Below, in pieces: positions 1-64,000 of a stretch of DNA of 64,000 bases. Source of the DNA: an uncultured Chloroflexia bacterium. GTDB lineage: Bacteria > Chloroflexota > Limnocylindria > Limnocylindrales > CSP1-4. Location: assembly GCA_963752475.1 (NCBI GenBank), contig CAVVYR010000001.1, forward strand, positions 32,001 to 96,000, in the 5' to 3' direction. The translations under genes and the position numbers were made by a program. The notes beneath the pieces are model-generated. The model was given only the letters and a program-made list of their open reading frames with translations. It ran no database searches and had not been told where the DNA came from. Positions within the stretch are counted from its first letter, which is position 1. The number at the start of each line of letters is the position of its first letter.

Positions 1-18
1 GCCAGCCATCCTGAGGGC

Positions 19-555
19 ATGATCGCCACGGAGCGTCGGACGAACCTGGGCCTGTACCTCACCGCCCGGGAGGCGTATGACCTATGGCAGGAAGACCCCG
101 ACGGCGTCCGGATCCTCGACTGCCGCACGCCTGAGGAGTACGTCTTCGTGGGCCACCCACCCATGGCCGTCAACATCCCCTTCGCGTTCCAGTCCTTCGA
201 GTGGGATCCGGAGCGCAAGGGCTTCCACTGGGAACTCAACCCGGGCTTCCTGGCGGCCGTTCGACGCTGGGCAGGGCCAGACGAGACCATCCTCGTCGGC
301 TGCCGCTCCGGCGGCCGCGCGGCGACGGCTATCGACCTCCTTGCCGCGGAGACGGGATACACGAGGACCTACAACATCCTTGACGGGATGGAAGGCGCCA
401 AGGTCGATGATCCCGATAGCGTCTTCGACGGCATGCGCATGAAGAACGGCTGGAAGAACTCCGGCCTGCCGTGGACCTATGAGATCGATCCGGCGAAGAT
501 GGTCCTCCCGGCACGGCAAAGCGAGGCGTTGATGCCGGGGAACGAGCACGACTGA
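19..555 (+). CDS. Rhodanese-like sulfurtransferase domain protein
   Basis: ILDCRTPEEY...GHP..AVNIP N-terminal motif, CRSGGRA active-site loop, and GWKNSGLPW C-terminus typical of rhodanese. Confidence 0.9.
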   Translation: MIATERRTNLGLYLTAREAYDLWQEDPDGVRILDCRTPEEYVFVGHPPMAVNIPFAFQSFEWDPERKGFHWELNPGFLAAVRRWAGPDETILVGCRSGGRAATAIDLLAAETGYTRTYNILDGMEGAKVDDPDSVFDGMRMKNGWKNSGLPWTYEIDPAKMVLPARQSEALMPGNEHD

Positions 556-691
556 CCCCGTGTCGCGGTCGAGTCCTCGATGGTGAGCGGCGTCTGCGGC
601 TGCCCGATCTGGCCGTGTGTTGCGAGCGGTGCCGCGGCTGTTCTCCTGGATCACATTCGGGCAGCGCAGCCGCGGGCGGACGCCGGGTCGG

Positions 692-1873
692 CTACGGATC
701 GATCAGGTCGGCCAAGGCCTGGAACCCCGGGTCGAGGACGGCGAGCGCGCTGAACAGGGCCCCGCTGTCCGCGCAGGTGTTGGTGAAGACGACGGCCGTC
801 TCGCCGGTCTCGGGATCGTGGCCGGCCCAGCCCTCCCAGCCGATGGCTTCGCCCTCGTGGCCGAACTGGGTCCCAGCCTGCATGATGCCGAGGCCGTAGG
901 TGAGGGGGCCTCCAAGGGCGGCGTCGTGCATCTCGAGGCGCTGCGCGGCGAGCTCGTCGGAGAGCAGCGCACTGCCGCTCATCGAGGCAGCCCAAGTGCC
1001 GAGGTCGTCGAGGTCGGAGTGCATGCTGCCACCGATCTGGCCGTAGCTCGCGTTCCAGTCGGTGAGGTCGGTACCGTCCGGGACCGGATCGGCACCGTCG
1101 CCCACCAGCTCTTCGTTGCAGGCCGGGCTCATGTAGCCGCGGGCGAACGGCTCGGGCAGCGTGGTGTCGTCGTTGTACGGCAGGGCCGTGTCGGGCATGC
1201 CCAAGGGCTCGGTCAGGCGCTCCGTGACCAGCTCCTGGATGGGCTGCCCGGTGAGCGTCTCGGCGATCTCCTGGAGGATGACGTAGCCGGTGGTGCTGTA
1301 GCCGGGGGTACCCACGGGCGCCAGGCCACGCTCGACGCCGTAGCCGATGAGGTCGATCGGGTCCCACTGCGTATCGGGCGCCCGGGTCACAGCGGCCACC
1401 GTCGCATCGGACACGTTCATGTAGTCGGGGATGCCACTGGTCATGCCCAGCAGATCGCTGACACTGATGTCAGCTACCTCGGGGAACTGCTCTGCCAGGG
1501 CGGGATCGGCATCGGCGACGGTGTCGTCGAGCGCCAACAGCCCCTCGTCCACGAGCTGCAGGATGATGGCCGCGCCGAAGGTCTTGCTGACGCTGCCGAT
1601 GCGGAAGTGGTCGTCGATGGCGGCCGCCCGATCGTTGGCCACGTCCGCGAGGCCGTAGGCCTGCTGGTACACGCCCCGCTCGGGGCTCCACAGGCCAACG
1701 TAGAAGGCGGGCACCTCTGGATGCTTCTCCATGACCGCGACGATGCCGGCGTCGATGGCAGCGGCATCCTCGGCGGACATGGGCTCGGTGGGCAGCGGCA
1801 CGTCCGCAGCAGCGACGGGGGCGGCCAGCGACAGCGCGAGAACGGCGGTGGTGAGGAGCGTGGGCGTGCGCAT
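692..1873 (-). CDS. Secreted serine hydrolase, beta-lactamase/D-Ala-D-Ala carboxypeptidase family
   Basis: Signal peptide MRTPTLLTTAVLALSLAAPVAAA; FRIGSVSK (SxxK), LLGMTSGI, YSTTGY and GHEG motifs. Confidence 0.88.
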   Translation of the reverse strand: MRTPTLLTTAVLALSLAAPVAAADVPLPTEPMSAEDAAAIDAGIVAVMEKHPEVPAFYVGLWSPERGVYQQAYGLADVANDRAAAIDDHFRIGSVSKTFGAAIILQLVDEGLLALDDTVADADPALAEQFPEVADISVSDLLGMTSGIPDYMNVSDATVAAVTRAPDTQWDPIDLIGYGVERGLAPVGTPGYSTTGYVILQEIAETLTGQPIQELVTERLTEPLGMPDTALPYNDDTTLPEPFARGYMSPACNEELVGDGADPVPDGTDLTDWNASYGQIGGSMHSDLDDLGTWAASMSGSALLSDELAAQRLEMHDAALGGPLTYGLGIMQAGTQFGHEGEAIGWEGWAGHDPETGETAVVFTNTCADSGALFSALAVLDPGFQALADLIDP

Positions 1874-1989
1874 CGGTTCTCCAAGGCGTAGGAAGGCTGG
1901 GTGGACCATTCTGCCAAACACCGACGAGATGAGCGCCGATGGGCCTGCTGCGAGCACGACCCCCGAACGACAGAGACAGTTCCAGCCCG

Positions 1990-2700
1990 TCAGTCATCTT
2001 CCTCGCGCTCGTCCTTTTCGTCGCGTTCATCTCGCTCGTCCTTCTCATCGCGCTCGTCCCGCTCCTTCGGCTCCGGTGTCTCGCGCTTCTCTTTCTGCTG
2101 GCGCTCCTCCGGCTCGGGCGTCTCACGCTCCGTGCGGTCCTCGGAGTCGGTCCGTGCCCGTTCGGTGACCGACGGCGTCGCGACCGGGGTCGGCGAGGGT
2201 GACGGTGTCGGCGAGGGTGACGGTGTCGCGACCGGGGTCGGAGATGGTGACGGTGTCGGCTCGCTGGTCGCAGCCGGCGACTCCGTGGGTACTGCCCCGG
2301 GAACGATCGCCGCAGGCGTCGTGCCATCCGGCCCCAGGAGTGACAAGGCGCCACCAGTCACGAAGGCCCCTCCGACGCCGACCACGATGATCACGCTCAG
2401 GAACAGCGCCGCCGCAGAGGCACGGGCCGACGTCGCGACCTGGGAGGTCGGCTCGAAAGCCAGCCGCCACGCAGCTGCCAACGCGGCGAGAGCATCACGG
2501 ATGGCAAGGCGTCGAACAGAACGCAGGAAGACCCGACCTGGTGACGGCGTCGGCTCCTCCGCGACGCGAGCCATGACGCGGTCGGTGAAGGATCCACGCT
2601 CCATCGAGGTACCGCTCCGCTGCAGCCGTGTCGTTCCGTCTACCGGTCCGACGGACCCGCGCTCCGGCCCCTGGGTTTCGTGCCGCTGTCTCCTCGTCAT
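1990..2700 (-). CDS. Putative membrane anti-sigma factor
   Basis: Overlaps the sigma-factor stop (ATGA). Has an FTDRVMARV helix, one TM segment, a Pro/Thr-rich linker and a D/E/R-rich tail. Confidence 0.7.
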   Translation of the reverse strand: MTRRQRHETQGPERGSVGPVDGTTRLQRSGTSMERGSFTDRVMARVAEEPTPSPGRVFLRSVRRLAIRDALAALAAAWRLAFEPTSQVATSARASAAALFLSVIIVVGVGGAFVTGGALSLLGPDGTTPAAIVPGAVPTESPAATSEPTPSPSPTPVATPSPSPTPSPSPTPVATPSVTERARTDSEDRTERETPEPEERQQKEKRETPEPKERDERDEKDERDERDEKDEREEDD

Positions 2701-3326
2701 GACCCAAGCCTCCCCCGTAGGGCTGCCAGTGCCCGATGCAGTCGCGACTTGACCGTCCCGAGGGGCGCGCCGGTGGCCGAGGAGATCTCCTCGAGCGACA
2801 TGCCGCGATAGAAGCGCATCTCGACGATGCGGCGCTGATGCTCCGGCAGCGTGGAGATCGCCCGCTGGACCTCCGCTCGGCGTTCTCCATCAAGGAGGAC
2901 GCGCTCGGGGTCGATACCCTCTCCTGCGTCGATGAGCCAGCCGTCCTCACGGGTGGGGTCAGCCCGCAACTCGGTCGGGCGCTTGAGCTTGGCGTAGGCC
3001 ATGCGCGAAGCGATCCGGCCGACCCACGCGCCGAAGGCCCCGTCACCGCGGAAGGTCGGCAGAGCTCGGTACGCCTGGATGAACGCCTCCTGGGCGACAT
3101 CCTCGGCGAGCTGGGGATCACGGAGCACGCGGCGACAGAGGCCGATCACGTTCTCCTTCTCCCGATCGACGAGCAGGCGGTAGGCCTCATCATCACCCGC
3201 GATCACGGCGTCCACGAGGGCCCGATCCGTCGGCTCCAGCGTCATCGATCTCGAATCGCTGTCATCGAATCCACTGTAGGCGGCCCGGTCGGGACGCGTC
3301 AGCGGAACGGCTAGCTCCAACCCCAT
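2697..3326 (-). CDS. ECF (sigma-70 group 4) RNA polymerase sigma factor
   Basis: AEDVAQEAFIQAYRAL..FRGD..FGAW (region 2) and LPEHQR...MSLEEIS...PLGTVKSRLHRA (region 4). Alternative start at 3245. Confidence 0.95.
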   Translation of the reverse strand: MGLELAVPLTRPDRAAYSGFDDSDSRSMTLEPTDRALVDAVIAGDDEAYRLLVDREKENVIGLCRRVLRDPQLAEDVAQEAFIQAYRALPTFRGDGAFGAWVGRIASRMAYAKLKRPTELRADPTREDGWLIDAGEGIDPERVLLDGERRAEVQRAISTLPEHQRRIVEMRFYRGMSLEEISSATGAPLGTVKSRLHRALAALRGRLGS

Positions 3327-3401
3327 GCTCCACGCTGGGCATCACTCGAGATCTTCATCTCCACCTGCTTGCTGCACTCCGGCACATCGATCTTCGTCAC
3401 C

Positions 3402-3435
3402 TACCTGAGGGTCGAACCGCCTCGAAGGTTCCATC
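3402..3435 (-). promoter_or_regulatory. Putative ECF promoter toward the sigma/anti-sigma operon
   Basis: Minus strand reads GATGGAACCTT-N13-CCCTCAGGTA. GGAAC is the ECF-type -35 element, and an identical copy faces the other way. Confidence 0.75.
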
Positions 3436-3448
3436 TGATTCGGAACCC

Positions 3449-3482
3449 GATGGAACCTTTTCGACCGACGGGCCCTCAGGTA
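3449..3482 (+). promoter_or_regulatory. Putative ECF promoter toward the flavinylation operon
   Basis: Plus strand reads GATGGAACCTT-N13-CCCTCAGGTA, about 30 nt upstream of AGGAG and the ATG at 3515. Confidence 0.75.
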
Positions 3483-3514
3483 TTCGACACAGCGAGCAGT
3501 AGGAGTCCCCCACC

Positions 3515-3928
3515 ATGCGACAACGTCTCGCCATCGCCCTGAGCGGCCTCGTCGCCGCCGCGGTCCTGGCGGTTGGCCTGACCGCCGCCGGCTTCGGCCC
3601 GGAGCCGCGACCGGCTGCAGCCGATGAGATCGAGGCCGTGGCTGCCGAGATGACGATCGAGGACACCGAGCCCGAGGTCGTCTACATCAAGCCCGCGCCC
3701 AAGCCCAAGACCGTGGTCGTGAAGAAGCGCGTGCAACAGCAGGCTGCAAGCTCTGCCAGGAAAGACACCAAGCGGGCTCGTACCACGCGGTCTAGGGACG
3801 ACGAGGACGAGGCCGAGCACCGGCGCGAGTCGAGGAAGGAGCGCCGCGAGGACCGACGCGAGGAGGCGAAGGAGCGCCGCGAGGAGCGCCGGGAGCACGA
3901 GCGCGAAGATGAGGAGGACGACGACTGA
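3515..3928 (+). CDS. Small exported/membrane-anchored protein with charged low-complexity tail
   Basis: AGGAG RBS, hydrophobic N-terminus, PEVVYIKP motif, E/R/D/H-rich C-terminus. Its stop overlaps the next start. Confidence 0.75.
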   Translation: MRQRLAIALSGLVAAAVLAVGLTAAGFGPEPRPAAADEIEAVAAEMTIEDTEPEVVYIKPAPKPKTVVVKKRVQQQAASSARKDTKRARTTRSRDDEDEAEHRRESRKERREDRREEAKERREERREHEREDEEDDD

Positions 3929-4320
3929 TGGAGCCGAGGAACGCGGCCGCACCGAGCGAGCAGAAGCCGCCGGCGCGAGGACTCCGCCGCGACAAGCCCG
4001 ATCCACGGCCTGCACGCCTGATGCTTGGGGCGGCCGCGCTCGCCGCCGTGACGGTCGTCGGAGCTGGCCTGGTCGACTTCCCGCCGGCGGTGGCGGAAGA
4101 GCCGCTGCCCGCACCCGCCAAGGCGGGAGTCACGAAGGTCGACAAGGTGAAACAGCCGATCAAGTACGTTCGCCTGAAGCCGGGGCAGAAGGCTCCGAAG
4201 GGAGCGAAGGTCATCAAGGAAGCCGCGCCCACGCCACGTGTCGTCGTGCAGCGGGTGGTCGTGCCGGCACAGAGCCAGACACGACGTCCCGTGACTCGCT
4301 CCAGGCAGTCGGGCGGATGA
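3928..4320 (+). CDS. Small membrane-anchored protein, candidate ApbE substrate
   Basis: One TM segment, a basic beta-rich region, C-terminus VTRSRQSGG. Translationally coupled to apbE. Confidence 0.7.
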   Translation: MEPRNAAAPSEQKPPARGLRRDKPDPRPARLMLGAAALAAVTVVGAGLVDFPPAVAEEPLPAPAKAGVTKVDKVKQPIKYVRLKPGQKAPKGAKVIKEAAPTPRVVVQRVVVPAQSQTRRPVTRSRQSGG

Positions 4321-5264
4321 TGGTCGTTCCCACCAGCGACGCACCGACGGTCCGGCAGGCCACGCTCGAGACCGAGCTCAGGACGCGATCGATGGGTGGC
4401 GGACTCCGGCTCATCGTCACCTCCGCGGTGGAGGACGGCGAACGAGCCGAGCAGGAGTTGCGACGTGCCGCCGAACGCATCGATGCATGGGCCCGTCGGC
4501 TAACGCGCTTCACGGACACGTCAGACTTGGCCATCCTCAATGCAGAGCCCGAGCGATCGCCGCTGGCTCTCCGCCCGACGCTCGCCTCGGTCCTGTCGCA
4601 CGCGCGTCACATGGCCGCGGCGACGGAAGACATGGTCGACGTCACGATGCTGGACGCGCGCCTCGCGGCGGAGACCGGCGAGTGGACGGTGCCAAGTGGC
4701 CATTCGGCCTGGCATCTGACCGGTAGCGGGCGACGGCAGACCCTCGTGCGCGCTGGTCGGGTCCGGTTCGATCTGGACGGTGTCGCGAAGGGCTGGATGG
4801 CCGACCGTGCCCTGCGCCTTCTCGAGACCTATCCGAACGCACTCGTCGACGCCGACGGCGACGTTGCCGTGCGGTCGTCGTCCGCCGGCTGGGGCATCGC
4901 CGTGGCGCACCCCGACGACGATCTCGTCGAGCTGGCGCGGCTGCGACTCCCCCGAGACTGGCCCACGGACAGCTTCGGCGTGGCGACGTCGGGAATCAGC
5001 GTGCACCAGTGGCGACTTCCCACGGGAGCGAGCCACCACCTGATCGATCCGCGCACGAGCCGCCCCGCTGTGACCGACGTCGTGCAGGCGTCCGTGGTTG
5101 CCACGAGCACCGGCTTGGCCGAGGCCCTCGCCAAGTCGGCCGTCATCCGGGGTTCGCACGACGGCCTCGAGCTTCTTGATCGTGCCGGGGCATGGGGGGC
5201 GTTGCTCCTGCTGGAGGATGGCGACCTGGTGATGACTCCCGACACGACGCGGTGGATCGCCTGA
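4317..5264 (+). CDS. apbE: FAD:protein FMN transferase (ApbE family)
   Basis: LTRF..SDL..LN, FDLDGVAKGWMAD, VDADGDV, GVATSG, HHLIDPRT and AEALAK motifs. No obvious signal peptide. Confidence 0.93.
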   Translation: MMVVPTSDAPTVRQATLETELRTRSMGGGLRLIVTSAVEDGERAEQELRRAAERIDAWARRLTRFTDTSDLAILNAEPERSPLALRPTLASVLSHARHMAAATEDMVDVTMLDARLAAETGEWTVPSGHSAWHLTGSGRRQTLVRAGRVRFDLDGVAKGWMADRALRLLETYPNALVDADGDVAVRSSSAGWGIAVAHPDDDLVELARLRLPRDWPTDSFGVATSGISVHQWRLPTGASHHLIDPRTSRPAVTDVVQASVVATSTGLAEALAKSAVIRGSHDGLELLDRAGAWGALLLLEDGDLVMTPDTTRWIA

Positions 5265-6013
5265 TGCGACAAGGTCGATTTCCTCGCCTGCGTTGGGTTC
5301 GCTGGGGACTCTTCGCGGTGCTCGTCGTCCTCATCGTCGGCGCGACCGGACCTCGGGCCTGGGACCAGGCATCCGGTTGGCTTCGCGACGAGTACGAACG
5401 CCTCCCCTGGTACACGACGCGCATCACCGCGCTGCTGTCGTACCTGGCCTTGAGTGCTTCGACGATCTACGGGCTGCTGCTCTCGACCAAGCTGCTCGAC
5501 CGAGTGACGCATCGTCCGATCTCGTTCACGCTCCATCAGGATCTCGCCGGGGTCGGGGTCGCGCTCGCGCTGGTCCATGCGGCCGTGCTGATGATCGACC
5601 GCTCCGTGCCGTACTCCCCCCTCGAGGTCGTCGTCCCGTTCGCCGGTCCATACCGGCCGCTGTGGGTAGGCATCGGCCAGATCGCCATGGGCCTGTCCCT
5701 GGTCGTCTTGCTGAGCTTCTACGTCCGCAAGCGCATCGGGACTCGAGCCTGGCGCACTGTCCACTACCTGTCGTTCGCCGCGTTCGTCGGTGCCACGATC
5801 CACGGGCTCATGGCGGGGTCCGACACCAGCGCGGGCTGGGTCTACGCGGGGTATCTCGCGGCCACGGTCGTGGTGGTATTCCTCACGACGTATCGAGTCG
5901 TTCTTGCGATGGGCGCCAGGAGCGGCGAGCGACGCGTGCCGACTCCCGCAGGACGCACGAAGACCACGGCAGGCCCAGGCACGCTACCGCCTGTCGAGCC
6001 ATCGGCGGGCTGA
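5264..6013 (+). CDS. Ferric-reductase-like/MsrQ-like di-heme b membrane protein
   Basis: Multiple TM helices with four His (LHQD, VHAA, VHYL, IHGL); YRPLWVGIG and WRTVHYLSF motifs. Confidence 0.88.
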   Translation: MRQGRFPRLRWVRWGLFAVLVVLIVGATGPRAWDQASGWLRDEYERLPWYTTRITALLSYLALSASTIYGLLLSTKLLDRVTHRPISFTLHQDLAGVGVALALVHAAVLMIDRSVPYSPLEVVVPFAGPYRPLWVGIGQIAMGLSLVVLLSFYVRKRIGTRAWRTVHYLSFAAFVGATIHGLMAGSDTSAGWVYAGYLAATVVVVFLTTYRVVLAMGARSGERRVPTPAGRTKTTAGPGTLPPVEPSAG

Positions 6014-6016
6014 GCG

Positions 6017-6313
6017 CTACCTGTTGCGGAGCCAGCGTTCCAGAACCGCCCGATCGACGATGCCGAGCACCAACAGCACTCGGTCGCTGTCGATGACGTC
6101 GTACATCACACGGTAGTCGCCGATCCGCAGCCGGTGGAAGGTGTCGTCTGTGCCGCTGATGGTCTTGACTGACTTGCCAGGGACGCGTCCCGAGCGGGCC
6201 ACGTCGCGCGCCAGCCGCTCGAGTACGCGGCGAACGCGACCGCGCTCGGCATCACCGAGCTTCCTGAACTGCCGGAGCGCCGACCGTGAGAGCCGGACCT
6301 CGTAGGCGGTCAG
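6017..6313 (-). CDS. RelE/ParE-family toxin
   Basis: YEVRLSRSALRQFRKL...FHRLRIGDYRVMYDV. The frame is open up to a CTG at 6313 that follows GGAGG. Confidence 0.88.
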   Translation of the reverse strand: MTAYEVRLSRSALRQFRKLGDAERGRVRRVLERLARDVARSGRVPGKSVKTISGTDDTFHRLRIGDYRVMYDVIDSDRVLLVLGIVDRAVLERWLRNR

Positions 6314-6546
6314 TCGATGTCCTCCAGACTTGCGGTCCGCCCCTTCGCGTAGTCAGCGCGAGCGACCTTTCGCTGACGGACATACTCGCCGGCATTGGCG
6401 AGCACGAGATCCTCGGCCTCGTCGAGCGGCAACAGGACCGCAGCCGGCCGTCCACGCTTGGTGACGACGTAGGCGGAGCCACCTTCGACCTCATCGATGA
6501 CCGATGAAGCTGTCGCCTTCAGATCCTTGATCCCGATCTCTGCCAT
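6310..6546 (-). CDS. Phd/YefM-family antitoxin
   Basis: IGIKDLKATASSVIDEV...YVVTKRGRPAAVLLP; overlaps the toxin start. Confidence 0.92.
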   Translation of the reverse strand: MAEIGIKDLKATASSVIDEVEGGSAYVVTKRGRPAAVLLPLDEAEDLVLANAGEYVRQRKVARADYAKGRTASLEDID

Positions 6547-6652
6547 GTCGCAGCTCCATCATGTAGTAGTCACTGAGGTGGTCACCTTATCACCGGCGGT
6601 CCCCACCCTTCACCAACTCCCAGGCGCCCGAGGATCGACTGCGGGAGCTCCC

Positions 6653-9001
6653 TCAGTCGGACGGAGTTTCCTCCGTGTCAGGACCAAACCGCGAGACGAT
6701 GAAGTCGGGCACGTCCCATAGGGCCGCCAGGTCGTCACCGAAGAAGACCGGAGCACCAAAACGCCGCAGCGTGTCACGGAGGCTGCCTGCCAGGGTCCCC
6801 TGCCCCAGGTCTTCCGCGTCCGCGGCCAGTCGGTCGTCGACGCGCAGCCGGACATCATCGGTGGGGTCGAGGAATAGCTGGCCGAAGTTGCGATAGGCGA
6901 AGTCATGACGGAGACAGGCCGCTTCCAGACGCTCATCGAAGAGTTCGCGCAGTGGACCGGCCGAGCAACCGTCGCTGCTCCAGTCGAAGTCGGCATCGAC
7001 GCCGGAGTGCGTGGCCCTGGCGCGCTCGGCGATGAAGTCCTGGAGCGGCAGCTCGAACGCCAGTTCCTCGAGCCGTTGGAGCTGCGACGGGGTCGCTTGC
7101 GGGGTCAGCGGCGGCAGTGGGGCCGACTCCGTCTGACATCGATCAGGTCTGAAGCGGAGGATGACGCAGACCTCTAGCGAGACGTCCCGCAGTGCGGTCC
7201 CGACTCGCGGAGCGAAGCGGTCACTCGACCGTACCGTCACGCCCTCGCCCTCGTCATTCACGACCGACGCGGTCTCGTCCCGTGCCTCGGCTACGTCGAG
7301 GCTGAGCCTGGCTTCCACGGCGTGGCCGTCATCCGCCGTATCCGTCAGCTCCGCCGTCCAGAGAGCGCCAAAGCGGTCACGCCGAGCGCAGACCTCACCT
7401 ACCGCGCCTTCGACTACTGAGGAGACGCAGACTTCGTCGCCGATGTTGGCCGGCGCAGGCTCGGCCTCGGCGTTCGCCAGCCATCGATCGATGGCCGCGC
7501 GCAGCTCATCGGGGCCCGTCAGATGCAATGGCTGACCCGATGGCTCCATATGGCTTGGATAGAGCACAAAGGGTTCCATCTGCGCCCCTCCGATACCGCC
7601 ATGCGAGCCGAGCTGCGGCTCGAACGAGAAGGTCTCCTCGGTGACCGGGTCGTACGTCGAGACCACGACCAGGTCGCCCGCGTTGGCCGGGGCCATGATG
7701 TTCGCCATGCTGATGGCCGCCAGCGGACCATACGGCGCGAGCGGGTCCGTACCGCTGACCGCGCCAGTGACAAGGTCGCGGCTGCCGTCGGCGCCCCTTG
7801 CCTGGTAGCCGTCGGCCGCCTGCAGGCCGACGATCCCGATCCCAGGATGTGCGGCCAGCCCATCGATGAGGCCCGGATGCAACGCCTCGAGCTCTGCTGC
7901 GTCCAGGCGTTGACCGTCGCCGGGGAAGTAGACGTGGGCGAGATTCCCGGATGCCGCCACGACGAGCTCTGGCAGTACGGCCTCGGCCAGCTCCGCGCCC
8001 GGGTCGGACACGAGCCCGCGGACGACCTGGTCCAGCGTCTCGCCGTAGCGCACCGCGAAGGGCTGTCCGTCCGTCTGGCCATGGTCGGAGAGGATGACCA
8101 GGTGATACGGCAGATCGGCCCTCTCGGCCGCGGCGTGGATGAGTCGCAACGAATTGTCGATGTGTCCAAGGGCATCGAGGGCCGCCGGATGGGCCGGGCC
8201 AGCGTAGTGGCCGACCTCATCGTACGTGGTGAACGTGGCGTACATCAGCGGGGTTCCGCGCTGGAGCTCCCGTAGCACCGCCGCGGCTGTCACGTCCACG
8301 AGCGCCCACTCCAGCGCCGGGCCCACGACCGGCACCGGTGCTTTCCGACCGATCTCGCCCAGAGCGAGCGGCGCCGATTCTCCACGGATGACGCGCATGA
8401 GGCCGGCTACCACCCCGTCGGTGAACCCGGCCACGACATGCACATCCTTGGGCAGGTCGGCAACGTAGCGCAGGAGCTCCCAAGCGAGGGCAGCGCCGTC
8501 CAGTCGGGTGGCCGTCAAGACGACGCGGGGCGCACCTCCAGCGAAGAGGTTGGTGATGCTGGCCCCGCCGTCGGTGAGCAGGTCATGCGGACCCTCGAGG
8601 CCCTCGGCGAAGACACGCGCCTGCTCACGATCGAGGAAGTCCAGGAGCTGGCCCGTCTGGCGGTCCCACCAGCGGAAGGCCGGGATGTGTCGCCAGTTCC
8701 CATGCAGCAGACTTCCCTGCGTCACGGGCGTCGAAGTGGCTGCCGTGGTCCGCCAACTGCCGAGGGAGTGCGAGCCGCCGTCCACGAGACTCTGGACGAA
8801 GGGCATGGCGCCAGACTCGAGCGCGAGGCGCAGCGCCGGTTCGGAGAGTCCATCGACTTGCAAGATCACCAGACCCGTCGACTTGCCGCCGGCATCCACG
8901 CCGGGCGCCGGACCACCTCCGGCGTCGACGGCCGCTGACGCAGGGGCCCACGACAGCAGGAGGGTCAGCGTGAACAACGCCCTCGTGACCAGCTTGATCA
9001 T
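6653..9001 (-). CDS. Secreted alkaline-phosphatase-superfamily phosphodiesterase fused to a prokaryotic phospholipase A2 domain
   Basis: Signal peptide; LQVDGLS, YDEVGHYAGP, ILSDHGQ and GSHGGIGG (AP/NPP fold); C-terminal FDWSSDGCS...ACLRHDFAYRN (Streptomyces-type PLA2). Confidence 0.82.
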   Translation of the reverse strand: MIKLVTRALFTLTLLLSWAPASAAVDAGGGPAPGVDAGGKSTGLVILQVDGLSEPALRLALESGAMPFVQSLVDGGSHSLGSWRTTAATSTPVTQGSLLHGNWRHIPAFRWWDRQTGQLLDFLDREQARVFAEGLEGPHDLLTDGGASITNLFAGGAPRVVLTATRLDGAALAWELLRYVADLPKDVHVVAGFTDGVVAGLMRVIRGESAPLALGEIGRKAPVPVVGPALEWALVDVTAAAVLRELQRGTPLMYATFTTYDEVGHYAGPAHPAALDALGHIDNSLRLIHAAAERADLPYHLVILSDHGQTDGQPFAVRYGETLDQVVRGLVSDPGAELAEAVLPELVVAASGNLAHVYFPGDGQRLDAAELEALHPGLIDGLAAHPGIGIVGLQAADGYQARGADGSRDLVTGAVSGTDPLAPYGPLAAISMANIMAPANAGDLVVVSTYDPVTEETFSFEPQLGSHGGIGGAQMEPFVLYPSHMEPSGQPLHLTGPDELRAAIDRWLANAEAEPAPANIGDEVCVSSVVEGAVGEVCARRDRFGALWTAELTDTADDGHAVEARLSLDVAEARDETASVVNDEGEGVTVRSSDRFAPRVGTALRDVSLEVCVILRFRPDRCQTESAPLPPLTPQATPSQLQRLEELAFELPLQDFIAERARATHSGVDADFDWSSDGCSAGPLRELFDERLEAACLRHDFAYRNFGQLFLDPTDDVRLRVDDRLAADAEDLGQGTLAGSLRDTLRRFGAPVFFGDDLAALWDVPDFIVSRFGPDTEETPSD

Positions 9002-9095
9002 GGCCGGGAGCCTAGCGCAGTTGCTACCGCGAGGTTGGCATCTGAGCCTTCCGGCCGTTGGCGCCAAGCGCGTCTTCGACGTCGAGGCTCGGAGG

Positions 9096-9923
9096 CTACG
9101 GTGTCGGCGGCCCGATCTGCTCCTGAAGCTGAACCAGCGGTACCTGGCTGACCGTGAGCGTGCCGCCCTGCGGGCGTTCGATGTCGATGATGAGCGTGAT
9201 GACGGCGCCCAGCACGACGATGAGCGCGAGCGCCGTGAGCGGGCTGCGTCGTCCCGTCAGTCCGGCGCTGAAGCCGACCATCCCGAGCGTGAGCGCCGAG
9301 CCGACGAACAACAGGAGCAGGACGGTCTCCGGCACACGGGCATAGATCGCCGCCACCTCACGCGTGGAGGCGACGTCGATCGTCTCGTTGAGCGATTCGG
9401 TGTAGCTCGCGTGATAGACCGCGAGCACCGTCGGGTCGTCGTAGTCGGGCGTCGTCCGTGCGAGCCCCTCGGCGATGGCCCACAGCTCGTCCCGGATCTC
9501 GGCGGCGCGGGCGAGCTCGTCCGCGATGTCGCTCAGGACCACCCCTTCGGTCACGGTCCGCAGCGGGACGTACTCACGGAGCAGCTCCCGGCTCTCGCCC
9601 GCGACAGGCTCGGGCAGGTAGCCGGCACGGAGGTACGTGGTGCCGATCGAGTTGGCCTCTTCGAGCACCAGCCCACGGCGGGTATCGAAGCGGTCGGTGG
9701 CCATGCCCATGGTGATCGCCAGCAGGAAGGCCATGAGCGCGAGGATCGAGCCCACGAGCATGCCCGTAGGTCCTTCCTTCTCCTCGGGCGTGCGGGACTG
9801 CCACCAGCGCCCGAAGCGGAACCCCAGCTCGTAGAGCACGAGCGCGAGCAGGGCGAAGGCCGCGAAGACGCCCGTGATGGGCAGCGAGTCGATGAGATCC
9901 TGGAACAAGGTGACCTCCTTCAC
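9096..9923 (-). CDS. DUF4239/bestrophin-like membrane protein
   Basis: LLAITMGMA.DRFD.RR..VLEEANSIGT.YLR and IIDIERPQGG motifs; 4 TM segments. Confidence 0.8.
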   Translation of the reverse strand: MKEVTLFQDLIDSLPITGVFAAFALLALVLYELGFRFGRWWQSRTPEEKEGPTGMLVGSILALMAFLLAITMGMATDRFDTRRGLVLEEANSIGTTYLRAGYLPEPVAGESRELLREYVPLRTVTEGVVLSDIADELARAAEIRDELWAIAEGLARTTPDYDDPTVLAVYHASYTESLNETIDVASTREVAAIYARVPETVLLLLFVGSALTLGMVGFSAGLTGRRSPLTALALIVVLGAVITLIIDIERPQGGTLTVSQVPLVQLQEQIGPPTP

Positions 9924-10100
9924 GTGCCCTGTCGGCGGGTATCAGCAGGTCGTCGTTGTCCGGGTGGCCGGCCAGGGAGCCGAGCCGGAGCCGAACCAGC
10001 CACGACCCTCATCCACGCCGGAGCGGCGGTGACGTCCACCGGCCATCAAGCGTCTCAGGTACCAAAGCATAGAGCCAGAGCGTGATGCCCAGCGGACCGC

Positions 10101-10205
10101 ACGGTTCCGGGCAAGGGACGGTTCACGATCCTGCGCCTCTACGGCCCCACCGACGGCTACCTCGACCACTCGTGGAAGCCCAGCGACATCACCGCCGCCA
10201 GCTAG
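10101..10205 (+). pseudogene. Orphan 3' fragment of a DUF1254/DUF1214-family gene
   Basis: Reads TVPGKGRFTILRLYGPTDGYLDHSWKPSDITAAS*, the typical DUF1214 C-terminus. No upstream gene body. Confidence 0.65.
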
Positions 10206-10306
10206 GCGATCAGTCGCATGGCGACGGATCGCGCGCGGAGCGAGATGCTGAGATCCTGATCGGCGCCAGACAGGAAACAACGCGCCTCGAAAGCGAGGCT
10301 GCACGG

Positions 10307-11059
10307 TCAGGCCGCAGAATCCCCCGCGCTCTCCGCCTCAGAGGTGGAGCCCACGTCGAGGACGAGCCAGATGACGCCGGCGAGGGCGGCACCGATGGCC
10401 GGGAACAGGATGAAGGCCCAGACCTGGCCGAGCGCCCAGTCACCCTGGAAGACGGCCGTGCCGATCGAACGAGCCGGGTTAACCGACGCGTTCGACACCG
10501 GGATCGAGATCATGTGCACGAGGGTCAGGCCGATGCCGGCGGCGATGGGGCCGAAGCCCTTGGGCACGCCGAGCTCGTTCGTCGTGCCCAGCACGATGAG
10601 GACGAAGACCGCGGTGACCACGATCTCGAGGATCGCGACCGAGAGCAGATCGAAGCCCGCCGGCGAGTGCGCGCCATAGCCGTTCGAGGCGAATCCGGCG
10701 TCCTGCGCCATGGCGAAGTAGCCGTCCGTGCCCAGCAGGATGAGCGCGAGGATGCCCGCACCGAGGATGCCGCCGATGACCTGACCGGTGAAGTAGGGCC
10801 ACGACTTCGCAGGCTGGAGCTTGCCCGCGATAAGCATGCCGATGGTCACCGCGGGATTGATGTGACAGCCCGAGACACGGCCGATGAGATAGGCCATCGC
10901 GAGGAGGCTGAAGCCGAAGGCGAGCGACACACCGAGGATGCCGACGCTGAGGCCCTCGTTGAAGCCGCCGGTGGCGAAGATGGCGGTGCCGGCTCCCCCG
11001 ATCACCAGGACCGCGGTGCCGAGGGCCTCGGCCAACCCGATCCGCAGCTCGTCGTTCAT
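10307..11059 (-). CDS. aqpZ: Aquaporin Z (MIP family)
   Basis: SGCHINPAVT and NASVNPARS NPA boxes; GFASNGYGAHSP loop. Confidence 0.95.
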   Translation of the reverse strand: MNDELRIGLAEALGTAVLVIGGAGTAIFATGGFNEGLSVGILGVSLAFGFSLLAMAYLIGRVSGCHINPAVTIGMLIAGKLQPAKSWPYFTGQVIGGILGAGILALILLGTDGYFAMAQDAGFASNGYGAHSPAGFDLLSVAILEIVVTAVFVLIVLGTTNELGVPKGFGPIAAGIGLTLVHMISIPVSNASVNPARSIGTAVFQGDWALGQVWAFILFPAIGAALAGVIWLVLDVGSTSEAESAGDSAA

Positions 11060-11245
11060 CTCTCCACTCCCTCTCTGGCGGCTATTCGCTCAGGACTCTA
11101 GCTCAGTGCGCGACCCCACCGCGACCCGGGCAGGATGGCGAAGGCGTCGGTGGCAACGTCACGACACGGTCACAGCGGCCCGCTAGCTTCGTGCACGCTG
11201 GCGCAGGCCGGTCCTCACACGAACCAAACGACAGGGGTCGAACCC

Positions 11246-11914
11246 ATGAGAGACAAGCTACTGGTGACGCTGACGCTGGTCGGGCTGACGCTCGCGCTGG
11301 TGGTGTTCAGCGTCGCCGCGAGCGACCAGGACGAAACCGTCGAAGCCAAGGCGGCCATCCCCGAGGACGCCGCGCTGGCCACCTTCGCCGGCGGCTGCTT
11401 CTGGTGCACCGAGGCGGCCTTCGAGAAGACCGAGGGCGTCCACGAAGCCATCTCCGGCTTCACCGGCGGCGACGTCGAGGACCCGACATACCAGCAGGTC
11501 GTGACCGGCACCACCGGCCACGCCGAGGCGGCGCAGGTCTACTTCGACCCCGACGTCGTCAGCTACGACGAGCTGTTGACGATCTACTGGCGCACCATCG
11601 ACCCGACCGATGCAGACGGGCAGCGCTTCGACCGCGGGACGCAGTACCGGACGGCGATCTTCTACCACGACGACGAGCAGCGGGCGCTGGCCGAGGCCTC
11701 ACGTGACGCCCTCGACGAGAGCGGCCGTTTCGACGTGCCGATCGTGACCGAGATCCTCGAGGCGGGCACCTTCTACCCGGCCGAGGAGTACCACCAGGAC
11801 TTCTACCTCAAGGCCCCTGAGCGCTACGAGGCCTACGTCGAAGGCTCCCTCTACGACCCCTTCCTGGAGTCCATCTGGGGCCCGGCTGAGGAACTCAGAG
11901 CGGACGACGAATAG
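11246..11914 (+). CDS. msrA: Peptide-methionine (S)-S-oxide reductase with N-terminal signal/anchor
   Basis: FAGGCFWC, TGHAEA, GTQYRTAIF and FYPAEEYHQDFY motifs. Confidence 0.95.
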   Translation: MRDKLLVTLTLVGLTLALVVFSVAASDQDETVEAKAAIPEDAALATFAGGCFWCTEAAFEKTEGVHEAISGFTGGDVEDPTYQQVVTGTTGHAEAAQVYFDPDVVSYDELLTIYWRTIDPTDADGQRFDRGTQYRTAIFYHDDEQRALAEASRDALDESGRFDVPIVTEILEAGTFYPAEEYHQDFYLKAPERYEAYVEGSLYDPFLESIWGPAEELRADDE

Positions 11915-12353
11915 CCGATCGGGCTGCGGCTACCCGCGGTGTCGGAGGCCTGAACGGATCCTCCACGCGGATCCCGTCGTAGTCGGTCCCATGGTCGAGG
12001 TCCTCGGAGAGCACGACCGAGCAGCCAAGGGCTCGTCCGGCCTCGAGGATGGCCGCGTCCCAGTAGGAAATGCCGAACCGGCGTCGCGTCGACAGTGCCG
12101 CTGCCATCACATCGACGGTCACAGCCTGCACAGGGAACCGACACCACGACTCCACCAAGCCCACGGCCTGTTCGTGGGTGATCGCATCGCCGCGGCTGGC
12201 ACGCGTGGACTGGACGTAGAACTCCTGCAGGACCTGGACCGAGAGCCCGATCCCTCCGGCGGCCAGGATCTCGTTGGCCCGAACGGCCTTGTCGTGCTCC
12301 TCGGGGTCCTGCGAGATGGCATAGAGCAGGATGTTCGTGTCAGCGAAGCGCAC
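11895..12353 (-). CDS. PIN-domain (VapC-like) toxin
   Basis: FADTNILLY, SVQVLQEFY, SYWDAAI and LSEDL motifs. GTG start overlaps the antitoxin end. Confidence 0.92.
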   Translation of the reverse strand: MRFADTNILLYAISQDPEEHDKAVRANEILAAGGIGLSVQVLQEFYVQSTRASRGDAITHEQAVGLVESWCRFPVQAVTVDVMAAALSTRRRFGISYWDAAILEAGRALGCSVVLSEDLDHGTDYDGIRVEDPFRPPTPRVAAARSAIRRPL

Positions 12354-12579
12354 GGTCGTGGACCACATCTCGCTGGAGTCGGTCGGCTGCTCGGAATCCC
12401 TTGATGCCGGCCTGGATGCGACGCTGCTGCGCTTCCAGACGAGCGAACTCGGAATCCGCACCAGATACGGAGCGCAGGTACTCGGCGACCATGCCGCTCA
12501 CCGAGCGTCCCTCCTCCGCAGCGCGGATACGAGCAGCCCGGTAGACGTCGTCCGGCACCGATACGGTGATGTTCTTCAT
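12340..12579 (-). CDS. Ribbon-helix-helix-type antitoxin (VapB-like)
   Basis: MKNITVSVPDDVYRAARIRAAEEGRSVSGMVAEYL; directly upstream of the PIN gene. Confidence 0.88.
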   Translation of the reverse strand: MKNITVSVPDDVYRAARIRAAEEGRSVSGMVAEYLRSVSGADSEFARLEAQQRRIQAGIKGFRAADRLQRDVVHDRALR

Positions 12580-12592
12580 CGCGAGGACCTTA

Positions 12593-12632
12593 TCACAGTC
12601 TCACAGTCACACAGTCACACAGTCTCACAGTC
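12593..12632. repeat. Five tandem 8-bp repeats (WCACAGTC) over the antitoxin promoter
   Basis: tcacagtc tcacagtc acacagtc acacagtc tcacagtc, abutting the minus-strand TGA-TAAGGT -10 element. Confidence 0.9.
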
Positions 12633-12730
12633 TCATCTCACCGTTGCGCGATCTCCCGTTGATCTGGCACTCGACACCTGGCTGACCGTCTCGTCACGAC
12701 ACGGTCACAGGTCCTCGTCACGGTGCTGCC

Positions 12731-14209
12731 ATGTCGTACCGTCGCGCGTTCCTTGCTCCCATCCTGGCCGTGCTGCTGCTCCCGACGCCGGTGGGTGCCC
12801 AGGAGCCGACCACCGGCGTAGAGGCCGCCGACCAGATCGTGCCTCCGACCGTCACGAGCACGGTGCGCAACCAGCTTGGCTTCGCCTTCCCCGAACCACC
12901 GACCACGCCGGAGGGTCCAGCCGACCCGGAGCTCGTCGAGGCGGTCGACCGGCTCTTCGGCTCCCTGCGCGACGGCGTCGATACCACCGCCCTGGCAGAC
13001 ATCGGCGAGGCGAAGGACCCGCGTGCGGCCTGGCTCATCTCGGACCTGCTCCGCTTCTTCGGACCGGGTCCGGTGTTCGACACCGGCCAGGCCTCGTTCG
13101 AAGGCCTGACCGGCGCGGACCTGTCGGCCGATCCCGTGTCGGCCCGGAGCCCGTGGCAGTCGATGACCGACCACCTCATCGCCTGGGACACCCCGGCTTT
13201 GCCGGACTACGAACGCTGGAAGGGCGCGCTCTTCACGCTCGTCGACCCCCGCTGGGCGCCGTTCTTCGATGATGAGGACGCCGCGATCGATTGGCGGCTC
13301 GTGTCCTGGGGTGGCGTGCTCATGGACGACCGGCCCTTCGGCGCGACCGAGCCCTGCGAGTTCGGCTGCATCCCGGCGCTCGACGATCCGGCCGTGACCG
13401 ACGCCGCGGAAGGCGACTGGTATCCCGACGACCGGCTCGTCTTCGGCGTGACCGTGAACGACGAGTCGCGCGCCTACCCCAAGCACATCATGGAAGTCCA
13501 CGAGATGGTCAACGATGAGCTCGGTGGGCGCAGGTTGGCCATCCCCTACTGCACGCTCTGTGGCTCGGCCCAGGCCTACTTCACCGATGACGTGGAGGGA
13601 GCCGACGAGATGCCGGTGCTGCGCACGTCCGGGCTGCTCTCGCGCTCGAACAAGGTCATGTTCGACCTGCCCACCTTCTCCGTCTTCGACACCTTCAGCG
13701 GCGAGGCCCTCTCCGGCCCGCTACACGATGCCGGCGTCGAGCTGGCGCAGGCTTCGGTGGTGACCTCGACGTGGGGCGCGTGGAAGGCCGCGCACCCGGA
13801 CACGACCATCCTGGCCGAGGACGGTGGCATCGGCGCTGAGTACCCCTTCGATCCACTCGGCGGACGCGACGACGCCGGCGCCATCTTCCCCATCGGCGAT
13901 GTCGATGAGCGCCTGCCGGCGCAGGAGAAGGTGCTGGGCGTCTTCACCGACGACGGGCGGGCGCTGGCCTTCCCGGTGGCCGCGGCCCGGGCCGAGCTGG
14001 ACGCTGGTCGGCCGGTCTCTGCCCTCGGCGTGAGCGTCGTTGCGGACGCGGGCGGAGTACGCGCCGAACGCGAGGACGGCAGCGAGATCGTGAGCCATGA
14101 GGCCTTCTGGTTCGCCTGGAGCCAGTTCAATCCCGACACCCTGCTGTGGACGGAGCGAGGTCGGGGCGAAGGACGCGCGGCGACGAGCCCAGCTAGGTCC
14201 TGCGAGTGA
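12731..14209 (+). CDS. Secreted DUF3179-domain protein
   Basis: Signal peptide; CIPALDDP, RAYP..IM..HEMVND, YCTLCGS, TSGLL.SNKVM and FWFAWSQFNPDT motifs. Confidence 0.88.
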   Translation: MSYRRAFLAPILAVLLLPTPVGAQEPTTGVEAADQIVPPTVTSTVRNQLGFAFPEPPTTPEGPADPELVEAVDRLFGSLRDGVDTTALADIGEAKDPRAAWLISDLLRFFGPGPVFDTGQASFEGLTGADLSADPVSARSPWQSMTDHLIAWDTPALPDYERWKGALFTLVDPRWAPFFDDEDAAIDWRLVSWGGVLMDDRPFGATEPCEFGCIPALDDPAVTDAAEGDWYPDDRLVFGVTVNDESRAYPKHIMEVHEMVNDELGGRRLAIPYCTLCGSAQAYFTDDVEGADEMPVLRTSGLLSRSNKVMFDLPTFSVFDTFSGEALSGPLHDAGVELAQASVVTSTWGAWKAAHPDTTILAEDGGIGAEYPFDPLGGRDDAGAIFPIGDVDERLPAQEKVLGVFTDDGRALAFPVAAARAELDAGRPVSALGVSVVADAGGVRAEREDGSEIVSHEAFWFAWSQFNPDTLLWTERGRGEGRAATSPARSCE

Positions 14210-14288
14210 ACGCTGGCGGCCAGCGCACGGTCGACGTCGAAGCTCGCGGCCGAGCCGGTCGCGGCCGAAGATGCAGAGGGATCGATCC

Positions 14289-14828
14289 ATGACGACAGAA
14301 CGCCGAGGCCGAGGGCTTCGCCGACGGGACATCGTGCGCGACCGCAAAGGCACGTCCGAGGGCGCGAGCCGGCCACCTCACGACCGGCATGGCGATCCGT
14401 CGAAGCCGAAGCGCGGACGACCGGGGTCCACTCCGAGACACGACTCGCTAGGAATGGCATCCCGACCCCATCAGCTACATGTAGTACTTCACGTCCGACC
14501 GGAGTCGCCAAGGTTGGGCATTGCGCAAGCGCTCCAGACCGTTACTTCGTCATCCGCGGCGAGGTCGAATTGGTGCTCTACGACGTGCGGCCGGATTCGC
14601 CCACGCTCGGCCAGATCTGCAAGCTCGCCCTCACGGAACGAGACCACCTCATCGTCAATGTCCCCATCCATGTGTGGCATGCGACACGCAACATCGGAGA
14701 TGGGGAGGCCCTCATCGTCAATCTGCCCACGCGGCTGTACGACCACGCAGGATCCAGACAAGTACCGACTGCCGCTCGACACGCCCCTCATCCCCTATTC
14801 CTTCGGCGACACTCGCGGCTGGCGATGA
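14289..14828 (+). CDS. RmlC-like cupin (dTDP-sugar 3,5-epimerase family), frameshifted
   Basis: Fragments in different frames: DDRG, VLYDVRPDSPT, VPIHVWHATRN, DPDKYRLPLDTPLIPY. Confidence 0.7.
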   Translation: MTTERRGRGLRRRDIVRDRKGTSEGASRPPHDRHGDPSKPKRGRPGSTPRHDSLGMASRPHQLHVVLHVRPESPRLGIAQALQTVTSSSAARSNWCSTTCGRIRPRSARSASSPSRNETTSSSMSPSMCGMRHATSEMGRPSSSICPRGCTTTQDPDKYRLPLDTPLIPYSFGDTRGWR

Positions 14829-14861
14829 CTTGATACGTCGCGTGAGCGAGGTGGGCTCCTG

Positions 14862-15826
14862 ATGGCTCGGCGCTTCAGCGTGCTGTTGCCACGCACGACC
14901 GCGCCGATGTCGTGGGCTACGCCATCAGGTCGGTCCTCGCTCAGACGGAGCAAGACTTCGAGTTCCTGGTCGTCGGGGATGGCTGCAGCGATGACACCGC
15001 ATCCGTCATCGATTCGTTCGCGGACGAGCGCATCAGCTGGTTCGACCTGCCCAAGGCTCCGAACTTCGGCTACGCCAACCGCAACGTCGCGCTGCGCGAG
15101 GCGACTGGCGAGATGATCGCGTTCATGGCCCACGACGATCTCCTCCTGCACGACCATCTGGAGCTCATGGGTGAGGCCCTCGAGCAGCCCGAGGTGGAGT
15201 GGGCGTACAGCCGGCCGCTATGGATGGACGATGCGGGCGTGGCGATCCCGTTCGTCGTCGACCTTCGTCGACCCGAAGCGCTCCGTGTCTTCATGGAGGA
15301 CCACAACTCGATCCCAGCGTCGTGCGTGGTGTTCCGTCGCGATTGCCTCGACCGATATGGCTACTGGCCCGAAGAGGCACCTCGCTCGGGTGACTGGGAA
15401 CTGTGGCGTCGCATCATCGGGCCCTCGGGTGGAGCCAACCTCGCGTATTGCCCGGCCGTCACCTGCATCGACTTCCGGGCGAACTGGCGGAAGGGTGCCG
15501 TGTGGGGGCCGTCGCCGCTCGGGGAGTGGCTAGCCGAGTCCGCGACCTCCTGGTGGCCAGAAGCCCTGCGACTGAGACTCAAGCCGGACACCTTGCCTCA
15601 GGCAGAGGTGTGGCATCGACTCGAAGCCGACCCTAGCGGCTGGGGTGATCGGATGCGCGAGGGCGTGATCGATGTCGTCGATGGCGCCGCCTGGGCTTCG
15701 CCCGAGCTACGCGCGAGCTGGCAGCGCGCAGCCGAACGCGCGGAAGCGTCCAGGGCCGCGTCGACGAGCTGCACGATCGCGTCGACGTACTGCAGGGTCC
15801 CTTGGACGCTAGCGCCCATGAACTAG
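14862..15826 (+). CDS. Glycosyltransferase family 2 (frameshifted near both ends)
   Basis: AIRSVLAQT.QDFE.LVVGDGCSDDT, RNVAL, AFMAHDDL and GDWELWRR motifs. Confidence 0.85.
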
Positions 15827-16053
15827 AGCGGTGGACCGACGAGTCGAATCTCCTGTGCCGCGAGCAATAGCCGCCGTGCAGGCGACGAACGAGCACTCCT
15901 TGGCTCGACCTCATGGCACGTCACGGCCCCACTTCGCTTGCTCGGTGCGAAGGTGCGACAGTCGCGCACGTGCTCGGGCCGGATGACCCTGCGGCCTCGT
16001 GGTGGGGTCGGTAGTGTCAGCGGACCAGCGGTGAGCACGATCGAGGAGCATCC

Positions 16054-17074
16054 ATGGAACTGACCCGAAGCGAGCGCGTGCGGCGGGCCCTGACCTATCA
16101 GGAGGTCGACCGTCTGCCCACGCAGTTCAACTTCACCGGCTCCATGGGCGAAGCGATGGCCCAGCACTTCGGGGTCGACGTGGCCGACCTGCCCGGGCGC
16201 CTCGACAACCACCTCGTGCGCCTCGACCTGACCTACGAGTCCCGCCTCAGCGAGGACGGCCGCGCCAGGTTCGACTGGTGGGGTGCCGGCCACGACACCG
16301 AGGAAGAGGGCTACTACATCCGGGTCGAACCCGCTCCTCGAGGATCCCGACCTCGACAAGCACGACTGGCCGGACCCGCACGATCCGCATCTCCTCGACG
16401 ACGCCGAGGCCGTGCGCGAGCGGGTCGGCGACAGCGCCTTCGTGGTGCCCAACATCGGCTGGGCCCTCTTCGAGCGCGCCTGGTCGCTGCGCGGCATGGA
16501 GAACATGCTCCTCGAGATCGCCCTCGACCCCGACTACATCGGCGAGCTGCTCGACCGCATCGTGGACATCCGCCTCGTGGTCATCGAGCGCTACCTCGAG
16601 CTCGGCGTCGACGGCGGCTACTTCGGCGACGACTACGGCGCCCAGGTCTCGACGCTCTTCTCTCCGGCCGACTGGCGGAAGCTCATCAAGCCGCGGCTGG
16701 CGCGCCTCTTCGCGCCGTTCCTCGACCGCGGCCTGCCGGTGATGATGCACTCCGACGGCGACATCGCCCCCATCGTCCCCGACCTCGTGGAGATCGGCCT
16801 GACCGCGCTCAACCCGGTCCAGCCCGAGGTCGTGGACCACGAGTGGCTGCACGAGGAGTTCGACGGGAAGCTGGCCTTCTACGGCGGCGTCTCGACCCAG
16901 ACGGTGCTGCCCTACGGCTCGCCCGAGGAGGTCAAGGAGGCGGCCCGCAAGTGCGTGGCCGACCTGGCGCCCAACGGCACGGGCCTGATGCTGGCGCCCT
17001 CGCATCGGATGATGAGCGACATCTCGATGGAGAACATCGAGGCCCTCAAGGAGGCCATGGAGGAGCTGGCCTGA
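16054..17074 (+). CDS. Uroporphyrinogen decarboxylase/MtaA-CmuA family protein (one frameshift near 16325)
   Basis: LFERAWSLRGMEN, FGDDYG, MHSDGDI, LNPVQPE, FYGGVSTQ and PSH motifs. Confidence 0.88.
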
Positions 17075-17077
17075 GCC

Positions 17078-18258
17078 ATGGATCGGAGCCGGCGCGGTCG
17101 AGGCCCTCACGCTCGAGTTCGCGAAGCTCTACGGCGCGCCACCGACCGACTGGTTCCGGGCGCCCGGCCGGGTGGACCTGATGGGCAGCCACACCGACTA
17201 CAACGACGGCTTCGTGGCCACCATGACCGTCGACCGCGACACCTGGCTGGCCATCCGGCCGCGGACCGACCGGCGGGTGCGCATCGCCACGCTGAACCTG
17301 CCGGGCTCGGCCGACTTCGCGCTCGAGGCCATCGAGCACGATGCCGAGGTGCCCTGGACCGACTACGTCCGCGGCGCGGCCCAGGTGCTGAAGCGACGAC
17401 GGGATCGACGTCGAGGGCTTCGACGGACTGCTGCACAGCACCGTGCCCTTCGGCAGCGGGCTGTCGTCGTCGGCGGCCATCGAGTCGGTGGTGCTGCTGG
17501 CCTTCGCTTCGGTCAGCGGGGTGCGAGATCGAGCCGCTGCGAGCTGGCGCTGCTGGGCCAGCGGGTGGAGAACGAGTTCGTGGGCGTGGCCTGCGGCATC
17601 CTCGACCAGTACACCTCGGTGCTGGGGACGGCGGGGCATGCGCTGCTGCTCGACTGCCGGGAGCTGACGAGCCGAGGCGGTGAGATCGCGCCGGACGCTG
17701 GCGGTGGTCATCTGCGACACGCGCGCGCCGCGGCAGCTGACCGGCTCCGAGTACGACGAGCGGCGGGCACAGTGCGAGGCCGGCGCCGCCCACTTCGCCG
17801 GCTGCGACCCGGACGTCAGGGCCCTGCGCGACGTGCCGCTGGAGCTGTTCGAGGCCCACGAGGCGGAGCTGGACCCGGTCGTGGCGCGGCGCTGCCGCTT
17901 CATCATCGAGGAGAACGAGCGAGTGCTGCGACCTGGCCGAGGCCGCTGCCCAGCGGCGACCGCGAGGTGCTCGGCCGCTCTTCGACGCCTCCTTGGCGGG
18001 CGCCACCGGCTCTTCGAGATCGGCGCGCCCTCGATGGAGGCGATGCACGACGCCATGACCGGCGCCCCGGGCTCATCGCCCGGCGCCAGGCCGGTGCCGG
18101 GCTTCGGCGGCTGCCTCGTGGCGATCGTGGACCGCTGGATCGGTAGAGGACTTCGCGGCGCACGTCGAGCCGCGAGTACTACGGCGCCACGGGCATCGAG
18201 CCCAGCGTCTTCGGCGTCGAGGCCTCGGCCGGGCGCGTGCCGCCTCGAGGTCGGCTGA
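17078..18258 (+). CDS. galK: Galactokinase (GHMP family), several frameshifts
   Basis: APGRVDLMGSHTDYNDG, VPFGSGLSSSAA, CGILDQY, LLLDCR and GFGGC motifs. Confidence 0.85.
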
Positions 18259-18458
18259 GCCGCCCGAACCGGGCCGGCAGCAAGTCTCCCGAGCGGAAGC
18301 TACCGGTCAGATCGTAGCGCGGAGGGCGCCTGCCGGACCGAAGCCTGACCGTTCGCGGCTCGATGCCCCGGGTACCATGGGAGCAGCGAACCGCCCACGA
18401 GGGTGAGGTCCAGGACCAAGAGCATCGAACGAGCCTTGGCTATCGAAGACTCCGAGAC

Positions 18459-19882
18459 ATGAGCGCGCACGCTCGTTCTCGACGTCGACAACGCGACGAC
18501 GCCGACGGGACGACCATCGAGTCGAGCTCACGACTGGAAGCACCCGACGCCGCACCAGAGGTCAGCCGAGCGACGTTCAAACACGAAGCAAAGCGTCGAC
18601 ACCACAGGTACTCGATGGGTACGTCTTCGCCGTGCTTCATCTACGCCTTTGCACGCGCAGACCGGGTCGTGGTCAACGGCCCGGTGTCGGCAAAGGCCTG
18701 CGGAACGCGCAAATCCTAGGGGAAGCTGGAACGCCTGGCTTCCGGATCTATATCGCCCATCGAGACCACCCCAGAGGCGGTCGTGTCCGAGTCCGACCTG
18801 CGTGCGGCAGAGACCCTCAGCCAGAGGACACGAGCGATCGCGGCCTTCTCGGGCGGGGTGGATTTGACGTTCCTGGCCCTGCGACACTCGACCGGGACGC
18901 TGGGGAGTGCATCGTTCCCTCTCGACGACGTCGTGCTCGTTCACGGGTTCGATGTCGATGAGGGCAACTCCACGGGCTTCGGTGAACTGCTCGCGCGAAC
19001 GCGACCGCTGACCGACTCCCTCGTAACCTGCTGTACATGTGGTTCGGACGAACGCCAAGGATGCGCGGAGCAGCAGCAGGGGAGCACTAACACGGAGCGC
19101 CGCTGGCCTCCATCCTGCATCAGTTCGCCGACAGTTTCGAGTACGGCCTCATAGGGAGCACCGGGACGTTCCGCACCGTACACGACTGGGGTTCACGGGC
19201 AGTACGGACCACCTCTTCTCGGGCGGCCACTTCGAAGTCGTCCATGCGCGTGCCGGAACACAAGAACCGCCAAGATCGAGTCGACGCGCCACCTCTCGCG
19301 AAGCGAGACATTGAAGGTGTGCTTCGACGGCACCGACCAGGCCGGAACTGTGGTGCCTGCCGACAAGTGCATCCTAACGCGGCTGGGATTCCTGGCCGTC
19401 GGCCACCCCCCCCGGAGTGCTTCGATACGCCCTTCGACCAGGATAGAATCGTCCCTGTCGACCATACGGATCCCGAGCTTGACGACCATCCTCGCTATCG
19501 CGAGACGCCGAGGGGTCGAGGAGCAGTGGGTCCGGATGCTCAGCGAGCGCGTCGCGGAGCTGACCGAGCAGCCGGCGCCGAACGCGACCTCGCCGAACGT
19601 ACCGCACTCGCCGACCGGGACGCCGCAGTGGCGGCACGTGACGCGGCGACAGTGGCCGAGACGAGGCGAGCTCGCCCGTGACAGGGCATTGGTCGCTCGA
19701 CGGTCGAGCGCTCGCGCTCGTGACAAGGCCGTCGCCGCTCGGAGCCGAGCCGTGGCGGCTCAGCGCTCACGACTCGGAGCCGCCCGGGAGCCGTCGAGAG
19801 CAGCCGGACCTGGCGGTGGAGCGCCTGGTATCGTCGGCTCGGCGCCAGCCTCCGTTCTGGACTCGTGGGACGGTCGGAGTAG
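18459..19882 (+). CDS. PP-loop (SGGxDS) protein with C-terminal heptad repeats, copy 1, badly frameshifted
   Basis: AIAAFSGGVD, VLVHGFDV, DHLFSGGHFEVVH and KVCF..CDKCI; ends SRTWRWSAWYRRLG. Parallel to 19951-21329. Confidence 0.6.
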
Positions 19883-19950
19883 CGGACGCCCACCAGGCGA
19901 ATTGCGGACCTGGAGCGTCGGCGCGCCTTGGCTGTGGGAGACTCCGGAGA

Positions 19951-21329
19951 ATGACGCGCACGCTCGTCCTCGACGTCGACGAACGCGACGACGGCGACGG
20001 TACGCGGTTCGAGTTGAACGCACGACTGGAGTGACCGGCGCCCCTCCGGAGGTCAGCCGCGCGACCTTCAGACATGAGACCAGAGCCGCGTCACCCGGGT
20101 GCTCGATGGCTACATCTTGGCGGTCTTGATCTATGCCCGCGCATGTGCGGACCGCGTCGTCGTCAACGGCCCGGTGTCGGCCAAGGCGTTGCGGAACGCA
20201 CGGATCCTTGGGGAAGCGTGGAACCCACGGTTCCCCGACCGCTATCGACCGGTCGAGCTCGTTCCCGAGCCGTCGTGTCCGACCACGTGAACCGAAGCGA
20301 GAGCACGACCACCGGGATGCACGCGCCATCGCGGCTTTCTCGGGCGGGGTGGACTCGGCCTTCCTGGCGTTGCGCCATACGTCCGGGGTGCTTGGTAGCG
20401 CATCGTACCAGCTGACAGACGTCGTACTCGTCCATGGCTTCGATATCAGACTGCAAACCACGCCGCATTCGATGAACTCGTAGCGCGAACGGCGCCCCTG
20501 CCGACGAACTAGGCCTCCGCCTGCATGTCGTCCGGACCGACGTCCGCGAGCGATCGAGCAGCACTGGGTGCACGCGCATGGAGCCATGCTGGCATCGGTC
20601 CTGCATCAGTCCTCCGACCGGTTCGAGCACGGGCTCATCGCGAGCACGGCTGCTGACCCGGCCTGGCGATCCGCTTGGGGCACGACCTATGCTGGGGACC
20701 ACCTGTTCTCGGGCGGCGACTTCGAAATCGTCCACGACGGCGCAGCCTACTCGCGGACCAGAAGGTGGCGGCGATCGCAACCCACCCACGGCAAGGCGAG
20801 CCGTCAAGGTCTGCTGGGGGGGCGCGACCAGGGTCGAAACTGCGGTGTCTGCGAGAAGTGCGTACGCACCCGGCTTGATTTCATGGCCGCGGACCATGCG
20901 GCGCCCGAGTGCTTCGATACGCCGTTCGATCCAGGCAGCATCGCCCCTCTGGCAGTCGGCACGGAGGGCAAGCTGGCTCATGTCCGTGCCACCCTGGAGT
21001 TCGCGAAGAACCGTGGTATCGATGAGGAGTGGGTCCGGCTGCTCGACGAACACGTGGCCAAGCTTTCCGATGAGCTACGGGCAGAGCGGCTATTGGCCAA
21101 GGAACGCGGTGCCGCGATCGCCGAACGTGATACGGCGTACGCCGAACGTGATGCCGCGATCGCCGAACGTGATGCTGCCGAGATGGCGCGTGATGAAGCG
21201 GTGTCGAGTCTTGACTCCGTCTTGAGCAGCCGGATCTGGCGCTGGGGCAGTCTGTACCGCAGGCTCGGTGACCGGCTTAGGGCGGTCCTACCCGATGGCT
21301 CATCACCCGGACGCGGCCAGGATACCTAG
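19951..21329 (+). CDS. PP-loop (SGGxDS) protein with Cys cluster and C-terminal heptad repeats, copy 2, frameshifted
   Basis: AFSGGVDSAF, HGFDI, NCGVCEKCVRT, AERDTAYAERDAAIAERD and SSRIWRWGSLYRRLG. Confidence 0.72.
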
Positions 21330-21400
21330 CGCCGGGAGTCCCCTCAACTCTCCTTGGCGAGGCGGCCAGACACCGAGGGACGTCACCGGTCGGCTGCGTG

Positions 21401-22302
21401 GTGAGGCGCCCCTGGAGGTGGTGGCTCGCTAGACTCGCTGGCAATGCCGGGCTATCACTCGCGACTGCAGATGATGGCGACCTCATCTGCTCGTTCATCC
21501 TGCAGGTCAAGCCAGTGCGGCTGCTCACTGGCATGCCAGCAATACCGGCGACCGCTTGATCTGGCGCGGAGGCGAACGCCTGCTGTCGAGCCACGGTGTC
21601 GAACCCACGCCGCTTCCCTTCCCGGAAGCCAGGGTGCTCGAAGACAAGTGGCGCGGGGGGACCTTGGTGATACCGGGCAATGCGGCCTACACGGCAAGCT
21701 GGCACGAATGGATGCCGGAACTCACGAGCCGTGTCGCGCCGACGGTCGAACGCGTTGTCATCCTGCCGTCCTCCTACGACCCCTCGGTGCCAGGCGTGGC
21801 CGAGGCCCTCTCGCGACCGAACGTCTTCGCGTTCACCCGGGAGGCCGCGTCATCCACCGGATCAAAGCTCGGACGAAGGCGTGTCTGGCCATGGATCCGG
21901 CCCTCTATGCACTCGACCCGGTGGCGCCGCCCGCGGACACGGCTGGGGGCGGGACGAGCGATTCCGTGCTCGTGGCCCTGAGAACGGATCGAGATAGCAC
22001 GCTGAGGGAGCACGGCGTCAGCCCTCTCGACGGAGTGAACGACGACATCAGCGCCACCGTCGAAGACCTCGACGAGTTCCTCGATCGTATCCGAGACGTC
22101 GACACGGTCGTGAGCGACCAATTGACGTGGTCGTCGCGGCGGTGATGCTGGGCAAGCAGGTGCGCTATATCGACCCGGTCGATCGCAAGATCAGCACCTA
22201 CGTCGAGTGGTCATTCCAGGATGAGTTCCGAGACCGGTTGCGGCGAGTGCGACGCGGACTGGCTCATCGAGCACGGCTACGTCGAGACCCTGCAAGTCAT
22301 GA
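21401..22302 (+). CDS. Polysaccharide pyruvyl transferase family protein (frameshifted)
   Basis: Across frames: LIWRGG, VIPGNAAY...WH, VVILPSS, FTREAAS, MDPALY, VVSDQL.VVVAAVMLGK and KISTY. Confidence 0.6.
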
Positions 22303-23630
22303 GCGAGGCGCGCATCCTCGGCTACGTCATGGCTCGTGACGAGTGGCCCTTGCTGGCGGTGGCCGGTCGTCCACGAGCTCTGGAGCGCCACGTCGATCAT
22401 GTGCTGGTCGTCGATCACGCCAGTCGCGGACGGCACCCGGGATGGCCTGACGGAACTCCAGCGGGATCTGGCCTGGACGGCTCTCCGTCTTATCGCCTCG
22501 ACGGCGAGGATTTCCACCAGGAAGCCACCACCACGGTGATGACGCGCGTCGGAGGGGTCGCGGCCTACAGTTGGGTCTACGTGTTCGACGCTGACGAGTT
22601 CCTGCTTCACCGAGACCGGGCACAGGGTTGCGCACGGTCCTGGGGGACGTCCCGGACAACATCGACCTCATCAGGTACGAGGTCCACAACTGGATCGCGC
22701 CCGACGACTTCGACGAGAACGATCTCGGGTCGCTATGGAGGAGATCCTGTTATCGATCTCGACCCTCCGTCTTCATGCCGATCCCCGGGCTGCTCGCCGC
22801 AGATATGGTCGAACACGGGAATGCGAACTTCTTCGACCTGCCCTTCCGCTCGAAGGGCATCGTCCTGGCCGAGATGGGCGGACCGGATCGCAGGCAGGGG
22901 CTCACTCGCTCAGAGCAGCACGCTCACGAGCGGGAGTTCACCCTACCTCCGACGCGGACTGCGGGCAGGCCACGTGCCGTTGGTTGAGCCGAGGCCCGGC
23001 TGGCCAGGAAGTGTGCTGCACGGCCAACGGCTCAAGGACTCAGGCTTCCCGCCCCATCACGGCTGGCAGAGCCGGATGATCCGACGACTGGAAGTCGGCT
23101 GGGCGGCTCGACGAGTTCTGGGCAGCTCCACTCCATCCCGTCGGAGCCGGTCAGCAGCCCCTTCGCAATGGCCGGAGATCGCAGCCGGACGGATTCCTGG
23201 GCCGAGGCGTTGATGGCGTCGGCGGCAGTCTTGGATGGACGGGCTCTCGAGGGAACCCAGCACGACGTCAGCGGAGCAGAAGACGCAGGTACCTCACCCT
23301 CGAGCAGGGCCGTGGACGCTGTGCGTGCAGCCCAGACCGTGCACCCACGACGCCGAGACCGAACGAAGTGAAGCTGTTGCTCGAGCGCAACGCTGCCGAG
23401 GGTCGAACGAAGTGAAGCTGTTGCTCGGCGCAACGCTGCCGAGGTCGAACGCGATCGGTTGGACTCGATGACCGCATCGAGGAAGCAGGAGGGCTATCGC
23501 CGCGCCAGCGGGATCGGGCCAGAGCCGCACGCGACCGCGCGGTGGCCGACCGGGACGCGATCCTGGCCAGCAGGAGGTGGCGGAGCGACCGCGTGGTACC
23601 GGAGCGCTGATGGATCGGCTGCGGCGGTGA
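22299..23630 (+). CDS. GT2-like glycosyltransferase with coiled-coil tail (frameshifted)
   Basis: MARDEWPLL, VLVVDHAS.DGT, FHQE and WVYVFDADEFL; tail ends ..SRRWR..AWYR. Confidence 0.7.
23361..23450 (+). repeat. About 43-bp direct repeat x2 encoding two heptads (ERSEAVAERNAAEV-like)
   Basis: gaacgaagtgaagctgttgctc(ga)gcgcaacgctgccgaggtc occurs twice in tandem. Confidence 0.8.
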
Positions 23631-23904
23631 CGAACGGGAGGCCGGAGGGCGGCTCAAGGACACGCGCTGCTAGAGTCCGAGACCATGCCTGCCGATAAGC
23701 CCCGGTCGAGACGCGCACACGCCGTCACTCGGTTGACCGCGAGCCTCTCGAGGCTCATCAGCGCGTCTCGAACGGCGGGCCGTCGACTGTGGCCCGCGCC
23801 GATCGCGCTCGCCCATACAGATGCTTGCCGAGCAGCGGCACAGCAAAGCCATTCCTCGCCCGGATTAGGTAGAGCTGCAGTTCGCGAACCTGGGCCCGGA
23901 GAGG

Positions 23905-25250
23905 GTGATCGACTTCGTGCACCGAGACGAGCACGTGCGGATGTGGCTGCCGTATGCGCAGCAAGACTGGGTCCAGAGCCACATCCTCCGCGACCGCGAC
24001 TTCTTCGAGCACAGGTCGCTGACGGGCATCCGTCCACGCCTCACCGGCCGCGACATCTTCGTCGACGCTGGCGCGAACATCGGGAACCACAGCCTCTACT
24101 TCGCCCTCATCTGTGGAGCGCAGCGGGTGATCGCCTTCGAACCGCAGAAGGTGATGCTCGACATCCTGCACAAGAACATCGCCCTCAACGGGCTGGAGGA
24201 GAGGATCGAGGTGAGACCGGTGGCGCTGGGGCGTGCTCGAGGGTTCGCGGACTTCGACGAGTACCGAACGAACAACTTCGGCGCGACGTCACTCTCGATG
24301 GGGCTCGTTCGCGGCCCGGTCGAGGTCGTCCCGCTCGACGATCTCGCTCTACAGCACGTTGACGTGCTCAAGATCGATGTCGAGGGCGCCGCGTTGGAAG
24401 TGCTCGACGGCGCCAGAGAGACGATCACCGCGGCCCGACCCATCATCATCCTGGAGGCACTCAGCGGTCGCGAGGATGTGGCCGGCCCCATGGCCTACCT
24501 TGCCGACCTCCGGTACACGGTCGAAACGCTCCACGCCGACAACTACCTCTGCCTGCCGTCATCCGAAGCTTGTCCACCTCATCTGGATCGACTAGCGGGG
24601 GGAGACGCCCCACCCCCACCCGATATCGCCGCGCGCCTCGAGCGCTGGAAGACACTGCACCCTTGCACGAGGTCAGGGTCTGGACCACCAGCGACCTCCG
24701 CTCGCAGATCCGGACACCCCCGGGCGTCGACCTCGTCGAAGCAGTCGACCGGACGCGGCTGCCGGCGATGCAGTCGGACCTGCTGCGGCTTGCGATCCTC
24801 TTGGAATACGGCGGCTTCTACTCCGACCTCAAGAACGACCCGGCGATGTCGTTCCTCGGATTCCTGTCCTATGAGACTCGGGCCGTCGTCAGTGTCCACC
24901 CTCCGACCATCCGAGGCTACGAGATGCGCGTGTGCAACGCATTCCTGGGCGGCCCGGCGGGACATGGCTTCTGGCTCGATTGGCTCAAGCTCGCATGCGC
25001 CAACGTGCTCGCGCGCGCTGAGTCGAGCGTCTCAGATGTGACGGGTGGCTTGGTGCTGGAGCGCGTACTCGCCCAGCGCCGAGCCTCTGGCATCGACGAC
25101 GTGCTCGTTCTTCCGTCAGCGCAGGTGTGGGGCACACCAGAAGTCGAGAGCGGATGGATGCGGCGACGACCGGCGAGCTACAACGCCGAGGACATGTCGC
25201 AGCACTGGTCGGTGCTGCAGGGAGAGCGTGGCCTCTACGTCGACGATTGA
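23905..25250 (+). CDS. FkbM-family methyltransferase apparently fused to a GT32-like (DxD) glycosyltransferase (frameshifted)
   Basis: VDAGANIGNHS, FEP and KIDVEG, then PKLVHLIWI, SDLLRLAILLEYGGFYSDL and NAFLGG. No stop between the domains. Confidence 0.75.
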
Positions 25251-25335
25251 CCTGACACGTCGGCTATCCTCCGTGCCTGAGGGACTTCCGCGTATTGCAT
25301 CGGCCTCGGCCGAGCTGACCATGAGGAGAGGCTGA

Positions 25336-27278
25336 GTGGCGCTGTTCGGCTGCCTGACGGGATCGCTGCTGGCGATCGCTCCGCGCGTCGTGCTCATCGG
25401 TGCCTGGCTGGTCGCCGACCGCTGGCAGCAGGTCTGGGACGGGACGGTCCTAATCCCCCTCGTGGGCATCGTCTTCCTGCCCTACACCACCGTGATGTAC
25501 CTGTTCGTGTGGACGCCCCAGGCATCGCCGGCTACGCCTGGGTGTGGCTGGCACTGGGGCTCTTGCTCGATGTGGCCCACATGGGCTTCGTGGCCACGGA
25601 CGCTGGAGAGGGCCGCCGCGGCACGTCAGAGGCTTTGGACTGGCTGCGCCGCTCCACGCGTCGGACGATCGACGTCGTCCGCGGAACGCCGCTCCTGGTC
25701 TGGCTGATCTTCCTGCTGGCGCTGGTAGTGCGGCTCGTGGGCACGCCCTACGCCCTGCCTCAGCAGCTGGACCCGGACGACCGATCTTCGTCGACGGCGC
25801 GCTCCGCATGATGAGCAACGGCGACCTGGACCCGGACTGGTACGGCGCTCCGGCAAGCACGCTGATGACCGGCATGGCCGCGCTCTACGCCGCCTATGGC
25901 TTCGCCGGCATCCTGCTCGGGAACCTCGGCTCCATGGCCGACATCGTCCCCGCCTACCAGGCCGACGGTACCTACTTCCTGCTGTCCGGACGGATCTACA
26001 CGGCCATCGCCGCCACGGCCGTGGTCGTGGCCACCTACGCGGTCACGCGCGAACTGCGGGTGTCGCACTTCTGGTCGGGACTGGCCGCGCTGGTGATCGC
26101 GCTGTCGCCGCTGATGATCGGCTACTCCTGGCTGGTGCGCATGGACATGTTCCAGGTCCTCTTCATGCTGCTGGCACTGTTGATGGTGCTGCGCGCACTG
26201 CGGAAGCCGACCCTGACCGCGTTCGTGCTGGCCGGTGTCTTCGTCGGCCTGGGCGTTGCCAGCAAGTACCCGGCCGTCGTGGTCGCCATCCCGATCCTGG
26301 CTGCGGCCATCGTGCTCGCGGGTCAGGGTCGGCTTTCGATCCGGGCCTCGATCGGCTATCTCGTGAGCGCTGGTGTAGCGAGCCTCATCGCTGCCGCTGT
26401 CGTCGCGCCGTACCTGTTCATCGACTTCGAGGAAGTGTTGGCGCACGTCGAACGGGAGAACCGCAGTACGCACCTCGGACATACCGGCCAGGGCTTCTTC
26501 ACGGATCTGTGGGACTACCTGAACGTGGCGCTGCCGCAGGCGCTCAAGGGACCCGGCACCCTGCTCGGGATCATCGGCCTGGGCTCGATGCTCGCCTCGC
26601 GCCGTGGCTGGCTGTTGCCGCTGGCCTTCGCCATCTACCTGCTGTTCATCTCCTACCTCTCGCTGTGGTGGGTACGGTGGGCCTTGCCGCTGGTCCCGCT
26701 CGCGGCGATCGGCGCAGTCTTCCTCGCTCACCGACTGGAGCTCCGCCTCCGGCCGCGCCTGCCGGCGTTCGTGACGTACGGTGCGCGCATCGCCGTAGCC
26801 GCGCTACTGCTCGTCCCGGTCGCCATCCCCACAGCGGAGATGGTCTGGTCCCGCGCCACGACCGACGACGTCCGCGTCGAGGCCGCCAAGTGGATGGACG
26901 CGAACATCCCGGCCGGTAGCACGCTGGTCATCGAGTCGTATGTGCCACAGGTGCTCGCGGAGGAGTACGAGTGCTCTTCGCGCTCAATGGTGAGGTCATC
27001 CGCTGGCAGGAGTTCAGCGATCAGGTCCGGCCGGCCAGGTTCTTCGGCTCACTGGGCGATGGCTCGCGCGACATGACGCCCGAGGAGCTCATGGCCGAGT
27101 TCGAGGCACGGGACGTCGACTACGTGCTGCTGAGTTCGAGTTGATCGGTCGCTATGGCGCCGAGCGTGAGGACTACCCTGACGAGTGGGCCGTGTACGAG
27201 ACGCTGCTCGAGGAGTACCCCACGGTCAAGACCTTCCGCGACGGTGAGATCGTGGTCCTCGACGCCAAGCAGGAGTAG
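25336..27278 (+). CDS. GT39/ArnT-like (PMT family) polyprenyl-dependent glycosyltransferase (frameshifted)
   Basis: LDPD(E) loop, many TMs, LVRMD, GLGVASKYP and VRWALPLVP motifs. Confidence 0.8.
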
Positions 27279-27300
27279 GAGCTCGCCAAGCGGGACCTGG

Positions 27301-28198
27301 CTAGTCGATCGTCACCGGACCGGGCACCGTCAGCCCGAGGTGCGCGATGAGCGCGTCGAGCTCACGCAGCGTCACCTCGTCGAGCGGCGGATAGGGCCGC
27401 CGCGGGGGCGTGGTCCATGGCCCCGCGCATGGTGTAGATGAGCTTGCGCAGCGGCAGGTTCAGGCCAGGCTGGTTCTCGTAGCGGATGAGCGGCAGGTAG
27501 CGATAGAACGTGTCGCGCGCCCGTTCCTCGCGGCCGGCCCGGAAGTCGCGGTAGATCGAGACCAGGATCTCCGGGAAGCCGAAGCCGGTCATCATGCCGA
27601 CCACGCCACGCTGCAGCTCCTCGAACATGAAGTTGCCGCCGAGTCCACCGAAGATGGCCACATCCGGGTTGGCGGCGAGGATGGCGGTCACCTTCTGCGC
27701 CGTGGGGTCGTCCTCGAGCTTGAGGTAGCGACACGAGGCAGTTCGGCGGCGAGGTTCGCCGATGAACGCGGCGTCATGAACACGCCGAGCTGGCGGGGAA
27801 GTCCTGAACCACGATGGGCACGTCGACCGCGTCCGCGAGCGCCTCGTAGTGGCGTCGCACCCCGGCCTCGTTGGGCCGGTTGGTCCGCGGCGGCGCCACG
27901 AGCAGCCGGCGGCGCCGCGATCGGCCGCGTCGCGCGCGTTGCGCAGGCAGGGGTCGAGGGCTGGAGCGGTGGCACCGACCACGACGGCAGGCGGCCGTCG
28001 GCCACCTCGATGGTCACATCGATGACCTGCGCCCGTTCGGCCTCGGACAGCTTGGCCGCCTCGCCCAGGAAGCCCAGGATGGTCAGCCCATCGACGCCGG
28101 TGTCGATGATGAAGTCGACGAGCCGTCGCAGGCTGGGCTCATCGATGCGCGCCCGACTCGTCGAAGGGCGTGGGCACGATGTTGTAGATGCCGTCCAT
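27301..28198 (-). CDS. Dihydrodipicolinate synthase/class I aldolase family protein (frameshifted)
   Basis: GIYNIVPTPF, GVDGLTILGFLGEA, YLKLED and GMMTGF motifs. Confidence 0.85.
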
Positions 28199-28223
28199 GG
28201 CCCCCCCGTGGGTCGCTCGTCGA

Positions 28224-28988
28224 TCACGGCAGCGCGCTGACCAGGCCGCCGTCGACGGGCACGATGGCACCGGTGACGTAGGAAGCGGCGGGCGAGAGCA
28301 GGAAGGCCGCCACGCGCCCGATCTCGGCGGTATCACCGTATCGGCCGAGCGGGATCGTCGCCTCCGCCTGGCGCTGGACCTCCTCGACCGCCGGCCGGTC
28401 GACTCCGCACGCGCGGCGTCGAGCTGCCGGACGCGGTCGGTGGCGAAGCGGCCGGGGGCCACGCCGTTGATGCGGATCGGGGCGATCTCGAAGCTCAGGT
28501 TCTTGATCAGGCCGGCCAGGCCGGGTCGCAGCACATTGCTGGTGGTGAGCCCGGGCAGGGCTGGCGGACCGACGAGCTGAGGTTGACGACGATGGCCGGG
28601 TCGCTCCCCTCGCGCAGGTGTGGCAGCGCGGCGCGGATGAGCCGCAGCGCGGAGTGCAGCGTGCCATCGATGGCGCGGGCCCATTCCTCCTCGCCGATGG
28701 CCTCGAAGGTGCCGGCGGGCGGGCCGCCGGAGTTGACCACGAGCAGGTCGAGTCCACCGAGCTGCTCGACGGCGGACGCGACCGCGCAGCCGGACCATCC
28801 GGCGTGGAGAGGTCGGCCACGACGGTGCCGGCACCCAGCTCGGCGGCGCGCGCGTCGAGCGTCTCCGCCGTGCGTCCGGCGAGGACCAGGCGGGCGCCCT
28901 CGGCCGCCAGCACGCCGGCGATCCCGGCGCCGATGCCACCTGCGCCGCCGCCCACCAGGGCGCGCCGTCCGCCTAGTCCCAGATCCAT
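28224..28988 (-). CDS. SDR-family oxidoreductase (frameshifted)
   Basis: MDLGL.GRRALVGGGAGGIG, NSGGPPAG, SNVLRPGLAGL and IPLGRYG...ASYVTG motifs. Confidence 0.88.
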   Translation of the reverse strand: MDLGLGGRRALVGGGAGGIGAGIAGVLAAEGARLVLAGRTAETLDARAAELGAGTVVADLSTPDGPAARSRPPSSSSVDSTCSWSTPAARPPAPSRPSARRNGPAPSMARCTPRCGSSAPRCHTCARGATRPSSSTSARRSASPARAHHQQCAATRPGRPDQEPELRDRPDPHQRRGPRPLRHRPRPAARRRACGVDRPAVEEVQRQAEATIPLGRYGDTAEIGRVAAFLLSPAASYVTGAIVPVDGGLVSALP

Positions 28989-29048
28989 ATCGTCCTCCGC
29001 TGTCGGGCGAACGTACGCCCGTGCTTCGTCAGGCTTGGTCGCAGTGAT

Positions 29049-29795
29049 TTAGGCGGTCAGCCGCGGGATGCGCCGCGCCAGCCGCTGCGCCTTCTGCACC
29101 GTGCTCTCGCGGGTCGACCACCAATCGGCAACGAGCTTGATGGCCCCCTCCTCGTCGGTGGGATGCATCAGTTCTCGGTGCCTCTGGGTGTCGAAGTAGG
29201 TGAGCCTGGAGACAGCCTCGAGGTCATCGAAGAAGGGCTTGCGCCTGGGCTCCTTCGCACGCCACACGAACGTCTGCGGCTTGCCCGGCCCGGTGATGGT
29301 GGCGTACTGGAGGCCCGGATGGAAGTCACGTATCGCGAACACGACCTTGTACACGTCACCGTGCCAGGAGGCAACCTGTACCTCGAGATCGCCTCGCCGC
29401 AGGTCTACGGCGAGGCGGTGCTCACGTTCCGCGGAATACGCGTCCGAGGGCACGGTGTCATCGAGGACGATCAGGGAGTTGGCGTGCGTGTGGAGTAGCG
29501 CGTTGGTCAGGTCGCGATAGGCCTGCTCGAAGATATGCAGGCCATCGATGAAGACGATGTCAAAGGCCCTGTCTACATCGAGGCCTTCGAAGTACTCGTC
29601 CGACGTGATCTCGTAGGCTTCCGCACCGGAACCGCGCAGCGTCTCGAGGTCGACGAGGAACTCGGGGTCGACGGCCACGCGAGACTCGATCTCGATGCCC
29701 TCGAAGGTGACGCCGCGCTCGACACCGATCTCGAGGTAGGTCCGAGCCCCGGTCAGGGCGGCGAGGGCGTTCATCCGCCTGATCGAGCGCTTCAC
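29049..29795 (-). CDS. Class I SAM-dependent methyltransferase (Methyltransf_24-like)
   Basis: YLEIGV, AVDP, TSDEYF, FDIVFIDGLH, IVLDD and WHGDVYK motifs. Confidence 0.88.
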   Translation of the reverse strand: MKRSIRRMNALAALTGARTYLEIGVERGVTFEGIEIESRVAVDPEFLVDLETLRGSGAEAYEITSDEYFEGLDVDRAFDIVFIDGLHIFEQAYRDLTNALLHTHANSLIVLDDTVPSDAYSAEREHRLAVDLRRGDLEVQVASWHGDVYKVVFAIRDFHPGLQYATITGPGKPQTFVWRAKEPRRKPFFDDLEAVSRLTYFDTQRHRELMHPTDEEGAIKLVADWWSTRESTVQKAQRLARRIPRLTA

Positions 29796-29901
29796 GGTCA
29801 GTCTCCGTTGGGTGTCCGGCGCTGACGATCCGAGCCGGGCGACAGGAGCGTCGCGCTTGATGCTACCTCTTCGGACGGGACCGCCGGGTACCATGGCTCA
29901 C

Positions 29902-30947
29902 GTGACCGAGACCGAATGGCGGAAGCTCGCCAGCCCCCGGCCAGCGCCAGCGGACGAGCCGACCGTGGCGGTGCTCCCACGGGGCGATCCTGACACCGTT
30001 CAAGGCCGGAGCTCTGCGCTCGCTGCAGGCCCCGGTCAAGTGGACAACGCGGTGCCGTCTACGACCGCGACGGTCAGCTCCAGGTGGCATCCCAGCGCAT
30101 CGGTCGGCCTGGCGGGGGACCGCGTCGTCGCGGCCGATCCCCAGCGCCTCGAGGAGGCGCTGCCTGGGGTCTCGATCCCACCCCGGGAGGCCCAACGCCT
30201 CCGCGGACGCTGGCTCTACGTGGGCAATTGGATGCGCCACTTCGGGCACTTCCTGACCGAGACGCTGACGACGCTCTGGCCGGCGGAGGTCGAGGTCGCC
30301 GGGCTGGTCGGCCACCCGTTCGTCTTCGGTTCAGCGAGCACGGAGTGGCAGGAGCGGCTGCTGGCACTCGCCGGCTACGGCGGGCTGCCCCGTGCTGTCG
30401 CGGCCGACACCACCGTGGTGGACGAGCTCATCCTACCCGAACGAACGTACCTGCCGAACGGCTACGCCCGACCTCAGGCAGTCGAGACCTGGCAGCGGGT
30501 GGCACAACGGGCTGGTGACGCCACCCAAGCCGGTGGGGCGGTCTTCCTCTCGCGTAGCTCGTGGAACAGACGGCCAGCCGCGCTGCCGGCCGGGCGACGC
30601 CCAGAAGCATGGACAACGAGGCCGAGCTCGACGCGCTGATGCGCGCTCGCGGTGCCACCGTCATCGAGCCCGAACGGCTCGACGTCGAGGACCAGGTTCG
30701 TGCCGTCAGGGGCGCCGACCTGATCGTCGGTCCCAGTGGCTCCGCCATGCACCTGTCCGCCTTCGCCCATCCGGGCACCCGGGTACTGGAGGTCTGCGAC
30801 GCGCGCTCCCCAGCAAAGCGACTGCCCAATCAGCAGGTCATCGATGCCGCCTGTGGCCATCTGACCGCGGTCATCCAGTACCGAGAACACGAGGGAGGGC
30901 TGGACATGACGAACGTGAGGCGCGAGCTGGATCGGCTGGAGGCGTAA
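29902..30947 (+). CDS. Glycosyltransferase family 61 (DUF563) protein (frameshift near 30590)
   Basis: HFGHFLTE, VFLSRS, NEAEL, PERL..EDQV and GPSGSAMH motifs. Confidence 0.82.
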
Positions 30948-30953
30948 GGGGCG

Positions 30954-33900
30954 CTAGGCCCGCAGGACGAGTGTGTCCTGGTACACCCGCTGCGTGGGGC
31001 GACCGCACCAACTGCCCAACTCGAGCGTCGACCTCGAACCCGATGGAGCGCAGCAGTGACTCCACCCAGGCCTGATCGCAGGCGAAGGCGTGGAGTGGGT
31101 CCTCTTCGTCGAAGTAGCGAGACACGTCGTCATGCCGATTGCGCATCGGGTACGCCGAGCGGCCCTCCCGCTCCATCCGCGCTTGGCTCTCGTTCAGCAG
31201 GAAGAACGTGGCAAAGACCCGACCGTCCGGGGCGATGACCTTGTGCGTCTCACGGAGGTAGTGCTCGATGGCATCGGGGTACATATGCGTGAACAGGCTG
31301 GTGGCGATGACAAGGTTCGGGGCTGGCCCGAGATCCAAAAGACATCGGTCGGACGCAGGCTTCCCGTCGGGTTGTAGCGCGAGTTCTCCACGTCGAGGTG
31401 ATGGAAGGTATGGCGGCCGTAGCTGACCGGCGTGAGGCGATCGGCACACCAGACGACGTGTCTGGCGAGGATGTCCAGGCCAACGTACCTGCCCACGTGA
31501 CCGTGGCGCAGCAGCGCATGCGCGACCCGGCCGTAGCCACAACCGATGTCCAGGATGTCGTCGTCTGGCTGTAGCCCCACAAGGTCCTTGAGTTCGGACA
31601 CGACGTCATCACCGACGTCGAGGAAGGCCTCGTCGGACCTGCCCATCAAGCGAAGCTCGGGCGGTGGCAACGGGAGCGCGTCGGGCGGAGCCGGAGCCTC
31701 GACCCCCAGGATGGATTCGATGGTGGCTGAGAGCCGCTGGGCTCGGGCGTCGAAGCTGTGGTCGCGCTCGATGGCTCGGGCCAGTTCCTCGCGCGCCTCG
31801 CGTGTGCTCTCCGACTGGTCGATGGCCTGCTGCACGACCTCGGCCAGTTCATCGCGGTGACTATAGGTGCGGACCAAGTCGCCGAAGACGTCGTCCAGGC
31901 CCTCGGTGTGGTCACTGATGATGACAGCGCCACAGGCCGCAGCATCGAAGAGGCGGTTCGAGATGAAGCCGTGCATCCGCATATCATCCCAGTGGTCGCT
32001 GAGGATGACGGCGGCACGCCGATAGTGGCTGGCCAGGTCCGGCTGCGACAGGTACGTGTCCACCAGCATCGAGCGAGGCGCCAGGCCGTCCCAGTCCGGC
32101 CCATAGATGGTCAGGTCCAGACCGGCGACAAGCGCGTCCTCGATGATCCTGGCGTCTGGTGCCTCGCGAGAGGCGCCGATGAACTCCACGCCCAAGCGGC
32201 TCGCCGTTCAGCCGCGTCATCGAGGTGGAAGACACGCGTGTCAGTGCACTGCAGCATCGGGCTGACGGTGAGGCGCTCGTCGGCAGACAGCCGAGCGCGT
32301 GAAGCTCTCGGACGCGACGAATACATGGTCGTACGAGAGCAGCTCGGCGGTGTTGACGAGGTCTGGGTGGCTGATGAGCCACATGAGGTTGACCTGGCCG
32401 GGACGCGGCTCGTATTCGTCGAGCCCCCTCAGCACGATGACCGCATCGTCCCCGAGCGCGAGCTCGCTGTACCACTCGTCCATGCAGTCGATGCGGACGC
32501 GGTAGCCCAGCTTTCGCAGTGAGGCTGCCCAGGCTCCTGGCGAAGTGATAGTCGCCCCACTGGCCGCGGTCATCTCGCGGCTGGGCGCGCCGATCTTGAT
32601 GCCGATCCTGCGCCGCTCGCCGAGGCTCTCGAATTCCGCGAGCGCCTGCACGGCCCGTGCACGATACGTGTGCTCGGCCTCGACCTGCGCGCTGTAGGTC
32701 TGCCACACGCTGGGTGCGTGCCGCGTCGTCGCCGAGGTACGTCCAGAGCAGCTGTTCGAGCTCCTGCTTGTTGCCATACGTAGGCAGCAGGTCGCCGAAG
32801 ACCTCCTGCGCACCGGCTTCGCCATTGGTGACGACCAGCGCGCCCGCAGCGATGGCGTCGAAGACGCGGCTGTTGACCGAACCCCACGATTTGGTGGCAC
32901 TGTTCGCGTCGTCGACCACCAGCTTGGTGCTGGCATAGACATCCGGCATCTCGGGATACGGGACCGGTCCACGCAGGCTCGCGGCCAGGTCGGCGAAGCG
33001 TTCCCAGCCATGGCCGAAGAGGGCGAATTCGAAGGGCAAACCGGCCGGCTGGAGGTCATAGACGATCTCGCGGGGCGCACCATGGAAGCTGCCGGTGAAG
33101 CAGTAGTCGCTGGCCAGCTCCCGTCGCGTCTGGCCCTGCCTGAAGTGCTCGCGTTGGTCGCCAGCCGGACCACTGAGACGATCGCGAGTGAGCACCTCCG
33201 CCATGTGAGCCGCACCGCGCTCGGAAGACGCCCACACCAAGTCATAGTCGTCGATCCATGGCCGGCTGGCCCAGCGATCGAACCAGTTGCGGGCCCAGGC
33301 CACGGTCGTCAGGCCGTGGTGCCGGTTGGTCGCCCGCGAGAGGTCGTAGTCGTCTCTCATCGTGATGAGGATGTCCACGCCATCGAGGTCGTACCAGTTG
33401 CGCTCCATGTCCAGGAACACGACACGGCAGGGCGTTTGCGCGCTGGAGCGCACGGCCGAGCTCCAGCGCGGTGTAGTAGTCACCGGCGCTGGCATCCTCA
33501 CTGGCCTCGGTCACGGCGAAGGCGATGCACGGCGGCTTCGACGTCCAGAACCCCGGCCGTTGAAGCAGGTCCTGTGCCTGCTGGCGCCTCAGCCAACTGC
33601 CCTGACGCTCGTGGAGCAACTGCGAGTTCCTGAACAGGTGGCTGTGGAGGCGCTGACCTCGCGACCCGCGCGTGCTGCCTCGCGCATGGGTCGCCGCGAC
33701 GTCGTTGGCCGAGACCACGCGCTTGCCTGACTCGCGGGCCATGCTGAGACAGAAGTCGACGTCCTCGAGGCCATAGAAGATAGCCCTCGTCCAACCCGCC
33801 GACAGCCAGGAATTCCTCGCGCCGGCAAGCCATGAGTGCGGCCGTCACCGAGGGTGAGTCGACGAGCGCCTCGCGGACATCCGCGAGGCCGTGGGTGGAA

Positions 33901-35858
33901 CGCGCCTCGAACGGATGCACCGACCGCTCCACATGAGCCGGAGAGAAGAACACACCCAGGTGCTGCACGGCGGGCGCGTGGTCCTTGGAGCCGTGGCGGG
34001 TCCATCAGGCGGAAACCGACGACACCGATGGACGCGTCCTGCAGCACCCGAACGGCCTCGCCAGCGATATCGTCACGGAGCTCCAGGTCGTTGTTGGCCA
34101 GGAGCAGGACGTCGGCATCGGTGGAACGGGCGGCGAGATTGCTGGACTCGGAGAACGAGTAGTTGTGGTCGCGGCGGATGACTGGTCAGCGGCAGCCGCT
34201 CGCGCCCACTTCTCGAGGACCTCGAGGCTCGCGTCTTGTGAGGCGTGGTCGACGACGATGTACTCGACATTCGGGTGAACCACGTTGCACTCGACACTGG
34301 CGAAGAGTCGGTCCAGGAGGGCGGCGCCATCACGATTGAGCGTGACCATCGCCACCTTCGGATCGTTGGGCAAGCCGGCAGACGCCTGCGCTTCCGATGG
34401 TTGCAGCCGTGGCCCGGGAGCGAGGGTCAGCCCATCAGGGCTCGGAGGCACGACGTGGGCCATCTGAGCGAACGCCGCACGTCCCGAACGTGGACGCGAC
34501 ACGGATCTCGACCGGGTGGTCGGCAGCCAGATTCGGTGGTGGCGCGTAGTGGAAGCCGTACGGGTGGTCATCCGCAAAGCCATCGTACTTGGCTGCCACA
34601 TCCGGCCGGGGCACATCGGTCTCGATGCTGGCCAGCAGCGCGCCATCCACGAACACATCCAGGAGCACGGGTTGACCCGGGGCGGAGCGGTCCCGGACCC
34701 AGCCTCTGATCTCCCGCGCGGAGAGCTCGTCGATGGCACCGTCGATCCAGGCAGGCTCCCCTGCCCTGACGACTGGAGGCTGGGGCCTCGTGACACCAGT
34801 CCGCCCAGCGCGGCCGCGACCCAGTATCACGGGGGTCCCGGCGACGCGGATGATGACATCGTCGCGCTCGAGTGCCAGCCGCTCATGGAAGGCATGCCGG
34901 CCGACCCCGATGTCCGCCCGTTCGAGATCCTCTCGGTATGAGTCGGCGCTCAACGTCGCTAGCGTCTCGCCATCTCTCTCGACGCAGATCGAGACCGGGT
35001 CAAGCGGCCGTGCTCGATCCTGTGCCCAGCCCTCGAGTTCCAGATGACCGTCGGCCCACTCGGCTGCTTCCAGCGCACCTCTGAAGCGCTGGAGCAATTC
35101 GACTCGTAGCGGGCTACCCGTCAGTGGCCGACCGTCAGCGAGCACCTCGACCGCGGTCGCGTTCGAATGTAGCGCCGCCTCGGGCAGATCCACCCTAAAG
35201 CCTCGCCGCCGCGTCCTGTCGTCCAGGCACAGGCTCAATCGAGGGGCGCCACGCCAGACGATCGTTCCATCATGGCGGACTTCGACCTCTGTCTCATCCA
35301 CGCTGTCGTCGAGCCAGCCCTCCACGACGGCGCCATCGATGACACGGACGGACCCCGGCACCGTCGCGTCGCTATTCGCCCCCAGCTGCGTCGCTCCCGT
35401 GACGGATCCACCAGCCTCGACAGTCAGCGAGGATGCCGGACGGAGGAGCGGGGAGCTCAGGAGATGCTGCAGCGGGTTCATCCCGAGCGCGGCGCACTCA
35501 GGATGACGCCGCACGTAGTCGCGGCCGTCGAACCCCGGCTTGGGGTTGCGTCCCTCGCGCCAACCGAAGAGCAGATAGTGGTCGAGCGGATGCAGGCGCA
35601 CGCGGCGCATGTCGGGATACGCGGAGAGGAACCAAGGCCATATCGAAGTAGCTGGTTCGGGTCACGCGGCTCGGTCGCCGTCAGGCTGCGGAACTGGCGA
35701 TACGCGCGCAGGCGCCCGCGTGGCGCATCGGGGTAGCGGCATCGGTACCACTCGTCGTCGAAGAGTGGGTTGACCCGCAAACCCAAGCGCAGCGAGGTAG
35801 CTCGCGCCAGCAACGGCAGATCACGCTCGGACGCGTGATGCGATCCGACGCCGAGCAT
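30954..35858 (-). CDS. Very large multidomain glycosyltransferase (N-terminal repeats, beta-sandwich repeats, GT2, two CgeB/Glyco_trans_1_2-like domains, C-terminal SAM methyltransferase), multiple frameshifts
   Basis: FDDEWY/FDGRDY..NPLQH repeats; GWAQD..RED...GRHAF; GT2 VVDHASQD..ED; GDY, SVNSRVFDA and ISNRLFDA; LDIGCGYGR. Confidence 0.72.
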
Positions 35859-35974
35859 CAGACGAGAGCCACCAACTCAAGGGACGGGCGCTAGGCACGG
35901 AGTACTCCCCTCACGGGCGTGGGCTGAGCTCATTCGCGCTAGGCAGCGCACTTCCGCACTCAAGCCCATCAGCC

Positions 35975-36764
35975 TCATGCTGGCGCGCTCGTAGGACCAG
36001 CGGCCTGCTCGAGCCGGCTACGTGCGTGATCGTGGAGCATCGCGTCGAAGCGGTTGAGCTCGCGGATCCGCTCCCGGGCAGCGGGCTCGATGGTGTCGAG
36101 TGCGGGGCGCTTGGGATTGACGTTCTCACGCTGCACGGTCGGCAGCGTGGAGCCGATGACCTGCCCCAGCACGGCCGCGCTGCGATCCATCTGTTCGGTC
36201 ACGAGCAGCGCCGCGAAGTGCGCCTCGATGTTCATCAGGGCCTGGTCAAGCATGGTCTGGGTGATACCGCCGAAGGGCACACCGCGAACGCCGGCGATGT
36301 TGCGCACCATGAGATTGTCGACGGCGAGCTTGTCACCCTTGAATACCCACTCCTCGAGCGAGGCCCGGCTGAAGCGCATGCGCAGCCGCTCGCGGTGTCC
36401 CTTGCCTCCGAAACGGATGCCGGGCAGGTTGCGGTAGTGATAGAAGAGCGAGGCCACGCGATCGACGGGGTCGCGCACGACCGTGACGTAGCGCGACGGC
36501 CGCGGCACCCGGCGATGGACCCCGAACGTGAAGTGACCGGCGATGAGCGCGTAGCGACCGATCTGCTCGGACGTTAACGCCTGGAAGTCCGCGCGTGTCA
36601 TGGCGCCGTCGAGCTCGCCGGGGCCGTAGACAAGCCCGACCTGACGGTCGGCGTAGGCCTGCAAGAACGGCCGTTCGCAGCGACGTCCCGCCCGTCTTGG
36701 GCAGGTGCATGAAGAGCAGGACGTCGTCGCCGATGGAAGGTACCTGCGATGACCCTGGATTCAT
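35975..36764 (-). CDS. Sulfotransferase family 2 protein (frameshift near 36665)
   Basis: FMHLPKTGGTS (5'-PSB), RDPVDRVAS (3'-PB) and IRELNRFD motifs. Confidence 0.88.
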
Positions 36765-37618
36765 GAGCGGGCGGGCCACCAGCCGGTGCGGAACGACTCG
36801 GCTTCGGAGCGCTCGAGCATCGTCTCGTAGAGCTCGACATCGAGGCGGTTGAGCTCGCGGATGCGCTGGCGCAGCTCCGGATCGAGCTGGTCGACGCCGG
36901 GACGCTTGTCGTTCACGTTGGCCCGGACCTGGTTGGGGATGGCATAGCCCAAGCGCGTGCCCAGGCGGCGCAAGTCGCGGTTCATGTGCTCCGCGAAGAG
37001 GATCATCGCGAAGTGCGCGTCGATGTGCTCGATGGCCTCGGCCAGCATGTCGTCGGTAGTGGCGCCGTACTCGACAGCAGGCCGGCCGGAGATGGCCCGG
37101 ACCTGCTGGTTGTCCGCCTCGATCCGCTGGAGGCCAAAGACCCAGTCCTCGAGCGAGAGGTCCCGATCCTCGATCATCTGCCGCTCGCGGGCCGCGCGGC
37201 CCTCCTTGGCGGGTACGACCTGACGGTAGTGGTAGTAGTGCGACATCACCCGATCGACCGGGTCGCGCAGGACCGCCACGTACCGACACTCATGTGGAAC
37301 CAGGCGATGGGTGCCATACGAGAGGTGGCCCATCACGAATCGAAGCTGTGCCCGCCGCTCCTCCGGCAGGTTCTCGAACTCGCGCGGGTGCATCGAACCC
37401 TCGAGGCCGGGCGCATCGTAGAGATAGACGCGCTCGTCGGGCTCGTAGGCCTGGCCCATGGCCTGCCGCAGGGACGTCCCGGCCGTCTTGGGAATGTGCA
37501 GGAAGATGAGCGTCCAGTCGTGGCGCGGACGGAAAGCGACAAAAACCCGGTGTGCAGCGTCACGGACGCGGTCGGTCGATACCACACGTGCAGGATGCCA
37601 CTGATACCCATCTGCCAT
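36761..37618 (-). CDS. Sulfotransferase family 2 protein (start uncertain)
   Basis: FLHIPKTAGTS, LRDPVDRVMSHY and IRELNRLDVELY motifs. Confidence 0.88.
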   Translation of the reverse strand: MADGYQWHPARVVSTDRVRDAAHRVFVAFRPRHDWTLIFLHIPKTAGTSLRQAMGQAYEPDERVYLYDAPGLEGSMHPREFENLPEERRAQLRFVMGHLSYGTHRLVPHECRYVAVLRDPVDRVMSHYYHYRQVVPAKEGRAARERQMIEDRDLSLEDWVFGLQRIEADNQQVRAISGRPAVEYGATTDDMLAEAIEHIDAHFAMILFAEHMNRDLRRLGTRLGYAIPNQVRANVNDKRPGVDQLDPELRQRIRELNRLDVELYETMLERSEAESFRTGWWPARS

Positions 37619-37747
37619 CGGCCGTCTATCCTAGCGACTGATGCATCGACGAAGAGGGATGGGCGCGGAGCTGGATCTCCGCTTGTCTCCCGCGACTTCC
37701 AACACGAAGAACCGCCTCGGCGACCGCCCAGCATCTGGGGCGGCCGA

Positions 37748-38600
37748 GTGACGCAACGAACCGCAGATCAGCACATCGCGCAGATCGTCCCCGCCGAGAA
37801 GTGGCCGGTCCTCGGCTGGGGTGAACTCTGGCGCATGCGCCGCATCCTGTTCGTGCTCGCCCAGCGCATCCTCAAGGTGCGCTACCAGCATACGGCGTCT
37901 CGGCATCCTCTGGGTCGTGCTGCAGCCGCTCATCCTGGTGCTCATCGTCAGCGTCTTCATGGGCTTCGTCATCGGCCGCGGCATGCGGGGGATCTGCCCT
38001 TCGCGGTCTGGCTCTTCCCCGCCTGGGTCGCCTGGCGAACGTTCCAGAAGGTCGTCAACGAAGGGGGCGGCAGCGTCAATGCCAACGGCGCGCTGGTCCA
38101 GCGCATCTACCTGCCGCGAATCTTCTTCCCGATGGCCGTGTCTCTCGCCAGCCTCGTCGACCTGGTCTTCATGATGCTGGCGCAGCTGGCTCTGCAGGCA
38201 GCGTACGGCATCGTTCCCGGCAAGGGCATGCTGCTTGTCCCGGTCGCGGTCGTGATCATGTACATGGCCGCCCTCGGGTTCTCGTTCTTCTTCTCCTCGT
38301 CATCGCTGCAGTACCGCGACATGGACATCATCAAGCCGCTGCTCGTGCAGGCCTGGTTCTGGATGTCGCCGATCATCTACCCGGCGACGCAGATCCCCGA
38401 GGATGTCCGGACGTTCTACTGCCTGAACCCAATGGCGGTCGTCATCGAGTCCTTCCGCTACGGGCTTCACGAACTCGACGCCGCAACCGCCGACGGAAGC
38501 CTGGGTCCTCGGCTTCTCGACGGCCTTGATCGCGCTCATCGCCGGCTACTTCTACTTCCGGCGACATGAACCGCTGTTCGCGGACTTCCTGGGCGAATGA
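37748..38600 (+). CDS. wzm: Polysaccharide ABC exporter permease (frameshifted)
   Basis: LKVRY..LGILWVVLQPL, LVQRIYLPR, YRDM, WMSPIIYP, LNPM and FADFL motifs. Confidence 0.88.
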
Positions 38601-39388
38601 GCGAGACACGAGCTGGCCATCGAGGCCGAGGGCCTGGGCAAGTCGTTCCGACTCGCCCGACGGCCGGCGAACGGCGCGCTACTCGACCGCATCGCCGGCG
38701 TGCTCTCGCGCAACGGCCGCCCTGATGACGACCTAGGAGGGACAAGTGATGTGGGCGCTCCGGGACGTCGAGCCTGCATGTCCCGCGGGGCGAGATCTAC
38801 GGCGTCATCGGACGCAACGGCTCCGGCAAGACGACATTGCTCAAGCTCCTTGCGCAAGTCACCGCGCCGACGGAGGGTCATGCCACCGTGCGCGGCCGCG
38901 TGGCTCCGCTGCTGCAGGTCGGTGCCGGTTTCCACCCCAGCTCACGGGCCGCGACAACATCGCGCTCAGCGGCGCCATCCTGGGCATGAGCGTAGAGGAG
39001 GTCCAGGAGCGCTTCGACGACATCGTCGAGTTCTCCGAGATCGGCAAGTACCTGGACCAGCCGGTGAAGAACTACTCCAGCGGCATGTACGCACGCCTGG
39101 CCTTCAGCGTGCGCCTCACATCTGCCGGCCGAGATCATGCTCATCGACGAGGTCCTGTCGGTGGGCGATGCTGACTTCCAGCAGAAGGCGCAGCGCCACA
39201 TGAAGGAGACGCTGACGCGATGGTCGCACGGTCGTCTACGTGGGCCACGGGCTGCACATCGTGCGCGAGTCTGTGCTCGCACGCGTTGGTTCTCGGACGC
39301 GCGGCCAAGGACCGTCTTCGAGGGTGAGGCCGAACGACGCTGCCGACTACTACATGGAAGAGGTCGTCAAGCAGCCCGCGTCGGCTAG
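38597..39388 (+). CDS. wzt: Polysaccharide ABC exporter ATPase (frameshifted; no C-terminal CBM visible)
   Basis: WALRDV, GRNGSGKT, LTGRDNI, YSSGMYARLAFS and IDEVLSVGDADFQQK motifs. Confidence 0.9.
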
Positions 39389-41394
39389 CGCTCCAAGCGC
39401 CCCCAGTCGAGGTCGCAGTCGACGCGGTCGGCGTCGAGGTTGGGGTTGAAGTACGGGTCGCCCGAACGAAGCATCGCCTCCCAGCGCTCCCACAGGCGAG
39501 CCTGGTCGGGCACGTACGGCACCGAGCCACGTGAGCGGCTCTCGTGGTGGATCAGCCGGCTGTCCGGCGTCCACAGCACGCGGCGACCGGTGGCCGCTAC
39601 GCGCACACAGAAGTCGACGTCGTTGCCGCTGACCTCCAGCTCCTCGTCGAAGCCGCCGACCTCCTCGAAGACCGACCGCTCCACCATCAGGCAGGCGCCG
39701 GTGACCGCTGAGACCTCGTGCGTCAGGCGCTGCGCGTCGAGGTACAGGTCGGCGTCCGGGTCGAGGCCCTGGAACCAATGCGCTGCGCCCCCGCCGTGCC
39801 CCACGAGCAGCACGCCGGCGTGCTGGATCATGCCGTCCGGGTAGAGCAGCATCGAGCCGACCACGCCCACGTCGGGGCGGCGAACCTGGCGGACGAGGTC
39901 GTCCATCCACGCGGGGTCGGTAGCCTCGATGTCGTCGTTGAGGAAGAGCAGCAGCTCGCCGCTCGCAGCCTGCGCGCCGACGTTGTTCAGGCGAGACCAG
40001 TTGAAGGGCTCGTGGCGCTCGATCACGTCGCGCCGGAGTCCGCCAGGCGCGCGATGCCCTCGGGATGGGCGCCGCGCCCGTTGTCGACGAAGATGACCTC
40101 GAGGTCCGGGTAGGCCGTCTGTTCGGTCAGCGTGGCCAGAATCATGTCGACGACATCGCTGCGCCCGGTGGTAGGGACGATGACCGAGACGCGAGGGATG
40201 GTGGTCGCCTGCGGCCACTCGATCCGCCGGATCGGACCGCTGGCGCCCGCGTGGCTGTGCACGATGGCGTCGTCGCAGCCCCGACGCTCCAGCTCCGCGC
40301 GCACGGCCGCGGCTTCGGCTGATTGTCGCGCTGGGTCGTCGGTGAGCGGCTCGGACCAGAGCACGTGGGGCACATGCTCGATGGCCCCTACCCCCTCGGT
40401 CAACGCCAGCGACAACGAGTAGCGCCAGGCCGGATCCGAGGCATCGGGCGGCTCGACCAAGAGCTCGCGCAGCCGCTTCCCGTCGCGGGCGACGAAGGCG
40501 CCTCGGATGTAGTCCTGTGCCAGCAACCGGTCGGGCGACCAATCAGGTACGTGCCAGGGATCGCGCTGGCGCCCCTCGGCGTCAAGGCGGTCATGGTCGG
40601 CGTAGATGATGTCAGCCTCGCCGGCCGCGGCTGCGTACGCTCGGCTGGCCAGCGGTGAGAGGACGTCACCTGCCTGCAGGAAACCGACCAATCGATCCTC
40701 GTCGACCTCGGCCGGGAGCGGATCGTCGCCGCGGGCGAGCACGGACCAGGTCGTGTCGGCATCGCGCTGATCGGCGAGCGAAGCCAGGGTCGCGTCGACG
40801 CCGTCGTCGCCCACGACCACGAAGTGACACGAGGCCTGTGCCGGCTCCTCGGCGGGCAGAACGGGCCTCCAGCGCGGCCTGGTCCAGCTCGTACAGGCGC
40901 TGGTATCCGGCGATCGGGATCGATGCGCTCGAACGATCGGGCCAGCACCCGCACGTTCCCGGCCCGATCGCGCGCGACCACGTGCAGCACGTGCGTACCC
41001 ACCGCCACGTCATCAAGCGGCACGATGGCCCCGAAGCCGGCGATGCCCTCTACGCTGAGGTGCTGGCGTTCGACCTCGACGTCTGGGCGTGCGCGTCCGG
41101 TGAAGGCCGGGCCGACGAACTCCCCATCGAGGTAGAGCTCGATCGAATCCACGCCCACCGGCGCATGTGCCCAGCCAAGGACCATGGCCCGTGGTGCGCC
41201 CTCTCGCGCGTCGCGACGTGGCCGGTCAAGCTCGATGCGCACCTGGTCCGGCCGCACCTCCGGCACCGGCGGGCCGTAGATGTCGCGGTTCCGGGCAGCG
41301 CCGATCCGTACCAGCACCTTCTCGGTGCCGCGGTCGACTGTGGCGCGCCAGCCGTGGAGCCGAGCATGGACGATGACCTTGCCCGCGACGGACA
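39385..41394 (-). CDS. Multidomain GT2 glycosyltransferase (frameshifted; start approximate)
   Basis: GWA...RPDV beta domain, IYADHD, DWSPD, FNWSRLNN, LLFLNDDIE, AVTGACL, NDVDFC and HHESRSRG motifs. Confidence 0.82.
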
Positions 41395-41399
41395 CCCGC

Positions 41400-42465
41400 A
41401 GGCGAGACAGCAGGCGCGCGCTCAGCGGCTTGGCCTGGCTACGACCGGCGCGCGCGCGTTCGACGGCCCCGGCCAGGTAGCGCCGCTTCCGCCGGGCGGC
41501 AGGCATCGCCCGCCACAGTTCCGGCACCGCAGCGCAGGCGGCGCGGATCGGCGAAGAGCACGAAGACCCACGACTGCAGCTCGCGCAGGGCGACCCAGGG
41601 CAGGTCGCGCAGCAAGCCGCCGAGCTCCTCGTTCTTCAGCTGCATCAGCCGCTGGTTGCGCCAGGAGAGCGCGCGGACGCGCGGCGGATTGGAGAGGTTC
41701 GCGGCGGCCACGTCGCGCCAGCCGCTCACACCGGTGTCCCCTCCTCCACGGGCGTGCCAGGCGCGGGCGGCCGGCTCGAACCAGGCGCCCCAGCCGAGCC
41801 GCTGCAGCCGCCACGCGAGGTCGACGTCTTCCTTGTAGGCGAAGAAGTCCTCGTCGAGGACCTCCCAGCCACCGCCGGTGCGCGGCTCGCGGGCCTCCTC
41901 GAGCGCCGAGCGACGGAAGACCGGCGCAGGCCCGTCGGCACCCCACACCGGGATCGGCACGGTAGGCACCCGGGATCGCGGACGACCGTCGCGCTGGTCC
42001 CGGCTCACGACGCGTCGGTCGCGATGCATGACCAGGCCGGCGGTGTCGATGACGTCGGTGCGAGCGCCGGGCCCGTCCAGCCGCCACACCAGGCCCTGCA
42101 CGGCCGCCACTCGCGGCCGCTCTTCGAGCGCCGCCACGGACGCCTCGAGGAAACCGGGGTCGAGCTCCACGTCCTGGTTGAGCAGCAGCACGGCCTCGCC
42201 GCGAGCGGCCGCGATGTTGCGGTTGTGCGCCGGGGCATAGCCCAGGTTCTCCGCTGATTCGACGAGCCCGATACGGTCATCGGCCGCGGCACGCTCCCGC
42301 AGCCACTCGACGCTGCCGTCGCCCGAGCCGTTGTCGAAGATGAGCAGCTCGTAGTCCTCGAGCGTCTGCGCCGCCACCGAGTCGAGGCACCCGGGCAGCC
42401 ACTCGAGGCCGTTCCAGGTCACCAGCGAGATCGGTGACCGCCGGCACGCTGTCCCTGCCCATCAC
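41400..42465 (-). CDS. GT2 glycosyltransferase, rhamnosyltransferase-like (ends approximate)
   Basis: VTWNG, DNGSGDGS, NLGYA, LLLNQD and FFAYKEDVDLAWR motifs. Confidence 0.85.
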
Positions 42466-43412
42466 GCGCGCCCGGCGGACCGGCGCTGGAGCGCGAACAT
42501 CGCCTGCACCAACGGACGCAACGGACGCGCGGTGTCGGCCTCGAGGTGCTCGCGGTAGAAGCGCTCGTGCGAGTCGACGATGGCGCGCTTCACCCGCCGT
42601 CGGGTCTCGAGCTGCTCGGGATCGAGCTCGCCGTCAGGCCGTCGCACGTGGCTGCTGCTCGACTTCTCGTGTGTGGCTGCGGCCGTGCCCACGTAGCGCA
42701 CGCGCCAGCCGGCCTGGGTCACCCGCAGGCAGAGGTCGAGGTCCTCCGCGTAGAACCAGTAGCGCTCGTCCCAGCCGCCGACCGCCTCGAGCGCCTCGCG
42801 CCGGATGAGCAGGAATGCGCCCGAGCAGGCCTCGACGTCGTGGACCGTGCTCGTGTCCAGCCAGGTCATGCGGTAGTGGCCGAACCGCTGCGAGCGTGGG
42901 AAGAGCCCGGTCGAGCCGGGTCTTGTACCAGAGCGAGTCGAAGGGGCTGGGGATGCCGCGATGGCAGGCGTGATCGATGCCGCCGTCGGGCAGGTCCAGC
43001 CGACAGGTGGCGATGCCCACGTCCGGGTCCGTCGCCCACCTCGTCGAGCGACCGCCCCGAGCGTGTCCGGCTCGAGCATGACGTCCGAGTTCATGAACAG
43101 GATCCATTCGGTGGCGGCGCCCTCGGCACCCCGGTTGCAGGCCGCGGAGTAGCCGGGGTTGTCGCTGGTGGTCGCGACGCGCAGGCGCGGCCCATCGCTG
43201 CTGCCGGCCACCGAATCGGGCAGGACGAACTCCTCGAGCGGATCCACATCGACCACCACGACATCGGCCGGTACGGGATCGGCCGCGAAGACCCTCGCGA
43301 GGCACCGTCCCAGGAGCTCCGGATTGCGATAGTCGACCACGACCAGGGTCACATCGACGCGCGCCTTCCCCGCGGCCGTGGGCTCGAGGAGCGTCCTGGT
43401 CACCGTGGCCAT
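42462..43412 (-). CDS. GT2 glycosyltransferase (WbbL-like rhamnosyltransferase)
   Basis: NPGYSAACN, FMNSD, CSGAFLL and GWDERYWFYAEDLDLC motifs; local frameshift pair. Confidence 0.85.
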   Translation of the reverse strand: MATVTRTLLEPTAAGKARVDVTLVVVDYRNPELLGRCLARVFAADPVPADVVVVDVDPLEEFVLPDSVAGSSDGPRLRVATTSDNPGYSAACNRGAEGAATEWILFMNSDVMLEPDTLGAVARRGGRRTRTWASPPVGWTCPTAASITPAIAASPAPSTRSGTRPGSTGLFPRSQRFGHYRMTWLDTSTVHDVEACSGAFLLIRREALEAVGGWDERYWFYAEDLDLCLRVTQAGWRVRYVGTAAATHEKSSSSHVRRPDGELDPEQLETRRRVKRAIVDSHERFYREHLEADTARPLRPLVQAMFALQRRSAGRA

Positions 43413-43531
43413 CGGCGCGTGCGTCCTCCCTTCGTCGTGTCGGTCGTTCCGCCCGACAGTATGGGGCCTTGCTCGAGGCCGGTCCTTGGTATCGTCTCGG
43501 AGCACATCCGCACCGAAGGAGAGCCCCCATC

Positions 43532-44275
43532 GTGAAGGGCGTCGTTCTCGCCGGCGGGACCGGTTCCCGTCTGCATCCGCTCACGCTGGTCACCAACAAG
43601 CACCTCTTGCCGGTGCACGACCGGCCCATGATCCACTTCCCGCTGCAGACGCTCGCGGGCATGGGCATCGACCAGGTCATGGTCATCCTCGGCGGCCGCA
43701 GCATCGGCGACATCGTGGAGCTGCTGTCGGACGGTCAGGACTTCGGGCTGGACCTCAGCTACCGCTACCAGCGCGGCTCACTGGGCATCGCCCACGCCAT
43801 CGGTCTGGTCCGTGAGTTCGTGGGCGATGAGGCCTTCTGCGTCGTCCTCGGCGACAACATCCTGCGCGGTGATGACCTCGCCGACGTCGCGGCCGAGTTC
43901 GAGAACGGACCCTGGGGCGCCGGCACCCTGCTCTACAAGGTGGATGACGCCAAGCGCTTCGGCGTGGCCGAGTTCGACGACGAGGGCAACGTCATCGGCT
44001 TCGAGGAGAAGCCCGAGGAGCCCAAGAGCGACTCCATCCCCATCGGCGTCTACTTCCTGCGGCCCGATGCCTTCGAGGTCATCGAGCAGCTCACGCCCAG
44101 CGGTCGCGGCGAGTTCGAGATCACCGACGTGCTCAACCACTACGTCGGCGACGGCGGGCTCTTCGCGCGCCACTACGAGGGTCGCTGGCACGACGCGGGC
44201 ACCATCGAGTCACTGCTGGAAGCGGCCACGATGGCCGCGAACGAAGACGAGCCTCAGCCGTCCTCAGGAAGCTGA
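43532..44275 (+). CDS. rmlA: Glucose-1-phosphate thymidylyltransferase
   Basis: KGVVLAGGTGSRLHPLT...NKHLLPV, LGDN, EEKP, SGRGEFEITD and WHDAGT motifs. Confidence 0.92.
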   Translation: MKGVVLAGGTGSRLHPLTLVTNKHLLPVHDRPMIHFPLQTLAGMGIDQVMVILGGRSIGDIVELLSDGQDFGLDLSYRYQRGSLGIAHAIGLVREFVGDEAFCVVLGDNILRGDDLADVAAEFENGPWGAGTLLYKVDDAKRFGVAEFDDEGNVIGFEEKPEEPKSDSIPIGVYFLRPDAFEVIEQLTPSGRGEFEITDVLNHYVGDGGLFARHYEGRWHDAGTIESLLEAATMAANEDEPQPSSGS

Positions 44276-46302
44276 TAGAGGACCCGCAGCTCCACGTCCT
44301 CGGTCAGGTCGGTCTCGTAGCGCAGTCGGTCGCCGTCGACGGTCATGCCCTCGGTGGACTCGACGACGGTCGCACCGTCGGGCAGGTCGATGCGCACCGA
44401 TAGCGGCACTGCGCGCGCGCCGGGCTGCTTCTGGACCACCAGGCTGTACTCCCAGCCGTCATCGGTCTCGACGGCCACCTCAGGCACGGACCAGAAGTAG
44501 CTCAGGCTGGACTCACCCGGCTCCATCAGCAGGTTGTTGGCGAAGGCCGTCCGGCCGGCCTCGTCCGTGATGCGATCCGCGTCAAAGACCTCGCTGGAGG
44601 CGGTCTCGCCGCTGGCCGTGACCAGCTCGCTGCCCTCTGGCACGAGCGTGCGGATGTAGCCGCCGTACCAGCCGATCTCGCTCTCGGAGAACGAGCGGAT
44701 AGCCTCGAACTCCTCACCCTCCCTGAGGGCGTCGTTCTGCCAGTCGAGACGCACGCTGTTGACGGCGTTGCCCTCCGAATCGAGCTTCACCACCAGCGAA
44801 TCGGAGCGGTCGATGACGAGGTTGTACTTCGACGTCGGGGCCACGTTCGACTCGACCACGTAGAGGTAGTCACCCGGATCGGTCCGGACCTCGCCCGCCC
44901 AGCCGTTCTCGAGCACCAGCTCCTGGGCCTCGGGGTCGGCCAGCCAGACGAGGGCCTGGCGCTCCGCGCCGATGTCCTCGAGCGCCTCGATCATCGCGCC
45001 CCACTGGTCCGGCGGCAGCGACAGCAAGCGCTGCATCAGCGTACGCGCCAGGGCATCGAGCACGTCCTTGCGGCCCTCCAGATCCCCGGGTGCGCCACGG
45101 GTCGCACCGAGCAGCGTGAGCGTCACGTCGCCCGGTTCAACGGTCACGTCGTAGGCCGGCACCTCGACCGCCCCCACCACCTCCAGCAGCCGGTCGATGG
45201 CATAGGTGGTGATGGCGATGACGCCGTCGACCTCGGTGCCGTCGGCTTCGATGGCGTAGAACTCGGCTGACTTCTCCGCGCCGGTGGGGAAGTCAGGCGA
45301 CCAGGCCGCATCGGCCAGGCGCCAGGACTGCGGATTGCCCTCGGCATCGGCCGCCAGCAGGATCTCGGTCAGCTCCTCGGGCGGCTCGACGAAGGGCAGG
45401 TCCTTCTGCAGGTCCAGGTCGTAGACGTTGATGAACTCCTGGCTCGTCAAGCTGCCGTCCTCGACGGTGATCAGACCGACCGTGCCGGCGTAGCCACCCG
45501 CAGGACGCAGCTCGGCAGGGTTCTGAGCCAGGACGAGGTACCGCTTCTGTCCGCCCCAGCCCATGAGCTCGGGCGCGATGTCGTCGATCTCGCGGTACTG
45601 CTCGAGCAGCGGCAGGTAGGTGTCCAGCGGCTCGGCCACCAGGTCACGCGCCTCGAGGATCTGCTCGGCCGCGTCGTCGGGGATGGCCGCGAGGTCCTGT
45701 TGGGCGTCGGCGATGAGCTGGTCGATGCGATCGACATCGGCGGACGACGTGGCGATGAACTCGACAAGACCGGCGGTCAGCTCGAAGTCTGGATCGGCCT
45801 CGTTCTGCTCGCGCAGGGTGACGACCTCATCGACGAGACCGAGGCCGATGTCTCCGACCTCGACGAGCGACTCCGCGGCGGCCACGAGCGAAGTCGCCGC
45901 GTCGTACTGCGCCGCGACTGCGCCCACGCTGCCGACGAGCTTGACGAGCGGATCGTCGATGGCCTCGGAGATGGGCTCAAGGTGGCCCGCGAGCACGGCG
46001 AACTCGGCGCTGAGCTCGTCGAGCGTGGCCCGCTCGAGATTCGCCGGCTCCAGCCCTTCCACGTCGTCCGAGAGCCGCTGCGCTGAAGCACGCAGCTCCC
46101 GAACGTCGTCCTGCAGCGGCAGGTAGCGACCGGCGGTCGCGACCACGAGCGCCACCACGATAGCCACGATGAAGGCCAGGAAGACGGCCACCATGAGGCG
46201 ACCGACCCTGGGCTCAGCATCCTCCGTAGGCGCTACCGGAGGCGGTGGAGCCGGAGGTGGCGGTGCTGCTGGTGGCGGTGGTGGCGGGTAGTAGTCCGTC
46301 AC
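44254..46302 (-). CDS. DUF4012-domain membrane-anchored protein
   Basis: N-terminal TM, helical stalk, YLVLAQNPAELRPAGG, SPDFP, VDGVIAI and QKQPG motifs. Confidence 0.88.
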   Translation of the reverse strand: MTDYYPPPPPPAAPPPPAPPPPVAPTEDAEPRVGRLMVAVFLAFIVAIVVALVVATAGRYLPLQDDVRELRASAQRLSDDVEGLEPANLERATLDELSAEFAVLAGHLEPISEAIDDPLVKLVGSVGAVAAQYDAATSLVAAAESLVEVGDIGLGLVDEVVTLREQNEADPDFELTAGLVEFIATSSADVDRIDQLIADAQQDLAAIPDDAAEQILEARDLVAEPLDTYLPLLEQYREIDDIAPELMGWGGQKRYLVLAQNPAELRPAGGYAGTVGLITVEDGSLTSQEFINVYDLDLQKDLPFVEPPEELTEILLAADAEGNPQSWRLADAAWSPDFPTGAEKSAEFYAIEADGTEVDGVIAITTYAIDRLLEVVGAVEVPAYDVTVEPGDVTLTLLGATRGAPGDLEGRKDVLDALARTLMQRLLSLPPDQWGAMIEALEDIGAERQALVWLADPEAQELVLENGWAGEVRTDPGDYLYVVESNVAPTSKYNLVIDRSDSLVVKLDSEGNAVNSVRLDWQNDALREGEEFEAIRSFSESEIGWYGGYIRTLVPEGSELVTASGETASSEVFDADRITDEAGRTAFANNLLMEPGESSLSYFWSVPEVAVETDDGWEYSLVVQKQPGARAVPLSVRIDLPDGATVVESTEGMTVDGDRLRYETDLTEDVELRVLYQLPEDG

Positions 46303-46309
46303 CCGAGGC

Positions 46310-47209
46310 TCACGCCGATGGGATGCGCTCCGCGATCACCACGAAGCGCGGGGAGGTCTCCGCGTAGTCCAGGCACGTCTGCAACGTGAGGATCTCGCGA
46401 TCGGTGCCATCGAGATACTCGAAGGCGTCGTATTCGACGAGGGGGTGGATCTCCGAGACCTCGTACTCGGCGATGCTGCCGTCAGCCATATCGACCTCGA
46501 CGAGGTCGCCGGTGCGGACGTTCCAGAGCTCGAGCAGAACACCCTCGCGGGCATGCCCGTAGACATAGGTGTTGGAACCTTCCCCGGGCCAGGCCGTGTC
46601 CGGGAAGTGTGCGACGGCATCGTCAGGCGCATCCCAGCCATTGCCCTCGACGATCGGCAGGTCGATGCCCAGCCGGCGCATGCGCAAGTGTGTCGCCGGC
46701 GGAGCCAGCAGCATGTCGGCTGCGGGCGGCGGCTCGATCGGGCTCTCGCGGAACGCGCTCGGCGCTTGCTCCACGTAGCCTTCCGGTGGCAGGATCGAGG
46801 TCTTGGCCAGGCCGCCTTGGCAACGGATGTTGATGACCGGTGTGGAGTTGGGGAGGCGGACGGAGACGCGACGCTGTCCGGCCTTGTTCCCGAAGTGGAA
46901 GATGGAAGCGACGTAGCCGTTTCCCTTCTGGCTCCTGCGCTTGGACGCCAGGAACTTGTCGCCTGGATGCTGCCTCTCGACAAGGAGGAACTTGACCGGC
47001 TGGCCGGCGACGGGCCGCCCGGTCTTCACATCCTTGACGTAGGCCTCGATCTTCAGGTTCTGATCGCATCGGACCACGCGTGGGGTCTGGATGAAGACAC
47101 GCGTGGTCGGCTGTCCGATGTAGCCAAGCGCCGGCAGCGCCGCGGTGATGACCAGGGCGCTGCTGATGAGCAGGCTGAACAGGAACGTGGGGTACTTCAG
47201 GCGGCGCAT
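46310..47209 (-). CDS. Sortase with an extra N-terminal basic Ig-like domain
   Basis: Signal peptide; PGEGSN.YVYGHA (His), LTLQTC (Cys) and RFVV (Arg) catalytic triad. Confidence 0.9.
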   Translation of the reverse strand: MRRLKYPTFLFSLLISSALVITAALPALGYIGQPTTRVFIQTPRVVRCDQNLKIEAYVKDVKTGRPVAGQPVKFLLVERQHPGDKFLASKRRSQKGNGYVASIFHFGNKAGQRRVSVRLPNSTPVINIRCQGGLAKTSILPPEGYVEQAPSAFRESPIEPPPAADMLLAPPATHLRMRRLGIDLPIVEGNGWDAPDDAVAHFPDTAWPGEGSNTYVYGHAREGVLLELWNVRTGDLVEVDMADGSIAEYEVSEIHPLVEYDAFEYLDGTDREILTLQTCLDYAETSPRFVVIAERIPSA

Positions 47210-48694
47210 CTACTCGGTCTCCTCCGCGTCGGCCACGCTGGCACTCGCAGTGTCGGTCGCCGGCGCGCTGGGGATCCCCCACCACGTCCGGGCTCGTTCG
47301 AGGGCATCGCCGACGATCAACCCTTCCAGGTCCTCGGCTTCCTCCCCTGTCGCTTCGGTGATGTAGTCGGTGAACTCCGTCCAGCCGCTCGCGGGGTCGT
47401 AGGCCCCGAAGCCGCCGTCGAAGGGCGCGAAGGCCTCCGCCTCGCCATCCTCCTGGAAGTCCTTCATGGCTCGCATGTAGGCAGTCAGGAACGAGGTGAC
47501 GGTGGAGCCCTCGGTCTCGAGGAAGTCATCCGACACAGCGAGGACGTCACCGCCGAACTCGCCGTCCGTGCCGTAGTTGCGGTGGGCCGCGATGACCGCC
47601 AGGGGCAGGCCCTGGGCGAAGCCGTCAGCGGCGTCGGCCGCATCGATGGCAGCGATGTCGATGTCACCCTGGAGCAGGCCCAGCAGCGGCTCCTCGACCG
47701 CCTTGAGGTTCACCTCATCGAGGCCGGCGGACTCGAAGTACTCCTCCCGCAGCGCGGTCTGCACGGGGCCACCGGCGAGTGCCTTCGGCGGCGAGGCCAC
47801 CGTGATCGCGCTGGAGGCCGGTCGGCCGGCGAGGTCGCTGGTGGGGTTGAGCTTGGTGCTGGTCGAGGCCTGAGCCACGTTGAGCGTGTGCTCGGAGACG
47901 AAGGCCTCGATATCCGGGAACTCGTCGAGCTCAGCGAAGGCGTAGGCCGAGAGCTCGCCCCAGCCGCCATCATCCTTGCGGCGACCGAAGCCGCCGTCGA
48001 GCGGCTTGAAGGCGTCGGCGTCATCGGCCTTCTTGCTGAACTTGCGCAGGCCACGGAGGTACGACTTGGTGAAGGCGCTGACGGTCGAGGGCTCGGCGGC
48101 TACGAGGCCGGGAGCTGCCATCAGCAGAGAGCCGCCGAAGGCACCGTCCTCGCCGGCGTAGTTCTCGTACCCGGCCACTGCCTGGAGCGAGGGGTCGTCG
48201 GCGAAGGCCTCGAGGGCCTCGATGGTGTCGACGACCGCGAAGTCAGCCTCGCCAGACTGCAGAGCGTCGAGCGGCGAGTCGACAGCGACGAGCTCGACCG
48301 AGTCGAAGCCGGCGTCCTCGAAGAAGTCGTTGGAGATAGCCCGCTGCAGCGGAGCGGGTCGGTCGTCGCTGCCCAGCGCCACGATGAGCTCGCTGGTGAG
48401 GGGAGCGAGGGCCGCTTTGGCCGGTGCCGCCTGCACGAGCGTGATGGGCTCGGGCGTGGGCTCGGGCGTGGCCGCGGGCCTGGCGATGTTCGAGCCGGTG
48501 TCCTTCTTCGTATCGCTATTCTTCTTCTTGTTGTTGTTCTTCTTGGTGTTGCCGCCAGTCTTGGGCGTCTTCGGCGCTGGTGTGTCGTACGTCGGCGAGG
48601 CGCTCTCGTCGGCCACACCCGGATCGATGGCCGCGGCGACCGGGATGGGCACCACGAGGGCAGCCGCGAGCGCGACAGCCGCGAAGGGACGCAT
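47210..48694 (-). CDS. Secreted protein with two tandem SsuA/NMT1-like single-lobe repeats
   Basis: Signal peptide; two alignable repeats, each with FF/YF.AG.D.V.L, LQ.G..D.A, STV..F...Y.R and DGGFG. Confidence 0.75.
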   Translation of the reverse strand: MRPFAAVALAAALVVPIPVAAAIDPGVADESASPTYDTPAPKTPKTGGNTKKNNNKKKNSDTKKDTGSNIARPAATPEPTPEPITLVQAAPAKAALAPLTSELIVALGSDDRPAPLQRAISNDFFEDAGFDSVELVAVDSPLDALQSGEADFAVVDTIEALEAFADDPSLQAVAGYENYAGEDGAFGGSLLMAAPGLVAAEPSTVSAFTKSYLRGLRKFSKKADDADAFKPLDGGFGRRKDDGGWGELSAYAFAELDEFPDIEAFVSEHTLNVAQASTSTKLNPTSDLAGRPASSAITVASPPKALAGGPVQTALREEYFESAGLDEVNLKAVEEPLLGLLQGDIDIAAIDAADAADGFAQGLPLAVIAAHRNYGTDGEFGGDVLAVSDDFLETEGSTVTSFLTAYMRAMKDFQEDGEAEAFAPFDGGFGAYDPASGWTEFTDYITEATGEEAEDLEGLIVGDALERARTWWGIPSAPATDTASASVADAEETE

Positions 48695-48699
48695 GCGCC

Positions 48700-50097
48700 T
48701 CAATGCCCGGGCCGCCGGATAAGCGCCGGGATGGTGCGCAGCACGATCTCCAGATCCAGCCAGAACGACCAGCGGTCGATGTAGGCCAGATCGAGCTCGG
48801 CGCGCTGATCGAAGTCTTCGTCCAGCCGGGAGCTCACCTGCCAGAGGCCGGTGATGCCCGGCTTCATCGAAAGACGGCGCTTGTGCCATATGTCGTACTC
48901 CTGGACTTCACGGGGCGGTGCAGGTCTGGGGCCCACGATGCTCATCTCCCCCCGCACGACGTTCACGAACTGGGGCAGTTCATCGAGACTATAGCGGCGC
49001 ATCAAACGACCCGCCGGTGTGACCCTTGGGTCGTCGATGAGCTTGAACGCCGCGCCTGAGGTATCGGACAGCGCCTCGACCTCCCCGAAGCGCTCCTCAG
49101 CGTCGGCATACATCGTGCGGAACTTGAAGATGGTGAAGGGCCGGCCGTGGAGGCCGATGCGCGTCTGGCGGAAGATGACGCCGGGGCCCTGACTCGCTCG
49201 CAGCGCCACCCACAGGATCGCCAGAAGCGGAGACAGCAGCACCAGCGCGGCGATCGACGCGCCCAGGTCGAAGACACGCTTGGCGACGTGGCCGACGAGC
49301 TCATCGGGGCCGCTGGCATACGAGATGACCGCGGTGCCATCCAGCTCCTCGAGCGAGCGGTCGGCCGAGAGCAGCCGCGGCACCACCACCGGCACGCGGA
49401 TGAGCTTGCCCTGCTCGTGCGCCATCTGCGCGAGCGGCTCGACGGACTTCCACTGGTCCTCGCCGACGCAGATGGCGACCTCGTCCACGACGCGATCGGA
49501 CAGGACGGCAGGCAGGTCGATGAGCTGGCCCCAATACATGCCCGAGGGCACGCCCTGCGGAGGCTCGTCACCGAGGTAGCCCGCGACCTGGACTCCGAGG
49601 ACGCTGTGCTCATGGATCACCTGCGCGAAGTCCGTGGCCTCGTGTCCGGTGCCGAGGATGAGCACGCTGCGCACGTTGTAGCCACGGCGCCGCACGAACA
49701 TGAACGACGAACGCACGATCGCGCGGAGGATCACCGCCAGCACACCCTGGAGCGGGAAGAGCAACAACACCCAGCCCGAGTCGGCGCGATCGGTGGCCGC
49801 CATCAGGAGCGTGGCCGTACCGAGCACGGCCAGCCAGACCGTGGCGCGTACGACGGTGCGGGTCTCACCCGCCAGCGTCCAGTGCGCACGCAACCGATAG
49901 GCACCGTTCACATAGAGCAGCGCGACCCAGGCGATGCCGTAGACCACAGCCCGTGCCCAGAAGGTGTCGAGGAATGGGTCGAGAGGAGTTTCCGGGTGGG
50001 CAAAGGCTCGATAGACCGACAGACTCAGCGCGATGGCGAGGACACCGTCGGCCAGCATCAGGACGGCGCGAAGCGCACCCCCGTGTCGGCGGATCAT
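48700..50097 (-). CDS. Priming polyprenyl-phosphate sugar phosphotransferase (WcaJ/WbaP family)
   Basis: N-terminal TMs; KRVFD, FKFRTM, DDPRVT..GR..R.SLDELPQ, GEMSIVGPRP and KPGITGLWQV motifs. Confidence 0.95.
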   Translation of the reverse strand: MIRRHGGALRAVLMLADGVLAIALSLSVYRAFAHPETPLDPFLDTFWARAVVYGIAWVALLYVNGAYRLRAHWTLAGETRTVVRATVWLAVLGTATLLMAATDRADSGWVLLLFPLQGVLAVILRAIVRSSFMFVRRRGYNVRSVLILGTGHEATDFAQVIHEHSVLGVQVAGYLGDEPPQGVPSGMYWGQLIDLPAVLSDRVVDEVAICVGEDQWKSVEPLAQMAHEQGKLIRVPVVVPRLLSADRSLEELDGTAVISYASGPDELVGHVAKRVFDLGASIAALVLLSPLLAILWVALRASQGPGVIFRQTRIGLHGRPFTIFKFRTMYADAEERFGEVEALSDTSGAAFKLIDDPRVTPAGRLMRRYSLDELPQFVNVVRGEMSIVGPRPAPPREVQEYDIWHKRRLSMKPGITGLWQVSSRLDEDFDQRAELDLAYIDRWSFWLDLEIVLRTIPALIRRPGH

Positions 50098-50301
50098 CGG
50101 CGTCTCCTACGCATGGCTCGGATCGTATTCAGCATCGTGGCCCCCAGACGGACACTCCACGACGAGACGTGCCCTGCGTGCGCGAGACTACCACTCGCGC
50201 CCAAGAGCGCGATAGTGCGCTTGTCGCGTTTGGTGCCGATTGCGCAGTGGCGTGCTAGGTTGTGCGCGTCGTCGCCGGTCAGCGACCGCAAGGGGTGGGG
50301 C

Positions 50302-50330
50302 TAGACATACGACAAGTTGTCGTATAGCAT
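50302..50330 (+). promoter_or_regulatory. Sigma70-like promoter with a palindromic operator in the spacer
   Basis: TAGACA-N17-TAGCAT; ATACGACAA-G-TTGTCGTAT perfect inverted repeat at 50307-50325. Confidence 0.65.
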
Positions 50331-50399
50331 GCGGGACGTCCGGGACGATGGGATGCCGAACCAGGCGCCGTGACCATCGCCAACTCAGGGAGGAATGCC

Positions 50400-51428
50400 T
50401 TGCGCCGTTCAATCACGATCATCTCGCTCCTGGTGGCGATAGCGGTCTTGTTCACTGCCATGCCCGCCACAGCTCGGAGCAAGATCGCGCTGGGTATCTC
50501 GAACCCCAACGCAGACTACGTCGGTGTGGTCGAGAACCACAAGGCTCGATACGGTGTCTACCCAGCCATGTTCTCGCTCTGGAGCAGCTGGGGCAGCCGG
50601 GGCCAGGGCACGAACAAGCCCGCTCCGGTCGCTGGTGCGGCGTGCACCCCGGACAAGGGCACCTGCTACTTCCCTCGTGAAGCGGTCGACTACCTGATGG
50701 ACCGGAACATCACGCCGATCGTCTGGTGGCAGTTCACCAACCCCGAGTTCCCGAGCCAGGGGGCGTTCAGCCGCTACAGGATCATCACCAACGGCACGCA
50801 TGACGCCTACATCCGCAAGTGGGCCGCGGAGCTCAAGGCCGCGTCCAAGCGTCACAAGGGCCGCCCCATCGGTGTCCGCCCCTTCCACGAGGCCACCGGT
50901 ACCTGGTTCCCGTGGTCCATCGGCCGCTTCGACAACACCGTGCAGAAGTACAAGGCGGCATGGCGTCATCTGCACACGCAGTTCCAGAAGGTCGGTGCCC
51001 GCAAGCACGCACGCTTCATCTGGAGCAACTACACGCCGCGCAAGGGCTCGTACCCCGGCGACAAGGTCATCAACTACGTCGGCTTCACGGTGCTGAACTT
51101 CGGCTCGCAGAAGAAGTGGCGCTCGATGACCTCGATCGTCAACAACTTCGTGAAGCGGACCAAGCAGTTCAGCAAGCGGCCCATCCTTATCACCGAGGTC
51201 GCCTCCCATTTCAGGGGCGGCAATAAGGCCAAGTGGCTCAAGGGCGGCTATCTGAAGGCCTACAACAAGCACCCCCGGATCAAGGGCATCCTCTATCTCG
51301 ACACCAACGTCCCGCAGAGGGGACAGCGGCACCCCGACTGGCGGTTGGTCCAGCCCAAGAACGGCTCCGCGGTGAACGCCTATCGGCAGCTCGTGAACAA
51401 CCCCAGGTTCAAGGGCAAGCTGCGGTAG
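50400..51428 (+). CDS. Secreted GH26-family glycoside hydrolase, paralog 1
   Basis: Signal peptide; G.HDAYI..WA, RPFHEATG.WFPW (acid/base E), YPGD..INYVG and ITE (nucleophile E). Confidence 0.88.
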   Translation: MRRSITIISLLVAIAVLFTAMPATARSKIALGISNPNADYVGVVENHKARYGVYPAMFSLWSSWGSRGQGTNKPAPVAGAACTPDKGTCYFPREAVDYLMDRNITPIVWWQFTNPEFPSQGAFSRYRIITNGTHDAYIRKWAAELKAASKRHKGRPIGVRPFHEATGTWFPWSIGRFDNTVQKYKAAWRHLHTQFQKVGARKHARFIWSNYTPRKGSYPGDKVINYVGFTVLNFGSQKKWRSMTSIVNNFVKRTKQFSKRPILITEVASHFRGGNKAKWLKGGYLKAYNKHPRIKGILYLDTNVPQRGQRHPDWRLVQPKNGSAVNAYRQLVNNPRFKGKLR

Positions 51429-51455
51429 GTCACGATTCCTTCGACCGAACGAAGC

Positions 51456-51490
51456 GAAATGGCCCGGGTACTCCCCGGGCCATTTCTCTA
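51456..51490 (+). terminator. Hairpin, likely intrinsic terminator/attenuator
   Basis: GAAATGGCCCGGG-TACTC-CCCGGGCCATTTC 13-bp stem, then TCTAT. Confidence 0.7.
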
Positions 51491-51505
51491 TGAGAGCATC
51501 AAGCC

Positions 51506-52093
51506 ATGAGAATGTCGGCCCAACAGACCTCGATCCCCGAGGTCGTGCTCGTCAAGCACGACGCCTTCCAGGACGACCGCGGCTTCCTGATGGAGGCCTT
51601 CCACGCCGGTGACTTCGCGAAATACGAGCACCTGGGCCTGCCCAGCACGTTCGTGCAGATCAACCACAGCCGCAGCCGTGATGGCGTCACCCGAGGCCTC
51701 CACTTCCAATGGCAGCCACCGATGGGCAAATACATGCGCGTGGCCCGTGGCAGGGCCTTCCTGGTGGCCGTGGACATCCGGCCCGGCTCCCCCACCCTCG
51801 GCCGGTACGTCTCGTGTGTGGCCGATGACGAGAACCACCTCGCGATGTGGGCGCCGGCCTGCTTCGCACGCGGCTTCGCCACACTCTCGGACGTCGTCGA
51901 CATCGAGTACCTCGTGACCGGCAACTACAACGGCGCGGCAGAGTCAGGCATCGCCTGGAATGACCCGGACGTGGGCATCGAATGGCCCCTGGCCAAGCCC
52001 GTCACTTCCGAGCGCGACAGCAGCGCCCAGTCGCTGGCCGAGTGGCTGGCGAAGCCGGAGGCCCAGCACTTCCGCTACGAGGATTGGAGTTAA
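51506..52093 (+). CDS. rmlC: dTDP-4-dehydrorhamnose 3,5-epimerase
   Basis: DDRGFLME, QINHS.S..GVTRGLHFQ, VDIRPGSPT and IAWNDP motifs. Confidence 0.95.
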   Translation: MRMSAQQTSIPEVVLVKHDAFQDDRGFLMEAFHAGDFAKYEHLGLPSTFVQINHSRSRDGVTRGLHFQWQPPMGKYMRVARGRAFLVAVDIRPGSPTLGRYVSCVADDENHLAMWAPACFARGFATLSDVVDIEYLVTGNYNGAAESGIAWNDPDVGIEWPLAKPVTSERDSSAQSLAEWLAKPEAQHFRYEDWS

Positions 52094-52099
52094 CCCGTC

Positions 52100-52963
52100 G
52101 TGATCGACCCGACCCTCCCCGGGATCTTCATCAGTGGCGACAAGGGCCGTCTGGGCCGAGCGCTGCGCACGGCCGCGCCAGGACCGATCGACGGCTGGGA
52201 CATGCCCGAGCTGGATCTCGACGATCCCTCGACCTGCGCCGCGCTGGTCCGCGAGAGGCAGCCGCGGTTGGTGATCCACACCGCCGCCATGACCGCGGTC
52301 GACCAGGCCGCGCTCGAGCCCGACGTCGCGCTACGTCGCAACGGCCAAGCCGTGGGCGCCCTGGCCGGGGCCTGTCGAGAGATCGAGGCTGGCCTGCTGC
52401 TGGTCTCCACCAACGAGGTCTTCAGCGGCGACCGCACCGACGGTCGTCCCTACCTCGAGGATGATGAGACCGGTCCCATCAACTCCTACGGCGCCAGCAA
52501 GCACGCCGGCGAACTGGCGGCGCTCGAGGCGTTCGATGGTGCCGATGGGCTCTGGATCGCCCGCACCGCCTGGCTCTTCGGGCCACCGGGCAACGACTTC
52601 CCGGACAAGATCACCGCGGCTGCCGACAAGGTCGAAGGCCCGCTTCCGGTCGTCACCGATGAGGTCGGCTGTCCCACCTACGCACCCGACCTCGCGCGCG
52701 CCATCTTCGAGCTCGTGGAGCGCACCGACGGTGGCGTCTTCCACCTCGTGAACTCCGGCTATGCCTCACGCTACGACTGGGCCCAGGCCGTGCTCGCCAT
52801 CCGCCGACCCGGGCGGCAGATGCGCCCCATCGGCAGGGGCGAGTTCGAGCGCAGCTCCGAGCCCCCGCCGTGGGGGGTGCTGGACACCTCGAAGGCGGCC
52901 GCGGCCGGCGTCGAGCTGCGGCCGTGGCAGGACGCCCTGGAGGAGTACCTCCGTGAAGCGTAG
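52100..52963 (+). CDS. rmlD: dTDP-4-dehydrorhamnose reductase
   Basis: G.KGRLG, HTAAMTAVD, YGASK, RTAWLFG, GCPTY and WQDAL motifs. Confidence 0.92.
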   Translation: MIDPTLPGIFISGDKGRLGRALRTAAPGPIDGWDMPELDLDDPSTCAALVRERQPRLVIHTAAMTAVDQAALEPDVALRRNGQAVGALAGACREIEAGLLLVSTNEVFSGDRTDGRPYLEDDETGPINSYGASKHAGELAALEAFDGADGLWIARTAWLFGPPGNDFPDKITAAADKVEGPLPVVTDEVGCPTYAPDLARAIFELVERTDGGVFHLVNSGYASRYDWAQAVLAIRRPGRQMRPIGRGEFERSSEPPPWGVLDTSKAAAAGVELRPWQDALEEYLREA

Positions 52964-53972
52964 GACGCTGTTCATCCCCCTCCTCGTCATCGCCGCGCTG
53001 CTCATCTCGACCCTGCCGGTGGCGGCGCGTGGGCAGATCGCCATCGGCGTCTCCGATCCGCGCGGCTCGAACCTCACGGTGCTGCAGGACCACATGAAGC
53101 TGATGGGTGGCCAGAAGCCGGGGCTGTGGTCGCTTTGGAGCAACTGGGGCAGTCGGGGCGGCAGGTTCTCGTGCGTGCGTGGCCACGGCAACTGCGCCTT
53201 CCCGCTGGAGATGTCGCGGGAGCTGCTGAAGCGGGGCATCACGCCCGTCATCTGGTGGCAGCCGGTGAACCCGGCGCGCGCATCGAGCCCCAAGTTCTCG
53301 AGCTACAAGCGGATCATCCATCACAAGCACGACGCGTACATCCGGGCCTGGGCGCGCGACCTCAAGCGGGCCTCGCGGGCCAATGGCGGCCGACCCATCG
53401 TGGTTCGCTTCGCGCACGAGGCCACGGGCCACTGGTTCCCGTGGTCGATCGGCAAGCACGGCAACACGATCAAGAACTACAAGAAGGCCTGGCGCCACAT
53501 CGACCGCATCTTCCGGCAGGTCGGGGCCCGCAAGCACACCCGCTTCCTGTGGAGCAACTTCCTGCCCAAGCCCAAGGCGTACCCCGGTCACAAGGTCGTC
53601 GACTACGTCGGCGCCACGATCATGAACTACGGCAACTCCGGCGTGGAGGGCAAGCACAAGTGGACGAGCCTGCCCAAGCGGGTGAAGCGCGTGAACGCGC
53701 TGGCCCGGGAGTTCACCAGGAAGCCGCTCTTCCTCGTCGAGGTCGGGTCCAACCATCGCGGTGGCAGCAAGGCCAACTGGATCAGGAGTGGCTACCACAA
53801 GGTCTGGCGGAAGTACCCCAGGGTCAAGGCCATCATGTACCTCGACTCCGACCAACCGCACGAGAACGTGTCGCACCCCGACTGGCGCCTGGTGAAGCCG
53901 TGGGACGGCTCTGCTGTGCGGGCGTACCGGCAGGTCGCCAACTCGTGGAGGTTCAGGGGCCGCCTCAAGTAG
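52953..53972 (+). CDS. Secreted GH26-family glycoside hydrolase, paralog 2
   Basis: Signal peptide; RFAHEATGHWFPW, YPG..VVDYVG and LVEVGS motifs. Confidence 0.88.
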   Translation: MKRRTLFIPLLVIAALLISTLPVAARGQIAIGVSDPRGSNLTVLQDHMKLMGGQKPGLWSLWSNWGSRGGRFSCVRGHGNCAFPLEMSRELLKRGITPVIWWQPVNPARASSPKFSSYKRIIHHKHDAYIRAWARDLKRASRANGGRPIVVRFAHEATGHWFPWSIGKHGNTIKNYKKAWRHIDRIFRQVGARKHTRFLWSNFLPKPKAYPGHKVVDYVGATIMNYGNSGVEGKHKWTSLPKRVKRVNALAREFTRKPLFLVEVGSNHRGGSKANWIRSGYHKVWRKYPRVKAIMYLDSDQPHENVSHPDWRLVKPWDGSAVRAYRQVANSWRFRGRLK

Positions 53973-54111
53973 GCCCCCAAGTACCGACCGCGCCTAGGCC
54001 ATCCGTCATCAGGCCAAGAGCGCTCCTATCTGGGACGGTCCACACCTGAGTGCACCACTCCCCCCAACGGTGCACCCAGGACGGTCAAGTCCCCAGACAG
54101 GAGTCCATCCG

Positions 54112-55111
54112 GTGCGTCGCCTCTCCTTCATCCCGCTGCTGGTCATGCTCGCGGTCCTGTGTACGGCCTTGCCCAGCGCAGCGCGTGGCCCCATCGCCAT
54201 CGGCATCTCCGACCCCCGTGGTGGCAACCTCGCCGTCCTCGACCAGCACATCGCCCAGGTCGGTGCCAAGCCGGCGCTGTGGTCGCTGTGGAGCAACTGG
54301 GGCAGCCGCGGGGGGAGCGGCGTGTGCCGGGCCACGGCAGGCAGCTGTTCGTTCCCATCGGCCACGGCCAACGAGCTCCTGAAGCGTGGCATCACGCCCG
54401 TCATCTGGTGGCAGCCGGTCGATCCGGCACGCCCCGCGAACCGCCAACTACAACAGCTTCAAGCGCATCGCCCAAGGCAAGCACGACGCCTACATCTTCG
54501 CCTGGGCCAAGGCTCTGCGGCAGGTGTCGAAGAACAACGGCAACCGCTCGATCGTGGTCCGCTTCGCGCACGAGGCCTCGGGCAACTGGTTCCCGTGGTC
54601 CATCGGCAAGGCCGGCAACACGGTCAGCAACTACAAGGCCGCGTGGCGGCGCATCGATCGCATCTTCCGTCAGGCCGGCGCCAGGAACAACACCAAGTTC
54701 CTGTGGTCGAACCTGATGCCCTCACGGCTGCACTACCCAGGCGACCGCTACGTCGACTACATCGGCGCGACGGTCATGAACTACGGCAGGGCCCGGCAGT
54801 GGCGGTCGATGAACAAGGTCGTGACCAAGGTCGTCTCGCGTGCCCGCAAGTTCAGCCGGAAGCCCATCTTCCTCGCCGAGGTCGGCTCCAGCCACCAGGG
54901 CGGGAACAAGGCCGGCTGGATCAGGACCGGCTACCTGCAGACCTACAAGCGGTACCCACAGGTCAAGGCCATCATGTACCTCGACACGAACGCCCCGGCC
55001 CTGCGCGTCAAGCACCCCGACTGGCGCCTGCTCAAGCCGGCTGGTAGCTCGGCCGTGGCGGCCTATCGCGCGCTCGCCAAGTCGCCCAAGTTCAGGGGTC
55101 GCATCAAGTAG
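54112..55111 (+). CDS. Secreted GH26-family glycoside hydrolase, paralog 3 (one frameshift near 54435)
   Basis: RFAHEASGNWFPW, YPGDRYVDYIG and LAEVGS motifs; N-terminus parallels paralog 2. Confidence 0.85.
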
Positions 55112-55179
55112 GCGCAGCGCCACGGCAAGTAGGCGCAGCGCCACGGCAAGTAGGCGCAGCGCCACGGCAAGTAGGCGCA
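55105..55179. repeat. 21-bp tandem repeat x3.5 containing the GH26 stop codon
   Basis: CAAGTAGGCGCAGCGCCACGG three times, then CAAGTAGGCGCA. Confidence 0.92.
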
Positions 55180-55548
55180 ACACTCCCGACCAAGCGGAAC
55201 ACACTGGCGTCGGCCGGCCAGGTGCGTCACTGGCTGCCAGGACTCGGGCTGCGACGCGGACGGGCATCGCACTGGTGGCCAGTCGTCGCCTGAGCCGACC
55301 GTAGTCGACCTGGTAGCCACCTTCAGCGACGCCGAGCCACCGGCCGCCGCAGATCCCGTGCGTGCCAGGGCATAGTGGATCGACCCGGGGCCTGCCGAGG
55401 GCGATGATCCGGTTCACGATGTCAGCCTACGGTCGGCTCAGGCGACACCTGTCTACAAGGAACGACCAGACCGGCCGATAGCGTCGCTCCCACCGACGAG
55501 TGACCACCAGACGCCGGTGGCAGCGTGCCACGAAGCGCGATGCACGAG

Positions 55549-57390
55549 CTAGAAGCTCTCGTTGTAACGCTTGAAGAGGGCAAGGTCGAGCCGGTTCAGC
55601 TGACGTAGTCGTTTGCGCACGGGCTTGGGCGGATCGAACGAGTCTTCCCCGGCGGGATCGGCGTTGACCACCCCGAAGGACGGCAGCGTCAGGCCCATGG
55701 CGTCGCCCAACAGGATGGCGCTGCGCCGCATGTTGCTGCGCATCAGGACCGCGTCGAAGTCCGACTCGATGTGGGCGATGGCCTCCTCGAGCATGTCGTC
55801 CGTACATTCGCCGAAGGGCACGTCGGGGCGACCCGAGATCGTCCTGACCATGGCGTTGTCGGCCTCGATACGGCGACCGTCGAAGACCCACGACTCGAGC
55901 GACGGCCCAGGCTTCCCGGCCGCCCGATAGAGCGAGAGGATCCGGCCGATGGGGTGGCGCAGCATCACCGCATACCGCGCCGGGTCCGTCAGCTGGTCAT
56001 GCAGTCCGTAGCCGAAGTCGCCGACGATCACCGTCAACCCGCCACGGTCGGCGAACCTGGAGGCGGTGGGCCCGTAGGCCTCGGCGTACTCCCCTGCCGG
56101 CACCGTCGAGCGCAGGGCCTCGCGTACGGCCCCGCCGCCGCTGCGTGGGATGTGCATGAAGAGCAGCGTGGGGTGGTCGGCCGCCCGCGTCGATGCCTGG
56201 GCCGCAAGGTGTTCGCGCAGCGGCTCGAGACGGCGAGCGACCTCGTCGACCAGATGCCCCAGGCCGGCCTCGCCAAGGCCCTCGAGGATGTGTTCCACCG
56301 AACCGATGCCGAGGTGGCCGGGTCGTGCTGCCTGCGTCTCGGCCCAACGCAGGACGTCGGCATCACGCGCTCTGTTCCAGGCGGCCTCGTCCCAGGTCGG
56401 CCGCAGATCGGTGCCACGACGTGCGAAGGACTCGATGAGTCGGTCGGGGTCAGCCACCGAGAGACCCTTGGGCAACGCCGGCCGACCCGTCGGCAGGATG
56501 CCGTGGACGAGCTTCGTGGCCACCTCGTCATAGGCCAGGCCGCGAACGCGGGGGCGCAGGTTGGCCGCTGCGAGGTGGGTGCCTGGTCGGCGCTCGAGCA
56601 CACCCAGGTCGGCTTCGATGCGACCCAGCAACTGGAGCGCATGCAGGGCCGAACCCTCCGCCATCACGACGTTGGAAGCGGCACGGTAGTTCCGCAACTG
56701 CTCGGGCAGTGACTGGGCCTCCGGTCGAAGCACACGCACGCCGGCCGCACGCAGGGAATCCTCGAGATAGGGCTCGCCCGCGAAGCGCGCCTCCATCCCC
56801 GCACGCGAGACGTAGAGCAGCCCGTCCGTGCTCGCCGGCCGGCCGAGGCGTTCATGGCCCAACGCGTCGAGGGCGTCGAGATAGCCGACGTCAGGGCCGG
56901 GTCCACCCAGCTGCTCTGCCTGAGGAGCCACGAAGAGCTCCGCCACCCGGGTCGGCACGGCGATGATGCGAACGCGCTCAGGGGGCACACCGAACCAGTC
57001 GAGGATCGCGCGGAACCAGGCCGGAGCCGTGTCCAGATCGGCATAGCCGAGGTCCGGTCGGGAGGCGAAGGCAACGGGCAGGTCCGGCCGCGCCCGGACG
57101 GTCGCCACGAGACGGGTCGAGAAGTCAGCCACCTGATGCCCGAAAGCGTCTGCGATGGCGCCGCCCCAGGCCATCGGTCCGGCTTCGACGAGCGGGCCTT
57201 CGGGGTCGGCCGGCCGAACATCGACCGGCTGACCTGCACGTCGGTGACGTGGCCTGACCTGTTCGTCCCAGTCGGGCCAGATGGGGCCACCGCGATGGAT
57301 CTCACCGTCTCTCCAGCGGTCGAGCAGGTCGGAGTACGGCACGACCACCACATCGCGGAAGGTCTCGCCGTTGGGTGCTCCGTCAGTCAT
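55549..57390 (-). CDS. GT61/DUF563-like domain fused to a sulfotransferase-family domain
   Basis: FGHQVADF, LYVSR, PE...L.EQL and EGSALH; then FMHIPRSGG, RHPIGRILS and LNRLDLALF. Confidence 0.8.
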   Translation of the reverse strand: MTDGAPNGETFRDVVVVPYSDLLDRWRDGEIHRGGPIWPDWDEQVRPRHRRAGQPVDVRPADPEGPLVEAGPMAWGGAIADAFGHQVADFSTRLVATVRARPDLPVAFASRPDLGYADLDTAPAWFRAILDWFGVPPERVRIIAVPTRVAELFVAPQAEQLGGPGPDVGYLDALDALGHERLGRPASTDGLLYVSRAGMEARFAGEPYLEDSLRAAGVRVLRPEAQSLPEQLRNYRAASNVVMAEGSALHALQLLGRIEADLGVLERRPGTHLAAANLRPRVRGLAYDEVATKLVHGILPTGRPALPKGLSVADPDRLIESFARRGTDLRPTWDEAAWNRARDADVLRWAETQAARPGHLGIGSVEHILEGLGEAGLGHLVDEVARRLEPLREHLAAQASTRAADHPTLLFMHIPRSGGGAVREALRSTVPAGEYAEAYGPTASRFADRGGLTVIVGDFGYGLHDQLTDPARYAVMLRHPIGRILSLYRAAGKPGPSLESWVFDGRRIEADNAMVRTISGRPDVPFGECTDDMLEEAIAHIESDFDAVLMRSNMRRSAILLGDAMGLTLPSFGVVNADPAGEDSFDPPKPVRKRLRQLNRLDLALFKRYNESF

Positions 57391-57484
57391 GGTCGCGAGT
57401 GTGGCATCGATCGGCGTCCGCATCCTGCCCGGAGCCCCCACGCGGAGGGACCGAGGCCGGCGCCCGGCGGAATAGACTGTATGC

Positions 57485-58132
57485 ATGCGAGGAGACGTCA
57501 TCCTCATCGAGGAGGAGCACCGTCGCGCCGCCAAGCGCATCGTCGATGCCCTCGTCGACACCATCAGGTCAACCGAGCGGCCGTTCACCCTGACCGTCGC
57601 CGGCGAATCGGGCAGCGGGAAGTCGGAGACCGGACAGGCGCTGGCCGAGGCCCTCGATGCGCACGGGCTCCGGACGGTGGTCCTGCAGCAGGACGACTAC
57701 TACGTCCTCCCACCCAAGTCCAACGCTGCGGCACGGAGGGCGAACTTCTGTTGGGTCGGGACCACGGAGGTCCGCCTCGACCTGCTCGATTCGCACCTCG
57801 AGGCAGCACAGACGGGTGCCGCCTCGATGGTCAAGCCGCTGGTGATCTTCGACGAGGACCGCATCGACGAGGAGACCGTCTCGTACGAGGGCGTGGATGT
57901 CGTGATCGCGGAGGGCGTGTACACGTCGTTGTGCGACCACGTCGACCGGCGGATCTTCATCGACCGCAGTCGCCTTGAGACGCTGCAACATCGTCTCAAG
58001 CGCGGCCGCGAGGAGACCGACGCCTTCCTCGAGCGAGTCCTCACGAAGGAACACGAGATCATCGCGCCGCATCGAGCCCGCGCCGACATCGTCATCACCC
58101 GCGACTATGACGTCGAGTTCGTGAGGGCATGA
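57485..58132 (+). CDS. Uridine kinase/phosphoribulokinase-like P-loop kinase
   Basis: AGESGSGKS Walker A, QDDYY, VIAEG and RLKRGRE motifs. Confidence 0.85.
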   Translation: MRGDVILIEEEHRRAAKRIVDALVDTIRSTERPFTLTVAGESGSGKSETGQALAEALDAHGLRTVVLQQDDYYVLPPKSNAAARRANFCWVGTTEVRLDLLDSHLEAAQTGAASMVKPLVIFDEDRIDEETVSYEGVDVVIAEGVYTSLCDHVDRRIFIDRSRLETLQHRLKRGREETDAFLERVLTKEHEIIAPHRARADIVITRDYDVEFVRA

Positions 58133-58142
58133 TCGCCGCGCC

Positions 58143-59051
58143 TCAGATACCGTCCGGGCGGATCTCCTCCAGGATGGAGCGCGCCAGCTCGGCTGAGGCG
58201 GCCTCGAAGGTCGTCCGCTTGTCAGGTTCGCTGTAGACGAAGTCACCACACATCTCGAACCCGCCCATCAGCCCCTTGGCCGAGGCGTGGCTGCGGCGGG
58301 TGTCTCGAGGAAAGACGTGGATGGTCGGCGTGGTCGGCGGGCCGGCCACGAGGGCATTGACCCGATGGTGCGCCGGGTCCTGCCGACGCCAGTCAGCGAC
58401 GAAGTCCAGGGCCGGTCGGCGTCCGGCGGAGAACCGTCGAAGGGCGGTCGGGTAGCGGTCCTCGAACCCGTCAGGCAGCTCCTCTACGGGAAACGGCTCT
58501 CGGCTCGTCTGGAGGTGGAGATGCCAGGGGATGGACGCACCACCATGTGGCGCGTTGTAGATGACCCGGTACTGGCCGCCGGTCTGGGCGTGGAGGTCGA
58601 GCATCGCCGCCAGCGTGTGCTCGGTGAACTCCTGGTCCCGATGCTCAGCGGTCATGACGGTGAAGTGCCCCTGGGCGATCCAGGCGAAGTTGGCCCCGGC
58701 GTAGTAGTCGTGTCCGGCGAGGCGAAGCGGCACCAGCTCTTCCTTCGGATTGCTCACCCGGATATTGCCGGCGCAGAGGAAACAGAAGCGCCCGGGAGGG
58801 TCGCGCGGATCGCGGAACAGCTCGGCGTCACCACGGTCGGTGCTGACGATGCCCCGGGCCTCCAGCTCAGCCAGGTCGGCGCGCAACTCCCGGTGCGGCA
58901 GCCAGCGGAATCGGAAGGCCACGCCCGAGATCGGGTCGTCCACCTCGCGGACCTCGATCTCGTCCGCAGCGGGGAGCAGGAAGCCGACCCGGCCCTGGTC
59001 CCGCCAGACCCGGTCGAGCACGGTCGCCAGCGGTTCAGCCGGCGTCGGCAT
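58143..59051 (-). CDS. GalT/HIT-superfamily nucleotidyltransferase/phosphorylase-like protein (DUF4922-like)
   Basis: CFLC zinc motif, HFTV..EHRDQ and YN..GGASIPWHLHLQ (HxHxQ). Confidence 0.72.
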   Translation of the reverse strand: MPTPAEPLATVLDRVWRDQGRVGFLLPAADEIEVREVDDPISGVAFRFRWLPHRELRADLAELEARGIVSTDRGDAELFRDPRDPPGRFCFLCAGNIRVSNPKEELVPLRLAGHDYYAGANFAWIAQGHFTVMTAEHRDQEFTEHTLAAMLDLHAQTGGQYRVIYNAPHGGASIPWHLHLQTSREPFPVEELPDGFEDRYPTALRRFSAGRRPALDFVADWRRQDPAHHRVNALVAGPPTTPTIHVFPRDTRRSHASAKGLMGGFEMCGDFVYSEPDKRTTFEAASAELARSILEEIRPDGI

Positions 59052-60410
59052 CGGTCTCCGTCCGAGCACCAAACCCCAGGTCGTCGAGGAGGTCGCGGGT
59101 GCGGTGCGCCCACGTGAAGTACGGGATGGTGATCTCCAGCGCCCTCTGCCCCATCTGGTCGCGCAGCGCATCATCGCTGAGCAGCATCGTGAGGGCGCGG
59201 GCGAAACCGTCGATGTCGTCGGCCGGTACCACGATGGCCGCGTCCCCCGCCAGCAGGTCACCGCCAGGCTCGCTCTCGAGACGCTTCGCCGCCGGGCCGA
59301 GGAGGTACTCGGTCACGAAGGGCACGAGATCCGAGGCCACCGTGGGCACCGCCGTCGCTGCTGCCTCCTGCGCACTCATGCCGAACCCCTCCATGACCGA
59401 GGGGGTGCAGTACACCGCGGCCGCGGCGTACAGACACGGAAGTTGCTCCCAGACGGACCCCAGGGTGATCACGTCACGCTCCAGGCTCAGCTCACCGATC
59501 AGCGCGACGACCTCCTCGTACGCCTGGCCGCCTCGATCATCGAGCGCGACCACGAGCAGGCTGTCGGGGATACGCTCGCGCACCTGTGCATAGGCCTGGA
59601 CCAGGACGTCCTTGCGCTTGGTGCGGTCGGTCCGGCTGATCTCCAGGATGATCCGGCGCGTCCGTAGTTCGGATGCCGAGAAGGGCGAGGACTGGGCCAG
59701 GAAGTCCCACACCGCGTCGCACTCACGAGGCGCTCGGGGGTGGTACCGATCGGGATCGACGCATGGGGGCAGGAAGTAGCGGGGTTGGTACCCGTAGTCG
59801 TCGACGAAGCTGTCACGGATGGCGCTCGACGTCGCCACCGCGCCGTCGATCCGCTCGAGCAGGGCACGCTCGTGGGCGATCCGCTCGTCGATGCGGATGT
59901 CGGCCCAGCTCGAGGGGTCGGTGTTCCGCTTCTTCAGCGCGCCCAGGGAGTGGGGCACCCAGATGTGGGGCACGTCGCGCCCTGAGAGCTCGTTCAGCGC
60001 GACGCCGATCGATGCTGCGTCCCAGTAGTGGGAGATGACGAGGTCGTAGCCGGAGCCCTCATCGGCCAGCTTGCGATGGAGGTCGGCGGCCAGTGGGGCG
60101 ACGTGCTCATCCATGTCCTCCTTGCGCACGAACGCCGGTGTGCCGTCCTCGATGTAGAGGATGCGGGCCCTTCCTGAAGGGTGGTCCACGACGCCGGTCT
60201 GCATGTCGCCGCTGACCGGGTGCGGATAGCCACCCCGGTTGACGATCGTGACCCGGTAGCCCTGCTCGATGAGCGCGTCGGTGAACTGGTTCACGTACAC
60301 GTTCTGGCCGCCGGTGTCCGGCATCCCGGGCGTCACCTGCCACTCGTGCACGCCGTGGTTGGTGATCATGAGGATGTGCCGGTCCCGGGGTAGATTTCGT
60401 GAAGGGTCAT
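59035..60410 (-). CDS. Sucrose-phosphate/mannosylfructose-phosphate synthase-like GT4 glycosyltransferase
   Basis: HG, DTGGQNVYV, SHYWDA, HSLGALK, RI..E and EGFGM...EA motifs. ATG overlaps the GH32 stop; probable frameshift near 60385. Confidence 0.85.
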
Positions 60411-61335
60411 GCCGGATACACGTCTGCGAATGGCACCGGATCGATGATCTCACCGACGAACTCGGCCATGCTCCGAACCATCGTGGAAGCCGATCACCTG
60501 CCACTGCCCGGCCCGGTCCCTGACGAGCCGCGCTGCGTACAGGTCAGGCACAGCCAGCGGCCGCGCCCCGGCGATGTCCCATGGCCCCAGCAGCGACTCC
60601 CCGACGGCCACGAAGGAGGTGTCGCCTGGCTCTCGCCGGGTGTCGCTGCGGACGACGCCGGGAACCGATCGGCGGCCACCGAGAACAGCAGAACCGGCTT
60701 GCCATCGACGATCTCGACCTGCGGCACCTCGAGATGGCCGAAATGCCCGGCTCGGACAACGGTGGTCGCACCTCCCACGTGATCAGGTCCGGCCGACCAC
60801 GCGTGCCCGATGACTCCCCGTGCGTCGGCCGGACCGCGGTTGGCGCGGGCGGTGATGAGGGCGTGGAAGCCGTCACCACCAGGATCACGGGTCGATCCAC
60901 GGGTCACGCCAGGCGTCATGCTCGACTCGCTCATACCAGCGAGGGTCCAGCTCGATGAGGGGATTGCGCGGGTGCTTGACCCAGGTGGAGAGGTCGGTCG
61001 ACGTGGCCAGCCCAATGCGCTGATCGACCCCGTCGGGCACAGCCCTCCCACCGGTGTACAGCCAGTACCACGTGCCCTCATGTTCGATGACCGAGCCGGT
61101 CCAGGTGGCCATGTCCTCCCACGAGCCCGCTGGCCCGGGCCCGAGTGCGTCAGGCTCAAGCACGCGCCAGTCGCGCAGGTCGGTCGAGACCGCATGGCCA
61201 ACGGTGGCGTGCCAGTGTCGATCGGACTGATCGCTCCAGCGAGCGCGGCGCCTGCAGGTAGAAGAGGTGGAACTCCCGGCCGGTATCAGCGATCCAGGAG
61301 TCCCAGACCCACTCATCCTCGAGCTTGAGGGCCAC
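60407..61335 (-). CDS. GH32/GH68-clan beta-fructofuranosidase (frameshifted)
   Basis: WVWDSW, HLFYLQAP, GHAVS.DL..W, WTGSV, WRDPW and HLEVPQ motifs. Confidence 0.85.
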
Positions 61336-61338
61336 CCC

Positions 61339-62274
61339 CTAGCCCTTCACGCCACTGGCCGCGATCGATTCGACGAACGTGCGCTGGATCGCCAGGAACA
61401 GGATCAGGACGGGGATGGTGATGAGCGTGAGGTAGGCCATGAGCTCACCCCAGGGCGTGTTCATCTGGAAGAAGAACGAGACGCCCACCATCACCGGTCT
61501 GGAAGCCTCGGTCTGGGTCACCATCAGCGGCCACAGGTATGAGTTCCAGATGGGCAGGAACGTGAGGATCGCCACCGTCGCGGTGACCGGCCCAGAGAGG
61601 GGCATGATGATCCGCCGGTAGATGGTGAAGAAGCCCGCGCCATCGATGCGCGCAGCCTCGTCAAGCTCCACGGGTAGCGACTTGAAGAACTGCACGAACA
61701 GGAAGATCGAGAAGGCATTGGCCATGAACGGCAAGATCTGCACCTGGTACGTGTCCAGCCAGCCCGTCTCGAGAACGGGCATTCCGCCTTCGAATGCCAG
61801 CGTCGGCAGCCGGCTGACCATGAACAGCAGCGGGATGGCGATGGTCTCGAAGGGCACGATGAGGGTGGCGATGATGATGGTCAGGGCCAGCCCGCGCCCG
61901 CGCCAGTTCATGCGCGCGATGGCGAAGCCGGCCATGCTGTTGATGATGATGCCGAAGGTCACCGTCACCGCGGACACGAGGATGGAGTTGAAGAGGAAGC
62001 GGGCTGCCGGCACCCGCTCGAAGACACCCTCGTAGTTCTCGAGCGAGATGTCGCCCACGGGCAGGAAGGCGCGGATGGAGTTCGTGTCGGACAGCAGCTG
62101 CAGGTCCGGCTTCAGCGAAGACACGAACATGTAGACGACCGGGAAGAGGAACAGGAAGGCCAGGAAGATCATGGCGGCATAGCGACCGACCAGGTTCCAG
62201 TCGGGGCCGGAGCGCCCGGTGTTCGAGTCAGACCCGCTGGGCGGGGTCGGGGCCGTCGTCTCATTCATGGCCAT
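61339..62274 (-). CDS. Carbohydrate ABC transporter permease
   Basis: ELDEAARIDGA (EAA loop) and WNSYLWPL; TM helices. Confidence 0.95.
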   Translation of the reverse strand: MAMNETTAPTPPSGSDSNTGRSGPDWNLVGRYAAMIFLAFLFLFPVVYMFVSSLKPDLQLLSDTNSIRAFLPVGDISLENYEGVFERVPAARFLFNSILVSAVTVTFGIIINSMAGFAIARMNWRGRGLALTIIIATLIVPFETIAIPLLFMVSRLPTLAFEGGMPVLETGWLDTYQVQILPFMANAFSIFLFVQFFKSLPVELDEAARIDGAGFFTIYRRIIMPLSGPVTATVAILTFLPIWNSYLWPLMVTQTEASRPVMVGVSFFFQMNTPWGELMAYLTLITIPVLILFLAIQRTFVESIAASGVKG

Positions 62275-62275
62275 A

Positions 62276-63391
62276 TCAGCTCTCCCGGGTAAGCCAGCGC
62301 TGGACGAGCGAGACGACCAGCACGAGTGCGAAGAAGACGACAGCGATCGTCGAGCCGTAGGCGATGTCCTGGCGCTCGAATCCACGCTGCACCGCCTGGA
62401 AGATCACCGTCTGGGTGGCATCCAACGGGCCGCCCTGCGTCATCACATCGATCTGCGTGAAGAGCGCAAAGGCCTGGATGGTGATGACGATGAAGACGAA
62501 TACGGCGGTGTTGCGCAGGCCCGGCCAGGTCACGTTGCGGAACTGCCCCCAACGGCCGGCGCCATCGATCTGCGCGGCCTCGTAGAGCACGAACGGGATG
62601 GTCTGCAGCCCCGCCAGCCAGATGATCATGTGGAAGCCGACGCCCTGCCACACGGACATGATCATGACCGCGGGCAACGCCGACCCCTGCTCGCCGAGCC
62701 AGTCGAGCGCGGGCCAGGCGCCGAGCGTGAAGATCCCGAGCACCTGGTTGATCAACCCGTCGCTGGCATACAGCAGCGACCACAGGATCGACACCACGAC
62801 CATCGAGATGATGACCGGGATGAAGTAGGCGCTGCGGAAGATGTTCACTCCGCGGATGCGCTTGTTGATGATGAGTGCAAGGAGCAGACCGAGCCCACCC
62901 TGGGCGGGCACGATGAAGAGCGCGAAGACGAAGGTGTTGATGAGCGCCGTCAGGAACGTCGCATCACCCGCCAGCAGGACCAGCTTGTCATCGCCGATGT
63001 CGAAGGAGCGCCACTCCTGGAGGCCGTCGTACTGCGGGTAGTCGGGGTTGTCACGCGTGTAGAAGCGGGTGCGCTCGTAGGTGAAGTTGCCATCCTCATC
63101 GAGGATGGGCAGGCCGCTCTCGTCGACCAACGGCTCCAGGGTCAGGATCTGGACGGTGAGCAGCCGCTCGTAGTTGTCCGTGCCCACGAACTCGGTGGGA
63201 TTCGGTGACAACAGCCGCTGATTGGTGAACGAGAGGACGAAGGCCAGGATGAATGGGGCGATGAGGAACATCGCCAGCAGGAACATGGCCGGCCCGGCCA
63301 TGAACCAGGCCCAGCGCCCTTCGCCGCCATAGGCGACGCGTTCGCTCCTGGATCCCTTCGGCGCGGGGCCCGGTTTCGTCGTGGCCGTCAT
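62276..63391 (-). CDS. Carbohydrate ABC transporter permease
   Basis: LYEAAQIDGA, FVG.DNY and MTQGGP motifs. Confidence 0.95.
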   Translation of the reverse strand: MTATTKPGPAPKGSRSERVAYGGEGRWAWFMAGPAMFLLAMFLIAPFILAFVLSFTNQRLLSPNPTEFVGTDNYERLLTVQILTLEPLVDESGLPILDEDGNFTYERTRFYTRDNPDYPQYDGLQEWRSFDIGDDKLVLLAGDATFLTALINTFVFALFIVPAQGGLGLLLALIINKRIRGVNIFRSAYFIPVIISMVVVSILWSLLYASDGLINQVLGIFTLGAWPALDWLGEQGSALPAVMIMSVWQGVGFHMIIWLAGLQTIPFVLYEAAQIDGAGRWGQFRNVTWPGLRNTAVFVFIVITIQAFALFTQIDVMTQGGPLDATQTVIFQAVQRGFERQDIAYGSTIAVVFFALVLVVSLVQRWLTRES

Positions 63392-63425
63392 CGCTCTCGT
63401 CCCTCGGTGCGTGCGTTAGCCGGTG

Positions 63426-63457
63426 TCGCCGGTCGTCGCTCGAGCGACGACCGGCGA
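63426..63457. other. 32-bp perfect palindrome between the SBP and permease genes (mRNA stabilising/attenuating hairpin)
   Basis: TCGCCGGTCGTCGCTC-GAGCGACGACCGGCGA. Confidence 0.8.
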
Positions 63458-63468
63458 TGGCACGACAG

Positions 63469-64000
63469 CTACTCGGAGAATCCGTAGCCGTTGTTGGCCT
63501 CGATATCGGCCTCGATCTCGTCGACGGCCGCGTCGAGCGTGGTCTGCACGTCAGCCCCGTTGGCGATGTCGAGCAGCGCCTCCCGGAAGATCAGCGCCAT
63601 CGTGGCGTAGCCGGGCGTGGGCGGACGAATGAGGGACTGGGCCTCGGAGAGATCGAAGAAGACCTCCAAGGGACCGCCTTCCTGGTAGTTCTCGGTCAGC
63701 TCGAGTGCCGCCTGGCTGGCCGGGAACAGGCCGATGGTGTTCGACCACATGGCCAAGTACTCCGGCTGCAGCGCGAACTCGATGAAGGCGTTGGCGCCCT
63801 CGGGAGCCTCGCAGTCGGGGGTCACGCCCCACTGCCACGAACCGGCGCCGATGGTCGGACCGGTGCCCGCGCCGTTGCCGAGATCAGCCGCCGGCAGGAA
63901 CAGCAGGTCGTCGACCGACTCGCCGTTCGCCTCGAAGCCCTCGATGGTGGGCACACCGCGCCAGTTGCCGTTCCACTGCATGGCGTAGTTGCCGCCGATG
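63469..64000 (-). CDS. Sugar ABC transporter substrate-binding protein (partial; runs off the window)
   Basis: AMQWNGNW, GSWQWGV and RPPTPGY motifs; directly upstream of two permeases. Confidence 0.9.
   Translation of the reverse strand, partial: IGGNYAMQWNGNWRGVPTIEGFEANGESVDDLLFLPAADLGNGAGTGPTIGAGSWQWGVTPDCEAPEGANAFIEFALQPEYLAMWSNTIGLFPASQAALELTENYQEGGPLEVFFDLSEAQSLIRPPTPGYATMALIFREALLDIANGADVQTTLDAAVDEIEADIEANNGYGFSE

Follow-up and report, generated by a model that had tools for sequence, protein, structure and literature searches.

A candidate envelope-glycan attachment operon in Chloroflexota with a priming transferase, a putatively substrate-fused sortase and a DUF4012 protein of predicted LCP-like fold

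Which proteins start a cell-envelope glycan, and which attach it, is the question raised by a four-gene operon in a 64,000-nucleotide stretch of DNA (hereafter the window) from an uncultured bacterium of the Chloroflexota. This operon of a soil or freshwater Chloroflexota bacterium brings together a sugar-priming enzyme, a sortase apparently joined in one protein to its Ig-like substrate, and a DUF4012 protein whose core is predicted to resemble the LCP (LytR-CpsA-Psr) enzymes. Our tentative reading, to which we give a probability of roughly 0.45, is that the operon forms the initiation and attachment end of an envelope glycan pathway in a monoderm Chloroflexota bacterium, with DUF4012 as an LCP-like transferase. 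An LCP-like fold would give the large, uncharacterized DUF4012 family a testable function.

Layout of the operon and its glycan locus

ORF calls and family searches placed four genes on the minus strand, encoding a polyprenyl-phosphate glycosyl-phosphate transferase (PGT), a tandem half-solute-binding protein (half-SBP), the sortase and the DUF4012 protein (Table 1). The start of the half-SBP was set at M66, since a 494-aa form beginning there is present in the protein database with 100% identity and coverage (P0388); the gap to the PGT gene is therefore 5 nt. The other gaps are 0 nt (half-SBP/sortase) and 7 nt (sortase/DUF4012), the latter read in the sequence between the sortase TGA at 46310 and the DUF4012 GTG at 46302; in the protein database, the DUF4012 product begins later, at M37 (46194), and has 646 aa (P0001). 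These values confirm the original prediction of four same-strand genes separated by 0–7 nt. A divergent GH26-like gene and the convergent RmlA gene flank the operon.

Table 1. Coordinates of the operon genes, their domains and neighboring glycan genes in the window
Feature	Position	Strand	Remarks
PGT ORF	48700-50097	-	first gene of operon, 465 aa
Half-SBP ORF	47210-48889	-	
Secreted tandem half-SBP (gene as taken)	47210-48694	-	494 aa: signal peptide, K/N/PT-rich linker, two NMT1-like repeats
NMT1-like repeat 1	about 47855-48391	-	without middle of SBP profile
NMT1-like repeat 2	about 47213-47809	-	without middle of SBP profile
Sortase fusion ORF/protein	46310-47209	-	299 aa: signal peptide, Big_1-like Ig domain, GGLAKTS, linker, sortase domain
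Fusion: signal peptide	47117-47209	-	
Fusion: Big_1-like Ig domain	46817-47116	-	
Fusion: retained sorting motif GGLAKTS	46796-46816	-	
Fusion: sortase domain	46316-46693	-	H219, C279, R288
DUF4012 ORF	44254-46302	-	682 aa
DUF4012: cytoplasmic Pro-rich tail	N-terminal, before TM helix	-	
DUF4012: TM helix	46126-46194	-	
DUF4012: helical domain	45565-46125	-	AF2 model
DUF4012: LCP-like alpha/beta core	44890-45582	-	AF2 + Foldseek
DUF4012: C-terminal beta-sandwich	44257-44877	-	AF2 model
Wzm ABC-2 permease	about 37745-38597	+	Pfam ABC2_membrane PF01061; tblastn with relatives' Wzm
Wzt ATPase remnants	38613-39374	+	tblastn segments in at least 3 frames
GT2 glycosyltransferase	41439-42422	-	Pfam
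GT2 glycosyltransferase	42462-43505	-	Pfam
RmlA	43469-44275	+	Pfam; convergent on DUF4012
GH26-like gene 1	50370-51428	+	Pfam
RmlC	51506-52093	+	Pfam
RmlD	52100-52963	+	Pfam
GH26-like gene 2	52761-53972	+	Pfam
GH26-like gene 3	54386-55111	+	Pfam

The glycan locus that surrounds the operon is of the rhamnose/GT2/Wzm-Wzt kind and includes sulfotransferase genes as well as those for GT2, Rml and Wzm/Wzt. Of the Wzm/Wzt export system that had been predicted, the permease was recovered, but Wzt was not found as an intact gene; it is frameshifted in this assembly, because its segments are scattered over several frames and none of the six ORFs tested in the region matched Pfam. The claim that the window lacks a canonical LCP or WaaL ligase was borne out. 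Neither the LytR_cpsA_psr nor the O-antigen-ligase families matched any of 141 window ORFs (Pfam, E<=1e-4), these being all but four of the 145 ORFs with at least 100 aa and GC3 of at least 0.72; the other four, the operon genes, were scanned separately. Fifteen further window ORFs likewise gave no LCP or O-antigen-ligase match (Pfam), and six Chloroflexota LCP proteins used as tblastn queries found no match in the window at E<=1e-3. A PMT_2 protein (GT-C type; Pfam) is encoded at 25544-27073 and could be a glycan or protein transferase instead of DUF4012.

By its domain content, the first gene encodes a full-length PGT of the Bac_transf type. It scored 219.2 bits against Pfam Bac_transf, carries CoA_binding_3, and reached 363.3 bits with NCBIfam TIGR03025 (cut-off 295.55), covering profile positions 6-441 of 445; against the WcaJ and WbaP models its scores lay under both cut-offs. 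The match of the second gene product to Pfam NMT1 (39.7 bits) is confined to positions 98-212 of the 216 in the profile. Its two repeats are 37% identical to each other (E 1e-26), repeat 1 matching positions 6-67 and repeat 2 positions 99-212 (Pfam). A complete type II periplasmic solute-binding protein (NMT1/SsuA-like) was considered and rejected because neither repeat spans the whole profile. No BPD_transp_1 permease adjoins the gene, the nearest within the window lying at 61.3-63.4 kb. Searches returned 47 homologues and no PDB relative by sequence. The half-SBP carries no sorting signal.

The sortase, its Ig-like partner and the conserved neighborhood

The sortase domain was identified by both Pfam PF04203 (76.7 bits, cut-off 26.6) and TIGR01076 (48.4 bits, cut-off 39.35), and an alignment with solved sortases and relatives, both separate and fused (A4), showed an intact triad of H219, C279 (in LTLQTC, a TLxTC motif) and R288. 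None of the class models A-F was above its cut-off; the best were D (47.1 bits vs 165), E (29.4 vs 160), C (27.9 vs 160) and F (25.7 vs 166). The closest PDB sequences are class D and class C sortases. What the original prediction named the 'sortase N-domain' is better read, from the relatives, as the substrate. In most of them, a Big_1-like domain has a gene to itself immediately upstream and carries a complete sorting signal composed of LPxT[S/D]T, a hydrophobic helix and RR; 36 of 65 Big_1-like hits end in LPxTxx, a hydrophobic stretch and a basic tail. In five of the 65 (the window, L004, L005, L012 and L018) the domain is fused in frame to the sortase with GL[P/A]xT kept. The window domain itself falls under the Pfam Big_1 threshold and its homologues score 28-34 bits, below the 34.9 cut-off; from these alignments we take it to be a Big_1-like Ig domain and probably a substrate fused to its enzyme. 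No window ORF carries a tripartite sorting signal, the internal GGLAKTS of the fusion being the only remnant, and, unless the probable signal peptide serves as one, the fusion protein lacks a membrane anchor.

To determine which of the genes travel together, we compared 69 Chloroflexota-type loci retrieved by tblastn, of which 61 with at least 1.5 kb of upstream DNA were informative. A Big_1-like gene lies within 3.3 kb in 59 of these; a sortase is directly upstream in 44, and both are present in 43. The sortase is missing from the remaining 17, where Big_1-DUF4012 is kept, and it is therefore dispensable for DUF4012 function. Among loci from other phyla, Big_1 or sortase occurred in 0 of 11. 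The conserved unit is thus Big_1–sortase–DUF4012 rather than the four-gene order originally proposed, which was seen in just 5 of the 54 loci with enough upstream DNA.

One might suppose, given the dedicated sortase beside a dedicated small substrate, the class C pilus sortases among the closest solved sequences and the two or three Big_1 substrate genes of L033 and L035, that the sortase polymerizes the Ig-like protein by class C-type chemistry into a fiber resembling a pilus or sheath, with DUF4012 as an assembly platform devoid of a glycan role. We regard this as very improbable: the loci examined contain neither pilin-type domains nor a second sortase, the class C score is far from its cut-off, the context is polysaccharide synthesis throughout, and Big_1-DUF4012 persists in the loci that have no sortase.

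The scarcity of the four-gene order, together with the absence of PGT and SBP from most Big_1-sortase-DUF4012 loci and the half of the SBP profile missing from the half-SBP, could also mean that the four genes are co-transcribed and only loosely related, the PGT serving the glycan locus, the half-SBP being the decayed remnant of a transport protein and sortase/DUF4012 an independent module for surface proteins, placed there by chance. Several observations make this improbable. The gaps are minimal and the minus strand within the operon has no terminator-like site; 11/54 loci have a same-strand PGT upstream, and 15/69 have one at any place in the locus; and Big_1~SBP fusions in L023 and L060, with the same Ig domain as in the sortase module, tie the SBP-like domain to it (the SBP-like relative in L023 covers NMT1 profile positions 5-209). 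The EPS cluster of Bifidobacterium longum 105-A, as described in PMC5412050, likewise places DUF4012 beside a priming transferase, in the order cpsD priming GT - DUF4012 - wzz (a chain-length determinant); its DUF4012 gene is annotated 'auxiliary protein for envelope protein', and, unlike in the window, no sortase or Ig-like substrate is described for that cluster (PMC5412050). The adjacency is more than chance, recurring in dozens of species-level genomes, and the PGT and half-SBP are lineage-specific additions to the module.

The DUF4012 protein and its predicted LCP-like core

The last gene product matches Pfam PF13196 with 102.8 bits (gathering score 28), a family of 13,207 representatives at E<=1e-3 (clusters at 50% identity); the three papers that name DUF4012 report biochemistry for none of its members. 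Its topology is LCP-like, with a single N-terminal TM helix followed by folded, extracytoplasmic domains, an orientation inferred from basic residues ahead of the helix in homologues. The AF2 models had a pLDDT of 90.4 at full length and 80.4 for the core alone. When the core model was submitted to Foldseek, LCP structures occupied ranks 1-27 (E 2e-5 to 4e-3; TMq 0.43-0.56 over about 240 columns), and an independent profile search recognized 24 of the 25 matches listed within these ranks as LCPs. The next matches were Hsp70 ATPase domains (probability <=0.18, TM 0.14). The fit is moderate, with an rmsd of 6.4-9.3 Å over ranks 1-27 for a query that is itself a model of pLDDT 80. Structural support thus exists for a predicted LCP alpha/beta fold in the core, and for DUF4012 as a candidate ligase.

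The link in sequence that might have strengthened the ligase proposal was not obtained. The protein had no LytR_cpsA_psr (PF03816) match at E<=0.01 (Pfam), hhalign comparisons with LCP profiles gave insignificant probabilities of 0.56%, 1.1% and 0.3%, and the DUF4012 alignment profile (A1) searched against PDB sequences found no LCP, only coiled-coil noise (E>=0.11). Chloroflexota LCPs share the invariant residues D84, D97, R118, D119, D169, R255, R257, R267 and R270; the DUF4012 core has fewer conserved basic residues than this Arg cluster, and the insignificant hhalign register pairs a single invariant position, LCP D169 (the Asp of IDY) with the Asp of IDGV.

These results leave room for a reading in which DUF4012 descends from LCPs but has no catalytic role, serving polymer assembly as a scaffold or regulator akin to a co-polymerase partner, with a canonical LCP elsewhere performing ligation and the Ig protein and sortase only positioning the complex. 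The LCP arginines are not recognizably kept, a big helical domain and a beta-sandwich flank the core, DUF4012 often adjoins a Wzz/kinase gene, and LCPs are abundant in the lineage. The original prediction had named a canonical LCP elsewhere that accounts for polymer attachment as evidence against itself, and this applies in part: canonical LCP genes are present in 4 of the 69 related loci (L022, L025, L042 and L052); in L052, three LCP genes and one PHP gene are directly upstream of Big_1-DUF4012. DUF4012 is therefore not simply an LCP replacement. On the other hand, no LCP occurs in the window, nor within 10 kb in the five nearest loci, nor in the five loci sharing the four-gene order. Moreover, across 99 diverse sequences with as little as 25% identity to the window core, the conserved charged residues of the core (core numbering) are E24, which never varies, and D97, R171 and K172, present in at least 90%. 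Such conservation speaks for a ligand-binding or active site more than for a mere scaffold. We consequently consider the scaffold explanation rather unlikely.

Proposed pathway and comparison with known systems

In Actinomyces oris, as reported in PMC6381275, the LCP phosphotransferase LcpA glycosylates GspA, which SrtA then anchors to the wall; R149 and R266 are the catalytic Arg residues of LcpA (PMC6381275), and the genes lcpA and gspA lie side by side (PMC6381275; PMC7831098). The Chloroflexota module similarly sets a protein of predicted LCP fold beside a small secreted protein with a sorting signal and a sortase, and the analogy becomes concrete because the module does include a genuine substrate for the sortase. 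DUF4012 differs from LcpA in its lack of significant LCP sequence similarity, its extra helical and beta-sandwich domains and the absence of recognizable counterparts of R149/R266. Unlike the housekeeping SrtA, the sortase here is dedicated and unclassified; in place of GspA stands a Big_1-like Ig domain, which in the window is apparently fused to the enzyme and whose glycosylation is proposed by analogy.

In the reading that we favor, the PGT would start the polymer on polyprenyl phosphate, the chain being built on the lipid carrier and then exported. DUF4012, acting like an LCP phosphotransferase, would move it from polyprenyl-pyrophosphate to an acceptor, either the Ig-like protein, as LcpA does with GspA, or peptidoglycan. 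The sortase would cut the L(P/A)xT motif and link the Ig domain with the wall, leaving protein and polymer fixed together; in the window lineage, the cut would fall inside the fusion itself and free the Ig domain from the enzyme. The tandem half-SBP would be a lineage-specific accessory, most likely a binding module for polymer or wall.

Streptococcal capsule loci have the order cpsA-B-C-D, encoding an LCP, a PHP phosphatase, the Wzz-like CpsC and the tyrosine kinase CpsD. Cps2A is described as an LCP (PMC7831098). Related Chloroflexota loci resemble this arrangement in that a PHP phosphatase (8/54 loci), the LCP-fold protein and Wzz+GNVR+P-loop kinase (directly downstream of DUF4012 in 21/55) form one same-strand cluster; LysM was found in 23/54, and these neighbors are typical of capsule assembly modules. 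The window locus differs in having no Wzz/kinase match, with Wzm/Wzt there instead. A further difference from the streptococcal order is that DUF4012 stands in the place of CpsA, and genes for LysM, the Big_1 substrate and the sortase are inserted.

The operon and its glycan locus

The four operon ORFs (minus strand, 50097-44254) have a third-position G+C of 0.83-0.88, as in real genes, in a window of about 68% G+C. With the start of the half-SBP gene set at M66, which gives the 494-aa form in the protein database, the intergenic gaps are 5, 0 and 7 nt, and no terminator-like site was found within the operon on the minus strand. A divergent gene for a GH26-like protein lies on one side and a convergent RmlA gene on the other. 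In the surrounding 30 kb, Pfam searches identified GT2, GT4 and GT61-type transferases, RmlA, RmlC and RmlD, the Wzm ABC-2 permease, two sulfotransferases, FkbM-type methyltransferases, three GH26-like proteins and a GT-C enzyme of the PMT_2 family. The Wzt ATPase was seen only as tblastn segments, and since these are spread over several frames, Wzt is frameshifted in this assembly. The original prediction had placed the operon in a Wzm/Wzt glycan locus devoid of LytR-CpsA-Psr (LCP) glycopolymer transferases and O-antigen ligases within the window, and the Pfam, NCBIfam, ORF and tblastn searches bore this out: neither family was found among 141 plus 15 further window ORFs, and six Chloroflexota LCPs gave no tblastn match to the window. 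The DHDPS and short-chain dehydrogenase matches of the window are likewise fragments in overlapping ORFs; split genes of the same kind in several related long-read MAG loci (L006, L008, L014) suggest assembly indels rather than pseudogenes.

Features of the window and of related loci (the latter with locus prefix)
Feature	Position	Strand	Description
PGT (polyprenyl-phosphate sugar-phosphate transferase)	48700-50097	-	Pfam Bac_transf 219 bits; NCBIfam TIGR03025 363.3 bits (cut-off 295.55)
Half-SBP	47210-48889	-	Pfam NMT1 39.7 bits, only positions 98-212 of the 216-position profile
Sortase	46310-47209	-	Pfam Sortase 76.7 bits; TIGR01076 above cut-off; sortase class models all far below cut-off
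DUF4012	44254-46302	-	Pfam DUF4012 102.8 bits
GYIGQ after the N-terminal hydrophobic segment of the sortase fusion	47111-47125		Variant of G/A-Y-x-G-Q/E
YQLPEDG, DUF4012 C-terminus	44254-44280		Variant of Y-x-L-P
Wzt ATPase	38613-39374	+	tblastn segments in at least three reading frames
DHDPS and short-chain dehydrogenase	27691-28988	-	Fragments
PMT_2/PMT membrane protein	25544-27073	+	510 aa; GT-C; dolichyl-phosphate-mannose protein mannosyltransferase-like
GH26-like, paralogue 1	50370-51428	+
GH26-like, paralogue 2	52761-53972	+
GH26-like, paralogue 3	54386-55111	+
Sulfotransferase family, gene 1	35978-36664	-	Adjoins Wzm
Sulfotransferase family, gene 2	36764-37618	-	Adjoins Wzm
Big_1-SBP fusion	L023:7616-9646	-	Complete NMT1 match in SBP-like region, 5-209 of 216
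Big_1-SBP fusion	L060:7894-9831	-
Big_1-SBP fusion	L015:5812-7284	-

Conservation of the Big_1-sortase-DUF4012 unit

A scan of species-representative genomes with the DUF4012 alignment (A1) returned 80 loci (L numbers), comprising 69 of Chloroflexota type and 11 from Actinomycetota (10) and Pacebacteria (1); L010, whose record is labelled Propionibacteriales, was counted with the 69 since it contains the same module. The nearest DUF4012 proteins and loci are titled as Chloroflexota MAGs ('uncultured Chloroflexia', 'Candidatus Limnocylindrales' and 'Candidatus Limnocylindria'), L018 being the best at 67% identity, and some MAGs carry two such loci (L002/L003, L023/L047, L041/L065). Because single-linkage clustering of ORFs merged Wzz-kinase, GT4 and epimerase ORFs into one family (F2) and Big_1, sortase and SBP ORFs into another (F0), the counts were taken instead from tblastn searches of the loci with the proteins of the window and of well-formed loci. 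Gene names are backed by Pfam annotation both of eight loci and of the recurrent ORF families.

The four-gene order at the centre of the original prediction proved to be narrowly distributed, the complete arrangement PGT-SBP-sortase-DUF4012 being present in 5 of the 54 loci with at least 4.5 kb upstream (L004, L005, L006, L008 and L018); L014 displays SBP-Big_1-sortase-DUF4012, with the contig end lying upstream. What is kept instead is a gene for a Big_1-like Ig domain together with the sortase. Among the 61 loci with at least 1.5 kb upstream, a Big_1-like gene occurs within 3.3 kb upstream in 59 (in 57 on the same strand within 2.3 kb), a sortase directly upstream in 44, both together in 43, and neither in one, L058, where ORF clustering still puts a family-F0 ORF upstream. 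These counts establish Big_1-sortase-DUF4012 as the conserved unit, which in most cases forms part of a capsule-like assembly cluster. Upstream of DUF4012, 11/54 loci have a PGT on the same strand, 23/54 a LysM protein and 8/54 a PHP phosphatase, and Wzz+GNVR+P-loop kinase genes are directly downstream in 21 of the 55 loci with at least 2 kb on that side. The PGT and half-SBP were gained in the sub-lineage of the window, where the context also changed to Wzm/Wzt. Neither Big_1 nor sortase was detected in the other phyla (0/11). In several of the actinomycetotal loci L073-L076 and L079, DUF4012 adjoins Tad-pilus-type genes (T2SSE, two T2SSF, TadE) and a rhomboid protease instead of polysaccharide genes; hence the family context differs between phyla.

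In most relatives, the product of the gene just 5' of the sortase measures about 170-220 aa and combines a signal peptide with a Big_1-like Ig domain (Pfam Big_1 28-34 bits, slightly below the 34.9 cut-off) and a classical tripartite sorting signal. In this signal, LP[N/R/G/P/D]T[S/D/T][T/A] is followed after a short spacer by a hydrophobic helix and then by an RR-rich tail. The complete signal is present in 36 of 65 Big_1-like sequences; five others are fused in frame to the sortase with GL[P/A]xT kept between the domains, six have a hydrophobic tail and basic end without LPxT, and 18 are truncated, frameshifted or fused to SBP-like domains. The five sortase fusions are those of the window (GLAKTS), L004, L005, L012 and L018. 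Judged by sequence, the N-domain of the window's sortase is therefore probably the substrate itself, and no sorting signal was found in any other window ORF. The sortase domain of the window retains H219, C279 and R288, and the simplest reading is that a sortase domain, either that of the fusion or a neighbouring one, would cleave the fusion at LAKT|S and so release the Ig domain as an acyl intermediate. The fusion has no hydrophobic segment beyond the N-terminal signal-like one. Right behind this segment, nearly all Big_1-like proteins have G/A-Y-x-G-Q/E. The motif resembles a conserved site for signal peptidase, cleavage at which would give the mature proteins an invariant N-terminus beginning with Tyr. 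L001, L002 and L009 display the order PGT-Big_1-DUF4012, as does L003 with a frameshifted Big_1 gene. The Big_1-like gene in the L001/L002/L009 sub-lineage ends exactly at '...CKGGLG', the point at which LPxT starts in relatives, with no sortase domain after it, and the sortase half of a fusion looks to have been lost there.

Of the 49 sortase matches, 27 have Ser at the catalytic TLxTC position (LTLQTS), 18 including the window have Cys, and four lack a motif match. The Ser-type loci are L021, L026-L031, L035, L037, L038, L040, L043, L044, L046, L048, L049, L051, L053-L056, L061-L064, L068 and L072; the His and Arg are retained in these sortases, and substrates with full sorting signals are still present in such loci, e.g., L043 and L055. 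Sortases are described as cysteine transpeptidases of six known classes, and a lineage with either a serine nucleophile or no activity would be unusual. Both these proteins and the natural substrate-sortase fusion are of interest for sortase enzymology.

The two repeats of the half-SBP are 37% identical to one another (E 1e-26), and an ESM Atlas search returned only NMT1-type SBP clusters. Big_1-like domains joined through a Pro/Thr-rich linker to SBP-like domains are encoded in L023, L060 and L015 by divergent genes that adjoin DUF4012, and of these the L023 and L060 fusions link the half-SBP with the module. We regard the half-SBP as a putative binding accessory. It was rejected as a sortase substrate, since it lacks an LPxT motif as well as a hydrophobic or basic tail.

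Predicted fold of DUF4012

The full-length AF2 model of DUF4012 (53-sequence alignment; pLDDT 90.4, pTM 0.87) displayed, in the numbering of the 646-aa protein, an N-terminal TM helix, a helical domain to about residue 210, an alpha/beta domain at 216-430 and a beta-sandwich at 440-646. Since Foldseek with this model gave only weak, generic beta-sandwich matches (M1 aminopeptidase N-domain, ITIH1 and OST ribophorin/Ost1; TMq about 0.2), the core (residues 205-435) was modelled alone from 48 sequences including Actinomycetota (pLDDT 80.4, pTM 0.73), and the LCP signal was seen with this core-alone model only. Ranks 1-27 of the core search against the PDB include 3pe5, LytR (8qty), BrpA (9cy9), 3okz, 3owq, 3qfi, Cps2A (3tep, 3tfl, 4de8, 2xxp, 3tel, 2xxq), TagV, TagU, TagT, S. 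aureus LcpA (6uex) and MsrR, at E 2e-5 to 4e-3, TMq 0.43-0.56, about 240 aligned columns and 8-15% identity. An independent profile of 46 Chloroflexota LCPs (A5) recognised LCP sequences in 24 of the 25 rows listed at these ranks, the exception being 4obm. The LcpA of Actinomyces oris (5v8c) was at rank 34, and the remaining matches from rank 28 on were mainly Hsp70 ATPase domains (probability at most 0.18, TM about 0.14). With LCP structures at the top ranks and weak Hsp70 matches after them, the predicted core thus matches the LCP fold specifically, in agreement with the membrane topology.

Sequence comparison gave no match of the DUF4012 protein to Pfam LCP or to PDB sequences, and three hhalign runs against LCPs with successively richer alignments reached probabilities of 0.3-1.1%, never significant. 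The register was identical in all three, pairing YLVLAQNPAELRPTGG..G.YGI of DUF4012 with LLVGSD.R....TGERTDTIMV of LCP, and IDGVIAITTYA.D.LL.VTGPI with IDYVA.I.F.GF..LVD.VGGV. Across 99 diverse DUF4012 members, E24 (core numbering) is invariant and D97, R171 and K172 are found in at least 90%; four arginines and five aspartates are conserved in Chloroflexota LCPs. With PF13196 excluded, the core gave no usable ESM Atlas match. The family as a whole comprises 13,207 representative clusters at E<=1e-3. Its C-termini in this clade have a conserved Y-x-L-P, often as the last residues (RYRLP). The LPEDG of the window was rejected as a sorting signal, as many homologues end after LP and a hydrophobic tail is absent.

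DUF4012 is a large, functionally uncharacterised family whose genes occur in the exopolysaccharide loci of gut bifidobacteria as well as in many uncultured phyla. In the papers found to name it, it stands between a priming GT and wzz in the EPS cluster of B. longum 105-A (PMC5412050), is cited in a CPR protein-family survey and is listed as a hub gene in a biofilm transcriptome. These papers assign it no fold or activity, though structure-based databases may already record the fold likeness; searches for 'PF13196', and for 'Limnocylindria' with 'sortase', retrieved nothing. The predicted LCP-like core leads to a definite, experimentally testable hypothesis, namely that DUF4012 may transfer glycans linked to lipid pyrophosphate.

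Proposed route of polymer attachment

In the mechanism that we propose, the PGT would prime, on polyprenyl phosphate, a polymer that contains rhamnose and is possibly sulfated, GT2 enzymes would extend it and Wzm/Wzt would export it; DUF4012 would then move the polymer from lipid pyrophosphate to an acceptor, and the Ig-like protein would be fixed to peptidoglycan by the sortase. The acceptor may be the Ig-like protein, by analogy with A. oris, or peptidoglycan itself. According to PMC6381275 and PMC7831098, lcpA and gspA are neighbouring genes in that organism, and the former paper describes glycosylation of GspA by LcpA followed by anchoring of GspA by SrtA. Going by the record titles of its nearest relatives, the source organism of the window is most likely a Limnocylindria-like member of the Chloroflexota, presumably monoderm, rather than an actinobacterium. 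A wider, tentative reading, to which we give a probability of roughly 0.3, is that DUF4012 represents a so far unrecognised, very widespread branch of the LCP fold that transfers the polymer to its acceptor in the capsule and exopolysaccharide pathways of monoderm phyla (Chloroflexota, Actinomycetota including Bifidobacterium, and CPR). In Limnocylindria-like bacteria it would work with a dedicated Ig-like carrier and a dedicated sortase, often with Ser for the catalytic Cys, so that a protein stalk would hold the polysaccharide to the wall; carrier and sortase would form one self-processing polypeptide in the window's lineage.

The original prediction had suggested that the operon may couple polymer export to attachment onto surface proteins handled by the sortase, with DUF4012 as the ligase. 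This is upheld in part, the catalytic claim deriving from the predicted LCP-like fold; the system is a variant of the LCP-plus-sortase theme. Against the proposed mechanism are the 17/61 informative loci from which the sortase is missing and the PMT_2 enzyme of the window, which could glycosylate protein or glycan from a polyprenyl-phosphate sugar and is therefore an alternative to DUF4012 as the transferase. Members of the PMT_2 family (F28) were found in four sources when the related loci and the window excerpt are taken together. A canonical LCP encoded elsewhere might also account for attachment, and this has some support: such genes occur within 10 kb in 4/69 loci, about 4 kb upstream in L022, L025 and L042 and, in L052, as three LCP genes and a PHP gene directly before Big_1-DUF4012 without a sortase, and LCPs are common in the lineage. 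DUF4012 can therefore not be explained simply as the replacement of an absent LCP. Complex prediction for the DUF4012 ectodomain and the Big_1-sortase fusion (score 0.07, mark 0.32) gave no evidence either way. If DUF4012 does act as the transferase, the trio would be a second, independent coupling of glycopolymer attachment to sortase anchoring after that of A. oris, in a phylum whose envelope is poorly understood.

Sulfotransferases are also encoded in L013 and L018, and the polymer may be sulfated. The GH26-like family (F4) was present in 19 sources including the window, often directly 3' of DUF4012 on the opposite strand, and is possibly a polymer-trimming hydrolase of the pathway.

Follow-up and report, generated by a model that had tools for sequence, protein, structure and literature searches.

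The 64-kb window analysed here (the whole stretch of DNA under study) encodes a real, conserved exported protein of Chloroflexota built from two tandem copies of one lobe of a substrate-binding protein (SBP). We are highly confident that this architecture, with lobe I duplicated and lobe II deleted, arose from an SBP. The gene shares a conserved operon with those for a priming sugar transferase, a sortase and DUF4012, and we put at about 60% the probability of the reading as a whole, namely a tandem SBP derivative with one lobe deleted that acts in envelope assembly. The envelope-assembly role taken by itself is put forward tentatively.

An exported protein with two similar units

The SBP-like gene lies on the minus strand at 47210..48694. 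The longest open reading frame at this place spans 47210-48889; the ATG at 48694 gives a product of 494 aa plus stop whose N-terminus aligns with those of 36 homologues, and this ATG is located 5 nt past the TGA of the upstream gene. The start codon, the homologues and the upstream stop agree with the boundaries given in the original prediction, and the translation has 46 homologues and a Pfam NMT1 match. The protein begins with a putative export signal (48626..48694, minus strand; residues 1 to ~23), recognized by eye as a hydrophobic core followed by AAA. Such an N-terminal signal is common to the aligned homologues and is shared with the NMT1/THI5-like SBPs; it would probably be cleaved. 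Next comes a basic linker, predicted to be disordered and rich in P, T, K and N (48398..48625, minus strand; residues ~24-99), which starts with a near-invariant 'DTPAP'. T38, P39 and P41 in this region are each shared by at least 90% of the 37 sequences aligned. The linker has a pI of 9.35, P or T make up 22 of 77 residues, and the AlphaFold pLDDT is below 65 across residues 1-90.

The rest of the protein consists of two units of ~190 aa each. Unit 1 (47825..48397, minus strand; residues 100-290) and unit 2 (47255..47824, minus strand; residues 291-480) both comprise lobe I and a C-terminal helical extension, carrying a 'PLDGGFG' loop in the former and a 'PFDGGFG' loop in the latter; in unit 1, the unit HMM matches residues 100-285. 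When the units were compared by BLASTP, 50 of 123 positions were identical (41%, E 2e-24), far above chance, so the two alignable repeats originally noticed are genuine (residues ~116-237 and 311-430). The C-terminus, '...WWGIPSAPATDTASASVADAEETE', is acidic and has no hydrophobic segment. The protein contains neither Cys nor a lipobox and is therefore not a lipoprotein; since it also lacks a cell-wall sorting signal, cleavage of the signal peptide would leave it with no evident tether to the cell.

Both units lack lobe II

At the site of lobe II each unit carries a hairpin: hairpin 1 (48116..48175, minus strand; residues 174-193, AGYENY-AGEDGA-FGGSLL...) and hairpin 2 (47531..47590, minus strand; residues 369-388, AAHRNY-GTDGE-FGGDVL...). 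The stretch separating the 'AGYxNY' strand from the '(Y/F)GG(D/S)' strand is 6 residues long in unit 1 and 5 residues long in unit 2, and the spacing between beta4 and beta5 in the AlphaFold model is 11 and 5 residues, respectively. Full-length relatives have 84-99 extra residues at the same site, for example 99 aa in P0089 and 96 aa (residues 146-241) in P0070, whereas half units have 3-6, mostly 4-6. The short turn that had been claimed to replace the second lobe in both repeats is thus present. In each of the 10 full units mapped, the match to the unit HMM is split at HMM position ~85, the flanking pieces lying 75-93 aa apart. Likewise, unit 2 aligns by BLASTP to P0070 in two pieces (q1-86 = s59-145, E 2e-15, 38% identity; q89-166 = s242-353, E 1e-10), between which 96 aa are skipped.

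AlphaFold modelled the full protein with a pLDDT of 83.9 and a pTM of 0.77, and unit 2 alone with 91.2 and 0.89. Each unit was predicted as one lobe with five strands, modelled at pLDDT above 90 (in unit 1, residues 102-108, 132-138, 152-156, 172-177 and 189-193), in place of the two lobes with two hinge crossovers that characterize SBPs. By this model, the chain holds one alpha/beta SBP domain per unit, twice, as expected of a single-domain SBP. Foldseek gave a probability of 1.00 for Thi5, ThiY, TauA, 3qsl, NrtA and CmpA, with TMq values of 0.59-0.67 for most of these matches (0.64-0.67 for unit 2 against ThiY, NrtA and CmpA). Since the 189-aa unit is stretched across ~300-366 alignment columns, lobe II is gapped out, and the alignments pass over ~110-130 or more target columns. 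The full-length alignments, the five-stranded units and the Foldseek gaps all support the original proposal that lobe I was duplicated and lobe II excised at the crossover hairpin, and the units did not turn out to be ordinary two-lobed domains: ThiY, Thi5, NrtA and TauA are matched with lobe II skipped. The further suggestion of a cleft formed by two like lobes did not hold in the SBP sense, because the full model fits two-lobed SBPs badly on superposition (TMt 0.21-0.25, rmsd ~22 A). The pTM of 0.77 does suggest that the predicted units form a single rigid body, packed differently.

Relatives and evolutionary history

The match of the window protein to Pfam NMT1 (40.4 bits, cut-off 20.5) places it in the same sequence family as the NMT1/THI5-like SBPs (SsuA, TauA, ThiY, NrtA/CmpA; PF09084, PF13379). 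Its score against NCBIfam SsuA_fam, 12.5 bits, is far below the cut-off of 163.5, so it is not SsuA proper. The 13 PDB sequence matches obtained with a profile include CmpA (8.9e-5) and 3qsl (1.6e-4). The family is small, with 46 homologues and 52 representatives among 1.84 billion proteins; its members are 34-70% identical, and an alignment of 37 sequences has 27 invariant columns. H371 and N373 in hairpin 2 also count among the conserved residues. Within single proteins the two copies are 32-48% identical across the family, which indicates from the sequences that the tandem copies are old. The window protein shows both the motif and the whole-unit similarity of a Chloroflexota SBP clade with a 'PFDGGFG ... 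LN.AQ ... NP' C-terminal extension. The nearest full-length relatives (P0070, P0089 and two genes of locus L006) share the motifs 'AGYxNY', 'YG(S/G)D', 'PFDGGFG' and 'LN.AQ...NP'.

In the IQ-TREE analysis, a clade containing all half units has an SH-aLRT support of 98, and within the family unit 1 and unit 2 form clades of their own (97 and 98). These separate, well-supported clades imply that the tandem form has been kept through the radiation of the family. The free unit tree implies 2 changes of state between full and half units. We considered a loss of lobe II on at least two occasions and dropped it, as an AU test does not reject a single clade of all 39 half units (p 0.546); the data are compatible with a single loss before the duplication. 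The same clade, with the same motifs, includes relatives with other domain counts. A full and a half unit are combined in P0054, P0067, P0068 and P0078, of which all but P0054 also have a Big_1 domain at the N-terminus; P0080 has two full units, and P0072, P0074, P0077 and P0085 apparently have one half unit each. As far as these sequences can tell, the mixed architectures show the one-lobed unit to be a reusable module. In unit 1 of P0052 and in P0074, lobe II is replaced by a low-complexity insert rich in P, S and A, and a further 20-30 aa are missing from unit 2 and, in the subclade of the window protein, from unit 1. The ESM Atlas returned ordinary NMT1/TauA-type clusters and one cluster with a 187-aa representative (scores 0.91-0.93).

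A conserved operon in an envelope polysaccharide cluster

Upstream of the SBP-like gene lies a polyprenyl glycosylphosphotransferase, the priming sugar transferase (48700..50097, minus strand; Pfam Bac_transf 4e-65; TIGR03025 363 bits, cut-off 295.55). Downstream, abutting its stop codon, there is a sortase with an N-terminal Big_1-like Ig domain (46310..47209, minus strand; Pfam Sortase 1.6e-21), and the last gene of the operon encodes a DUF4012 membrane or extracellular protein (44254..46302, minus strand; Pfam DUF4012 3e-29). The intergenic gaps between the four genes are 5, 0 and 7 nt, and the operon sits within a rhamnose-type envelope polysaccharide cluster. Synteny was read directly in 6 genome loci. 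The order transferase, SBP-like gene, Ig-sortase and DUF4012 is kept in all five loci of the half type (L001, L002, L003, L004 and L005), with the DUF4012 gene syntenic in L001, L003, L004 and L005. In L003 and L004 several operon genes match in split, frame-shifted pieces, which reflects either assembly error or decay. The run-through ORFs P0059, P0048 and P0061 have the same neighbours. As an indirect sign of linkage, 18 of the 46 homologues apparently share their source assembly with a sortase homologue, judging by equal length of the longest contig, one such pair being tagged 00530 and 00540. Synteny with a sortase is by itself no proof of joint action.

Across 45 sortase sequences H219 and R288 never vary, and C279 is retained in at least 90%. 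Its Ig domain is homologous to the N-termini of P0067 (E 2e-6) and P0068 (E 6e-5) and also heads P0078. We know of no function assigned to DUF4012, and by sequence this protein had no relative in the PDB (best E 0.73). In the EPS locus described for Bifidobacterium longum, a DUF4012 gene adjoins the priming transferase (PMC5412050). No LytR-CpsA-Psr-type gene was found among the subset of window ORFs scanned.

Importer permeases occur in the window only at 61339-63391, and these are UgpA/E- and MalF/G-like. SBPs of the NMT1/THI5-like kind are typically co-encoded with a NitT/TauT permease and ATPase, and neither the 64-kb window nor L001-L005 showed this arrangement. When the TauC-like permeases of L006 were used as queries, they matched nothing in the window and nothing in L001-L005, which bears out the original observation that no cognate importer is adjacent. 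In L006 itself, an NtrCD/TauB-like ATPase and two TauC/SsuC-like permeases are encoded together with two full-length relatives that carry the same C-terminal motifs, and these relatives lie in an ordinary NitT/TauT importer operon. The conserved operon with the transferase, the sortase and DUF4012, together with the lack of a NitT/TauT importer nearby, supports the repurposing for the envelope that had been suggested.

Origin and proposed role

The family is a small, Chloroflexota-restricted clade descended from the SBPs of NitT/TauT ABC importers (NMT1/NrtA-like, type II fold). An internal deletion at the two hinge crossovers removed the whole of lobe II (~85-100 aa) and left a beta-hairpin, which turned lobe I into one continuous alpha/beta domain of five predicted strands. 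This lobe runs into the C-terminal helical extension of the family, with its 'F-x-P-F-D-G-G-F-G' loop and 'L-N-x-A-Q ... N-P' end, and the resulting unit is present twice in tandem. Lacking a second lobe, it most likely can neither close on a solute nor dock on an importer. The gene has instead been recruited into the operon of priming glycosyl-phosphotransferase, SBP-like gene, Ig-domain sortase and DUF4012. Its product would be held at the cell surface by the P/T/K-rich, wall-spanning linker and may serve as a static binding or scaffold module through the conserved hinge-side residues of the old pocket, taking part with the sortase and DUF4012 in the assembly or anchoring of a polymer in the envelope. 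The analysis establishes the repeats, the deletion, the predicted fold, the ancestry, the synteny and the lack of an importer nearby; tethering, binding and partnership are what we infer from this arrangement, and a surface-displayed binding or scaffold protein with no part in transport is the most likely outcome.

A bolder version of this scheme, which we regard as speculative and somewhat improbable, takes the one-lobed units for a new extracellular recognition module, created when a Venus-flytrap protein lost its mobile lobe and reused singly, in pairs or in mixed arrays. With the Ig-sortase and DUF4012 they would form a previously undescribed machine that couples priming of the wall polysaccharide to covalent anchoring or patterning of this polymer or of surface proteins in monoderm Chloroflexota, the tandem lobes serving the sortase as an adaptor for docking or ligation.

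Alternative explanations

One could instead suppose that the units retain lobe II and the return segment and that the N-terminal lobe was lost, since Pfam places residues 306-416 of unit 2 on NMT1 positions 98-212 of 216, the lobe-II half of the profile and contrary to our assignment. The discordance is genuine; we interpret this match as a consequence of the likeness between the two lobes, and give the idea very little credence: unit 1, 41% identical to unit 2, falls on NMT1 positions 6-67, the lobe-I half (E 5.5e-4; 20.3 bits for unit 1 alone, just below the cut-off of 20.5), and half-type relatives fall on positions 5-69 and separately on 174-208 or 210-247. In addition, the part of P0070 that unit 2 matches (59-145, 38%) corresponds in P0070 to the beginning of the NMT1 model, the PDB sequence matches put the start of unit 1 on CmpA 7-75 and 3qsl 27-88, and the Foldseek alignments cover the whole length of the targets. 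A functionless remnant of a decaying SBP gene might explain two successive deletions, of lobe II and then of the further 20-30 aa, as well as the frame-shifted neighbours in some related loci. This is the hardest of all to credit given the intact frame, the family identity and invariant columns, the confidently predicted fold, the tandem form kept in both unit clades and the tight position in the operon. The protein might also still be a transport SBP whose NitT/TauT importer lies at another place in the genome. Orphan SBPs do exist, the NMT1 score is above its cut-off and the homologues are named 'ABC-type nitrate/sulfonate/bicarbonate transport system substrate-binding protein' in their sources. 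In the type II fold, however, lobe II makes up half the pocket and provides one docking surface out of two, and it is missing from both units; neither the 64-kb window nor the flanks of L001-L005 yielded a NitT/TauT permease, and the conserved neighbours are envelope genes. We consequently disfavour transport as highly improbable.

Two other possibilities keep the protein at the surface. Units 1 and 2 have net charges of -22 and -27, the whole protein has -50 (pI 4.1), the median core charge of the family is -52 and the neighbouring DUF4012 protein carries -91. This strong acidity seems to argue against the binding of anions or sulfated glycans, and the original suggestion of an anion-binding protein gained no support. 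It would suit a surface protein that forms an acidic matrix or binds cations (Ca2+ or Mg2+, say, in an S-layer-like coat) and to which the old ligand pocket is irrelevant, and since GH26-like proteins encoded in the same cluster are strongly basic (+43, +56 and +25), acidity is not a property of the whole proteome. But acidity also marks the transporter-linked relatives, P0070 at -28 and P0080 at -67, so the charge may be inherited; conservation is strongest at the hinge-side and loop motifs (AGYxNY, YGGD, PFDGGFG), not at acidic patches, and no metal-binding motif was identified, which makes such a function improbable. Less so, though still unlikely, is a direct tie to the adjacent sortase, of which the protein would be a substrate or covalent partner: a surface-coat or adhesin-like component that the sortase links to the wall, DUF4012 or another protein through a non-classical signal or a new N-terminus. 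Dedicated sortases often adjoin their substrates, the gene order and the catalytic H219, C279 and R288 are conserved, and both proteins have a stalk (the Ig domain or the P-rich linker) behind an N-terminal hydrophobic segment. Candidate signals would be the conserved 'W-W-G-L-P-A-N-P-T' near the C-terminus and the 'DTPAP' right after the signal peptide. Against this, the window protein has no LPXTG-type motif with a hydrophobic segment and a basic tail behind it, the C-terminal tails of the family are short, acidic and variable, and a scan for sorting motifs throughout the window gave 2 matches, neither in a credible gene. We rejected 'LPANPT' as a sorting signal because 'L-x-x-N-P' also closes unit 1 internally and stands at the ends of full-length SBPs linked to transporters, those of L006 and P0070, and is therefore a feature of the fold; in the window protein the motif reads 'IPSAPA'. 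The 'Y-x-L-P' at the C-terminus of DUF4012 was discarded as well, being its last strand followed by 0-3 residues, as was 'TPKTGG' in the linker, which resembles LPKTG and is not conserved in the homologues. We thus retain the deleted-lobe tandem SBP derivative in envelope assembly as the best explanation.

Comparison with other one-lobed proteins

SBPs are the textbook case of two-lobed hinge proteins, and how they evolved from a one-lobed ancestor is under active study. The window protein resembles the NMT1/THI5-like SBPs in the predicted fold of lobe I and the C-terminal helices (TMq up to 0.67), and differs from them in lacking lobe II, so that no Venus-flytrap closure is possible, in consisting of two tandem units behind a long P/T/K-rich linker, and in being encoded away from any importer nearby, alongside a sugar transferase, a sortase and DUF4012. 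In the open-access literature searched, neither an NMT1-type one-lobed tandem protein nor such a four-gene operon was described.

A single-domain SBP is already known. RmSBP of Rhodothermus marinus is presented as a natural one-domain derivative with no co-encoded importer and of unknown function, a single short protein that keeps the C-terminal domain of an amino-acid-type SBP, without the N-terminal one, and whose gene lies near a chemotaxis-receptor gene (PMC10805632). As far as that account goes, the two proteins are alike in having one kind of alpha/beta domain and no importer alongside; unlike RmSBP, the window protein retains lobe I of an NMT1-type SBP through internal excision, has it in duplicate and is found in an envelope-biosynthesis context. 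No Rhodothermus entry was among the 13 PDB sequence matches or the Foldseek matches listed. Engineered halves of ribose-binding protein demonstrate that an isolated SBP lobe can fold alone (Michel, Romero-Romero and Hocker 2023, PMC10601554). These are laboratory constructs from a type I SBP, discussed there as models of the ancestral state, and they re-associate into the parental two-lobed form (PMC10601554). Compared with what is reported for these halves, the window protein is natural, derived rather than ancestral and made of a type II lobe, and its two copies are predicted to pack unlike a two-lobed SBP.

The family and its relatives offer a natural reduction series (full, full plus full, full plus half, half plus half and, perhaps, one half alone) in which one lobe was cleanly removed and the remainder, folded by prediction, was conserved and reused. 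The units are a natural test of what a single lobe is capable of, and ready material for structural and design work. The conserved four-gene operon belongs to Chloroflexota, a phylum in which envelope biogenesis is poorly known, and the nitrate/sulfonate/bicarbonate transporter label that these proteins carry in their sources calls for correction.

Two short units derived from a full-length binding protein

We consider the product of the gene at 47210-48694 (-) to be, with a probability of about 0.9, a tandem one-lobed derivative of an importer substrate-binding protein (SBP). The longest open frame runs over 47210-48889 (-), and a start at the ATG at 48694 fits the sequence, since it lies 5 nt past the upstream TGA, behind GAGG, and gives a 494-aa product whose N-terminus aligns with 36 homologues. 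The first ~23 residues of the predicted protein form a hydrophobic export signal that ends in A-A-A. A disordered, basic linker rich in P, T, K and N follows and reaches to about residue 99 (pI 9.35, pLDDT mostly < 65); then come two units of ~190 residues each and a short, acidic tail. The linker starts with a near-invariant D-T-P-A-P (residues 37-41, ~48572-48586 (-)), in which at least 90% of 37 sequences keep T38, P39 and P41. This motif, which in some homologues comes directly after the A-L-A end of the signal peptide, may be a site of glycosylation or processing.

The original prediction was of a duplicated lobe I of the SsuA/NMT1 type with lobe II deleted. Alignment of one half with the other recovered the repeats, with 50 of 123 positions identical (41%, E 2e-24). 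Of the family, 44 members have both half units (lobe I plus C-terminal helices) complete, and in these the trimmed units of the same protein are 32-48% identical (median 39%); the duplication must therefore be old, and the units have not been homogenised. Pfam found only NMT1/THI5-like in the protein (40.4 bits, cut-off 20.5), and the search of 1.84 billion representatives gave 52 hits that include a series of architectures. Relatives P0070 (372 aa) and P0089 (361 aa) match the full length of the NMT1 model (profile 5-214 and 4-208, respectively) and also have the C-terminal motifs of our protein. P0080 has two full units, while P0054, P0067, P0068 and P0078 have a full unit followed by a short one, the last three with an additional Big_1 Ig domain at the N-terminus; the family to which our protein belongs has two short units.

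Several comparisons agree on where the deletion lies. When the family's units were aligned with full-length relatives, the interval between AGYxNY and YG(S/G)D was ~100 residues in the full forms versus AGEDGA or GTDGE in the short units. Counted by pattern, P0089 has a spacer of 99 residues and short units have one of 3-6, mostly 4-6. A short-unit HMM split at position ~85 on all 10 full units examined, with 75-93 residues between the pieces, and BLASTP aligned residues 1-86 of unit 2 with 59-145 of P0070 (38% identity, E 2e-15) and residues 89-166 with 242-353 (E 1e-10), leaving out 96 residues of P0070. The stretch absent from the short units corresponds to lobe II, the middle of the NMT1 model. 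Before the PFDGGFG loop lies another, smaller deletion (~20-30 aa), which marks unit 2 across the family and is also present in unit 1 of 9 of the 44 members, our protein included. In unit 1 of P0052 and in P0074, the site of the lost lobe carries a P/S/A-rich low-complexity insert of at least 38 aa and not a tight hairpin.

Predicted fold of the units

The AlphaFold model of the full protein (37-sequence alignment) had a pLDDT of 83.9 and a pTM of 0.77, with residues 100-478 mostly > 90, and five strands followed by helices in each unit; unit 2 modelled by itself reached 91.2 and 0.89. Foldseek matched a single unit to Thi5, ThiY, TauA, 3qsl, NrtA and CmpA in the PDB, all with probability 1.00 (ThiY 3ix1: TMq 0.64, rmsd 4.3 A). 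The 189-residue query was spread across ~300-366 alignment columns, leaving > 100 target columns without a match, the pattern to be expected if the unit had kept lobe I and the C-terminal helices. One result is discordant, as Pfam puts unit 2 on NMT1 profile positions 98-212, the lobe-II half, which would mean that the units kept lobe II and not lobe I. We think this very improbable: Pfam puts unit 1 on positions 6-67 (E 5.5e-4, 20.3 bits, slightly below the cut-off), the two units are clearly homologous, and the close full-length relatives map them unambiguously. The short units of relatives are placed on positions 5-69 and, separately, on 174-208 or 210-247. We therefore read the unit 2 placement as a probable slip between two similar lobes, and the units as retaining lobe I.

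The whole model found the same families in Foldseek, but with poor superposition (TMq 0.15, TMt 0.21-0.25, rmsd ~22 A), indicating that the two units do not mimic the two lobes of an SBP; the suggestion that two like lobes might form an SBP-style cleft is thus not borne out. One rigid body made of the ordered part of the protein (~380 of 494 residues) could score little above the pTM of 0.77, and we take this to mean that the model packs the units in a fixed arrangement.

Ancestry of the short units

A scan of species-representative genomes returned 6 loci, all in Chloroflexota MAGs. One of them, L006, holds at 4984-11798 the whole operon of a NitT/TauT-type importer: an NtrCD/TauB-like ATPase, two TauC/SsuC-like permeases and two tandem full-length SBPs of the clade that carry the family motifs. 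This identifies the full-length members as ordinary importer SBPs. An amidohydrolase and a metallo-beta-lactamase-fold gene follow, and the imported solute is perhaps a nitrogen heterocycle.

An IQ-TREE phylogeny of 47 units, with L006a as the root, placed the transporter-type units at the base and gathered all short units, together with the full units of mixed proteins, into a single clade (SH-aLRT 98). Within the family of our protein, units 1 formed one clade (97) and units 2 another (98). Without constraint the tree requires two changes between the full and short states, and a clade of all 39 short units was not rejected by the AU test (p 0.546). The sequences are thus compatible with lobe II having been lost only once, before the duplication, and a single loss would also fit the finding that the deletion has identical boundaries in units 1 and 2.

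A conserved envelope-polysaccharide operon without an importer

The SBP-like gene is the second of a tight minus-strand operon. It is preceded by a priming polyprenyl glycosylphosphotransferase (48700-50097 (-), TIGR03025, 363 bits) and followed by a sortase (46310-47209 (-)), whose start abuts its stop, and by a DUF4012 gene (44254-46302 (-)) 7 nt further on. This order is kept in all five loci with a short-type gene: L001, L004 and L005 have all four genes in order, the L002 contig stops after three, and that of L003 begins inside the gene. The run-through ORFs P0059, P0048 and P0061 have the same neighbours. As an indirect sign, for 18 of 46 homologues the length of the longest contig equals that given for a sortase homologue, and one pair has adjacent locus tags (00530 and 00540). 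No TauC-like permease is present in the 64-kb window or in L001-L005, and the window permeases at 61339-63391 are sugar-type, in agreement with the earlier remark that no cognate importer is adjacent. The protein is conserved and exported, and is encoded in an envelope-polysaccharide operon without an importer. DUF4012 has been noted in Gram-positives and Chloroflexi (PMC6744442), and a table in PMC5412050 places it next to the priming transferase in an EPS locus of Bifidobacterium longum.

The catalytic His, Cys and Arg of the sortase are conserved, and it reached none of the NCBIfam class-specific cut-offs. Its residues ~30-135 form a Big_1-like Ig domain with invariant C48 and C130; most of 125 sortase homologues combine Big_1 and Sortase. 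This N-terminal domain is homologous to the Big_1 heading P0067 (E 2e-6) and P0068 (E 6e-5), which hints at a shared setting of sortase and SBP-like relatives without proving contact. The SBP-like protein carries no sorting signal: its tail is short and acidic, and its conserved L-P-A-N-P end also closes unit 1 and occurs in the transporter SBPs. A window-wide scan for sorting signals gave nothing credible.

Charge and possible role

Three GH26-like ORFs (50370-51428, 52761-53972 and 54070/54386-55111, all (+)) are extremely basic (net +43, +56 and +25, pI 10.9-11.8), and their substrate may be an anionic polymer. The exported proteins near them are extremely acidic, with net charges of -50 for the 494-aa protein (pI 4.1), -22 and -27 for its units, and -91 for DUF4012. 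Such negative units make direct binding of sulfated or other anionic glycans less likely, and are compatible with a role that depends on cations or on contact with other proteins. The acidity may be partly inherited, since the transporter-type relatives P0070 (-28) and P0080 (-67) are also acidic.

Tentatively, we propose that the protein would be displayed on its P/T/K linker, spanning the wall, and would act together with the sortase and DUF4012, binding or scaffolding in a fixed form while an envelope polymer is assembled or anchored; flytrap action would be impossible. The hinge-side motifs AGYxNY, YGGD and PFDGGFG are still conserved, suggesting that half of the old ligand pocket is perhaps still in use.

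By sequence the protein belongs to the NMT1-type transport SBPs, but it lacks two of their defining features, the two lobes and the importer partner. One-domain SBPs are already known. RmSBP of Rhodothermus marinus, as described in PMC10805632, derives from another SBP class, keeps the C-terminal domain and has a chemotaxis gene nearby, and the lobes of ribose-binding protein, when isolated, fold alone (PMC10601554). What is new here is that lobe I was kept by an internal excision, that the one-lobed unit occurs in tandem and in mixed architectures, that its clade is restricted to Chloroflexota and that the gene shares an operon with sortase and DUF4012; the open-access literature searched holds no account of these features.

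The wider cluster

Around the operon lie RmlA-like, RmlC and RmlD genes, several GT2, GT4 and GT61 transferases and the three GH26-like genes, together with sulfotransferase-like, KpsM-like (ABC-2 permease), FkbM (methyltransferase) and PMT_2 genes at 35975-36664 (-), 36986-38569 (+), 23905-25041 (+) and 25544-27076 (+). The Gal-3-O-sulfotransferase-like match is weak (E 4.5e-7). The last four genes point to a wall or capsule polysaccharide that is modified and leaves the cell by an ABC route. The ORFs at 17172-18146 (+) and 28224-28988 (-) gave only partial matches to their family models, one limited to the galactokinase signature and one to the two ends of a short-chain dehydrogenase, and several operon-gene matches in L003 and L004 are split between frames; both result from assembly frameshifts or real decay. 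Finally, an 804-aa ORF at 6653-9067 (-) joins a type I phosphodiesterase domain to a prokaryotic phospholipase A2 domain.
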